This document shows, piece after piece, positions 1-64,000 of a stretch of 64,000 nucleotides of DNA. The translations under genes were made by a program, and so were the position numbers. The stretch's first letter is position 1. Every line of letters starts with the position of its first letter. The notes below the pieces were generated by a model. It was given only the letters and a program-made list of their open reading frames with translations, ran no database searches and was not told where the DNA came from. Source of the DNA: Lytechinus pictus (lineage: Eukaryota); contig NC_087251.1 of the NCBI RefSeq assembly GCF_037042905.1, forward strand, positions 46,936,001 through 47,000,000, read 5' to 3'.

Positions 1-719
1 CACCCGGGACATGCACCCAATATTATTGTGCCCGAACCTTAAAGGGTCTTCATATGGGTTTTGATAACGCATTAATGGTCCATTCATCCATAATATAATC
101 AATCAAGCTATTCTTCGTTGGGTAATTGTTATAGGATACAATGCCGCCTCAGGTGTATTGTTGTTAATCGATTTATTGACTGGACTTTGTATTCGAGGAG
201 GATATGAATATTCATTAATGGAATTTGATTATATAGGCTTATACGCCAATTTAATTGGTTTCGATTGAATGATTTTTTTTTTCAAGGCTAATGTTTTATG
301 TTTACCTTCTGTAAATTGCGATACTAGTACCAGCCCAATATGTAGCTCGATCGATCTGTGTAAGACTGTAGTTCTTGCTACATTAACTAAAAGCAGCTCT
401 CAGTCCCAGTGGGGGGGGGGGGGGGGGGGGGGGGGAGAAATGTACTGGCAACTCCCCTTATTCTGTTTATTCCAAACTACTTCTATGTTTCTGAGCCCTA
501 TCTTTTTTTTGTGGGGGGGGGGGGGCTATCATATATATTTTCAGTCGAAAAAAAATCAATTCAGAAAGGGGCTAATGTAATGACCCCACCAGTAACCCCC
601 ACTCTGCCATCCAGTTGCCCCAAACAGACCTTGCGTGGTCCACCCTAGGCCCTGCGCCCAAATCGTAATTTCACATTCGGGGGGGGGGGGGGGACCCACC
701 TCGAAAAAAAAGATTTTTG

Positions 720-1436
720 AATGGAAAGAGGCCGTCGTTCCGCTGTCCACTAATCAGCTGCCAAACACGAATGACATTGGAAATACCTGAGCAGCGGAAA
801 ACAAAACTAAGTTAATATCTTCACCAATCGTTCATTGATCTGCAGATTATAACGCGTGTAATTAATCACGACCGATTCGCAGGCAGGATCGCTCGCGCTA
901 ATCTCATCACAGACAAGCGTTCTCATGAATGAATGAACACAATGACAGCGCGATATGGCAAGAACATAGGTGTTCGCCGCGACATATCGGAAAGCCGATA
1001 CCTACAAGGCCAGAGAGAGGAAGTAAAATTTGCATATGAAATCGGTGCTGACATTGAAGTATAATACATCGCCGCTCGATTCTTCCGCGGCGAGGGAAAC
1101 ACTTGTGTTTGGCGTTTTTAACGGCGATTAAATCGTTAATTTTTATTTGATGAATGTCAAGAGCATTAATAGACACGAATTCATGCTAAATTGAGACTCT
1201 TTATGTATTTGGGACGTTTAAAAATATACATCCGGACTAAATTTCATATCTGCGCATTAAGCCTGTGTTTGAGTGAGTGCTTCGGCAGTCATTTCCTCTG
1301 AATCACCCGTTCATAATGTCGGTGCTATGCGGTCCACGAAGTTGGAGAGAAGGTTCACTTTTTGCATTTTATCGCCTAAAATTGGATGAATAATGGATAA
1401 TACACGGAGGTAACGAATTGTCTTGAATAAAGGAAG
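720..1436 (+). promoter_or_regulatory. CpG-rich promoter / 5' UTR region of SPRED
   Basis: CpG and CGCG density is clearly higher than in the CpG-depleted introns downstream, and the region lies directly upstream of the SPRED ATG at 1437. Boundaries are approximate and the TSS is not determined. Confidence 0.55.
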
Positions 1437-1465
1437 ATGGAGGAGAGAGATACCCCACTGGACGA
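1437..1465 (+). CDS. SPRED: SPRED exon 1 (MEERDTPLD + GA, phase 2)
   Basis: aagATGG start context followed by donor GA|gtaagt. Phase 2 joins exon 2 (GA+G = Glu). The short acidic N-terminus resembles vertebrate SPRED exon 1. Confidence 0.8.
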
Positions 1466-2109
1466 GTAAGTGTTTTTGATAAAATTTTGTTAGAAATCTC
1501 CGTTAGGCCCCGAATGATACATTGGACTCCTGTGTGCATGGTGTGTACGGTATGTGTGTGTGGAAACTGGAAGGTATTGATAGGACAGCTCAGCTTCGAT
1601 TCGGGGCCCTGAGTGGGGTGAAACACGAGAATGCCCGATCATAACACACCGCAAAGAAATTATTTAAAAAGTGAGATTGCAATTGTAGTTTTCAGTGACA
1701 TTATTCTATATTTAAATAAAACAAATTTTACTGAGCTTTTGTTTTGTCTCATGGCGTATCAATAAAATTTGACGGAGAATGACCAGTGTTTATTGTAGTT
1801 GTACTGTAGGCCTACATGATTTTTTTTTCTAATGACTGAGACTGAGTGATGGACGATCATCATGTTCAATCCGGTAGACATAGTCAGAGGCGCATGCATA
1901 TTTTGCATTACCATTGGTGCTGATAACATTACATACCTCTGCATTGTTGCCACTGACTATGGGTATGGCTTGGCCATTGGACACCGACTGCCAGTCTTTG
2001 ACTAACATTAGATTTTACTTTTCTACATATTTAAACAGAAATAGATGTCGACCCCATAATTTACACTGAACTGACGTGACAGAAACTGTGATGTGTGAAG
2101 TATACTATA

Positions 2110-3271
2110 CTATATAGCCAGGGGCCAGTTATCAAAATCAAAATGCAGTGTTACGGGTAATAGTTACGGGTGTACCCCAGGGTACCAAACTTGGTCCCAT
2201 TTTATTTGTTTTAATGATAAATGGTGGCATGGTGCCTGTACTTTGTCATACTTTAAATATGTAGATGACTTAACCATGGTAGAGTGTAGAATGAAAAATC
2301 AAGCCTCACAAATACAAACTGAAATTTAATTACTCGAATCATAGACTTCTCGAAATGATATGGAACTCAATGCATCAAAATGTTCTACAATATCAATTTC
2401 ATTTTCAAAACAACCTCTTCAACCGCAAGTGATCTATAACACCCCATTACTATGTGTAACCGCAGTAAAAATCCTAGGAATTACAATTCAGAATGATTTA
2501 AAGTCGAATGCTCATGTATTGTAACCGAAATAATGAAAAAGAGCAATAAAAAGTTATACATGCTAAGAACTTTGAAAGCTTACAATCTACCTGAATGTGA
2601 TTTGTTAACAGTGTATACAGGGTATGTAAGACCAGTCCTGGAGTATTGTGTACCTCTATTCGCTGCTTCTCTTACTTTGAAACAGATAAAAATTATTGAA
2701 ACTGTCCAGAAAAGAGAATGCAAGATAATATTGGGATCCAAGTACATGTATCTATCATATGACATGGCTCTAAACACCTTAATTTTGACATCACTTGAAA
2801 GTCAAAGAGTAAATCTTACCACAGATATCGCTGTAAAGTTACAAATTAATCAATTGTACAAAAACTGGTTACCTCCACTGAAAAACGCTTTCAATTTACG
2901 ACATATGAATACATGTAAATATAAGGAGATTCCATGTAAAACAAAAAGATTTCAGAACAGTGCTCTTTGCTCTTCCAAGTCTGACAAGTTTACAATGTAT
3001 TAAATAAGTACAGTACCATGGTAATAAGTTTGCAATTTATGTAATGAATGTGCAATATTAATATTGTATTATCTATAATAATTTATTTTTATCCATTTTA
3101 ACTCAATTTTTAACTGCACATATGTAATTTTAATTTGTACATGTATATTCATTGTTAATCTTAGTAATTTTGATTATTTTTATATATTGGCATTGTGTAA
3201 ACATGTACAATTCAGTCTGTGACTGCCAATCATGTTTTTTTTGCAATAAACCTAAATTGAATTGAATTGAA
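2110..3271 (+). mobile_element. 5'-truncated, degenerate L2/CR1-group LINE (RT to 3' end)
   Basis: GVPQGTKLGPILF at 2169, YVDD at 2258 and YxGYVRPVLEYC in ORF 2533-3003, spread over three frames with stops. Ends in AATAAA plus an (ATTGA)n tail. Confidence 0.9.
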
Positions 3272-4362
3272 ATGGTGTTTATATAATTAAGCTTACACTG
3301 TAACATACCAATTATCTAATAAAAATGTTTCATAATAATAATAATACTACTATTATTATTATTAAATAAGAAGGGGAAAATGTTTTTTGTATTACTTAAA
3401 ATGTTATTTCAAACATAAATTCGGGTCTACGTGTAGATTGCTGTATATTTTTGTTTATTCATACCGTGAATATACATGTACCTTAAGGCACCACACTTCT
3501 ACACATACATGTAGATGGATATCATTATTAGTGGGTAGGGTTTGGGGGCTTTTAAGCACATTAATAACCCAATTTTGATAGTCTTTTTCTGTTAAAGGGG
3601 TACTTAAGACATAATTATTTGAATAGATTAGAATAAACAAAACACTGAAATTTGATCAAAATTGGACAAGGAATATGTCAAGAATATGACATTGTAAAGA
3701 TTTGCATGTTTTCATGAAACAGTTCTGTCTTGTCTTGTCTTTCAGGTAATGCCCACAATCATTATATTGATTATTATGGCTTACGAACGTCAAGATTGAC
3801 TCGACCTGTAATTTTGCCGGGACTGGCAATTAACTGTCAATTAAGGGGATAAGGAATTTATACAGTATTCTCAATACACGTATGTTGTATTTGTTTTTAT
3901 TTTTTATATTGTTTGCCATGAAAGTACTTCGTGCAGTTCTTCCAAGGCCAAGTTTTCATCAATAAACAATTTTATTTCAATAATTAGATAAAATTACAAG
4001 AAAGAAAGAAAAAAAAAGTTGCTCGTGCTAGGCAGGCCTACATGTATTTTATTTTGTGTTCAGTTTCAATAACAGTAATGTGCAATTGTGTATGCATACA
4101 TATGACTAAAAGTGAGTATGCAAACTACATGTAGCTACAATGTACAATTACCGGTATTCCTTTCGCTTTTGTCAGAAATTTCAAATATTTTCAACTTGAA
4201 CCCCCCCCCCTTTGATTGCATTGTAAATTATGGTTTGATTGCTCTTGATATATACTCTGAATCTACATAGAGACCTTCAAACCTACAAGAACTTTAGTAT
4301 TTATCATTTTCATGAAAAAAAGATTCAGACTAAATTGTGAACATGTGCCATCAGTGTTTCCC

Positions 4363-4973
4363 TTAAAGGACAAGTCCACCCCAACAAAAAATTGGTTGGA
4401 ATAAAAAGAGAAAAATCCAACAAGCATAACACTGAAAATTTCATCAAAATCGGATGTAAAATAAGAAAGTTATGACATTTTAAAGTTTCGCTTAATTTCA
4501 CAAAACAGTTATATGCACATTCTGGTTGGTATGCAAATGAGGAGACTGATGACGTCATCCACTCACTATTTCTTTTGTATTTTATCATATAAAATATGAA
4601 ATATTCTAATTTTCTCCTCATTGTCAAGTGAAACAGTGATTAATTCCTCGCTGAACATGTGGAATTAGCATTGCTTAATACTATATGATTCAGTCAAGTC
4701 GGTCCCTGTGGTCAAATCTATACAAAATGAAAAATTGTATAATTCAAACAATAAAAAACAAAAGAAATAGTGAGTGATGGACATCATCGACTAACTCATT
4801 TGCATGTCACTGAGTTGTGCATATCACTGTTTTGTGAAAAATAAGCGAAACTTTAAAATGCCATAACTTTCTTATTTTACATCCGATTTTGATGAAATTT
4901 TCAGTGTTTTGCTAGTTTGATTTTTCTCTATTTATTCAAATCAACATTTTTCTGGGGTGGACTTGACCTTTAA
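4363..4973. mobile_element. Kolobok-like MITE copy 1 (TTAA-flanked, long imperfect TIRs)
   Basis: TTAA-AGGACAAGTCCACCCC ... GGGGTGGACTTGACCT-TTAA with arms of about 200 bp. Same family as 42316 and 43277. TTAA TSD with AG..CT termini fits Kolobok rather than piggyBac. Confidence 0.85.
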
Positions 4974-5130
4974 GCATTCTGCCTTTGTAAGGCATACAAC
5001 ATCAATTTGTGAAAATATGCTGAACTTATTAAAGTATCACAATGTTTTTTTTTAAGTTATCACCATACAAGTTTGATCATTCAGTTTTATGTTAATTGGT
5101 TTGTTTTTGGAGTTAAACTTGGTCATTAAC

Positions 5131-5347
5131 TTGATTGATTGGTGGGGATTTTTTTAACCTGATTGCTAAGAAAGCATGAATGCTTGTAAGCAAGCAACCA
5201 GAGGACCGATGGCTTAAGGTCCTCTCCGAAGGACCTGGTAATGAGGATTAATGCCTTACCAAAGGGCACTAGCGCACCAAGTGTGAATCGAACCCGGGTC
5301 ACCAGAATACGAATCCCCCGCTCTACCGACTGAGATATCGCGCCTCC
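5131..5347 (-). mobile_element. tRNA-derived SINE
   Basis: Minus strand reads GGAGGCGCGATATCTCAGTCGGTAGAGC (A box) ... GGGTTCGATTC (B box), then a non-tRNA body and a short (AATC)n tail. Confidence 0.85.
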
Positions 5348-6212
5348 TCATATATACTATGGATACTGGATAGTATTTTTTATGTTACAGGGCCCAGATA
5401 GATTTGCATTTTTTGAATTAGTTAACAGTATAGGCCTATAAACATGTATATTATATGCTTGATGATAGCAATAAAGTGCTTGATACATCATTAGGATTAA
5501 GGGGGGTTTGTTTAAACACTGTACAGATATGTAAACATGTAAATGCCTTGGTCATCGGATTCTGGCTTGCCAGCAGGCATTATACATGTACACATTCATG
5601 TATTACACTTTCTTGCGGACTACTGTATTCCAGTAGTAATATACTACTGTATATTGGCTTTTGATCCTATGGGTTACCCTATGTTTAGAACCTCTTGTAG
5701 GTTTTGATATTTTCTTACAGAATAATTCCAGTTTGTTATTGGGATATCAATGTCCAACACAATGATATGAAACAAAAACATGTTTTTAGTGGATGTATTT
5801 TGCAAAATTGCAATTTTTCATGAAAATTAAGATGAGATCCCACCCTAATTAAAACTGTGATTTAGAAAAAAAAAATGATATAATGAAACTGCTTCACAAG
5901 CATGGAATCCGAATGGGTTGCAAATTTCAGAATTAAGTTTTGTCTACACTGTACATACATGTATAAGGCTTTCCCAAATTTATGCAATCACTGAACATTT
6001 TTTTTGTTTTTGTTTTAAGAGAGAGATGGTGCTACATGTACATATCTTAAAAAGGTAAAAAATCACCAAGTATAAAATGAGTAGGAAAAAGAAGATTCAA
6101 TGGTCACTATACACTACAGTGTCTACACTTTGTTCAGTTTGGAACTTAGAACGTACTCCAATAATATATATGTACCATCTTACTTAATGATAATCACATC
6201 ATTGAACCTTTA

Positions 6213-6870
6213 CAGAGACTCCAACTCTCCCGCTTTCGGTGGGAGATCTTCCGCCGAAAGCCCACTTTCGCAAAATCTCCCATTCTCCCGCTCGAGATTT
6301 AATATCTCCCACCCAGGCCCTGTGTCTCCCGCTTAAGATGTGTTTTCTCCTGCTTAAAATTACCGGTATCTTTCTCAGGTCCTCCTATGGCCTATTTGTG
6401 TGATTTGATTCATTGAAGTGTTAATTACTAAGTACCATCCTAAGGCGTACAAACCCCCCCCCCAAAAAAAAATTACGACCAAGAAAAAAGAAAAGGAAAG
6501 AGAGAAGGGTGAAATATGATATCATTTTTGTAATATGATGTCAAAATCTATCACCAAGTTGGATTTTTAAAGTAAAAGTGTTGAATTTTTTGCTCGCTCG
6601 CAACTTTTTATTAATTTTACATGATACGCCATATCGAGCCCCCTCAAAATTTTTAGCTCATTACGCCACTGGTGCCATCACGTATTGAAAAATGAGCCTG
6701 AGAGAGCATCTAGAACCCTAGAGCTTCCTGGGCCCTTTTAGCAAGACGTGGACCTTGGCCGCAAGCTCGTGATGTGCGCTTCACGCACATCAAGTTGGAG
6801 TCTCCAGTTTGCTAGGGGATCCAGGCGGGAGAATCTCCAGATCAGTAGGTTCTTGGGGTTGGAGTCTCTG
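6213..6870. mobile_element. Non-autonomous TIR element with a nested fragment of another MITE
   Basis: 13-bp perfect TIR CAGAGACTCCAAC / GTTGGAGTCTCTG. Internal segment of about 6440-6672 ends in TACGCCACTG, the end of a different element. No TSD seen. Confidence 0.65.
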
Positions 6871-7769
6871 TGTACTGTTAGAAATATGGGCTAAGAAGTT
6901 GTCAAAACATTTATGGTAGTACATTTTTCCAATGGACAGTCTGATGTCAAATATAATTTTTAAAAGAAAATTGCAGACTACAGTTCTGATTTGATATCAT
7001 CCACACTTAAACAGTTTTATGACTACATGTAGGAATAGGAAATATATGTATAGTGTCCATGTACAAGATAATATAGATTGTTACAGTGACAGGCCATTTT
7101 TTTTGGGGGGGTGCCAAAGTTTTGAGACTTCAAAGGTCCTACCAAAACTACAAAGGCTTATTCTGTAACCTTTATTTTCTGTTAAGACAAAAAAGGTCCT
7201 GAATCATAGTCAGTGTGCACTAGATGTCGAGTTTTTATCCATCTAATTGCAATGTGAGTTTGTGCAGTAGTGTTTACAAGTTAAGTTACAATTACTGTGC
7301 TGCAGTTTTGCTTGGAATCCTGCTCGGTACATGTACAATGCAGCATGGACCTACTACATGATTGCAGTGACTGACTCTACCTACATGTACAACTACATGT
7401 ATACATGTACACAGTGCACAATACAATCCAGTACTGCATTGACGATCTGACTGCCTGCCTGGTTCACTGACTTTCCAGCGTGACACACAGCCTGTGTGCT
7501 TGCTGGGTAATAACACAGAACATTGATATTTGATAAGCGGGTTGCAATGTGGAAGTTTTCCTGCTGATGTTGAGAATGCAGATGGAGATGCGACTGCAGC
7601 GGAAGGAATTGATATTGCTTGCTCTGAAGGAATCTGTAAGCTATCACTGTGGGATACCCCCTGCTTTGTAGACAGAAGGAGTTCGAGTTACACTCACACA
7701 GTGCTGTGTATTGCTAGAGTACTGTTACATACATGCTACATGTACATACAAGTATTTTGCACTGTAAAA

Positions 7770-7909
7770 TACATTGCAAATGTATTGTTAGTGTTGTTTC
7801 AGATGAATCATATTTATTAATTATGTTAGCAAGCAGGATTACATTGCAAATGTACTATTGTTAGTGTTGTTTCAGATGAATCATGTTTATTAATTATGAT
7901 TGCGAGCAG
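7770..7909 (+). repeat. About 70-bp tandem duplication
   Basis: tacattgcaaatgta..ttgttagtgttgtttcagatgaatcat.tttattaattatg..gc.agcagg occurs twice, head to tail. Confidence 0.85.
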
Positions 7910-8242
7910 GGAAGAAATCCATTATTTTTAGCATTGAGATGCCCTTTCTCATGAAATTAATGTACATATGATACAGATTGACTTTACTTTTGACGTTATG
8001 CTTTACATGTAATGTGCATATACATACACTGTACAATGTACATATAAGTGTATCTCTGGGTCTTTATTCTTTGGTGTTCACGAACATAACAAAATTGGCA
8101 TACCGATACCGGTACATACATGTACATGTAGTTATTTGTTTGTGTTAAACACTCACGTTATTGAATTTGTCTGTTGTACCCCTAGAAATGTTCTACATGT
8201 ATGCCTGCATGATAGTTAATAGTACAGTCATGAAGTGATATA

Positions 8243-8912
8243 TTTTCATGCCTTTGTCAGTTGTCACCAAACATGTACATTTTATTGTAGGCATTGTGTT
8301 TTGGGGCTGTTTGCCCCGTTTTCATTCTTGAGATAACTAAAGAACTGGACATACTTTACTTAGTTAAAGTACAGTTTACATTTGTACAGTTACATAGTTC
8401 ATGTATGCATACATGTATGGAAGGAACAATAATCTCGCAGATTTTGGGGTCATGAGGTCAAAGGTCACAGGTCATTACAATGTACATGTATTGTATATCC
8501 TGTCCGCCTAATAACTGGAGAACTGTAAAAGTAATAAACTTCAAAGTCGTTTGATTTACATGCATATTGATTGGACAATGATGTGATTAGATTTCAGAGC
8601 CACAGGGTCAAAGGTCACAGAGGTTTATATCCCTGTACATTATATCTGAAAATATTTTGCTATAATACATGTAATTGAGGAGCTGTTTGAGGGTTCAGCT
8701 TCGGGCTTTGCTCATGTACTTGTGTGCATGTGAGAGTGGCATTGATCTGTATTTTAGATGTTAGGGGTATAAGCTGAAGGTCACAGAGTTTATTTGAAAA
8801 TATTAAGTCAGGCGTGTCTACATGTACACGTACATGTGTATTCTTGATTTGGCAATTTCAGAGGCATGCATTGTAAATTGTCACTGTGCAGTCAAGAATC
8901 CATCTAGATTTT
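8243..8912 (+). mobile_element. Degenerate Helentron-associated (HINE/DINE-like) element
   Basis: TTTT-ATGCC start, repeated AGGTCAAAGGTCAC motifs and a CTAG-plus-T-run end. Same architecture as 53915-54390. Confidence 0.5.
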
Positions 8913-10299
8913 TTAAAGTGGGCCGAGTCAAAATGTTTAACCACCATTTGAATGACCGCTAGAAGCATAGTATTGACTGCAATGGGGGGGGGGGGGTAAA
9001 ACATTTTACAAAAGTTGTTAAAAACTCACATGAAATGCCCATCTGACTTTCATTAAAAAGTAATTATTAAAAATATTCAAGAAAATTATAATTTTCCTGC
9101 TTTTTTCTTGACAGTTGATTGGTTTCTGGAATTTCCCTTGATGTTGGACTATTTACAGTCAGTGTATTAATGATAACAATTTGGTGAAAAATTGCCAGTT
9201 TTACAGGCTGCTTGAAGATAAGGGTTAAAAAGAAAATGATTTGATATGGAGTCAATCTGAGTCATTCATGTAGGGTATGATGGGTAATGTTATTTTTCAA
9301 AAGGTCAGTGACCTGCTACCTACAGTATGATCCTTTTTATTTTGTTGTTGTTGCCCTCTTCAAGCACAACCTGTCAAAGCTTATTACAGTGTATAAAAGT
9401 GGAGGGATTTTGCAAATCTTGACCATGTACATGTACAGTTTGTACTTGTATGTTTTCTTTTGTAATATCAGGTTAAGTCTTGATGTATTAAAAAGGCACT
9501 TTACCGAATACCGATAGTCTATGGTGCATCTTCAGCAGAAATCCTGCTACATGTAATGTACAGTATGCGCAGTATGAAGGTACATGTTCATGTACAGTAC
9601 TTTGTTTGTGTCAAGACTCTTTTCAAAGCGACTTTCCTGCACTCTCTGTTGTTTTGCCATGATGAAATGTGAGGATTACATGTAATGAAAATCTGCGCAC
9701 AGGATTCCAGAGTAAAAATGTGGCCCTGACTTGTTTACATGTATGGCATGGTAATTATATAATATTGAATGGCTAAGAATTGGAATACCAGAAATATTCC
9801 AAGAGTTTTGGGCAATATTCCGTGAATCGCAGATGAGTGGAATATTGGCCCTAACAAGTGGAATATTTCTGGTATTCCATGAAATAAAGCTATTCAATAT
9901 AATTATTATCATCTTTCCCCCCCAAAAAAAAAAATAAAATAAAAAGAGGGAGAACTTTGATTGAACTTGTCAAGCCATCTCTTACCACGTACATGTACGG
10001 CATCATCACTTCATAACATCAACTTTGATCGTTGACATGCGACTCACATGTATTTCATTATGACGTTACTAAGCTCTGATACTGCACGGGTGATTGATGC
10101 ACACCAAAATACGCGTTTTGATGCATCGCTAAAACGCTCTATATAGATGATAATTAAATTTATTGAATAAACATGCGAATGTAATATTAAAATGGCGTTT
10201 TCCATGAATAGTTTCAGTGTGACTTAATGTCATGTTCTTCATTCCCCAATTCATAACTTACAGTTAACTGATATTTTTTAAACTTATTTTCTCGTACAG

Positions 10300-10465
10300 G
10301 AACTCCTGCCTGACCAAAGTCCGCGCTCAGGTAATGACGCGGGAAGATGGCGGGTGGGTTCCAGTTGGTGGTGGAGGGGTCAGTATTGTGGGAATCTACA
10401 AGCTGACCAAAGAAGACTGCAGAGTGGAACACGTTGTCGTAGGAACAACAATGGAAGACAACACA
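10300..10465 (+). CDS. SPRED: SPRED exon 2, EVH1 domain N-half (NSCLTKVRAQVMTREDGGWVPVGGGGVSIVGIYKL...EDNT)
   Basis: Acceptor ttttctcgtacag, donor ACA|gtaagt. The VRAxVMTRxDxxGW motif is diagnostic of the SPRED EVH1 domain. Not in the ORF track because it lacks its own long ATG ORF. Confidence 0.93.
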
Positions 10466-10867
10466 GTAAGTATTGTTCATAATCAAATTTTCTAAGAACA
10501 CAAATTACACATCGTATCCCCCACTGTACTCTGCTGTAATTATACATGTACCACTTACTTGTAAATACCTTCAGCAAATTACATGTACATGTATGTAGTT
10601 CTATAATAAGATCATAATCTAGATTACATTTAATACCAATTTAATACATGTAGTATTCAAATTGTTAGCCAATACATATGTTGCTTAATGCAGTCCATCT
10701 AGCTCCCTAATTTTTCTTGTACTATGCAGTTTGCCTATTGCTCAAATGGCTCGCTGCATTTTCAAAAAAAAAAATAGTGTTCTTTATGTTGACCTACCGG
10801 TACTTCATTTTCAATTATCCATGATTTAAAAAAACATGAATTAAACAACTCATTTTCATTTGACCAT

Positions 10868-11372
10868 TTAAAGAGGAAGTTCACCCTGAAGTTAAGTTAG
10901 TTTAAAAAGAAGGCAAATTTGAGGAAAAATATTGTTAAAGGTTTGATGAAAATCCATCAAAGATCACAAGAGTTATGATGTTTTACAGTTTCACATTTGC
11001 AACGTCATTCGCAAGTAGCTTTCCTATATCATGTAAATTGCCTAAACTCCATTTGTTTTCAATTGAATATGATGAATACAAATATTTATCTTATAGTAGG
11101 GGGATATGAAATATCTGATGATATACAATGTACATGTACAATACAGTATCCATTCTTTGATTTATGAGAAAATGGTATTTTGGGGGAAAGTTTATCACAC
11201 AGCATGGAGGAGTTACTGCTCGTCTGTGATGTCACAAAATCAAAACTTAAAAAGATTATAACTCTGTTATTCTTTGACAGATGTTCTTATAGATTTTACC
11301 AATATTTTTTCTCTGAGTTTTCAACTTTTATTATAATTATCAGGGTGAACTACATGCATGTACTTCCCTTGA
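10868..11372. mobile_element. Older Kolobok-like MITE
   Basis: TTAAAGAGGAAGTTCACCCTGA ... TCAGGGTGAACT[acatgcatgtact]TCCCTT. The right TIR is interrupted by a short insertion. Confidence 0.6.
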
Positions 11373-12683
11373 AGTGTGTTCAGTGTGTTTGGGTGACTGA
11401 ACCTTGCTCTCCCACAGTCTAGCTATTTTTCTTGTTTTACTTTAAGAAGATGAAAATGGTGCAGTCATTCATTGCATAAATAACAGTGGTGGAAAAGGTC
11501 AGAATAATACTATATAAAAAAATGTCCTTCAACCCTTGATGTCTGCACACTTTAGACTAGACAGGCCTGACCTTTCAAGAAATGGGTGTACATTAGAACA
11601 ACATAGTACTGTACTTGTACCTATAGGCATATTATAGCTTTAGAAAATCACCTTTTCTCTACTACATGTACATGTACATGTACATGTACAAATTGCCTGT
11701 TGCCACTGTATATACATAAATGTAGATAATTTTGTGACATGGTGAATGATTTAATATTTCATTTGCAATACAACTTTTTCCCCAGTAATTGCATTGCATA
11801 CATGTACAAATCCACACACAGTATGTGTACATGTACACGGTAGATTACAGTAGTGCAGTGATTGTTACAAACTGATGAGATCAAAAGTCCACCTAATGTA
11901 AACACAGCTACATCCAGGTTGTGTTTGCACAAAGATTATTAATGTATCTAGGCAGGAAGTTGGGTACTCAGTGTAAACCATTAAATTTTTCAAATAACTA
12001 AAGTAAACTTCATATCTGTACTTGAGTGGAGATAGCAGAACAAAGAAGAATTCTGCTGTGATTGATTTTAAGGGCAATGATTGATCGTCAGACATAATGC
12101 ATGTTTTTTTTTAATATTAATCATATTATTTCTTCATTCAACAATTTCATGTATGTAGAAATGACATTTGAATGGCCTTGTACAGATCATGTAGTGTTAG
12201 CAGGATTTTTTTTATTATTCCTGGTTCCTATTGAAAATTGAAATTATCCCTTGGAGTCGGAGCAGTAATTGAATTGTCCACTACAAAATATCAAGCAGTT
12301 TCAACCAATGGCAATATGATGGATAGTCTCCAGTACTGTATGTCTCCAGAACAATATGCACATTCATGTACAGAAGAAGTGCTTGCGGTACGCATCTTCT
12401 GTACTTTACATGCATGTACATGTACCAACAGTGTACTGTACATACCTCATGATGCATCTACGGTCTACCAATTACCGTTAAGAGCGTTACATGTATTTGT
12501 TAATACTGTTACATGTACATGTTCTTGAGGTCAGACTTATTTAATAAAATATATTGATTTATTGAAACCAAATATGCCAAATTATTCATAGTATGGGGAA
12601 GAGAGTACTAAGATTTGACTCGCTATTTTTGAAAAATTCTTACATTTACAATGCTGTTCAATTTCTTTTTGTGTGAAATACAG

Positions 12684-12855
12684 AGGGTGCTTGAATTCAA
12701 TTTACGGAAAGGTGTTCAATACTACCGAGGCAGTCATCTCTTTCACCATTGGAGGACTCCAGATGAAAAGAAATGTGGTCTAACCTTCTATGGCCCGGCT
12801 GATGCCAGGGCCTTTGAAAGAGGGTTTGGGCGTGCAGTTTCAGAGTTGCAAGAAG
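12684..12855 (+). CDS. SPRED: SPRED exon 3, EVH1 domain C-half (RVLEFNLRKG...FHHWRTPDEKKCGLTFYGPADARAFERG...ELQE)
   Basis: Acceptor aaatacag, donor G|gtaagg. The FHHW..KKxGLTFxxPADARAFxRG motif matches SPRED EVH1. Phases 0 to 1. Confidence 0.95.
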
Positions 12856-15800
12856 GTAAGGACAAGATTACAGTTCATCAAATTTTGCAGTTATTATTAT
12901 TTGCATAATTTTGAGGAAAAATCCACCCATGAAGGTGTAATCAGATTGCCCAATAAAAATAAACTTTCATGTAAAATCATTACAATCATTATTTCACATC
13001 ATCCATATGTCTTTGTTGGACAGACACCTTCATGTAAACTGGAATACTGAACATAACACTGGAAATGTCAGACTTAAAAGATGGTCTTTAAATGCTGGAA
13101 TGGGATGTTATCAAGAGCTACATGTTCATGCATACACATGTTTCTGTACATGCATTAATTATGCACTTACAGCCAGTGGAAAGTTTTAGACACACTCTGA
13201 GTATTTCAGGATGTACAGCAGTATTGCATAGTCATTTTGTCATCCTGCCCAGCGTGGCAGTCAATTTACAATTACGCATTCCCTGACCTAATCACTGAAT
13301 CCCTTTGGAAGGAAGTGTCAATTATTGCTGACGATCATTTGAAAGGATGGTATTCATTTGGCTACTTTAGTTTCAGTACATGTACTAGTGACGACAATTT
13401 TCCATTCTTTTGACAATAGTTGCCAGTGTATGGGTATTTGATAATCTTTACTCCAGTCATTTGTACTGTATGATGGATTTTTTTTTTTAGATTGAGGTTT
13501 TTTTTTAAAGAAAGTAGAATAAGAAAAAAAAAGAACTGATATCAGTGCTTGGGCATGTATTTTTTGTTTGTTTAGATCTTGGTTGCTCACTTTCATGCTT
13601 TGTATTGTCCCAGTCCTCTCATCAGGAACTTGGATCTGACAGAAGGTTCAGTTTTGGGTGATGTGGGAGTCGATGTCTTCCGAAAAGTAATTAAAGTAGA
13701 AAAATAGTTGATTTAGATTTATATAGTACAAGTTTAGGAACTCCAAGACTCTAGTGAATGATGTCAGCCGACCACTCTGGGATTATCTTCTCCCTTGCCA
13801 ATTTCCACTTCCTAAATTTGAGGCCAGACTGAGGCATATCATCCCCTCATTGCCAGAGCATTTCCTGCACTTTTACAAACCATCCTGTAGATCTTGTCAT
13901 GTTGCTGCTGCAGACCTCACTTTTTTTCCCTGCCAATTTGGCTGACTGACTGTACTAGTGTGGTGCATACATGTACATGCCATAGCTGAGCTCTCTCTTC
14001 TCCCTTTCTCTAATGGGGTGCAGGAGTTGACTCAATTCTCAAGAGAGGAATTATTTAATCAACAAGAGTTTGCACTCAAGGCCTTATACATGCACAGGTT
14101 TAACTGTGTATGTTGAATTTACATCGAACACTTGTGGTTATTCTGGAGAAGTTCAAAAGAATTACAATTATTTTTTTTTTAAATAAAAAGTCTGATATGT
14201 CATGCTTTCAATATTTGATGATCATGAATGATATGGCATAAATATTTTATTCAGTTTTATTCAGAGTTTTAAAACCAGTAACAGATTACAGGTACACAGT
14301 GTAATACCAAAATATCAATTCTTATTCCTGGTAGTTGTTTTTATTCCTCCCCCTCAAATAAACTACATGTACATTGCACTCTGTGGGAGTTCTGTCATCC
14401 AACTGCTTGTGGCTGACGTTAGCCTAGTTGATGCATACTTTTTTTTTTCTTGTGTTGTTCTCGGGGGCTTTTTTTGTAGTCTACAGTACATGTGCATATT
14501 TCATTATAGTATAATAAGTAATAACCACCTCTACATAGTACATACCCTACTTCATATAGGCCTACACATACACTGCTCGCTTTTTATACATATGTCTGGG
14601 TGTGCAGTCTACCACAGTAGAAGTTTTGTACCCTCTTCATGTAACAAAGAACAGGAAGCACTGTGGGTTGAACTGTTAAGCTGGCCTTTTGTAATGAATT
14701 CAATACAGGGCTACTGGCATTCTTAAAAGAAATTGGTTTGCCAAATCACTCCAGAGGAAATTCACACAAAACCTGCCTTGGCTGAAAGCACTTGTGGTAC
14801 CCACATTGTGCGCTGTCTTTTGTAAATTATTGAAGCCATCATCGAGGGTGATTCGCTCCAGTTGTTTTTAGATTGTATGGGATTTTGAGGTAGTATTCAG
14901 GGTGTGTAGTGCTTCCATATGTTAATCACTTTAGCTTTTCGTGACAGATATCAAGAGGAAGCCTTCTGTTATAAACAGGAAAGCATGACTGGTTAAGAGC
15001 TATTTAAGCATTAATAAACGGAGAGGGGGGGGGGAAGAAAGAGGAGGAAGAGAACAGACCAGGGAAGAACTGAAATGGCTAGTAATGATTAGAAGAGCTT
15101 TGGGTGGAGAATGATATGACTTGGTAGAAAGGGAGAGTACTGGAACGAAAAGAGGAACATCATGGATTACATACAGGCCTAAATGTATAAGAACATGTAA
15201 TTAAAAAAAGGTTAGGGCCTACATGTATTCCTCTACAAACATATATAGGCCTACTGGTATTCCTCTACATGTAGGGATATTTGTACCTCTTCCAGGAAAA
15301 AGTTTAAAAATTAAAGATGCATAGATACACATGTACATGTACATGTTGCCAGCTTTCTTGGGAAGTAATTTGCTGACACCCAATCTTGGATTACATGTAT
15401 GCTCTTCACTTCAGTACACCTCAGCATTGGGCACTGTATGAGGGAAAGGGGGGGGGGGGGGGGCTACTATATGAGCGAATGTTTCTGTGAGTTTGTCATA
15501 AAACCTACCTAGATTATTACTTCAGCTTTTCAGGTGCCTACAATTTTTTTATAAAGTTGATATATATAAAAAAGAATTCTGAAAAGGGTGTTTTGCATTG
15601 GCATTTTTCATGTGGCTTATTCCTGCATTTTCATACAAACATGTAAATATAGACTACATGGAGGCCCTATCATGAATGAAGGCCTGACATTGGCCTACAA
15701 GCCCTACATGTACATCTACAGAGCTTTAAGGATTCCGTGTGATAAGGTTTTCACAAAGTCATTAATTACCTTTAATAAATAGGGCCCTTACATGGGTCCC

Positions 15801-16883
15801 TACATAGGGTCCTTACCGTGCTCAGAGAGCATTGAGCATGCATAGAGTCATGATCTTTGTTTTGAATGAGAGCAAGAAAAACTTTGTGCAGACATCTGAT
15901 GAAACATTAAGTGTCTCAAACAAGAGACAGTTTGTATACCATGTCACTAGCTGCATGTGTGATGTGGAAGGACATTCCTTTCACATTTGTGAACCTAGTA
16001 GAAGGTCGTACATGTAGGCTGACAGACAAGCAGTTTACTTGTTCTTGAGTGGTATGTTTTAGGAATTGACCTGCTTTCTACATGCAGTCCATTTGCTCCA
16101 TAAAGCTTCCAGAAGGAATATTATCTTGAGCTTCGAAGGAGTTTGTACAGTGCTTTAAAGCGGGCATTTGTATTAACCACATGCATACAGTACAGGCACT
16201 CGCTGTGCATGTGTACCACGGACATACCCGCACACATTGTAGATGTGGCGTGGTCACTGGGCACACACAAGCAACACACACAGGTGAATACTGAACAGGA
16301 TTGGTAAGCTCCTCAAACGCTCAGTGCATGCCTGCTGTGTAATGCCTGTACATGTAGTACAGTGGGTCTACTTTTTTGGAAACACCTTTAATTTTTCTTC
16401 ATGAAATCTGGATATCGATGTGCCTCCATGTAACTTTCGATAATTGTATTAAAAGGATGCTTCAAACATTTAAGGCATATCGGTTTATTAAAAATAAATA
16501 GGCATATATAAGTTTTAATGGCGAGCGTCCTGAGGGAGGATGATGATGTAGGTTCTTATTCATACAGCATAGGAAATAGCCAAGGGAGCGTTGCCCCTAT
16601 TTTAGCCCCCTAAGAAATATCCACTTAAGTTCATTCTCTGGGGCATTTTTTTTTCTAATCGCCCCAAATCTACTATAATTGCACAAATACATGTAGGCCT
16701 ACATGTAGTAGGCTACTGTACAATTAAAAACATAATGATTCCTATCTTCTCAATCCCTTCCAAAAATACAGTGTACCATACAAAATCAACAATTACTATT
16801 AATATTTGCAGACATACAACATGTACATGTAGCCTAAATACACCCTGATGTCAAACAAACCATGTTGATGCTGACAGTCTAGT

Positions 16884-17344
16884 CCGGGGTGGGGGGGGGG
16901 GGCACTCAAATTATTTTTTGATGGGCGGTGTGCTTCACGAAACCCTGAAATGGGGGTCTAGGAAACTGACTACAAGGGTAAGATACAGGGTCTTGAGATC
17001 TAAATATATACTGGGTGGTGTGAAAAACAGGGTCTACAGAAGGGGTATCGCGGTATTAGTACGGTGCACGCTAGCGCTGTTTTATATATGGGCACTCGCG
17101 GTGCATGGAGCTGAGGGTGTTGTGAAGCCGTGCGTACGGCTCTTGCATGCGGTGCTCACGCTGGACAATTTTGGCAGGGCAAGGGAACTGAGATGTTTCG
17201 TAACGGGTCTTGCGGGCGGGGAGGGGTGGCTTCTGAACGGAAATTTTGTCATTCGGAGTATCTAGAGAACTAAATTAGGTCTGAAAAAGGGGGTCATCAA
17301 AGCAGCACGTGCCCGTTCCACCGATATATTTATGAGTGCCCCCC
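16884..17344. mobile_element. GC-rich non-autonomous element with (G)n-CACTC / GAGTG-(C)n ends
   Basis: Termini resemble those of 45762-46293. The right end is truncated and no TSD is seen. Confidence 0.55.
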
Positions 17345-20300
17345 TACATGTACCTACATGTATAGTATAGGAAGTGTTGTCACAATAAATGCCAACGAAA
17401 CCAGCCAAGAAAACTTGAGAAGAGAGCATTACAGGATGCACTGGGCCAACTTGGGTCATAGGTCAAATACAAAGATTGTCAAAGGCTTCCAGATCACTGC
17501 TGGGGTCAGGATTGTTATGCCAGAGAGCACAGCGATCAGTCTTTATAGTTTATGGATGTAGCCTACAATGTAGAGTCAGGGGAAAAGGGGGAAAATCTCG
17601 CGGATTTCCACCTAAAATGCAATTGAGAGTCAGATATGGTAAAAGTATTTCTTTTGATCAGTACTTCAATTAAATGTAGGCCTACTTTTTTATTCTTTGT
17701 TAATCCTCATTTTTTTAGTATTCTCATAGTGTAAAATTATCATTTTCCCCACTTAAGTTTGGAAGATATGATGGTGACAGGTACATGTACACAGTACTTT
17801 GTACATAAAAGGTCTTATAGTTATATATTGTGTAGGTTTACAATGTATAGGCCTGTACTTATTTTTTTGCTTTTGAAAAGAAACTTTGGAATAAAGATGA
17901 ATACAACTTTTATTCAAGTTGATATTCTAACTTTAAAGTTATAAAACTGTTGAAAGAGTGATAGAAACTCAGTCCTTATATACAATGTAAATTGTTTCCC
18001 TGGCTAAGCTGCACACCTGGCCATGCATGAATCTTGGATGAAATCTATAAATATCCTTCCACTTTAATTGTCCCATACCCAATCCCACCCCATTGTGCTC
18101 CACTAGATCGCTCCAAGCTCTGAATGTTGTATAAACCTTGCATTGAGAATCAAAAGGGGCGGGTTGCGCTGTGCCACTGTGTTTCAATAGTGGTATAATG
18201 GGCCTCTCACCCAGAATTGTGCTTTCTGCTCCGCTTTATATGTCTGTCTGAAAGTAAACTCTGTTAAAGTTCCATTATGTGAAATGGTGTGGACTGTCAT
18301 AATGTCATTTCAACATTCCAATCTTTAAACATGTTTATTTGTTTCATCCTGTCCTGTGTCCATTGCCTTTATTTGTCCATTTCTTCTGTGTTCTGCTCTT
18401 ACATGAAATAGGCCTCTGGTACACAAAATGCTGTGTTGCAGTGTGGATATTCTTCTGCTTTATAAAGTAATTTTGGGGATGCTTTATTCCTGAAGCCCTG
18501 CACTTAATGACTTTCAAGACGTAGAAATGCTGTATTAGAATTTTCGGAATGTGAAAATATTCAACAAGCTCAAGAGAATATGATGTAATCTCGATGTAGT
18601 TTTGTCTCATTCTGTCACAAGAGAAAACTCCTGTCACTCAGTAGAAAGAGGTACTTTGTAATTACTGTCAAGTATTATCAAGCTAAATCAAATCTAACAA
18701 CAGTACATAATCATGAAGAAAAAACACATAAAATTGTTTCTCTTTCTTGGACCAAATCTTTATTAACTCCTTGTATTTCAAGGATTTTTTAAAATTGAAT
18801 TCCCTTTCTTTTGATGTCTTTTATTTTCTGAGAGTGTACAGAGTAAATACATGCAATTATTTTTTTTCTTCAAAAATTGTTATTATTTTGTGAATGTTAC
18901 ATGTACAGTTTTTTATTGGAAAAAACATTGAAATTTTAGCCTATGATACTTGAAAACATCGTCATTCTATTATTTTGTCCTTGTATATTTGTCACTCAAT
19001 TCTAATTTGATTTTTTTTTAAATGTTACTCAAGATACATGTAAACTTTACTAAAGATGAAAAAAGACAAATTCAGTCAAATGTTTTCAAAATATGATGTC
19101 CACGGCAACTACTATAAATTCTTTGAATTTCCATTTAAAATTTTCTTATCTGATGAGAATACCCAAATATCTGTTTTGAATTAACAATAACATTTGTATT
19201 TTTTTCCCTTCATATTTTTGTTGATCTTGACTTGGATGATTTTATGCTTGTAACATTCCCTTCAAATTTCTATTCAGACAAACCCATGCTGAATGTGCTT
19301 TCAGTAGCAAGCATGCGGTGATAGTTGGTTAATTCAAGGCTTAAAATAATATGTTTGCAAGATGATGAGAGGATTTTGGGGCTGGCAAGCAAGGGCAGGC
19401 CGTAATGGTAATTGTGTTAATCTACTTGTAAGTCAATCAAAGCAGGGGGCTGCTTCTGTCGCAATGCAAGTTGACTGGGGGGGAAGTAAGTCGGAGATCA
19501 CTGGCTTTTAGCCAAGGCTCACAAATTAGATGCCCAAATTGATTTTGGATATATTCCTCTGCTTCCCAATCAAACCTTGGGCAGGACCTTCCTGCCGCAT
19601 GGCAAATTTGCTCGGAGATCCAGAGACGTGTATGCTGCTTGTTGGGGAAAAAAAAAACGCTCTCGCATACATGAATATTATTGCCCTCATTTTGGAAATT
19701 ACATGTGCATTTAGGCATTTGAAATTTATTATGTTAAGGAGCACTGTGTATGTATCTGTAATGCATTGATATGCATTACATGCAGTGATACACCTACATG
19801 TACATGTATACACGCACTTTAGTTTCTACAATTACAGGTATTCATTGAAAATAATATACCATGTCATGTAGCAACAAAACAAAACTACAAAAATTCAAGA
19901 TAATAATTATTATTATTACTATATATACATTTATTACATCTTAATACATGTATGTTTTATCATCTCCCATCATGTATATTCAGTGTAAATCAATTTCATT
20001 TGCTCAGCTGTTATAACAAGATATACATGTATGTAAGATAGTATGAAAATGTTTGAAATGTGTATATTTACATGATACATGCAGACTAACATGTACTTTT
20101 AATGCCCCATACATGTACTTTATATCAATATGATTCATATACAGTCCATCTGTACATATCTGAAAAATACTACATTAAAAAAATGTATCCCTGTATGGGC
20201 AGTTGTTTTACATTACACAAGGCAAAATCAGATGATTAATATTTACTATGAAATACATTATGTCTTTGCATTATCTCAATAAATTAAAGATAATGAATCT

Positions 20301-22533
20301 TGATCGAAATCATGTGGTATGTATGAAGTATGTCTGCCACAATAAAATGCACTAAAGCCACTCTGATAGATTTTAACGCAAAAACTTTTGACACTGTGTA
20401 TACAGAGGCATGCATGCTGTGTAATAAAGTAATGGAGTGTATAACAGGAGCTGACAACTCATCACTTTATAAAGCCATATTTTCCTTCTTGACTGAGCCT
20501 GAAAGGGAAGAGGGGGCTTGACATAGTTCTAGACTGCTGATTTTCATCTCAGTGACTGCTTATGTCAAGATTTTATATAACTAGTGCACATCTCTCTAAA
20601 GCTAAATTACATGAAGAAAAACAAGTGCTTCTTTTCCATTTTATTTTATCATTTGAATGATGAATAGGCCCTGTCCGATATTAAAATGCCCCATATTATG
20701 TTTATAAATTATTTTTGGGGTTTGATTGCAATACGATTTAGTGTATGATATGACTGTGAAACATGAATTGTGGACAACTAGTTCTTTACATGTTATTTAC
20801 ATGTAGGCCTAGATTTACATACATGTAGTTTAAATTGTGGGGAATATCCAAAATTTTAAAATATTAGTTGCAGTTCACGTGCACAATAATTTGGTATCTT
20901 TGCCATCATGAGAGTCGTTAATTATGAATATACATGTAGGTATACAATCAAGCATATTTTGCTTTTCTCAAAACCCTTTCACTTCTGTTACTGTTCTGAA
21001 TTTGTCATTGAAGAATTCGGTTTACTGGTACTGTATGCATACTGTATGGTAATTTGTACATGTAGTACCATGGAACATTTCCCTACTACATGTTGTACAT
21101 GTAGTATTGTGCACTGTAAAGGGCTGTAATGTACATTCTACATTTTATGTTCAAGTCCATGTACCTGTGTAGCTCTGCAATATGACATTGAGAGACAGAG
21201 GAGAAGATGAGATAGACTTCCAAGCCATGGAAAGAGTAAACCCTCCTCTTGTCTCTCACTCTCTTCTTCCCATGATCATCTGACAGTTCAGACATATTTG
21301 TTTAGGTCAGAATCGGAAGTTATGAATACTGTGGGGCCATTATCATGGCGGTGTTTTCTTTGCTCCCCGGAGGATATCCCATAAATCAGTTGAACTTTCA
21401 TCGTCATCATCATCATCTGAGGGATCGCTTTCTCCCTTCTCCCGGAATGCCAATATCATGGTCATGGGTGTTCTATCTGTATATATATCCGGTGATGCTC
21501 TCTGCCTGGTACATACATGTACATGTACTGTATCACAAATACACACACAGACACACACACACACAGAGTACAGATGGAGAATACATGTACAAGTAGAGCA
21601 AACCTTGACATGCTTATGACATTCATCAGTGAGTGGATTGTGGTTTATATACTCTTCTAAATGCACACACGGGAAGACAGGTGGAGTGTTTCTTGAGTGG
21701 CAAAAGGAAGTGACGTAGTTGGATACATATATGTATCCGTGTTACCTGTTTCAGTCACACTTTACAGTTGCTTGTACTGCTTCATAGAAGTCTGGTCATT
21801 TTCCAGGATTTTTTTTTTTCTAAAAGAGATTTCATAGAAATAAAGAAGTGATGTATTCCGTTTGTCTAAGCAATGTCTGTTTGTAAGACACATTGCAATT
21901 AATTCATGTTTAATATTTTAATCTGATTCCTGTATAAATGTAGGCCTATATGCCATAGATGTTTGATACATGTATATTGAAAATTAACTTAAAATCCTGC
22001 TACTCACATATCAGTTAAATAATACACTTCCTCTGGTTAGGTCCACATGTACACGTAATTTGCATTTCCCAGTATCGATAATTGTTGCCCAACAGAATGC
22101 ATATTGTACAGCAAAGAATTGTTCTAAGAAAAACCACATCTCACCACTTGACCAAGTTAGTGGAAATTCCCTTTTTGAGGTGAACCACAGGAATTGTGTA
22201 ATGATGATTAAACATTAAAACATTCCTTCTTATTATCTTTTAATTATCTATTTATTTTCTTCTTTTTGCAAAAACAAGTACCGGTAATATCAAATTTCAA
22301 TAAAAAGATACACTGTAAGTGCATATGTACTGTATTGACTGCCCTGCTTGCGTAGTGGCAGTTGTACAATAGATATTCTGTAATGTTTTAATATGTTTAA
22401 AGCAAATCATCACACATTCACATGTTAGTTTTTTTCACACAAAAAATGGAATCGCAATTCAGACGCTCATTTAATTCAAAATTCAAACCATTAATCGGTC
22501 ATTATTTATTTTCTCTTTTATTTTTGTGTACAG

Positions 22534-22592
22534 GTTCTTCCAGCGAGTCATCATATGGTCTGGATGACAGCGATGAGGATGTTCCTGTACCT
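22534..22592 (+). CDS. SPRED: SPRED exon 4, Ser/acidic linker (GSSSESSYGLDDSDEDVPVP)
   Basis: Strong pyrimidine tract plus tacag acceptor, donor CCT|gtaagt. Phase 1 to 0 exactly bridges exons 3 and 5. Confidence 0.85.
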
Positions 22593-23021
22593 GTAAGTAT
22601 TATATCTTGATTATATTGATTTCTAATTACATGCATACATGTATTTTAATATTCAAATTACATAAGGAGCCATGGTTATTAATCAAAATTATTTTATTAA
22701 ATTGAATCTGTTTTGTAGATCAAGTTACCAAAAACATTTTACTCGACAATTCCTGATTATACCGAAAACAAGAGTCAGCCCTGCCAAGAGGAGTCCCTGA
22801 AATGAATCAAATAGTCCAGGAAATGAAAATAATGGTAGCCCTTTGAATTTTTAAAAAATATTAATTTCCAGCCCCCCACCCCCAAAAAATATTATTTTTC
22901 ATTTTTTTCATGTACTAAATATATTGTCCCGTGATGTTTGTATTGTTTTTACGTTTTGTATTTTTTATTAAGTTAAAAAAAAGTAATAAATTTTCTACTT
23001 TTCTCTACATTTAATTTTCAG

Positions 23022-23870
23022 CGTGTTGTGGATCCACTGCTGTCGCGTGAATGTGTTTTCCATGATTATCAGAACACCCCAAGTACATGTGTGGCACCGA
23101 AAGATGGAGGAGGTAAACTACTCAAGGACATCCTTACACAGCCAGCCAATAAGGACTACACATGTATATCAGGATATACGTATCCTCATAACAATCAGGG
23201 ACACCTACATATGGTGCACTATGTGACACGCAAAAGGGATGATAGGAGACCGCTGCACAACATGAAATATGCACACGAAGGATCATGGGTAAAAACGGCC
23301 ACAGAGTGGCATCCGATAAGAAAGGACTTATCGCAGGATCACTTCAAAGACTCCTATGTGAAGATAGTAAAAAAGCCACAAAGTATTCATGAATACAGCT
23401 ACCCGACAATACCACCCACGCGCGAGATGGACGACCTCAAGAAGCCACCTACCTTCCCCAAAGTGGTGACCACTCAACCCCCACCATCACCGCCCAAGAA
23501 ACTCATACAGAAAATGAACAAATACACGGAGCCCTCACAGTGTCTGCACTGCAGTCAATACTTTGACCCGGAGAGCAACCGGAAAGGGGACTGTCCAGAA
23601 GCTCCTGACGAAGTCTCGTACTGTATCAATTTCTGTTCATGTCTATGTGCGGCACAGTGTATGTTATATCATTGTATGTCAAACTCAGAGGGGGATTTCC
23701 CATCTCCTTGTTCTTGCGACACCGGCGAGAGCCAGTTTTGTCGCAGATGGTTCGGGCTTGCTGCGTTATCGTTCTTCGTGCCCTGCTTATGGTGCTATCC
23801 TCCTCTCAAATGCTGCCACTGGCTTGGCACAAAGTGCGGTTGCTGCGGCGGCAGACACAAAGCAAAGTGA
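23022..23870 (+). CDS. SPRED: SPRED exon 5, linker plus C-terminal cysteine-rich Sprouty (SPR) domain
   Basis: Acceptor ttaattttcag. Contains CLHC..FDPESNRKGDCPEAPD, CMLYHCMSNSEGDF, PCSC, RWFGLAALSFFVPCLWCYPPL and ends CGCCGGRHKAK*. Spliced CDS is 1275 nt = 424 aa plus stop. Confidence 0.96.
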   Translation, partial: RVVDPLLSRECVFHDYQNTPSTCVAPKDGGGKLLKDILTQPANKDYTCISGYTYPHNNQGHLHMVHYVTRKRDDRRPLHNMKYAHEGSWVKTATEWHPIRKDLSQDHFKDSYVKIVKKPQSIHEYSYPTIPPTREMDDLKKPPTFPKVVTTQPPPSPPKKLIQKMNKYTEPSQCLHCSQYFDPESNRKGDCPEAPDEVSYCINFCSCLCAAQCMLYHCMSNSEGDFPSPCSCDTGESQFCRRWFGLAALSFFVPCLWCYPPLKCCHWLGTKCGCCGGRHKAK

Positions 23871-26771
23871 CTTTGGGGAAAATCCGGAGAGGACAAAAAC
23901 TTGTATGCCACAATGCTGCCACGTGTTTTGCTGTAACTGGACTGCAGTGAAAACCAGAAATGCATACATGCCATTAAGACGAGGGATGTGTACATGCCAA
24001 CAAGAGATATAGTGTCTGTTTTTCATCAAAAAAATGTCTTCAGCTGTGAAAGACAATCTGTAAAGCATCACGTATCTACGTAACCATTGACATTATATAT
24101 ATTTCATCTAAGTGATATACTTTTAATTGTAAACATGAGAATATCAATATTTTTATATTTTTATCCAAATTATTATGTACCTTGTGATTTTATTTTTTTG
24201 AATGTTGGTGAGTCTAGTTGATAACAAAAGAAGAATCTTTCAGCGAGTGCGTTCAACCTTCCGGATGGGCCGTAGATATGAGTGTCTTTCACAGCTGACT
24301 ATCAGCTTGTTTAGGACAAGAATTGTTATTCACAGATGGATGTTGTTTTCAGGTATTTTTACGAAATGGAAATATTTGGGAGAAGATTCTTATTAAGGGT
24401 TTTAGAACAATGGTGTACGCTCATTGCATAAAGAAAGGTCTGTTCAGCAACCGAGAGATGTATGTATGCTTATTGATGATGGTGGATGTACGTATGTATG
24501 GATGTCTGTGTATGTGCGTGTTTGTGGGCGTGTGCTTGCAGGGATTCGAGAGTAATTATGTGTTCTTGACTGTACTAATCACTGGGGATATCTCCATTCT
24601 CCATTTATTGAAGATGTATATGCAAATGCATTGATGAGGGTTTAAATGACAGCGTATTACACTATGTTTTTGAAAAAGAGAAGAAAATGACAAAAAAAAA
24701 ATAACTAAGTGGTGTTGGCCTTGCCAATAGTAATGTTATATGATTGGCATTCCGCACTGCTATAACAGTACTTCATGTTAACCATACAAGTAATGGTTTT
24801 AATTGCTCCTCACTCGACTTACATTGTAGTTCTAAGTATCCTATTACTAAAGCAAACATCACACAGTGACAGTGTGTCAATTGCAAAATCTAATGTTTTT
24901 TATTATATTTTATCCCTATTTGTTTTTCTTCCTAAATCAAGTCCTTGACTTTCAGTTCTTAAACAACTTTTTATCTTTTTTACATTTCCCTTGTCTCTTG
25001 TAAATAAGTAGACAATGACCCTCGCCCCAAAATACAGTTTTTCACAAATATACAGGAGAATCCGTTTGGTTTCATTAAAAATTAAAGAAAAAAAAACATT
25101 GACATTCCAAAATGGAAATTTGTCATGTTTCCTTTCATGAATTATCCAGAAGAGTTGGATCCATATTAGTTGCAGGTTAATATCAAAAGTTTTGAAAATA
25201 TCAGAGATGAAACAATTAGATTCAATATGGAAGATATGTTTGGCCAAAAGTATAAAGCCTAAATAATGTATGATTTTTCATCTTTAAAATTGGAAGAAAA
25301 AAAAAAGATATCTGAAAACAATCTATTTTTAATCAGTGTATTTCCTTTTTTTTTAAATTCAGGTCACAGTAATGTGTGGGTGCTATTGGGTCATTTCCAG
25401 TATTCAAAAACAATGTAATAATTTCAAATAATGTAATTCGCCTTTTGACAACTTTGTTTATCAAAGTAAATTTATAAACTCAATATTAACAGGATTTTAA
25501 TTTGTGCAATCTGTTCACATCGATATTAATTTCTCATCCGTAAGACTTGTGAGATCTATTGAATAATACAATATATTTTGTTTCCTCTTTTGTTTGGTTG
25601 TCACTGGCCAGTCAAAATGAGTTTCCCAATTATAATAATTTCTTAAATATCACTGACGATCCTTTCTTCAAGGAAATTTGGATTCTAGAATTTGTAATTG
25701 TATTTTACTTTTTTATACGTGTAGTTCAGGGTACTATATTTTATCATTGGCTAACTGACATGTTGATAAGGTGAATATTTGAAGCTCAAAAACGAAATGG
25801 TATTCATTAAAGTTCCTTTCTAGGTTTTCCCATGAGTTTAGAATAATATAAAATCAGTCTCCAATTCCTTTATTAACTGATATTAATATCTTACAATCAA
25901 TTTCAGATCTCTGATATGTAATTTTTCATCTTGATAAATTTCATGTCAACTTGCCCTTTAAGACATCATCAAGCTTCCACCTATCACACCGTAAATTGAG
26001 ATTTCCCACAATTCATTATTTCTTCCCAGTATATAGTTAATTAAAGTGGTTGAGGAATCTGAGACTAACAACACTTCACCAACTTTCATTTGAACGTAGA
26101 TGTGCCTTTTAGTGAGTCATATTTAAACTTAGCTACCCCACAGTTGCCATTATCATGGAGCAGTCTAACGAGAGATGTTTAAAGTGTTATTGTATAGCTA
26201 TCAGGGCCCTCGTAAATGTCCAATATTTATTTTTGACTATATCTTGTACAGAGTGATTTCACATTGCGGGATTGTAAATCGCGTATTAAAAAACAAACTT
26301 ATGGTTATTATGGTGACAGGAAAATTGATCAACTTCCCCATCATGCTCAAAGCAAGGTGGAAAGAATGGATTTCCAACTTCTCTTGCTCTCTATTCATAT
26401 GCAGCAAGATCTATTTTGACTTCTATATACTCACCACAGCCTTGTTTGAGGCTGACTTACATGCACTGTAAATATAGATATTATGTAACACAATCCAGTG
26501 TGTATATCCGTAATCATTTAGCATATGATTAGCAAAACAGTAACATAGATGCAACAAAAAAAAATCTTATGCTTTATTGAAGTATATAAGAAATATTTTT
26601 ATGGTCTGTATTGTTATTTACAGAGCAAGCTTTTAAATGGACGTTGAAAATAAATAGTTTGTGAAATCGTTAATGTATGCAACAAGCAAACATTTGGATG
26701 ACAACTTTTTTTTTCAGCTTAACTTGGTAAAGTGCATACATATAATTGCGCCTATATCCACTCAAGAGGGC

Positions 26772-26803
<32 letters not shown>

Positions 26804-28170
26804 AAGAGGAGGGGGGGGGTGGGGTTGAAAAATGAGAGTGAAACTGATTATTTGTTGCTAAGGCTGCTTTTCTTATTGTATTCCTATATTTTTGGCTGGA
26901 AGAGAGTTAAGTGTTCCAAAATTGTGAACATGCACACTATAACAGTCAAAAAGAGTTCTATTAACAGTTCCATTTTAGTCATGTTCACCACATTAAAATG
27001 TATTTTATTGTTATCAATGTGTTCCATAAGATTGGTTCTTATCTCAAGTTCATGTCAAATAACGACAGTAAACTTTACATTTATCTTTCATGAAATATAT
27101 TTGTAGCCCTTTTTAAAACCTGCAGTTTAGATAATTTATCTCATGGAAATGCAAATTTTTTTAACATGGCCATGAATATCAGCAATTATAGTTGCAAGTT
27201 TTATGAATGATAAAAAAAAAACAAATCATAAGTTTCAATGGCCAATGAGTACACACAGGATGGCTTTTATATATTTTTCTTTTTATATATAAAAAGAAAT
27301 AATGTTTTGTATATGTTCAGTCTGTTTTTTTTAAAGTTTCCTGTAAACTATTTTAACAGTTAATGATATATAAATGTATTTCATTCAATGAAATCATGCT
27401 ATGATTGCATATTTGTCAAAACCTTATATGTTACTGCGATTCAATGACATGTTTATGATATGAATAATGTGTTGAAAAACCATTCCCTGCCTCAAGTGAT
27501 TGTTGTTTCTAGTTCTAGATGCTGACAAAACTTATTTATCATCAAGCTGCTAGCACGGAAGTGACTACAGCTACATGTAGTTAAACAACAAAAAAGTTTA
27601 ATCACACAATTCCGGTCTCTGAACAGTTTTCAGAAGACAACTTTTCTGTCCACCGTATTGTTCCTCAGTTTTTTAAGTATGGCTTATATTTGCATTAATC
27701 TGCTCATGAGAGAAGTTAACACATGTTGTGATTCTGTTCTCACCAAAATCAACAAAAGAAGATTATGGAAAAAAGAAAAAAAAATGACGTCATCTTATTC
27801 ACAATCTGTGTACAAGTATTTGTACTGATGTTATTTAATAAACTCATGCATGGAAAGGGAATTGAAGCTATTTTCTCTTTTGTTCTTATTTGGTTTGTGA
27901 GGTGCGTATGGGTTGTACTGACTTGTGCACAATATCATCTGCTGAGATCCATTATTATATGATTTTAAATGCAACATTTATTACCCAAGACAATTTGTCA
28001 AAGTCTCTTCTGATCATATACAACTATTTCAACACTGAATAGGTAACACCCTTGTTTCACTTAAATTTACATATTAATACATAGTGTTCGTGCTATCTCT
28101 GCAGATGACATGTGTAAAGTTTTGATTTGAAGATTTGAAGTTTAAATAAAGCCTGTAAACACAGAAAGTG
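23871..28170 (+). other. Putative long SPRED 3' UTR
   Basis: T/AT-rich sequence after the stop with few interspersed repeats. AATAAA at 28145-28150 is one of several candidate poly(A) signals, so the end point is uncertain. Confidence 0.35.
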
Positions 28171-28791
28171 TTCCATATTTAGAATTGTGTCAAATGCCAA
28201 ATATTTGTTTGAAATTCATGTACATGTAACAATGTATATTACACTGAGCTAAAAAAAAAAATACATGAGCCACTTCCTTTTTCCCAATTGCTATACTAAA
28301 ACTGTAAAACACATTTCTTCTCCCCATGGGTATCTATAAATCCGATTTTTATTCATTTTCATCATTATACATTTTTGATTTTTTAAATTAAAATCAATCT
28401 TTACTTTATTTGGACTTTTCCTTTAAGCATATGTAACACTTCTAGGTTTACTATGCACCGATTGTGTGTGTGTGTGTGTGAGAGAGAAAAGGAATATATG
28501 TTATATGCACTGAGTGAGAGAGTGAGAGAGAGAGAGGGAGATAAAAAAGTAAGAGTACTGAGTAAAAGAATTTCCCTGATTGTGAAGATAAAAAAAAATA
28601 ATTGTAATATACAGTGCATCCCACAAAAAAAATAAAACCTGTTTTCAGAGGAAGATTTCATAATCATTAAATATGTATTTACTATAAATATGACACTCAA
28701 GATAAGAGTGGAATCTCTTCTTTAATTTCAGACCAAAAGCTAATCATTCACACATGGCAGATTACAATCAATGCATATTGAGGCATATCAG

Positions 28792-28937
28792 GGACCCATT
28801 GCAGAGAGAGTTGCAATCAATCGAAACTCTAAAAATCATGCGCAACTTGATTTTAAACCAATCAACAGCGCGCATTTGGGACTTGCGATTGATATTTTTG
28901 GCTTGCGTTTAAATGCAACTCTTTCTGCAACAGACCC
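28792..28937. mobile_element. Small palindromic MITE with CAG 3-bp TSD (Harbinger-like)
   Basis: CAG|GGACCCATTGCAGAGAGAGTTGCA ... TGCAACTCTTTCTGCAACAGACCC|CAG. Confidence 0.6.
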
Positions 28938-29868
28938 CAGAAATGATTTGTGCAAAAACAATTGTGAATCTGAATCCCCTCTAGTTAAAGAGATCAGTGA
29001 TAAGAACCTAACGGAGAATACAAAAGAAATGCTAATGAGCCAGTGGTCGAATATGCACAGTCGTTGTATCGTTAAACCAACCTTGGACATGAAAATGTCA
29101 AACTTGATTTGCTCTTAAATGCGTGAAGTGTTTGCCTCCTGTTAGTTAGGTATCAAAATATTAATTATGATGTTAATGAAATATTATAGTTTGAAGAAAA
29201 AATACATGGGAATCCCGGTTTCCTTTTTTCTGCGACACATTGTAGAATAGTGAACAGCATTATAATATAATCTTTTATTAGGTTATTGAAATCTATGCCC
29301 GATGCCCAAATCATTTAATTAATATTGTCATACACACACAAACAATTGAAATTCTTTATATTCATGAGGGCAATGATCTATAATTGTTTAAAAATAGCTT
29401 GTTAAACCATGCATGAATTTGAATATCCGGTATGGGAGATGAGACTTTGTGTTTACTATTAATGTTGTAATTTCATTTTCGAGGGGGTCGGAGATGATGC
29501 AATACCAATGGGGAAATTACCCTTCCGATCATTCAATTCTATTTTTTTTTTGGGTAAAAACCAAGGGTAAAAAGAGCAAAATGTATATTCATATTAAATG
29601 AAAGGTGTCAAATATGGAATTCAAATAACTACAAATATATTCAGTTTGGCAATATTTCAGGCAGTAAATTTGGAATCAATCACAATATCAGCAAATTTCA
29701 TTAAAAAAAACCAGAGTAATTAAAGGATTCAATATCATACCATATTTCACTGTTAAAATCATTAATGATCATTCAAGAAAATAAGAATTATACTGGTTTT
29801 TCTTCATGGGATGCCAGGAATATCTCTCTCTCTCTCCCTCCCTCTTTCTCCTTTATTCCTTCTTTCTT

Positions 29869-30024
29869 TCTATCTATCTATCTCTTTTTTTTATCTCTAT
29901 CTATATATCTATCTACTAGTATCTATCTATCTATTTATCTACTAGTATCTATCTATCTATCTATCTATCTATCTACTAGTATCTATCTATCTATCTATCT
30001 ACTAGTATATATCTATCTATCTAT
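29869..30024 (+). repeat. (CTAT)n tetranucleotide microsatellite
   Basis: Directly visible; periodically interrupted by ACTAGT. Confidence 0.9.
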
Positions 30025-30544
30025 CAATTTAGCTATGTTTATTTATTTCTTAATCTTTCTAGATATATACATGTAGATAGATTTACCATTACCACATATG
30101 CCAGAAAAAGGATTGGATTGTAAACTTCAATTCTTAAATCACAATGTGGCAAAAAAAAAGAAAAAGGGAAAAAGGATACAATTTAGTTTTGATTATAATG
30201 AGGAAGTTTTGGTATCCTAGGACAATGACTTCCAGTTTCTGTTTTCATTAGCGGCGCACAATGAGATCCCTTTCCTAAAGTCATTTCCGAACTCTGATCA
30301 TCAAGGCGGTTTGCTGTTTGTTATCATAGAGATTAGCAACAAGCAGGAACTATTTGAGTCTAAGTTTATTGCACAAGAGATATGATGAATATGAAAGTGG
30401 GATGTTCTAACAAAGATTTGTAATATAGCGCAGGTAAACTTAGTATTTTGCTTCTGATTTGACACATTCAGTGTTTGTTTCCACTCATCAATACTTACCC
30501 TGATGATAACCAGAGAATCAATTCCATGTACCACTATAACCCCT

Positions 30545-31340
<796 letters not shown>

Positions 31341-32666
31341 TACCAATACACATATTACCTTTACTTCTAAGAATCCATTTTCATTAAAGTCAACCAATAT
31401 GCTTTCACTTGATTTTCCATCACTCATTAAAATGTAATTTAGGGAAATAAATGATCATAAATTCATAAACTGTACTGTTTAATGACAGTCATTCATAATA
31501 CTCTTGATACGTTTCGATAATTTCCGTCCACTGAATTACTCCATTTATTTCCCATTGAAAAGACACCATACTCTCTTGAATAGGTTATTGTCCTCTGAAC
31601 TGCACTTTGTATCAAATGAAACAAAGTAAATTATTACAACACAATATAACATGAAAATAGGACTGATAGCATTGATAATGGTGACTTCAATTAATTGGTT
31701 TGAGAAGAAGAGATATACTGTGCATCTTTAAAAAGGAAACCCAATCTTTTCCTGAGAAAAAAATATAACATCAACAACACTTAAATTAAAAATGTCCTTA
31801 AAGAGTATATTTTGTCAACGACCATGCATCAATGAATGATACTATTGCCACAATGACATTGTTTTCAGCAGTTTGCATTTCAACATTAGTTCAAGCAATA
31901 GGCTCCAGGCTATAAATAATCTTTATCAATTTGCTTTGAAATAAAAAAATATGAAATAGAGACAAAAATGAGGGATAAGTGTAGAAAAAATTGAAACACC
32001 CAAAAATGAAGTTTGCTTCCATCATGCTCAATTAACAAGCCTTCTTTATACTTAATATATTAAGTCAGAAGTATAATCATCGTGAGAATTTCTATCCCAT
32101 TATCTACCTGAAATTTCTATCCAGATGCATACACATCCTCCGTGACCAGATGCTTTCTAATAATTGAAAGCAGACATCTCTAATTAGGAAATTCTTCTGG
32201 TATCTAGACAGGAATCCCTTCCTAGAGATAAACATCTTCAAACGTAGGAAGTATACCGGAAACTGCCCCTCATTCCTATCTGGAGTTCAAACCAGATCAT
32301 ATGGGAAGCATTTCACAAAGCAAATAGTCAGTGATTTTCAAATGACTGTTGTTATAAGCTATTGAAACAATTGCGTCTGATTGGCTCACAGCAATTGGTC
32401 GGTGAAAGTAACAGAGGTTTTTTTTGCATGAAAAGCTCCCCCCCAGTCATCTGGTTGCTATTTCAGGTTGCCAGAGGAAAATGCCCAACTGATGCTAGAT
32501 GGAGCATGACTACTTTTTATTTGAAATAACTACAGTTTCTGGTTAAAGGAAATGTTTATCTGATTGATGTAGTACCATAATTATCCTTAGTATTCACTCG
32601 CTAAATAGTCATATGATTGAATATGATAAAATAATAATAAATAAATGTAAATAAAATATCATACAT

Positions 32667-33313
32667 CAGTGGTGGGTCCAGGATAGATGAGCATAAAGAG
32701 TGAATTTGAAAAAAAAAAAGGGTGGTTCAGATGACCTTTTATTTAAAATATAGATTTAGCTATATCTAATTATGTTCAATGGGTGATTCTTGAAATACTG
32801 AGGGAGCATGGGTTCCTTTGCGCCCCTGTTGTTAATTCAGATTACAAAAGAAATAGAGAAAGGAGATGGGGGATACTTATACTCAACCAAAAGAGTAAGT
32901 GCCCCTAAATCAAAATGCTGTAACTTTTGAAAGGAATAATTTGAGATATAATATTTCTTAGGTGGTTTTCTACACTCATTAAGCAACTGCTGTGAAAACA
33001 TGAGATTGATTGGCTGAGTCATGCATGAATAATCAAAGATGAAATAAAAAATGACTATTGTTTTAAAGTCACAAGAATCGTTTTTCAGATTATGTAAGTA
33101 CAGAGATGTTCGAAGTTTGTTTTGGTAATTTTATGGTGCTTTTACCGCTTATGCTGTTTTACTACCATCATTTAACCACATGGTTGAGAGAGCACAATTT
33201 TTTTTGGGGTGACTTATCATCATATAGGTTTGTGTTAGTACCCTCTATAACTAAAAAAAAAGTAAAAATTTCTTGGTCCCCCTCCTCATTTTCAAATTAT
33301 GGATCCACCACTG
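32667..33313. mobile_element. Old hAT-like MITE remnant
   Basis: Termini CAGTGGTGGGTCC / GGATCCACCACTG; no TSD recognisable. Confidence 0.4.
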
Positions 33314-34001
33314 ATTTGTCCATAAATTCAACTCATCCTGAGAATTTGTTAAGAAAAGTATGCGTTTATGCAATATAAAGAGTATTCATTCTAAAGTTTT
33401 CAAGTGTGCTCGCTCAACCATGAAAGTGTAAAAAGTTCAGACAGTATGTGTGGCGATAAAATGATGGATGATAAAAAAACAGCAATTAACTCACATTTAA
33501 TACAGAATTTGCCCCCTTTATTTATTTTATAACCCATCAAAATGAGTCTGTGACTTTGAAAATGCAATTTCCCCCCTTTGATGTGTGCTCACTCATTCCA
33601 TAAATAAACAAATCAATTTCATTTTTACACAGAATTCCGCCCATAAAGATATTTTTGAAAAAGAGTTCTACCATATTGGATAAGAGGTTACTTATTTTTA
33701 AACATATGCACCCATACATAGTGAACACAATGTCTATTAGTGAGGAAATCAAAATTTTAACAAAAGTGAAATAATGGTTTATTTCATGGATGATTTTTCT
33801 TGCTTCTGCCTATATTTAAAAAATGAAACTCCAGAGTGACACTATCCAAAAGGCACACACACCAAAATAATAATTCGATATGGCACAGAGTGAAGCCAAG
33901 GCCTTGAACTTTTTTCTCATTTGCATTAGACATGGGGATTTTTCTAAAAATCAAATCCAATGAACTATGCAAGAATGTTTATGACAGATATCCATAGAAA
34001 G

Positions 34002-34722
34002 CAGAGGCGTCGATCCTGGGGGGGCAGGGGGGCGATCGCCCCACCAATGAAAATATTGGGGGGGCAAACATATCGTTTTGCCCCCCCAATAATTCCGGAT
34101 GTGCAAAAATAAAATAAGATTGTAATGTTCAGCAAGCGAGATTGAGATGCACAAATTGTCCTTTATTTCAAATCGTGCTCAAAATGTCCGCTTTTGAGAT
34201 TGGAATATAAAAATTTTCAGCTCGCGCTTCGCGCTCGCATCATTTCTGTAGCAAAAACCCATACTTTTCATGATTAAATACGTGAATAGAATGTCCCGTT
34301 TTCAGTTCTAAACCTCAAAAGAACTCCCACTTCGATTTGCAATAATCTTTTGTTGGATATATATCTTGTTTTTTTTAATCAAAAACGTCCATTAAACTAA
34401 TTTTTTTCAGATCGAAATATCAAAATTTTCAGCTCGAGCTTCGCGCTCGCATCTATTGTTCTTTTAGATACCAATCTTAATCATTGGTATCAAAAATGCT
34501 TACAGTATCAAGCTTTCAGGTCAGAATATATAGAAATTTCAGCTCGCTCTCGGCACTCGCATTATATCTGTTTTGTGAGATATGTATCCTCCTCATGAGT
34601 TACTACAAACAGTCCTTAACAGGTACGCTTTTCCTGTTTTAAGGTCAGTACATAAAAAATTTCAGCTCGCGCTTCGCGCTCGCATTAATTTGTTGGTGAG
34701 ATACGTGTCTGTATCTCATGAG

Positions 34723-34780
<58 letters not shown>

Positions 34781-34882
34781 AGTATGTGTGTGTGTGGGGG
34801 GGGGGGGGTGTACGATCGAGCGCCTTCGGAACGTTGTTCATGATTTTGCGCCCCCAATCTGAAAAATGGATCGACGCCCCTG
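34002..34882. mobile_element. hAT-like non-autonomous transposon with intact 8-bp TSD
   Basis: TSD ATAGAAAG at 33994-34001 and 34883-34890. TIR CAGAGGCGTCGATCC / GGATCGACGCCCCTG (14/15). Four internal TTTCAGCTCGCGCTTCGCGCTCGCAT-type repeats and a (TA)n tract. Confidence 0.9.
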
Positions 34883-36534
34883 ATAGAAAGCAATTGCATT
34901 TTCTCAAATAACGTAAAAAAGAGCTATTCACATGTTCATTCAAGTGTGAATGTTTAATTAAATGCCTCAGAATGATTGAAGTCTGTTAATTGGTCATGAA
35001 CATAACAATAAAAAGTTAATGAGAGAATTTCAGTTCCCAAAATGAAACAATACTTGGATATTTGAAAATGATGAATATTGCTGAAGATACTCTTCCCAAA
35101 AATAAATGTCATTATATTCAATCATTTTTATTGATAGAAATGTGATAGATTTCCAATGAAAGCAAAGTTTGACTTGTGTTTATTCAACCGTGAAATTTAG
35201 CAAAAAAAGTTGTATCGTCTTTTAGAAAGTACCTTTTACAAGCCTTCTGAATATTTTTCATGATGAGAATGTGGAATTTGTTCCGATATTCTGGAATCAA
35301 AGTCATGATATTAGGCTCACGATTTTTAAAAAGTTACAATTTTGCCTTCTGGTGGTGCTCACTGGAGCATGACATAAAATATGTCTGTAATATTCACTCA
35401 GATCGAGGGTGGCCTTTAAAAACCTACACGCTCATGTAAAAATATCTTTAAAACTCCTCCTGGTTCAGAAATTATGGATGTTTGTTTAAGGGGGGACTTA
35501 ATTTCATTAACTGTCTACTGATACACTTGTGCAGATCACTATTGAACAACATATCTACATTTTCCGTTTTTTTTTAAAAACAAAATAAACAAATCCTCCT
35601 CAGTATATCAGTGAAACCATAGAAACAGAGAAATTAACATTGACTGATAATGCAACACACATTTCTCTGCATCATTAATTTACAGTTTAGTGACATCAGG
35701 AAAGCCACTTCAAACGTAGATTATTTTCCAAGTATGCCATTGGTACTTGAATTAGTTTCACTATTGCTTTCATATTTGTCAAAATCCGAAGTTGAAGTAC
35801 TTGGCAATTTCCTGCTTGTTTTAATTACTAGTTTAATATTTTGATAATGCATCTCGTGAGATAGAAGGGCATTCACTTTATGTCGCAGTTGAAGAGTTCT
35901 TACAGTGGAGTATTTTATGAAACATTGATTTTGACTGACTGTGGCTGAGCTGCCAGGTAGTAGGATTTTATCCTATTTAGTAGGATTTTTGAAAGGGAAA
36001 GTGACATTAAATATGATTTTCTCCTCCAAATAGCATTTTTGAAACTTGTAGTGATTGAAAATATAATTTTGAATGAAATTTGTATCTTGGTATGGATAGA
36101 CAATAATTATTATTTGATCTATTTCATAAAAACATAATATTTGAAAACAATCTACATATTCATATTTAACTTATTTGTGAAATGAATATTATAAAGTCTG
36201 GGAGATAAATTTGATATCATTCAGTGCAGTGGGTGTTTCTGATATGATAATACATTCTCAGAACACTTCTGTGGAAGTACCAATGGTGGTGGGGTGGGGG
36301 GGGGGGGGGTGGAATCCTCAAGGAAATGAGTGCTAGGAGAGAGGAAAAAAAGAGAAAAGTTGAAGGACATTTTTTCTGTAGAGAGATGGCTGGGTTATAG
36401 AACTAGAGTATACAAATAATACCCCTATATTTTTGCATTGAAAAAAAAAATTACTTTACATCAGCTGTATAGGTCCTCTTCCCTATACTGGCACCACCCC
36501 TGATCTGGAGCAGGAATTTGGGACAGATTTGGTT

Positions 36535-36775
36535 TACACTCTAAATTTCAGGGATTTAAAATAATCAAGATTGGCTGTGAATAGTGACCAGCAGAAAATT
36601 GGATTTATGTTTAAATCCTAAGGATCAAATTCTACATCTGAATTGATTTAAATTTTAATCTATATGGTTTGAATTCAAATCCACAAGGTTGAATCAAGTC
36701 TAATTCCAATGTGTGGCTGGTCACTGTTCACAGCGGATCTGGATTTATTTTTGAATCCTTGAAATTTAGAGTGTA
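36535..36775. mobile_element. Palindromic MITE, TA-flanked, CACT termini (EnSpm/CACTA-like)
   Basis: TACACTCTAAATTTCAGGGATT ... AATCCTTGAAATTTAGAGTGTA. Confidence 0.75.
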
Positions 36776-37921
36776 GGACTTGAAAGCAATAATTTTATTG
36801 TGGCATACTGCCTTAAATGCAAGAGACACAAATTCCTTCTGAATAAAACATATATTATATATAAATAACAGCTAGTGGAAAATGAAAAATTCTAATTTCT
36901 TATGAATTTGAGTCAATACCTAAGTGTTAAAAACCCTAAGCTTGAGGAAAAAAAGAAAGGCTTTGCTTTTCTTGGTAAGCATAGTCAAGCTCCCATCTTT
37001 CTGGAAGATCTCTTGATTTTGTTCTTACATTCATTGATTAAAATCTATTCTTATTCACCACCATACACTATTGAAAATACTTGCTTTGTGAATCTACTGT
37101 TGGGTGTGACTATAATGTGGCATGACGCAAGAGACAAAATGGAAAACATATCAATCAAAACTTTCTTCATTAAAGTCATCAAACCACTTAGTGTATGCTA
37201 GGGGAAGCATGTGACCTATATATTGTACATGCATATTTTATGTAACCTTATGAAGGGCAATTGGCCTGATTTGTATACTGCCAGATAGATTTGTTGAAAT
37301 ATGATGGTAGCACTTTACAAAGTGAACCAAGTTGCAAAGTTGATAGTTTTGCATCAATCCTCATTTCGAGCCTCATTTCCATGATAACCATGGATTGGGT
37401 ATTTGTCAAAATGAAAGAAAATAAAAATTTCTAACACAGTAACAAAAATATTAAATATTCATTATTTGTCATAATAAATTATCAAACAATAAAAACCATA
37501 AATACACTACAAGGTGACATTGAAGGGGGGGGGGGGGGTCACTTACTGCTTTTACATTTCAATCATGCTCTACAGCTAAAACAAATATGACAGAAAATTG
37601 TCAATAAATGAAATGTCCTTATTTCACAACAACCATCAAATAGCTCTTGAACCGAAGGAAGTATGGTTTTCAAAACATCCCATGGAATAAAAAAAAAACC
37701 CAGTAAAAGCAAAAGAATCCCCTCATTTTTCTGGCACAATGCCCACTTTAGAAGACTTAATCACCGAAAAAAGACAATAACAAGGATATCCACACTGTAT
37801 AACATAACATTTAACAGCAAACGTTATGGTAGATTGACGAGGAAAATTGTTGACATTTTTTATTTCCTCTCTCAGTTGTCAAATAAGCTCTGCTACTGCT
37901 ACATGCAGGAGAGAGATATGA

Positions 37922-38320
37922 GGGCTGTCTGCACCAGCCCGAGTTTTCAAATTAGCGCGCTATTTCTGATCCGGCAAATTATCCTGATCTGAACAATCTC
38001 GAGATTATTTGTAATGGAGACGCAATTATCGCGCTAGTTCGCTGGATTAATCTTGAGATTGCAATCCCAATTCAACTTGGGAATTTTTCGAAAAATAGCA
38101 CGCTATTTACGAATTATCCCGCTAATTCGCAGGTGCAGTCGCACTCGGGATTATTTATTCATGGCGACAGACCATAATGCATCGATGACTCGCTTGAGCA
38201 GGAATCGCTCTTCTTGTGATGGGGAGACAGGGTTTCTTGTAACTCGAGATGAATTGCGAAGAAAGCCGATCGGGCTAAAATCTCAAGATTGAGCAAACTC
38301 GGGCTGGTGCAGCACCGCCT
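37922..38320. mobile_element. CpG-rich TIR element (PIF/Harbinger-like)
   Basis: TIR core CTGCACCAGCCCGAGTTT / AAACTCGGGCTGGTGCAG, GGC..GCC ends, TGA/TAA flanks. Confidence 0.7.
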
Positions 38321-41300
38321 AATGTGAGAGAGAAATGGGGGTGGGGTGGGGGAGAAACTAAGGATTTGAGAATAAACAGGACTGGGAATGGGAACGCAAC
38401 AGAATTGGGATAAATGTCTGAATCAGGTAACTAGGCAAAAAATACTGAGTAGAAGAAACACAGATATCTGGGGGGGGGGGGGGCCTCAGCTTTTAGAGGA
38501 ATGTGCCTCTCTCATGAGCGACTTTTGCATGTTCTGGCTAAACTAGATATTTTGACAAATTTTGCTGCAAATGTGTACGAAAAGGTCACTTTTATAACGA
38601 AAATCCCTAATAATGGATACCCATTGCTGGCTAAAATGCTTAAAAACTGGGTCTAGATTTGGGCCATCAATCACCCAAACATGTGTGATTCCAACTATCC
38701 CCCCCTTCCAACAGATAGATAGAAGGGGAAAAATGCAAGAAAGACTGCCTGAAAAGGAAACAGGATAAAATAAAAGACATCGAGATGCATAAACTAAGTT
38801 GATGTAATGGCAAACATGATAAAGTTCATGTCAGAATACCCTATCAAAACCACCAAGATCATCATTATGATTACCTCACCTCATAGAGGTTCCAGAAGTA
38901 GTTTCAAAACATCCTAGATACAGTGATACATTAACATCAACATCTTATCATTCAATTCTTTCCTTCTGAATTCCGTCAGTAAATTCTGTCAAATTTTGAC
39001 CTCTTTGTTTTCTATGCCAAAGAATTCATGTGACATACTTCAAAATGCTAGTGGAGTATTAATGAGGACACTGAAGAGGATATACATATACCAGCATATT
39101 CTTCTTTTACCTTGAACAATATATATCCTTGCACGTTGTCGACATATGTGCATTCTTCGAAGACAGACTTCAACTTTTTTTTGCTAATTAAGAGAGACAT
39201 GTGAATATATGAAGAAACCACCCCCTGTTTTTTATGTTATTTTATTTATCCATTACTTTAAAAAAATTTAATCATGATAATTGAAATTGTTCAGCATCTA
39301 TATATTCTATCCAAATCTAAATAGGTAAATGTAATTTGTGACTTTTTTCATATCATACATATTTGATACATTTTGCTACATTCTATTTCATGCATTTTTC
39401 CCCTTCATTTATTCATGATTTGATTTACACAACTTAAAGTGCATCATATTTCTGCATCTTTTCCCTCCAGGAATTTTTTTCTGCATTTAGCCATGGATGG
39501 ACAGAGCCCTTCAAGCCTAGCTGACAAGGTTATAAGTAGAAATAAAATGAAATAAGTTATGAGTTCAGTCCAATCATAAAATCAAATGGTAAATAGAGAC
39601 ATTGGGTAAATAATACAATCGTTCTGAGAAGCAGCAATTAGCTACATCCTACAGTCAAATAAACCAAGTACAATATAAATGCGATATGCAGTTTATAAAC
39701 AATATCTCAATTTTTATACAGAGCAAACAAATTAAGTGACGATAGTACCTCATAAAGACATATCATAACCATCACAGTTCCCTTTCTTAAAATAGAAATG
39801 GAAATCAAATCAGAATAGTCAAAGTCTTATCACAGACCTCATCTTCCTTCTCTCCTTTGTATAGTGATAAGTAGCACAATTAGGGAGTACACCCCGATTG
39901 AACACTTCCATGTTGAAGGATATATCATTTCAAAAAGAGAGGATATCGTTTCCAAAAAAAAAAGAATCATTCTAAAATTAGGCCTCAATCTGCTAATTTT
40001 ATTTCAGTGATTACATTTCCTAATTTTTCTGAATCACACACACAGGAAACGATACTGTATCGACTTACGAGCATCAAAATAGATATTTGCAATTATAACA
40101 GAATACTGTTTATTTGTTTGTGATAAGCAGGTCCAGGCCAAAAATAAATACGGTTGTCAGAAATCAAATATGTAAGACAAATCTCTGTTTGGGCCCGACG
40201 TTCATTGAAAATAATTGCCTAATTGGAAGTATCGATGGATAAGTCATAAACCACAGCAGAATACACAATTGAAAAATGTTATACTAATTGGGGATTTTCC
40301 TGCAACATATTAAAGATAGAATGACATTTTTTTGTTTGTATTAACTGATAAAAACTTGATTTTATTTGCTCTATGCTTTTTAAGACAGTGTAGGTTGATA
40401 CAAATAGCACACTGGAATAGCAAACAAGAATGGATAGAATGACTGAGCTTTAACAACACTACCATACACAATGTGTCATATAGGTATCTTAATATTAAAA
40501 TGCAGTTATGTTCGATGGCAGGGTTTGTGTTCTTAATATATTTATATGATCTATGGATTGAATCATAAAGTAAATACAAAATATTAGCTACTCGCAAGAA
40601 CAGGAAGAAGAATTGTGGCAAAAAAAATATGGAAGTCATTAACATACAGAGTATATATGGAAGTTGCAAAAGTAATCAATAAGAAATAGGAGTATAAAAA
40701 GAAAAAAGAAAAAGAGAAGAGGTAAAAAAAAAGATGAGAGGACAAAAGAAAAAGAAAGAGATAGAGAGTGGGGGGGCAAGAGACCCAAAGAGCAAACACA
40801 TTTTCCTTGAAAAGAAAATGGAAGGATAACAGCAGTTGTATTACTATCACATGATCACAAAACCATTCTGTGCCTTTTACCATACTTTTGAAGAGTATTA
40901 ATTAAAAAAAAAAGATATATCGATTTCCCACTATTTCCTCTTTCCCCTTTTCAATGTCGCTCTCCAACAGGAAGCGCATGGTTTGGCTTTTGGTCTTACT
41001 CACTCTTGGCGAGCACCCGTAACGAATACCCCCCAACGAACACCCCGACAAATCCAAGTATAGACATTCACAGATCGGCGAAAAATCTGTGGAAATTACA
41101 CGTAGGAAACCCGATAGTCCCCGCATTCATCCAGAAAAAGGAAATGATAGATTTAGAGTGTAATATGAATTCTGAAGCCTGAATAGTGACATGAGAATTG
41201 ACTGTTACAATGCATGTGAATCATGTTGGCACAGACATCGCTTTCACGCAAGAATTGTGAAGAACACAAATTTAAAAGAAAGGGGAATTTATCTAATTAA

Positions 41301-41376
41301 AAAATATATATATATAAAACTTGAAAAGCACCGAATGTCTGCAAGATAAACTATGGAATGCCACTTTCTCATTGAA

Positions 41377-41825
41377 TGATTACAACTTTATTCTTATTTT
41401 TCAGGTGTCAATTAAAAATGAAAATAAAAAACATAACAAAATATGGGCTTGAAGGACTTCAAGCCCATATTTTGTTATGTTTTTTAGGCAGAACTAATTA
41501 GGCAACACATTTTAGTTTTCTCCCAATTCCTGTAAATACTCCCATACAACTTTCATATTGGATTACAACTTTATTCTTATATTCAGGTGTCGATAAAAAA
41601 AATAAAAAAAATATGGGCTCCAAGTCCTCATTTTAGGCAGAACTAATTAGGCAACATATTTTAGTTTTCTCCCAATTCCTGTAAATATTCCCATACAATT
41701 TTATTCTTATTTTCAGGTGTCAATTAAAAATGAAAAAAAAAAATGGGCTCGAAGTCCTCATTTTAGGCAGAACTAATTAGGCAACATATTTTAGTTTTCT
41801 CCCAATTCCTGTAAATACTCCCATT
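41377..41825 (+). repeat. Three-copy tandem repeat (about 125-180 bp units)
   Basis: tttaggcagaactaattaggcaaca.attttagttttctcccaattcctgtaaata.tcccat and tttattcttat..tcaggtgtc each occur three times. Confidence 0.88.
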
Positions 41826-42315
41826 CCCCTATATACTTTTCCAAATTGCCCTCATGATGATAAACATGTATGACCATCTATTCATACTTTATTTCACTTT
41901 AATAATAATAATAAAATAATGACATATTTTACCCAGGTCCCCAAAATAGTTAATCTTGTATGTATATATGGCTTGCTATTTTGTATGTTATGTATTTATT
42001 TTTGTTATGATGAATGAAATTAATTTTGCAGGCAATGAAAAAATATTAAGTTTTTAGTGTTTTAATAACCTTGTTCTCATTTTATTAAGCTGATCAACAT
42101 AAATCTACTGTACATATCTCTAAAAAGGAAAAGTAAATGGATTTGTGTTTTTATTAATGTATCATTCAAGTATAAACATAAAAAAACATGTCCTGTTCCT
42201 CCTATTTAATTGAAGTTAAACCAAATTTATATGTAAGGGAGAAATGCAAAGCTACAAAAGTGAACAAGAACATTTAAATCAGTACATTGGTGAGAAAATA
42301 GGTATTTTCAAAGAA

Positions 42316-42904
42316 TTAAAGGTCAAGTCCACCCCAAAAAATGTTGATTTGAATAAATAGAGAAAAATCCAACAAGCATAACACTGAAAGTTTCATTGAA
42401 ATTGGATGTAAAATAAGAAAGTTATATTTTAAAGTTTTGCTTATTTTCACAAAACAGTGATATGCACAACTCAATTGAGACAGTCGATGTCCCTGCTCAC
42501 TCACTATTTCTTTTGTTTTTATTGTTTGAATTATACAATATTTCATTTTTTTATAGATTTGACAATAAGGACCAAATTGACTGAATCATATAGTATCAAA
42601 CAATGCTTATTCCACATGTTCAGGGAAGAATTAATCGTTGATTCACTTGACAATGAGAAAAATAGAATATTCCCTATTTCATATACTAAAATACAAAAGA
42701 AAAAGTGAGTGGATGATGTCATCGGTCTCATTTGCATACCGACCAGGATGTGCATATAACTGTGTTATGAAATTAAGCAAAATTCAAAATGTCATAACCT
42801 TCTCATTTTTCATCCGATTTTGATGAAATTTTCAGTATTATGCTTGTTGGATTTGTATCTTTTTATTCAAATCAACTTTTTGTTGGGGTGGACTTGTCCT
42901 TTAA
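42316..42904. mobile_element. Kolobok-like MITE copy 2
   Basis: TTAA-AGGTCAAGTCCACCCC ... GGGGTGGACTTGTCCT-TTAA; inverted relative to the copy at 4363. Confidence 0.88.
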
Positions 42905-43276
42905 ATGCCATAGGACAACACATGAAACTGAAACTCTAGAAATCAGTATTTTTCATGAAACCATCAGTATTCTGTACAGACCGCACAGAAACGTTGTTAG
43001 CGCTAATGTGGCAGCGATGCCTAATGTTACAATAATGCATTACTTACACGTTGAAATAAATGTTTTGACTTCACAATCCGGAAGATGTGACTGGGCTTAC
43101 TGTTAGCGCTCTGTTAGGCTTACCACACTTCTGTGCGGCTGGCACTGATTTTTCAGTACTAAATACTGATAATCAGTACTAGTTGGTAGCTCTGGAAACG
43201 CCATGAGCAAAACCATGCAAAGTTTTTACTTGGTAATATAAATAGATGGAAGGGACCTGTCCAGTCATCTATATGT

Positions 43277-43868
43277 TTAAAGGACAAGTCCACCTCAGAA
43301 AAATGTTGATTTAAATCAATAGAGAAAAATCAGACAAGCATAATACTGAAAATTTCATCAAAATCGGATGTAAAATATGAAAGCTATGACTTTTTAAAGT
43401 TTCGCTTTTATTTCACAAAATAGTTATATGCACAATTTAGTCCAAGCAAAAGAGAGAATCGATGTCCCTCACTATTTCTTTTGTTTTTTATTGTTTGAAT
43501 TATACGATATTTTAATTTTTACAGATTTGACAGTAAGGACCAACTTGACTGAGCCATAAATGTTAAACAATAGTAATTCCACATGTTCAGAGAGAAATAC
43601 AACTTTGTTTCACAGGACAATGAGAAAATGAGAATATTTCACATAATAAAATACAAAAGAAATAGTGAGTGAGTGATGTCATCAGTTTTCTCATTTGCAT
43701 ACCGACTGGGATGTGCATATAACTATTTTGTGAAATTAGGTGAAACTTAAAAATGTCATAACTTTTTTATTTTACATCCGATTTTGATGAAATTTTCAGT
43801 GTTATGCTTGTGGGATTTTTCTCTTTTTATTCAAATCAACTTATTGTTGGGGTGGACTTGTCCTTTTA
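43277..43868. mobile_element. Kolobok-like MITE copy 3
   Basis: TTAA-AGGACAAGTCCACC ... GGTGGACTTGTCCT-TTTA (right TSD mutated); same orientation as copy 2. Confidence 0.85.
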
Positions 43869-44399
43869 TGGAAAGAAAGATAAATCTCTAGGGAGTGAGT
43901 AAGTAGAAGTACTGTACTAAAGTTCTAACTCGCATGTATAGGACCGAATTAATAGATCAACGAGATGATTTAACCCGGCAAAGCTTCTGGCAAATGAATT
44001 CACTATTTCCCTTTAATATACCAACACAATACAACTTCTTTTTCAAGGGCACCGCATTTCATAATAAAGTTTTATGTCTGGTTTGGCCATAAAAGTATTA
44101 TCCAAGCAAAAGTCACTGGTTATACATCCGTGTACATGTAACAGTAGATGTCTGTGGAAATAGTCACTCAGTCCTCTACGTAAATTCACTTTCAGTCTGT
44201 TAGCATTTTTTGTGAGCATTTTCACAGGACACAATTGAAATATTCTATGATTTTTCTCCTAAAATTAGTTGGCAATCCATTGCACGATTATTATTGGGTT
44301 TTTTGCACGCTTTGAAGTGGCCCAATTCATCTTGCAAATTACACTTGATTTACATATATTACTTTCATCCAATTTTACTCTATTATGAATTAACTGAGG

Positions 44400-44710
44400 G
44401 GGGAGAAGAAGTGTTTCATGATACATTTTCATTGAAATCCTTGTATCTGATTGGCTCGGAGCAAAAATTATCACTGAAATATCACTATTTGTTACAAGCT
44501 ACTGAAATCCCTGAATCTGGTTGCATCAGAGCAATAATTGTCAGTGAACGATTACTCTTTAAGCTACTGAAAATCTTTTATTTCATTGGCTCAGAGTGAA
44601 AAATGTCAGTGAAAGATCACTGTTTGTTATAAGCTACTGAAAATCTTGTATCTGATTGGCTCAGAGTGAAACTGCCAGTGAAAATCACTGTTTCATGAAA
44701 TGACCCCCCC
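44400..44710 (+). repeat. Degenerate ~60-bp tandem repeat of a CCAAT-containing MITE core
   Basis: AAGCTACTGAAATC.TTGTATCTGATTGGCTCAGAG recurs about four times. The same core occurs in small MITEs at about 32303-32444 and 49860-49987. Confidence 0.6.
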
Positions 44711-45761
44711 CCCCCCCCGATCTTGCATATACAGTGGGGTGGGGGTATTATCCTTTCAGCAGTACACACTGACTAAATTTGTTCAGTGAAAAATATGTCC
44801 AAGCTTAAAATATTCCCATTTTGTTTCAACAAAACGCAGAAACGTCACCGGATATTGCAGCTGCTACAAAAGACCTAGAAGTTATAATTTGATTGGTTCA
44901 CCAGGTTTAAATACCTTCAAGAGAAGACCTAGAAGTTCTCTCCTCTGACAGAAAAACATGCCAGGAAGCTCTACATGTGTATACAAATATAAAACACTTT
45001 GAAAACAATCTCAAACAAAAATAGAGTTAACAATAACTTTTTCTTGGCTGCTGTCTGAAAAAACAGCAGCCATAGGGGAAAAAATCGTATCCTCCACCAA
45101 CATGATAATAATGAATTAACTGATATAGGGAGGAAGTCTACACTTGAGGTCAACTCCTAATTTGTCTCTTTGAAAAGAGTTTACAAACATGGTTGACAAA
45201 GTCCAAGGCATCAATCATATTTTGAGTGTGTCAATGGACTAGGGTTGATCAGGTCTATGGTCCACGTTGGTTGGACTGGGAGTAAATTATATTAGCCAGG
45301 TCTTTGGTCTATTTACCTGCTAGAACTCCCAAGATGAAAGGTCATTGACATGGTCAGATGAATTGGGAGGGGAGGGGAGGGGGGGTGATAAGGACCTTTA
45401 AGGCTCCCCTAGTACAGCATGGTTTGTGTTATTGTATTAATTTAGTTTTTTACCTTTAGTCAGCAGTCAGTTGATTAAGGGGGGGGGGGGGATGAGTGAC
45501 CCCTAAAGCTACCTGCAACATTGTTTGTGCTTTTAAATATTTTTACCTTCATATTTTTTAACCTTCAGTCAGCAGTCAGCTAATCGAAGAGGGGGAGTGG
45601 TATGAGCAACCCCAAAAAGCTCCCATTGAAGAAAAAAATACCCATTAGAACAGAGACTATCGTTGAAATGGTTTTCTACCAAAAAATGATGTGCATTTTT
45701 TTCCTCCATTTTTGCCAGGATCCAAAACCAAAATAAATGTTTAAAAAGGTCAACTAAAACA

Positions 45762-46293
45762 CCCGGGGGGGGGGGGGGGGGGGGGGCACTCAGTATATAA
45801 TGCATAGTGGGTATGTGCCGCGGAGGGGACCCCCATTTTTACACTCAAATTTCCGTTCCAAGGCATAGCATTTTTGTCTTATTGAGAAAAAGAACAAAGA
45901 AAGCCGCTCCAAGGCATAGCATTTCCTTCTTATCGAGAAAAAAGAAGAAAGAAATCCGCTCCAAAGCTTCGCATATTTTTCGTTACGCCGTTCCGGTCGC
46001 ATTGATCTGCTACAATTTTGGTGAAAAGCGGCCGTAGAGCGCTTTTCGACCATTGCCTAAGCCCGAGCGCACCCGGCGGAGGCCGCGCTAGCTGCGTCAT
46101 GTACGATTGCCCGTTCCATAGGGATCAGAGATAGGGAGATCCGTTCCGAGGACCCCCGTTTTCACAAACATTTGTAGTTCCGAAGCCCGTTCCGAGGACC
46201 CTCCTTTTTACAGTAAGCCCGCTCCAAGGCCCCCGTTTTTTGCCTCGCCCGCGGCACACCCCTACCACTTTTTTGGTCGAGTGCCCCCCCGGG
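45762..46293. mobile_element. Non-autonomous DNA transposon with CCCGGG(G)nCACTC termini and 8-bp TSD
   Basis: TSD CTAAAACA at 45754-45761 and 46294-46301; internal repeats of CCG(C/T)TCC(A/G)AGG. Superfamily not assigned. Confidence 0.88.
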
Positions 46294-47314
46294 CTAAAAC
46301 ACTTGCATTATTTTCCACACCATCCATGCAATTAAGGCCTTGGATTAGACACATTTATATCATAAAGTAATAAACCACAATAATGACACTTTTTTTTTTT
46401 GGGGGGGGGGTATAAAAGTTTAAGAGGGGCGGGGGGGGGGGAATTCCTTGAACTTGCAAACAGGCAAGTTACATAAATAAGTAAGAGGATAGAGGAAGGA
46501 AATATGGATTGGATGTGGGGTAATGTAAATCATAACAGTTGAAGACATGATGGCTGTTAGAAGACAGCCAGTTGACTAACCCTAATAGTGTGTTCATACA
46601 TGATACAACAAGCCCCTCGGTCCCGTTTCATAAAGACTCGTTGTACAAATTTACTGTCAGCCAATCAAGTTGAAGGATTTCAGTTGCTTTTAATTGTTAT
46701 TGCAACAGTTGTTTCAAAAAGTCTTGTGAAAAGGTTTCAGCCAGTGTTTGTCTGTAAAGGTAATGCAGGGCAAGCTGTTTTGACATAGAAACCTTGATAT
46801 GAATACTTACAATGCAAAATTATTCCTGGTAATAGAATTAGATTTCTTGATATTTTTCATTATTTATAATAGGCTTTGATAGCATAAATGGAATTGTTGA
46901 TATCAAGGAAAAGGATTAAATAACAAAATGATTTGCTACACTGTATGTACAATAAGATAATTTCCTTTAGTACTTCAAATATGAAATGAGAAGCCATCAC
47001 CAAGTTGTAATGAACATTAATCATATCAAATAGAATTTTGAAGATATTTTGGTTCACAGCTGAAGGGAAAAACTCTTCACACTTAATCATGTGCTAAACT
47101 GCTTACATTATAAGAATAAGAATTAGATAGGTCCACAGCTTTTAAAACATGACAATTTGAAAAGAAGCATTCTACCTTAATCTATTTTTTTCACACCTTC
47201 CATTCAAATTACTTCTGGCTAGAGTCCAAATTCAAGCCAAGAAAAATGAGTTGCAATTGAACACAAATCAACAATAAATTTGTGTTTGCTCATAGAAAAT
47301 GCACTTGATTTTGG

Positions 47315-48160
47315 TAATAATAATAATTTTAGATTTGTATAGCGCACATATCTGTCTATGACACTCAAGGCGCACAATCAACTACTTATACAATACAGAA
47401 AATGAAATTAATAAATACACAGAAATTGAACAAATTAACAAGAAAAAAAAAAACACAATCAGTTACAGTTGGTCGTCAAAATAACAGGTAGGCCAGATCC
47501 CACAACAATTAAGGAAATGCTTCCTTCATGAGGTAGATTTTCAATTTGGTGCTCATGACAGGTTTTCGAATCGAGCGTAAATTTCTTGCAATGCCCCATG
47601 ATCAGTGTACAAAAAGTTGAGAGGAAGTTGTTCATGGGGCCAGACACAATGGCCCGAATTCACAAAGGTGGTTTTAGTAAACCATCGGTTGAACCCATGG
47701 TTCATGCAGATTTCCTGTATAAATTAAGCTTATCTACCGCGTATAAAATAATAAAATATGTCCAATGCCGATGCATGCTTTTGTCACAGTGCGCCAAATT
47801 GACGCCTGTTGCCATGGTTATCCACACTATTTCATTCAGGAGTCCACTGTTTTGAATTAATGAGTCAACTCTTCGAAACAGTGGACTCATGAATGAAATA
47901 GCGTACTTAACCATAGCATACTAACGTCGTACTAGTGTGAGTGGGTTCAACCGATGGTTTTAAAAACCACATTTGTGAATTCGGGCCAATATGTCTGAAC
48001 ACCCCTTATAAGTCTGGAACTGACAGAAAAAGATCTTAAAATACCATTGAAATATAAACAAACATAGGAAGGAAGAAGATAGATGAACCGTACAAACTAG
48101 ATTCGACCATGCCATTGCATCAGGACAAAGTCCAATTTTTCGAGGCTCGGCACATTAATA
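47315..48160 (-). mobile_element. Degenerate LINE 3' fragment interrupted by a MITE
   Basis: (ATT)n tail with GCGCTATACAAAT on the minus strand at 47315-47345, typical of L2-group 3' ends. The upstream extent is uncertain. Confidence 0.4.
47651..47987. mobile_element. Harbinger-like MITE, internally deleted copy, AAT 3-bp TSD
   Basis: AAT|GGCCCGAATTCACAAAGGTGGTTTT ... AAAACCACATTTGTGAATTCGGGCC|AAT. Same family as 55600-56022. Confidence 0.88.
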
Positions 48161-48172
48161 TTTGATTCTTAT

Positions 48173-48754
48173 GGGGCGTTGCAAGAATCTTGCGATCAAT
48201 TGCAAGTCTACTTTCGGTCCCTAAATAATAATAATAATAATAATTAACATTTATATAGCGCTTAATACAACAGTTTCTAAGCGCATTGGAAAGAAGAAGA
48301 AAAAAAAAGAAAAAAAGTGAGAACAGGATATGGAACTAAGAGGACTGCTTAATGAGGTAAGATTTGAGGAGTGTTTTGAAAGATTCGACAGTGGATGCAT
48401 TACGGATGGAGATGGGGAGATTGTTCCAGAGTTTAGGGGCAAGAGCAGAAAAAGCACGATCGCCATAACAGGTAAAAGTGCAGGGTCCTAGAGATAGTCG
48501 AAGGTGAGCAATAGAAGAAGATCGGAGACGTTGAGTTGCAGAGGATGAGGGACAGAGAGAGATAAGATTTCATATAAAGAGATAAATCATTCATATCTTG
48601 TAACTAATTGTAAATTTGCGACCGATTGCTAAACTGCTTCATGCAACAAGGAGTGTAATCTGATTTGCTTCGGCTAAAATTGATCTATTGATTGTAACAT
48701 TGCAACAGAAACTTTGTGATTGATTGCAAATATTTTTTTCTCGCAACAAACCCC
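48173..48754. mobile_element. MITE (GGGGCGTTGCAAGAA ... TCTCGCAACAAACCCC) split by an L2 insertion
   Basis: Imperfect TIRs. The internal GCGATCAATTGCAA / TTGTGATTGATTGCAA motifs continue on both sides of the L2 piece. Confidence 0.6.
48224..48581 (-). mobile_element. L2 LINE 3' end fragment
   Basis: Minus-strand translation ...RLRSSS...YGDRAFSALAPKLWNNLPISIRNASTVESFKTLLKSYL, the classic L2 ORF2 C-terminus, followed by GCGCTATATAAAT and an (ATT)n tail. Confidence 0.9.
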
Positions 48755-49989
48755 TAATTCTTTCAACAAGAGAGAATTCACTTGCGAGGAAAATCATGGG
48801 TCTTTCTTATCACTTTTCTTTCCTTTTCAGAGATAATGACAGATTAACGGTTCAAAAAAATAGAAAATAAGATAGTGGGATTCTCTATAAGAGGGAAAAA
48901 AGGGAACTAGGAACATATGATCAACATAAAAACTCTCTGACTCCCCCCCCCCCCCCCTTGGGTAGCATTTGATGCCCCATGCCTGATACAATTAACAGGT
49001 TCTTATTCCAGTTAAGTTTATATCCACACTTGTTCAAAGTACTTACATTCAGAAACTTTTGCAATACTCTAAATCTCTTGGCTAAGAGCAGTTGCAAAAA
49101 TTATGCATCGTTTCTTTCACACTCATGCATGAATAAAACCCAGCCTGTATAAGGATTGGTTAAAAAAGCATCACAAGACTAAATATATTTTAGCTATAAT
49201 GTAGAAAACAAAACACCCGTAAAGAAAATCTGCTATGTTGTGACGTCAAAGATGGAATAGTGCACCATTTCAACTTGGACATCATAGATCTTGCTATCTC
49301 TCAAACGCGCCAGACAGCAAGGTGTCTCTACTGGGTAACTCTCGTGATGCGACAGGACAGCAACTAATCAGATTCTGGTGAGCGCATGTGCTGAAGGGCA
49401 GCGCTAGGTCTAGATTTTGGTCCATTTTGGGGGTGGACCAACTAGGACTACATAACTAAGACTTTGACTCAAGGAATGGAGGTATATATAAAACAAAAAT
49501 ACCAGACATTTCTTTCCAAAGTATAGAAGGAATTATTCATCTTCTGTTGACAGGCACTATTACTACTTCATTCTTTGAGGCTTGCCCCCTAAAAAAATTG
49601 AGTAACTTCCAATCCAACCTCGGATAAATAAACCTGCTATACTTTCTCAAAGCATGGTATATTTGTATACCATCCATAATCTCTGCTCAACCTTGCTTCA
49701 TCCCATTCCCTCATAAACTGAAAATTTAGATAAATATCCGGTAGCAGAAATGCTTATCTATTACTCGACACAAAACACAAGCAAACAACCATCTATTACA
49801 ATTGTAATTAAATACAGACAGGTGAAACACATATGGAACATATTCACAAATACAGGTATGGGGAGCAATTCAGGCAGTGAGTTTTCACTGACAAATTTGT
49901 TCTGAGCCAATAAGATGTAAGGATTTTTGTAGCTTGTAACAATAGTCAGTAAATATCACTGACTATTTTTGTAATGACATGCTTCCCTG

Positions 49990-50253
49990 GGCCCCGTCTT
50001 ACAAAGAGTTACGATTGATCCGATCAATCTCAAGTATATGGAAATCCATCAGTGTCATAATTTTTTTCTTTTGAAAATTTCCTCTATGTATTTTGAAAGA
50101 AGCACACTGAATTGTCAAGGAAACAGTACATGTATGAATATAAATCATATCTAGAAAATATTTTGAACAAAAATGTATTTTACATGTTGACGTTGCTGGC
50201 TTTCCATAGTTGCGATTGATCGGATCAATCGCAAGTCTTTGTAAGACGGGACC
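49990..50253. mobile_element. Harbinger-like MITE with CTG 3-bp TSD
   Basis: CTG|GGCCCCGTCTTACAAAGAGTTACGATTGATCCGATCAATC ... GATTGATCGGATCAATCGCAAGTCTTTGTAAGACGGGACC|CTG. Confidence 0.85.
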
Positions 50254-50342
50254 CTGGTATGTGTCTTATATTGAATGCATCACGCAACAAATGACTGACA
50301 TAAAATGCACAAATCCGAGTCATCACCCTCCCCCGTCATTTG

Positions 50343-50488
50343 GGTACCGTTTCATAAAACTTGTTATAATAACAAATCTGCAATTACAGTTAAAAGCTAC
50401 TGAAATCATTCAATCTGAATGGCTGATAGTAAATTTGTTACAGAAATCATTCATTTTTTATCACAAGAAATCTTTATGAAATGGGACC
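50343..50488. mobile_element. Small MITE
   Basis: GGTACCGTTTCATAAAACTT ... AATCTTTATGAAATGGGACC. Confidence 0.6.
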
Positions 50489-51180
50489 CAGAATTGCAAG
50501 GATCATGACTATTGCGACCATTACAATGTGCTTTATATAAAAAGTAATTGAAAACATATCATTTCCTTCTAGCGAGTCATCAATTGGTTCATTTTTACTA
50601 CAGAAATAGGATATTAGGAAGTGTCCAATTAAAAATGACCTACACACTCTACATGTGTAAATTACAATTTAAAATGCACTTAAACAAAACAAATAAATGA
50701 TTAGCCAGACACAAATGATTAGGAAAGCTTTTAATTTAATGAAAATTTTTCTTCCACCATAAACATTTCTTTTCCATTCAGCTTAAAGTAAAACGCTTTT
50801 CGAGTTATACATGTATCCATGCATACAAGTATATTAAGCTCTGTTTGAAATCATTCGCTGAATAAATATCATATTTCTTGAAGTAGCTCAATAGACCATC
50901 AGTGCATGCAGTACAATGCAAAAAATGATACAACACAATTATGACTTGTAAAAAAAAAAAAACCTCCCACAATTTTTTTTAAATAATTAATTTCCCACCT
51001 GCCTACTTGACTCATCCTTACACAAAATAATTAGTTGCATAGCCTTTAATTGAAAACTTCCCTTTATATGATTAAGTGGCAAGATGTTCCGAGCACTTGG
51101 TAAATTGCAAAAGAAAGAGAGGGAAAAAGCGCCAAGCTCTGACATGCGTAATGCTGCCAGAATTGCCAGATATACATAAA

Positions 51181-51733
51181 TACCCTTTTTACACACGCTA
51201 AAATTTCCTTAACCCCGTACTATAGGTGGGGCTAAATTGCCATTTAGCCCCACCTATAGTACGGGGTTAAGCTTAGCCCACTTTCTTTTTACACAGCATT
51301 TTTGCAAAGTGGGTTAACCCCACCTTTAGTACGGGATTATTTGGCCCTGCAAAAAAGCAGGGTTATCCCAGCAATTGCGGTGCTAAGAGCGATAGTACGG
51401 GGTTAAGATCGCTAGTGTAAAACGAAAGTGGGCTAAGCTTAACCCCGTACTATAGGTGGGGCTAAATGGCAATTTGGCCCCACCTATAGTACGGGGTTAA
51501 GGAAATTGTAGCGTGTGTAAAATGGTACGAGTGAAGTACTTGTACTACGAATGATCGACAAAAACCACTAGTCCGGGGTTAGCGAGTTTCGTGTGTAAAA
51601 AGCAAGCATTCCTTATCCGGGGTTAGCAATAACAATGTGGCATGTGTAAAAAGGAAAAAAAATAGTACGGGGTTAAGGATAGTACGGGGTTAGCGATAGT
51701 CCGGGGTTAAGAAAATCCTGTGTAAAAAGGGTA
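51181..51733. mobile_element. Foldback-type element built from nested inverted modules
   Basis: 14-bp TIR TACCCTTTTTACAC / GTGTAAAAAGGGTA, internal 30-bp-arm hairpins, and many TAGT(A/C)CGGGGTTA(A/G) subrepeats. Confidence 0.85.
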
Positions 51734-52076
51734 TAAGTTGCATGTGCTCACTCTCAGTATATTTCTTAATGCTCTTTAATGTCAAAGAACACTCAACATA
51801 TGTACTCAGCACCCATGTAAAAAACTTGAACAAGAGAAACATATTGCTGACACATTAAACATGTCTTCAATAATTTTTTGTCACAGAGAAAGAGGAATAA
51901 GAGTGAAATAGAGAAAGAGAAAAAAAGAGAGACCGATTCTGCGAGAATGGAATGTCGTGAAGAGGTTATCAGAAGCAGATGTCCACGGACTAGAGAGGTC
52001 CCTGTGAATGACTAAAAGATGTCTGGGTAGGTTGATTGACATCGCAGGTCTGTCAAGATGTCTAGCATCAATGCCA

Positions 52077-52154
52077 TCAGATCTCACTATGCACCCAGTC
52101 ATCATGATCCATCAGCGTCTCAAACCAGTCGTTACCCACCTCACCAGCAAGGTG
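52077..52154 (-). CDS. Probable terminal coding exon of the same - strand gene (HLAGEVGNDWFETLMDHDDWVHSEI*)
   Basis: Pyrimidine-rich acceptor tcttatctctgtttttgatcgacag. Phase 0 matches the donor at 54454, and the acidic/aromatic peptide ends in TGA. Confidence 0.6.
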   Translation of the reverse strand, partial: HLAGEVGNDWFETLMDHDDWVHSEI

Positions 52155-53365
52155 CTGTCGATCAAAAACAGAGATAAGACGGTACAGGCATTGAGTACAA
52201 TGCAATCATTGCAATTCAGTCTCTGGACTGTGAGGAGGGAAATATTCAATAAAATCTTTCAATTAACACGAGGACATTGATCTTACACTTAAACTATAGA
52301 TATATATATGTCTCCGATGTCACCTACAACATGAAGAAATTACTATAGACCTTGTAATGGACAGTAACTTTGACTACAGTCAATGGCCCGTATTCTGAAG
52401 TCTTGTTTAATTTAAACTCTGGTCTAAAGTTGTGGTTTAACTTTGGATCACTCTATTCAGAGCCATTGATATAATGGCCCTGTTCTTCCTAGGGGTCCAG
52501 TCAAAGTAACATGAGAAATAATATGACATATAATGATACATAATTGACATGCAAAATCCTAAAGCCCCTCTGACAACCGTGCAACATATCTATCATGCAC
52601 CCAACACTAACTTTTTAGTGTTTTTTTAATAAAATCTTTCTGATAGGATTGTATGGTATTTTGAAAGTTTGATTAGCTATCTAACGTTATTTTCATTTTG
52701 TGCATGAATTACACTATTTTCACTACTGTTCTGAGAAGATTGTGTGATATTTCTGTGTTTGGAATTGAATATTGAAATTAAAATAAATCATGATCACTTT
52801 GCTTTTTTTTAAATGAAAGATCTCTTATCTCAGCCACATAATTGTCAAAAGATAATAACCTATTACGCTCTGATTTTCAACTTTCTGTCTCACCCTAATT
52901 CTTAACAGTTTAAGACAGTTTACCAAGCTCTGTGTGACTTTTGGATAGATTCCCAAGAAAAAGACATTTTCGAGAAGGTCAATGTATAGAAGAAAGTTCC
53001 AAACTTTCTCCCTTTTCAGAGCAATTTGGTTTATTTCCTCATTGGCAGTCTTCTCCTGAGAGATAAATCAGATCTTGAGTTAGAAGCCTCGTATGTGGTC
53101 TCCTGTTTGACATTTTGACGATGAGACAGGAATAGATGAGTCACTGCTCATCAAATTGGAACAAAGATCTTCAACATGCAATCCTCAAGGATCAAAGACT
53201 TGTGAGGATCAGTGGTAGAGTACTGAGTGGGTCTAAGGTTCAATACTATGTTGATACTTGATTAACACCTAATAGTTCTTAGTACATGAATAGAATTTTG
53301 GTTTAGCATGGAAGTCTCTTTTTATTCTATTATATTCACCCAATAACCATTATCTATATGAACTG

Positions 53366-53536
53366 GGGTGTGTTTCACAAAGATTTAAGTATGACTTAGA
53401 GTCGCACTCTGACCGCATTGGTCAGATCGTGTCATGAGGACGCGCACTAATGCGTATCTATTGCGCGTTGCATATCATGTACGCGTCGGCATTTAAGTGC
53501 GACTTAGTCATACTTAAATCTTTGTGAAACACCCCC
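53366..53536. mobile_element. Palindromic MITE (CWG-flanked, Harbinger-like)
   Basis: GGGTGTGTTTCACAAAGATTTAAGTATGACT ... AGTCATACTTAAATCTTTGTGAAACACCCCC. Confidence 0.8.
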
Positions 53537-53578
53537 CAGAACTTCAACCTATGGTGATCAAAATCAGAGAAAGAACCG

Positions 53579-53749
53579 GGGAGCATTTCATGAGGTCTTG
53601 TCTTGTCCCATATTTTATCCAAAAGTCCTGTTTAAATTTTATCAAACAGTTACCCTAGGAACTGTGCTTTTCAGATCAGCCAATCAAAATCAAGGAAGGT
53701 TATCAAATCTAACAACTTGTCAGACGAAAGATGTTGATGAAATGCTCCC
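53579..53749. mobile_element. Small MITE
   Basis: GGGAGCATTTCAT ... ATGAAATGCTCCC TIR with an internal AGCCAATCA. Confidence 0.7.
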
Positions 53750-53914
53750 CTGAAATAGTTACAAGAGGCATCGCCATGAATGTGCACAATGTAAGAAAAG
53801 ATAAGAAAACACCATACATTTAAATATTTGCTTCAAGGTTTAATTAGAAACCTGTAGATAAGTATCATCATGATAAACCTTAATGAGCAAGCAACACATT
53901 AAAAATAAGACTAT

Positions 53915-54390
53915 AACTAGAAATTTGACGTGTCCAAAGGACACAGATGCCCACGCTTAACGCGATCAGAAACTCATTCAATATGATTGAACTTAATATC
54001 ATGCAGAACCCAATATGCATATACAGATGTATATAATGAACAAATTTAGACCAACTCGCATAATGAGCTTTGACCTGCAGACTCCGAATTCGAAGATAGC
54101 CTGTATTTTGGTGTCATCTACCTACACAGCCAAATTTTAAAAAATCTGTTGAATATTTCATAAGTTATCATGCAGAAACCAACTCGCATATTTAATGAGC
54201 TGTGACCTTTGACCTGCGGACTCTGAATTCGAACTTGGCCTGTATTTTGGTGTCATCTACCTACACACCAAATTTTTTAAAAATCCATTAAATATTTTTT
54301 GAGTAGTTATTGCGCGAGTATCAAGTGGGGGGACGGACGGAGGCAACGCTTAATGACCCCTCCAGACTTCGTCTGCGGGGGCATAAAAAA
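53915..54390 (-). mobile_element. Helentron-associated non-autonomous element (HINE/DINE-like)
   Basis: Minus strand: T-run, ATGCCCCC..hairpin CAGACGAAGTCTG, (TCCG)n, duplicated AGGTCAAAGGTCAC core units, 3' hairpin GTGTCCTTTGGACAC, CTAGTT end. Confidence 0.7.
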
Positions 54391-54454
54391 CATCTATTTC
54401 CCCCTAAGGTTCATTTCCTTTCTCTCTGATATAATGATTCTAAGATCAACCTAC

Positions 54455-55312
54455 CTCTTGCATCACCTGCACATCATTGTCTTTGACCCCATCTTCCTCC
54501 GCATCGCCAAGGACTAGTCTTGCCTCAGGTTTCCCTGATGAAGCACTCATCCCATCTGTATGCTTGCTGTCACCATCACATGTCTGATACTGACGTAGGA
54601 TTTCTGATGATGATAGTGTAGACGGGCATGAAGTCCACTGGCTTGATGCTGGAGGATTCACTTTGGAAAGTTCTGACGATGATGGCATCCTTGCTTCTGA
54701 AGACTGTTGTGCTGATGGCCACCTTTCTAAAGATCTCTTCTTTCTTTCCTCTGCTGACGAAGGTGAGACTGAAGTCCACTTGTTTGATCCTGGATGACTC
54801 ACTTGAGGAAATTTTGAAGATGATGATGACGATCTTGTTTCTGAAAACTTTGATGATGACATTGTTTCTGAAAACTGTAATGCCGATTGCCTAGTTTCTG
54901 ACGGCCTCGATGATGATGATGATGACAACCTTGCTTCTGAAAACTGTGGTGCCGATTTTCTAGTTTCTAACAATCTTGATGACAACCTTGCTTCCGAAGT
55001 CATTGATGTTGATGGTCTTGCTTCTGAAAACCGTGGGTCTAATTGTCCCATTCCTGAAGGCCTCGCCTGCCCCTCCTCTAGTGATGAAGGAAGCCGACCT
55101 GGTAGAGACACCTGGGACAACATAGAGTTTGATGGTTTGTTTGGCAGAGTCTTCAAGAATGAGGCTGAATGGTCTTGGTTAGGCTCTTGACATGATGATG
55201 GATGGGACACCTTGTGGCTTGCAGGAATACCACTTTGGCTCACTCTTACAGAGTCAGAGGGCGGAGGTCTCGTCTCATCCAGGAGATCGAAATCCGCATC
55301 ATCTTCATTTTC
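54455..55312 (-). CDS. Penultimate exon (286 codons) of an unidentified gene; Ser-rich low-complexity region with SEAR/SETR repeats
   Basis: The ORF 54446-55243 extends upstream in frame (ENEDDADFDLLDETRPPPSDSVRVSQS...) to acceptor ttttattttctggtttacccattag. Donor GAG|gtaggt at 54454. Phase 0-0. Confidence 0.8.
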
Positions 55313-55599
55313 CTAATGGGTAAACCAGAAAATAAAAAAGACTAGCGAAATTACAGGGATCCAAAATGGCAATTTCATAATCAATGGAGGAAATTGTTTC
55401 TTTGGGTCTACAATGAATGCATTCCTCCAGCTTAACATAGAATGTCATATATTATAGGTAAGTCCATCATGTATGGCCCATTTTTGTGAAATACTAGATA
55501 AATTGGAAAACTGTGTCTCATTAACACTAGTCCATTATCTTCTAAAGACTGCTTCAGCAAACAATGATGTCCCACAAAGGTTTACTCATTAAACATCAT

Positions 55600-56022
55600 G
55601 GCCCGAATTCACAAAGGTGGTTTTGAAAACCCACGGTTGAGTCCATGGTTTATGCAGATTTTCTGTATAAATTACGCTTATTTACTGCGTATATTAAAAA
55701 ATGTCCAATGCTGATGCGTGCTTTTGTCACAGTGCGCCTAATCGACGCCTGTTGCCGTGGTTATCCACGCTATTTTATTCATGAGTCCACTGTTTTGAAT
55801 AATGAGTCCACTCTTCAAACACTGGACTCGTGAATAAAATAGCGTATCTTACCATGGTAACAGGCGTCAATTTGGCGCACTGTGACAAAAGCGCGCATCA
55901 GCATTGGACATGTTTTAAACATGCGCCCGATACGCGCTAAATTAAGCGTGATTTATACAGAAAATCTGCATAAACCATGGATTCAACCGTGGGTTTTCAT
56001 ACCACCTTTGTGAATTTGGGCC
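55600..56022. mobile_element. Harbinger-like MITE, full-length palindromic copy, CAT 3-bp TSD
   Basis: CAT|GGCCCGAATTCACAAAGGTGG ... CCACCTTTGTGAATTTGGGCC|CAT; nearly the whole element is self-complementary. Confidence 0.9.
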
Positions 56023-59000
56023 CATGTGTTGCAATTTCAGACCTGATAATCTACAGCCACTGATATATGAATGTGATGTCCATGTAACATTGGGGGAAAA
56101 ATTGATTTCTATTACAACAAATCCACAAAATACTTCAAGATAAAACATGAACTACTACAAATTGGGAGGAGAACTTCTTCACACTGAAACATCAAAGCTG
56201 AGCCACGTCTGAATTGATCTGTTTTTCTTTCTACTATTTCGTAGTCATCCATTCTGCTCATGTAATATGATTATGTAATTAATATGTTTCGGTTTGTCAT
56301 GTTTTCAAGCACTTTTGCTTACAATGGCAAGCCATATTCTGCAACTGATTTTATGTTCAATGATATATATTTCTGATTTATTTCTTATTTATGTATTATT
56401 TCGATTGTGAATGATGTATTTTTCTCCATCATAAAAGACCACAAATAGTAGGGAGGACATTTCATATTGTGTCCCCCCCCCCTACTATTTTTGGTAGGGG
56501 GGATGCCTCCCCATGTCCCCCTGGGATTTCCGCCCATAGGTAATAAGATGATAAGAAATTAAGAAGCCATGGCTTGGATATATGGGTTCAATTTGTAAAG
56601 TAGTGAAATCACGAAAAAGATGCATGATAAGTTCATCTCCAGCTGAATAAAGATAATGAAGCCATCTAAACAGAGAAATGGTAAGGATGTATGGGTTCAG
56701 AAAGTTGTAAGATAGTAAAAACAGGAGAGAAGCTAAGTGCACCTTTGAAGAAGCTTCCCTATAAGAATATAGGTATCTTTTAATAGAAGTGCAAGATAAA
56801 ACAAAGTTTAAAACTACACTGCATGATGCTTACTAATTGACATTGGGAATGTTGTCTTTGAGGGAATAAGCAACTGCTTAAAAGATAAATACCAGTTGTG
56901 GTAACATTCTCAAAATGAGGTCGAAAAGAATCCAATAAAATGACCACCCAAGTGTTTTTATGTATTAATTAAAACATATGTGCAGACCTGCCAACCTTCT
57001 ACAACCAAAAAAAGTATTCTTATAAGGAAAAAAAAAAATTTTTTGATAAAAAAGAGTATTTAAAAAAATTTGTCTCAACGTAACAATCGCCAGCCTATTG
57101 TAGAGAGATCGGTGAAAATACATGTGAAATGACTCTACTTGAAAACTTGATAATTCACCCTTTTAAACGTGTGCTCATAGGCAAGAATTTACTTGTTCAT
57201 TTCATGCAACATGTTACTGGCCCGACAGTGATTTTTACCAGTCTGGGACTGTCGGACCGGCACTAGTGTCACGCACTGTGTATAATACATACTACATGAT
57301 CAGAAATTTTTTTCAAAAGTAACAAATCATACAAATCAATCATATGGGCAATTCCATAGGTTGGTGGACATGAGCTCAATGTGTCTTTGTACATATAGCC
57401 CATCTGAACCGTAACGTGAGTAACCACTTTATCTGCACCCCTAGTAAAAACCATGTGTTCTTTATTTTTTTAATTATATACAAATTTGTCTCCCTAATAT
57501 ACTTCTTTGAAATGGATATAATCAACTTTCATAAAAGCCTTGCATGAGGACACTTTCACTTATGTCCACTTTTCATTTTATGCATGTCCAAATCATGTAA
57601 CATGAGTAACCGACACATTTCAAAGATTTGCCAGGAGCATAATGAAATTTCCCAAGTTTTGTTTTTATACAAAGGATAGTCAGACTGCGTACTGTGTTGT
57701 GAAAAAGAGATGTTTAGTTCCTATCAATAACAATGGAGTTACAGCTCCAAGTATGAGTCAAGGTGTCTCCAAGTGTAACATGAGTAACCGTGGAATGGAC
57801 AATATGTGTATTTGTAGCAAAAAAGAGGAACAAATACTCTAAAAAGGGAACAGTTGGCATATCTGTATGTGCCAATTGGCCCTGGAAAAATATTGATATC
57901 GCTGAGAATTAGCAAAATAAGCACGGAATTCCATAAAATATTGGATATCTTTCCAAGCAATATTAATACACTGTCCCACATATGCCTTTTTGTGTCAGTT
58001 ATCATCAGAATTATTTGTTTCAGCTAAGATTTCGTGATTTCACAAAGATGAGTTGATCCCAATGTACCAGATCGAGTTGTATGATAATACGTGGTATTAA
58101 CCTTGATTTTTAAAAGCTTAATTCTCATGAAATAATTGTCTGCTGCAATTACTTTTTTACCTTTAAAGTGTTCTAGATGTAATAAAGTAAATCTTCTTTT
58201 ATTGTCTTCTTTCGGCCGAGACACTGGAAGTGGGGGCCCTATCATTAGTAGTATTAACTGGACCATGACATAGCAATTGTGATTCACGCCAGTCTGTTTG
58301 CTATGGCTGTATATATATATGCATGCAGTGATCTAAGTGGTGTTTGACAGGGGTTTGTAGGTGTACGTACAGGCCACGGGTTGGTGAGCCAAAGGGGCTT
58401 TGAGAGCGCCTAGGTGAGTTAAGTGAGTACATCCCGCCTGACGAGAAAATAAGCTAATTACAGGGTGCTGTTTTAATTTGTTGTGCAAGGAAATCATTCA
58501 TAAAGCCCGTCTGTTATGACTGCAATGCTATGGCTTCCACGGAAGTTAGACAGGGTTGGAGACAGAGTGAAGGGAGGGTGGGGTCATAACATAAAAATAA
58601 ATTACACAAAAAGCTCTATAGCCACAAAAGTTTCAGGATGTTAGTACAAGAAAGTCAAATATGAAGTAGCATCTTGAAAAGTATATACAACTGAAGTTTT
58701 TCCCCTATTTGCATTGGGGAACGAGCATGTTCTCTCAATAATAGTACAAAAACTATATATGTTCAAAATAACCTACACAACAGTGACAACACTGACAACA
58801 GTGAAAAGGAAAAGTATTCAAACAATTACTTATTGCACATTTTCAAACACTTATTTTTCCTTTCCATGCTAAGTAAAAAAGTACATGAAATGAGAAATGA
58901 ATAAATAATGAATAATCCAAGCATCTCAATTAATTCTTCATATTGGACATCTCTTAAGAAGAACATTCATAATCTTCAAATTGATAACACTAATGATGGG

Positions 59001-59053
59001 AAGGCTATGCCCATTTCATCTTATATCAACTTGGTCTAACGTTATCTAGTCTA

Positions 59054-59495
59054 TATTATACGACACCTAGATAGATCCTTGTGATTTGATTGGTTGTTTG
59101 ATATCATTCATTCAGTCCATTTTGCAATGACGTCATCAACCGTGCAATTTTGGATCCATTCATCGTGCAATTTTGGATCCATACGATTTTGTCCATTGCA
59201 CTCGCGCACCGAGACTGCAGCTCATGCATCAGCAGTGCGCATGTTGTAATGACGTAACAATCAACAGACCGAACTCGCACTGCATGAGCATGTTTTGCAT
59301 CGAAATTCATGAATTTCATATGAAAAAAACAAAAAATCATTTTTAGGTGTCATATAAACCAAATAATGAATGTTTTATCATTTGTGCAATGGACAGAATA
59401 TTTCATTCTGTGAAAGATGAAATAATGATCATTTCATCTTTCACCTCATGAAGTATTCTGTCCATTGCACTCATAAACAGTCATTATTTGTATAC
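59054..59495. mobile_element. Probable non-autonomous interspersed repeat (possibly Crypton-like)
   Basis: TTATACGACAC...TGATTGGTT start, CpG-rich core and ...CATTATTTGTATA end, inserted in the TAGACCAA-repeat region. Classification is tentative. Confidence 0.35.
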
Positions 59496-59559
59496 TGTAT
59501 GTTTAGATGAATTGTCTGTAAACTAAATTTTCTTTTGACAAAGTGCATAATAATGGGAA

Positions 59560-60110
59560 GAAATAAGTGGATATAAGACCATCTTGGCATTAGAACAAAT
59601 CAAAGTAAGATCAAGTAAATATTGTACCAAGTGATGTTTGAACCAAATAGTAATTAGACCATATTGATAGTAGACCGATTTAACAAAGATGGAGTTAGAC
59701 GATCTGATGATTAGACCATATGCTAGTAGACCCAATTGATAGTAGACCAAGTGTGTCTCGCCAAGATGGTGTTACACAATCTGAGGATTAGACCAAATGG
59801 GTATTGACCAAGTGAGGTTGGATCAAACAGTAATTAGACCAAATTGATAGTAGACCATGTGAATCTAATCCTGATGGTGTTAGGATCTGATGATTAGACC
59901 ATCTGCTAGTAGACCAAATGGGTATTGACTGGGGAGGTTGGACCAAACAGTACTTAGACCACATAGAGATCTGATGATTAGACCATCTGCTAGTAGACCA
60001 AATGGGTATTGACTAGGGAGGTTGGACCAAATTGTAATTAGACCAAATTGAGAGTAGACCAAGTGAATCTAATCCTGATGGTGTTAGATTAGACCAACTG
60101 TTTGTAGCCA
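59560..60110 (+). repeat. Degenerate ~15-bp-periodic TAGACCAA repeat array
   Basis: Recurrent (T/G)TAGACCA(A/T) about every 15 nt, with larger duplicated blocks (for example 59884-59962 vs 59968-60047). Confidence 0.75.
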
Positions 60111-60273
60111 AAGTGGATACAAGCCAATATGCCGTTTGCAAAAGAGCGAAGCGCTTCCCATCTAATTTCCTGAGGATCGCGTGAATCACCTTTCCCTTCC
60201 ATTCTCCTGTTACACTTTCATACTTCTGCTAGAACACCATCAGATGGGGCAAAGCGCAATTTATATTCACTTA

Positions 60274-62162
60274 CCCAGGACCAAAATCCAGTTGAAACCA
60301 ATTAGAGCAAAACCAATTGAAACCAGTTGGCCAACTGGTTTCAATAGGGAAATTGGAACAACTGGAACCAATTGAAACCAGTTGCCAACTGGTTCCAGTT
60401 AAAACCAATTGGGCAACTGGAACCAGTTGGCAATTGGTTTCAATTGGTTCCAGTTGAAACCAATTTGAAACCAATTAAGCAACCAGTTGGCAACTGGTTT
60501 CAATTGGTTCCAGTTGTTCCAATTTCCCTATTAAAACCAGTTGGAGCCAACTGGTTTCAATTGGTTCCAGTTGAAACCAATTGGAGGCAACTGGTTTCAA
60601 CTGGAACCAGTTGAAACTAATTGGTTTCCAACTGGATCCAATTGGAAATTCCAGTTAGAATGACTTAATTAGTTACAAATTAATTAGAATTTGCACTAAC
60701 TATATTGCTCATACCAACAAAGAAGCAGTGCTAGATGTTTATTAATACCAATGTAAAGGGCATTGATAAAATAGACTTTCGTAATGTGTATATTTATATG
60801 AAAGATCTTCAAATATATGTATTTGTATTCGATGTAATTTGGTAACAGTTAGAGGTGTACTAATTATCTTATAATCTGTTTTAATTATAATCTATAACAT
60901 TTATGAACATGCCTTTCACTGCTAAGCATTCTAAACACTTATCTGAAACAAGTATGGTACTTGAATTAGAAAAGAATTAAATAGATACATTTTAAATGAT
61001 GATAAATCACATAAAACATTAATCTGTGCACACTGGCAGATAATATGCAAATTAACTGGTTTCAACTGGAACCAGTTGGGTAACTGGAAAATGTCCAATT
61101 GGAAACCAATTGGAAGTCATTTCCAGTTACCCAACTGGATCCAGTTAGGATTTCCAGTTACCAAACAGGTTCCAATTAGAATTAATTTCCAGTTAATCAC
61201 CTTTCCAGTTAGAAGTCATCTCCAGTTACCCAAATTGGTTCCAGTTAGGATTTCCAGTTACCCAACTGGTTCCAGTTAGAAATCATTTCCAGTTGGAAGT
61301 CATTTCCAGTTACCCAATTGGTTCCAGTTAGGATTTCCAGTTATACCCAAATGGTTCCAGTTAGGATTTCCAGTTACCCAACAGGTTCCAATTAGAATTA
61401 ATTTCCAGTTAATCACCTTTAATTTCCAGTTAAAAGTCATCTCCAGTTACCCAATTGGTTCCAGTTAGGATTTCCAGTTACCCAACTGGTTCCAGATAGA
61501 AATAATTTCCAGTTGGAAGTCATTTCCAGTTACCCAACTGGTTCCAGTTAGAAGTCATTTCCAGTTACCCAACTGGTTCCAGTTAGGATTTCCAGTTACC
61601 CAACTGGTTCCAGTTAGAAATCATTTCCAGTTACTGTTTCCAGTTAGGATTTCCAATTACCCAACTGGTTCCAGTTAGAAATCATTTCCAGTTAGAAGTC
61701 ATTTCCAGTTACCCAACTGGTTCCAGTTAGAAATCATTTCCAGTTAGAAGTCATTTCCAGTTACCCAACTGGTTCCAGTTAGGATTTCCAGTTACCCAAC
61801 TGGTTCCAGTTAGAAATCATTTCCAGTTACCCAACTGTTTCCAGTTAGGATTTCCAGTTACCCAACTGGTTCCAGTTAGAAATCATTTCCAGTTAGAAGT
61901 CATTTCCAGTTACCCAACTGGTTCCAGTTAGGATTTCCAGTTACCCAACTGGTTCCAGTTAGAAATCATCTCCAGTTGGAAGTAATTTCCAGTTACCCAA
62001 CTGGTTCCAGTTAGGATTTCCAGTTGCCCAACTGGTTTCAATTGGTTTCAACTGGAAATTGTTATATTCCAGTTAAAACCAATTGAAACCAGTTGAAACC
62101 AATTGAAACCAATTGAAACCAATTGGAAATCCAACTGGTTTCAATTGGATTTTGGTCCTGGG
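60274..62162. mobile_element. EnSpm/CACTA-type non-autonomous element (CCCAG termini, TA-flanked) with expanded subterminal minisatellite
   Basis: TA|CCCAGGACCAAAATCCAGTTGAAACCA ... TGGTTTCAATTGGATTTTGGTCCTGGG|TA. Left arm of AACCAGTT/AACTGGTT palindromic motifs, AT-rich core at about 60660-61050, and right array of TTTCCAGTTACCCAACTGGTTCCAGTTAG units. Confidence 0.85.
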
Positions 62163-62164
62163 TA

Positions 62165-64000
62165 GTGTAAAAGCAGTTGGTCTACTAATCAGATAGGCTA
62201 ATACACCACATGGGTTAAGTCTTGGTGTAAAAGTAGTTGGTCTACTTATCAGATACATGTAGTCTAACACACCACATGGGTCAAATCTTGGTGTAAAAGT
62301 AGTTGGTCTACTTATCAGATAGGCTAATACACCACATGGGTTAAATCTTGGTTTAAAAGTAGTTGGTCTACTTATCAGATAGTCTAATACACCACATGGG
62401 TTAAATATTGGTGTAAAAGTAGTTAGTCTACTTATCAGATAGTCTAACACACCACATGGGTTAAATCTTGGTGTAAAAGTAGTTGGCCTACTTATCAGAT
62501 AGGCTAATACACCACATGGGTCAAATCTTGGTGTAAATTGAGTTGGTCTACTTATCAGATAGGCCAATACACCACATGGGTCAAATCTTGGTGTAAAAGT
62601 AGTTTGTCTACTTATCAGATAGTCTAACACACCACATGGGTTAAATCTTGGTGTAAAAGCAGTTAGTCTACTTTTCAGATATTCTAACACACCACATGAG
62701 TTAAATCTTGGTGTAAAAGTAGTTGGCCTACTTATCAGATAGGCTAATACACCACATGGGTCAAATCTTGGTGTAAATGCATTTAGTCTACTTATCAGAT
62801 ATTCTAACACACCACATGGGTTAAATCTTGGTGTAAAAGGAGTTGGTCTACTTATCAGATAGGCTAATACACCACATGGGTTAAATCTTGGTGTAAAAGC
62901 AGTTAGTCTACTTATCAGATATTCTAACACACCACATGAGTTAAATCTTGGTGTAAAAGTAGTTGGCCTACTTATCAGATAGGCTAATACACCACATGGG
63001 TCAAATCTTGGTGTAAATGCATTTAGTCTACTTATCAGATATTCTAACACACCACATGGGTTAAATCTTGGTGTAAAAGGAGTTGGTCTACTTATCAGAT
63101 AGGCTAATACACCACATGGGTCAAATTTTGGTGTAAATGCAGTTGGTCTACTTATCAGATAATCTAACACACCACATGGGTCAAATCTTGGTGTAAAAGC
63201 AGTTGGTCTACTTATCAGATAGGCTAATACACCACATGGGTCAAATCTTGGTGTAAAGTAGTTGGTCTACTTATCAGATAGTCTAATAAACCACATGGGT
63301 CAATTCTTGGTGTAAAGTAGTTGGTCTACTTATCAGATAGTCTAATACACCATATGGGTTAAATCTTGGTGTAAAAGCATTTGGTTTACCTATCAGATAG
63401 TCTAATACACCACATGGGTTAAATCTTGGTGTAAATGCAGTTGGTCTACTTATCGGATAGGCTAATACACCACATGGGTTAAATCTTGGTGTAAATGCAG
63501 TTGGTCTACTTATCACATAGGCTAATACACCACATGGGTCAAATATTGGTGTAAAAGCAGTTGGTCTACTTATCAGATAGTCTAACACACCACATGGGTA
63601 AAATCTTGGTGTAAAAGTAGTTGGTCTATTAATCAGATAGTCTAATACACCACATGGGTTAAATCTTGGTGTAAAAGTAGTTGGTCTACTTATCAGATAG
63701 GCTAATACACCACATGGGTTAAATCTTGGTGTAAAAGTAGTTGGTCTACTTATCAGATAGGCTAATACACCACATGGGTTAAATCTTGGTGTAAATGCAG
63801 TTGGTCTACTTATCAGATAGGCTAATACACCACATGGGTTAAATCTTGGTGTAAAAGCAGTTGGTCTACTTAGTCCAATACACCACATGGGTTAAATCTT
63901 GGTGTAAAAGTAGTTGGTCTACTTATCAGATAGGCTAATACACCACATGGGTTAAATCTTGGTGTAAAAGTAGTTGGTCTACTTATCAGATAGGCTAATA
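62165..64000 (+). repeat. 60-bp tandem satellite, about 30 units, continuing past the window end
   Basis: Consensus AAATCTTGGTGTAAAAGTAGTTGGTCTACTTATCAGATAG(G/T)CTAATACACCACATGGGT(T/C); stays in register with the 60-nt lines. Confidence 0.98.

Follow-up and report, generated by a model that had tools for sequence, protein, structure and literature searches.

Cut-and-paste transposons that target TA duplicate this dinucleotide on insertion; a staggered cut then leaves terminal CA and TG behind, and end joining fills both in. Minos, a member of the Tc1 family, leaves a six-base scar at TA in which four bases come from one end of the element. In C. elegans the footprint of Tc1 has been given as taCATGta (PMC3520976); a further account describes a +4 scar as the usual somatic one (78%) and taCATGta as rare, most germ-line breaks being mended through homologous recombination (PMC13148408). 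The footprint of Sleeping Beauty is cag/ctg (PMC5224488), and Passer, a pogo element, favours AAGTACTT and highly expressed genes (PMC9976928). A survey of 94 excision events in rice found mostly ragged deletions and fillers, with clean footprints in 8/94 (PMC4423477). In Phytophthora, TACATGTA has been interpreted as a transcription-factor site, the idea of a footprint having been raised and then dismissed on account of the abundance of the word (PMC3520976).

The window analysed here is a stretch of 64,000 nucleotides from Lytechinus pictus (G000:C7:46,936,001-47,000,000), and all genome-wide counts refer to the 811.7-Mb assembly. From a WH1/EVH1 exon and a Sprouty domain, the gene at the start of the window is SPRED, with five predicted coding exons between 1437 and 23870 (Table 1). 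Exon 2, which gave no match when searched alone in Pfam, is presumably the first half of the EVH1 domain, judging by its likeness. A zone dense in TACATGTA tracks the SPRED transcription unit. Its edges are sharp, the zone starting just past exon 1 and ending at the last intron, and introns 1, 2, 3 and 4 hold 3.28, 6.31, 3.31 and 2.34 copies per kb, respectively. No copy was found in exons 2-5, in the 3 kb past the stop codon (23871-27000) or in 1-1799, the CpG-rich promoter region that holds coding exon 1, and the 40 kb upstream of the window, which seem to be gene-bearing, contain 3 copies. Scar events are tens of times denser in the SPRED transcription unit than in the flanking DNA.

Table 1 Features of the window discussed in the text, with positions counted from its first letter
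Feature	Position	Strand	Remarks
SPRED coding exon 1 (predicted)	1437..1465	+	based on ATG, GT donor and unbroken frame
Scar-dense zone, SPRED introns 1-4	1800..22700		76 TACATGTA
Decayed LINE 3' fragment, intron 1, used as clock	2270..3260	+	six private TA-scar insertions
Four-word stack TA-CCGG-TA-CA-TA-CATG-TA-CATG-TA	8107..8130		
SPRED exon 2 (predicted)	10300..10465	+	inferred from splice signals and frame
Stack of four unlike words TA-CAATG-TA-CATG-TA-CAA-TA-CAG-TA	11124..11148		
Run TA(CATGTA)4	11663..11688		repeated scarring or slippage
SPRED exon 3 (predicted), WH1/EVH1 second half	12684..12855	+	PF00568, E 3.7e-4, just below Pfam cut-off
Stack TA-CATG-TA-GGCC-TA-CATG-TA	16688..16707		compound present at other dense genome spots too
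SPRED exon 4 (predicted)	22534..22592	+	inferred from splice signals and frame
SPRED last coding exon (predicted), Sprouty domain	23022..23870	+	PF05210, E 7e-28
TA-flanked inverted-repeat element, CA..TG ends	36535..36775		excision would leave TA-CATG-TA
TA-flanked inverted-repeat element, CA..TG ends	51190..51519		
TA-flanked element, CC..GG ends	60272..62164		excision would leave TA-CCGG-TA
TACATGTA from +CATGTA at single TA, 66-bp satellite unit	62254..62261		

The preliminary description had the word recurring dozens of times in 1800..22400. We counted 75 copies of TACATGTA there (3.64/kb), whereas the remainder of the window, 43.4 kb, holds 8 (binomial P 2e-28). The YMY, TC and HV in the spurious open reading frames, which had been traced to the same word, are visible. 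The comparison with a Markov background that had been suggested was first confounded: when the window served as training sequence, a 5th-order model showed only a modest excess (166 observed vs 90 expected on both strands) because TACATGTA trains its own background. This self-contaminated test was replaced by training on 74 kb of neighbouring DNA, whereupon models of orders 1-5 predicted 0.45-0.83 copies in the 20.6 kb, fewer than one against the 75 observed. One-mismatch variants of TACATGTA are also in excess in the zone (75 vs 15 expected) and are probably older scars, while fine-scale clustering of the word at 7-100 bp within the zone showed no excess (P 0.41 and 0.32), the excess being confined to stacking at one site. 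Across the genome there are 224,046 copies (0.276/kb), where 18,000-33,000 would be expected, and 85,448 copies of the reversed word, itself not free of overlap with the scar vocabulary. The SPRED introns, at 3.64/kb, therefore lie 13-fold above the average density. The genome-wide distribution is patchy: chance would give ~16 triples of TACATGTA within 30 bp, whereas 845 were counted, a part of which lies in tandem repeats.

Alignments of three kinds of repeat show that TACATGTA arises via a six-base insertion at a single TA and not via substitution, in agreement with what had been proposed at the outset. In the 60-bp satellite at 62165-64000, one unit of 29 has a length of 66 bp, owing to an extra CATGTA at a TA. 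For the LINE fragment of intron 1, an alignment with 29 further copies from the genome (30/42 matches) places its private insertions at 2517 (+5), 2743 (+6), 2910 (+6), 2991 (+7), 3009 (+5) and 3138 (+6). All of its TACATGTA words (3/3) are +6 additions at a single TA; the further insertions include TA-TTG-TA, TA-CAG-TA and TA-CAATG-TA. TA-scar insertions thus number 6 in 939 bp of this fragment vs 2 in 23,131 bp of the 29 other copies, a 74-fold contrast (P 9e-8) that derives from one hot copy and from a tally which omits tandem duplications and a +CATG at a non-TA site, the latter being common to 7 related copies. Six of the ~85 TA sites in the fragment are scarred (7%), vs 3.9% substitutions. 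No resident insertion interrupts any of the 42 LINE matches, and cold DNA is therefore mostly without scars and without elements.

The TATA site of an abundant MITE is empty in 3,763 copies and carries 3-14 extra bases in 184. A hand tally of the first 100 listed among these 184 gave 26 cases of exact +CATGTA, that is 26 of the 36 six-base additions, split 14 and 12 between the two TAs of the site. In the same 100, 31 additions contain TACATGTA, 2 give TA-CCGG-TA and 1 gives TA-CTAG-TA, ATTA (13) and TATA (8) being the next commonest; scar-bearing copies may share descent. At a non-TA position in this MITE the raw count, unscaled to empty copies, was 1 insertion. A CATG template was sought in the flanks of the satellite and LINE insertions and none was found. 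Other intronic repeats, namely a MITE at 4362-4974, a tRNA-derived repeat and older MITE pieces, either yielded no additional scars or offered too few homologues.

Further words bounded by TA rise in the same zone. Specifically, TAGGCCTA occurs 8 times in the zone and 0 times elsewhere in the window (1.4 expected), TACCGGTA 5 and 0 times (0.8 expected), TACAATGTA 8 times and once (0.8 expected) and TACACTGTA 6 times and once (0.3 expected), while TACAATA shows no excess over expectation in the zone. The recurrence of TACAGTA/TACTGTA and TACATA/TATGTA, which had also been pointed out, holds relative to neighbouring DNA (21 vs 4.8 expected for the first pair, 42 vs 16.3 for the second) but not relative to Markov models trained on the window, over which neither pair is in excess; we therefore treat these as weaker signals. 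Enrichment in the hot zone is ~34-fold for CATG and 4- to 14-fold for the other words. Surplus scar words together amount to ~820 bp, or 3.9% of the zone, which gives a figure to the earlier suggestion that a measurable share of this intronic DNA is scar. The strand split of TACAATGTA is 8:0 in favour of sense (P 0.008, uncorrected) and that of TACATA is 28:14 sense, a weak hint of a link to transcription. Hot scars prefer C or G beside the TA, their immediate contexts being enriched in GTAC (2.1x), CTAC (2.7x) and CTAG (2.8x; n=69 sites), to which stacking itself contributes; those of cold scars are enriched in ATAT (2.4x).

TA-GGCC-TA, TA-CCGG-TA and TA-CAG-TA co-occur with TACATGTA in the zone, where the words pile up at shared TA sites. 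With a 19-word vocabulary that was picked after viewing the data, we found 25 chains of at least two words vs 13.6 expected from independent hits, 10 of at least three vs 1.2, and 5 of four vs 0.1; cold DNA showed no such excess of stacks of at least three (1 vs 0.15 expected). The run TA(CATGTA)4 reported at 11663-11688 is present. Unlike words are mixed in 23 of the 25 stacks, and slippage therefore cannot produce them. Stacking reflects either intrinsically hot TA sites or a scar that improves its own site. The preliminary description had missed how sharply the zone is bounded, how wide its vocabulary is and that unlike words stack at one TA.

It is very probable that these words are germ-line-fixed excision footprints of TA-targeting cut-and-paste transposons of the Tc1/mariner/pogo type, the excision step of which we infer. 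An element would insert at TA, duplicating it; staggered excision would leave CA and TG on the flanks, and fill-in of both would yield TA-CATG-TA. By the same staggered cut and fill-in, an element with CC..GG ends would yield TA-CCGG-TA, and the minor words (GGCC, CCGG, CAG/CTG, CAATG, CACTG) may come from elements with other ends or other staggers. Full-length insertions would later be excised or purged, so that only neutral scars persist. The scar, with its alternating pyrimidines and purines, may make its own TA a better target, which would account for the stacks.

The inserted cores equal the terminal bases of TA-flanked elements found here, namely CA..TG (Tc1 and elements in the window) and CC..GG (an element in the window). 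The comparison of terminal bases proposed earlier is thus in favour of such elements. The young Tc1 family (DD34E-type, 1.9 kb, copies >99% identical, ends TA|CAC..GTG|TA, at least 150 transposase matches) has word-poor flanks, with 10 TACATGTA in 43 kb at 30 loci, and its target context is mismatched: T stands beside TA at 38/44 of its ends vs 43/138 (31%) of the hot half-sites (P 6e-9). It is accordingly a poor candidate for the source of the hot zone. Cold scars lean toward its context, with their ATAT preference, yet differ from it (P 4e-4). The statement that no element remains is accurate site by site; the genome as a whole, however, contains a young Tc1 family and pogo families. An element at 6211-6872 was rejected as a source, its end having only 15 copies genome-wide and its right boundary being imperfect.

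Pogo-type DDE_1 matches number 76 in the genome. One pogo family (at G000:C20:3.31 Mb), in which the DDE_1 domain was confirmed, has a C-terminal cysteine-histidine cluster with C4HC3-like spacing; the best Atlas match of this tail was an ALFIN-like PHD finger, at 0.88 no more than a lead, and searches in Pfam and PDB gave no match. Three copies of the family are 98-100% identical with open frames, and the PHD-like tail is also kept in pogo lineages at 45-47% identity. We regard this family as a candidate source, a lead and not a culprit, the ends of the element falling outside the 3.4 kb of sequence. Its involvement in scarring is doubtful at present. On an equally tentative footing, chromatin-reading pogo transposases of this kind (PHD-like tail, few resident copies, open frames) may cycle repeatedly through select germ-line-active genes, old scars attracting new insertions. 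The preference of Passer for AAGTACTT agrees with the GTAC and CTAC contexts of the hot scars.

As for the location of the zone, we lean towards the view that the host chromatin state of some transcribed genes steers insertion there. Selection would be unable to raise a neutral scar above its own rate of origin. Were excision alone biased, the events missing from cold DNA would have to persist there as resident elements; none occurs in the cold LINE copies, so that a higher rate of insertion is the simplest account. Twelve DEAD-box helicase loci (11 genes) contain 15 TACATGTA in 39 kb (0.38/kb), and this count does not support the idea that all housekeeping gene bodies are hot. These sparse loci, together with the upstream 40 kb and its 3 words, show that being an active gene body is not enough to make a locus hot.

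Two other readings share the transposon and differ in how the zone came about. If insertion were roughly even, breaks might be end-joined into scars in these transcription units, with homologous repair restoring the element or the empty site elsewhere. Repair choice shifts the apparent excision of Tc1 ~1000-fold in C. elegans (PMC13148408), the joint rise of several end types points to the host, and the 8:0 sense split of TACAATGTA (P 0.008, uncorrected) hints at transcription-linked repair. We nevertheless regard this reading as unlikely, since cold LINE copies contain neither scars nor resident elements, ~6 events per kb are too many to be stored as resident elements, and the gap between ~34-fold for CATG and 4- to 14-fold for the other words suggests a part specific to a family. 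Local hopping is known for Tc1/mariner elements, and the hot zone could stem from hopping by a long-lived donor element near SPRED. The genome-wide patchiness of the dense spots (845 triples within 30 bp vs ~16) fits such an origin; hopping, however, predicts gradients and one vocabulary, whereas the zone rises in a step past exon 1, stops at the last intron and has several vocabularies, and the 40 kb upstream hold 3 words; this makes hopping improbable.

The remaining readings dispense with the transposon. That slippage, templated or snap-back repair or another enzyme adds CATGTA at TA is decidedly improbable: pure runs such as TA(CATGTA)4 can lengthen by slippage, there are 7 adjacent doubles where simulation gives 3.2 (P 0.048) and no element was caught leaving, but first insertions occurred without CATG nearby, minor words match the ends of other elements in the window and 23/25 stacks are mixed. 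Selection for transcription-factor sites (Irx-type homeodomain or Myb, the reading given in Phytophthora) draws on the citation of TACATGTA as a preferred Irx site, upstream of 12,070 Phytophthora genes (PMC3520976), and on the restriction of the zone to one gene. The words nevertheless lie within a dead LINE, a satellite and MITEs, appear as whole six-base insertions and have unrelated words alongside; a selected motif made by substitution, a HIP1-like palindrome included, should extend to coding DNA, and SPRED exons 2-5 hold none. This reading is accordingly most improbable, and some TACATGTA sites may have been co-opted later. Deamination of CpG in TACGCGTA or TACACGTA within a methylated gene body, finally, is consistent with the low observed/expected CpG ratio of the zone (0.18-0.52 per 2 kb). 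CpG is, however, equally low downstream and in the DEAD-box loci, which lack the words, CpG-containing precursors number just 0, 3 and 1, and the satellite, LINE and MITE alignments show length gains, which refute it and leave its probability negligible.

Footprints are usually deemed rare by-products of transposition; here they form a large mutational signature, ~4% of hot-gene DNA. Each scar records a past insertion, and scars therefore count transposon traffic that copy-number surveys miss; they also make insertion-site bias in the wild germ line testable from assemblies. A six-base scar keeps the reading frame and can thus add residues to proteins where this is tolerated. Where motif discovery returns TACATGTA, for example in Phytophthora promoters, the word may have originated as a scar, whether or not it has since come to serve for binding. 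Were pogo transposases with a PHD-like tail indeed responsible, scar density would preserve a record of a germ-line chromatin state that could be read directly from the sequence, scars would rank among the main causes of intron growth and of spurious motif discoveries in genomes of this kind, and TA sites in such genes would be scarred about as often as bases are substituted.

In the mainly open-access literature covered, we found no account of accumulated TA-CATG-TA scars in echinoderms or of gene-bounded dense zones, nor a description of build-up at such scale, of patchiness or of stacking. Minos likewise leaves a +6 scar at TA, but with four bases from one end of the element and not as a two-plus-two palindrome. 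The Tc1 footprint taCATGta of C. elegans has the same word and the same geometry as the scar in Lytechinus pictus, a TA duplication with CA and TG from the two ends (PMC3520976; PMC13148408). The clean +6 predominates here, unlike in Tc1 excision or in rice, a point against the footprint reading; it is also inherited, with ~200,000 excess copies and dense zones of sharp outline. Sleeping Beauty, ZB and Passer also target TA, and the minor words agree with the footprints they leave, cag/ctg or 0-4 bp (PMC5224488, PMC7913693, PMC9976928); those footprints come from transfected cells, whereas the scars here are fixed genomic deposits. Passer further resembles the present case in its GTAC core and its preference for highly expressed genes, but favours 5' ends and promoters, whereas the SPRED zone spares the promoter and spans all introns (PMC9976928). 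The rice survey likewise treats excision as a genome-shaping force; the parts of it covered contain no fixed word and no dense zones, both of which the SPRED zone has (PMC4423477). Motif-1 of Phytophthora, TACATGTA, is the same abundant palindrome in non-coding DNA (PMC3520976; PMC11134190), and its abundance is no argument against footprints, as the Lytechinus pictus genome shows. The footprint itself is already known, and what seems to be new is the ~200,000-copy build-up, the gene-bounded zones and the stacking.

Across the scar-dense introns 1-4 of SPRED (window 1800-22700), the asymmetric scar words, putative excision footprints of TA-targeting transposons, were skewed towards the SPRED sense strand. 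The minor word TACAATGTA was counted eight times against none for its opposite-strand form TACATTGTA, and TACATA was present 28 times on the sense strand versus 14 for TATGTA. Upstream of the window, at distances of approximately 28 kb and 36-37 kb (stretches L063-L064), there are minus-strand frames that resemble host-gene exons, one of them being presumably TPR-like. The main scar word, TACATGTA, was absent from the DNA in which these frames lie.

Head-to-head fold-back dimers were frequent in the young Tc1 family, each carrying two transposase frames and a variably deleted 5' junction; approximately 28 divergent pairs with a spacing of 0.8-1.9 kb were counted by eye among the 150 matches listed. 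The pogo transposase with a PHD-like tail was represented by three nearly identical open copies, together with several more distant lineages.

Within the window, the interior of the TA-flanked CC..GG element was found to be full of tandem repeats of 17-118 bp, and a 60-bp satellite array directly adjoins this element. The (ACT)n microsatellite accounts for the extended frames of poly-L, poly-Y and poly-T. One 22-base site of the abundant palindromic MITE gave at least 3,763 matches genome-wide, and we take this element to be Kolobok-like.

Coordinates of the repeats, elements and open frames
Feature	Location	Further copies or loci
Pogo transposase, intron-containing, C-terminal PHD-like zinc finger	L077:1109-2605 (G000:C20:3307558-3309054)	
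Young Tc1 fold-back dimer	G000:C6:20053360-20055436 (example)	L031, L036, L049, L050, L059 and others
Palindromic MITE, TTAA-like ends	window 4362-4974	window 42798-43804; L061, L063
(ACT)n microsatellite, ~245 copies	window 30559-31343	
Serine-rich open frame, 288 residues, repeated SEAR/SETR motif	window 54446-55312	
TA-flanked CC..GG element	window 60272-62164	
60-bp satellite array	window 62165-64000
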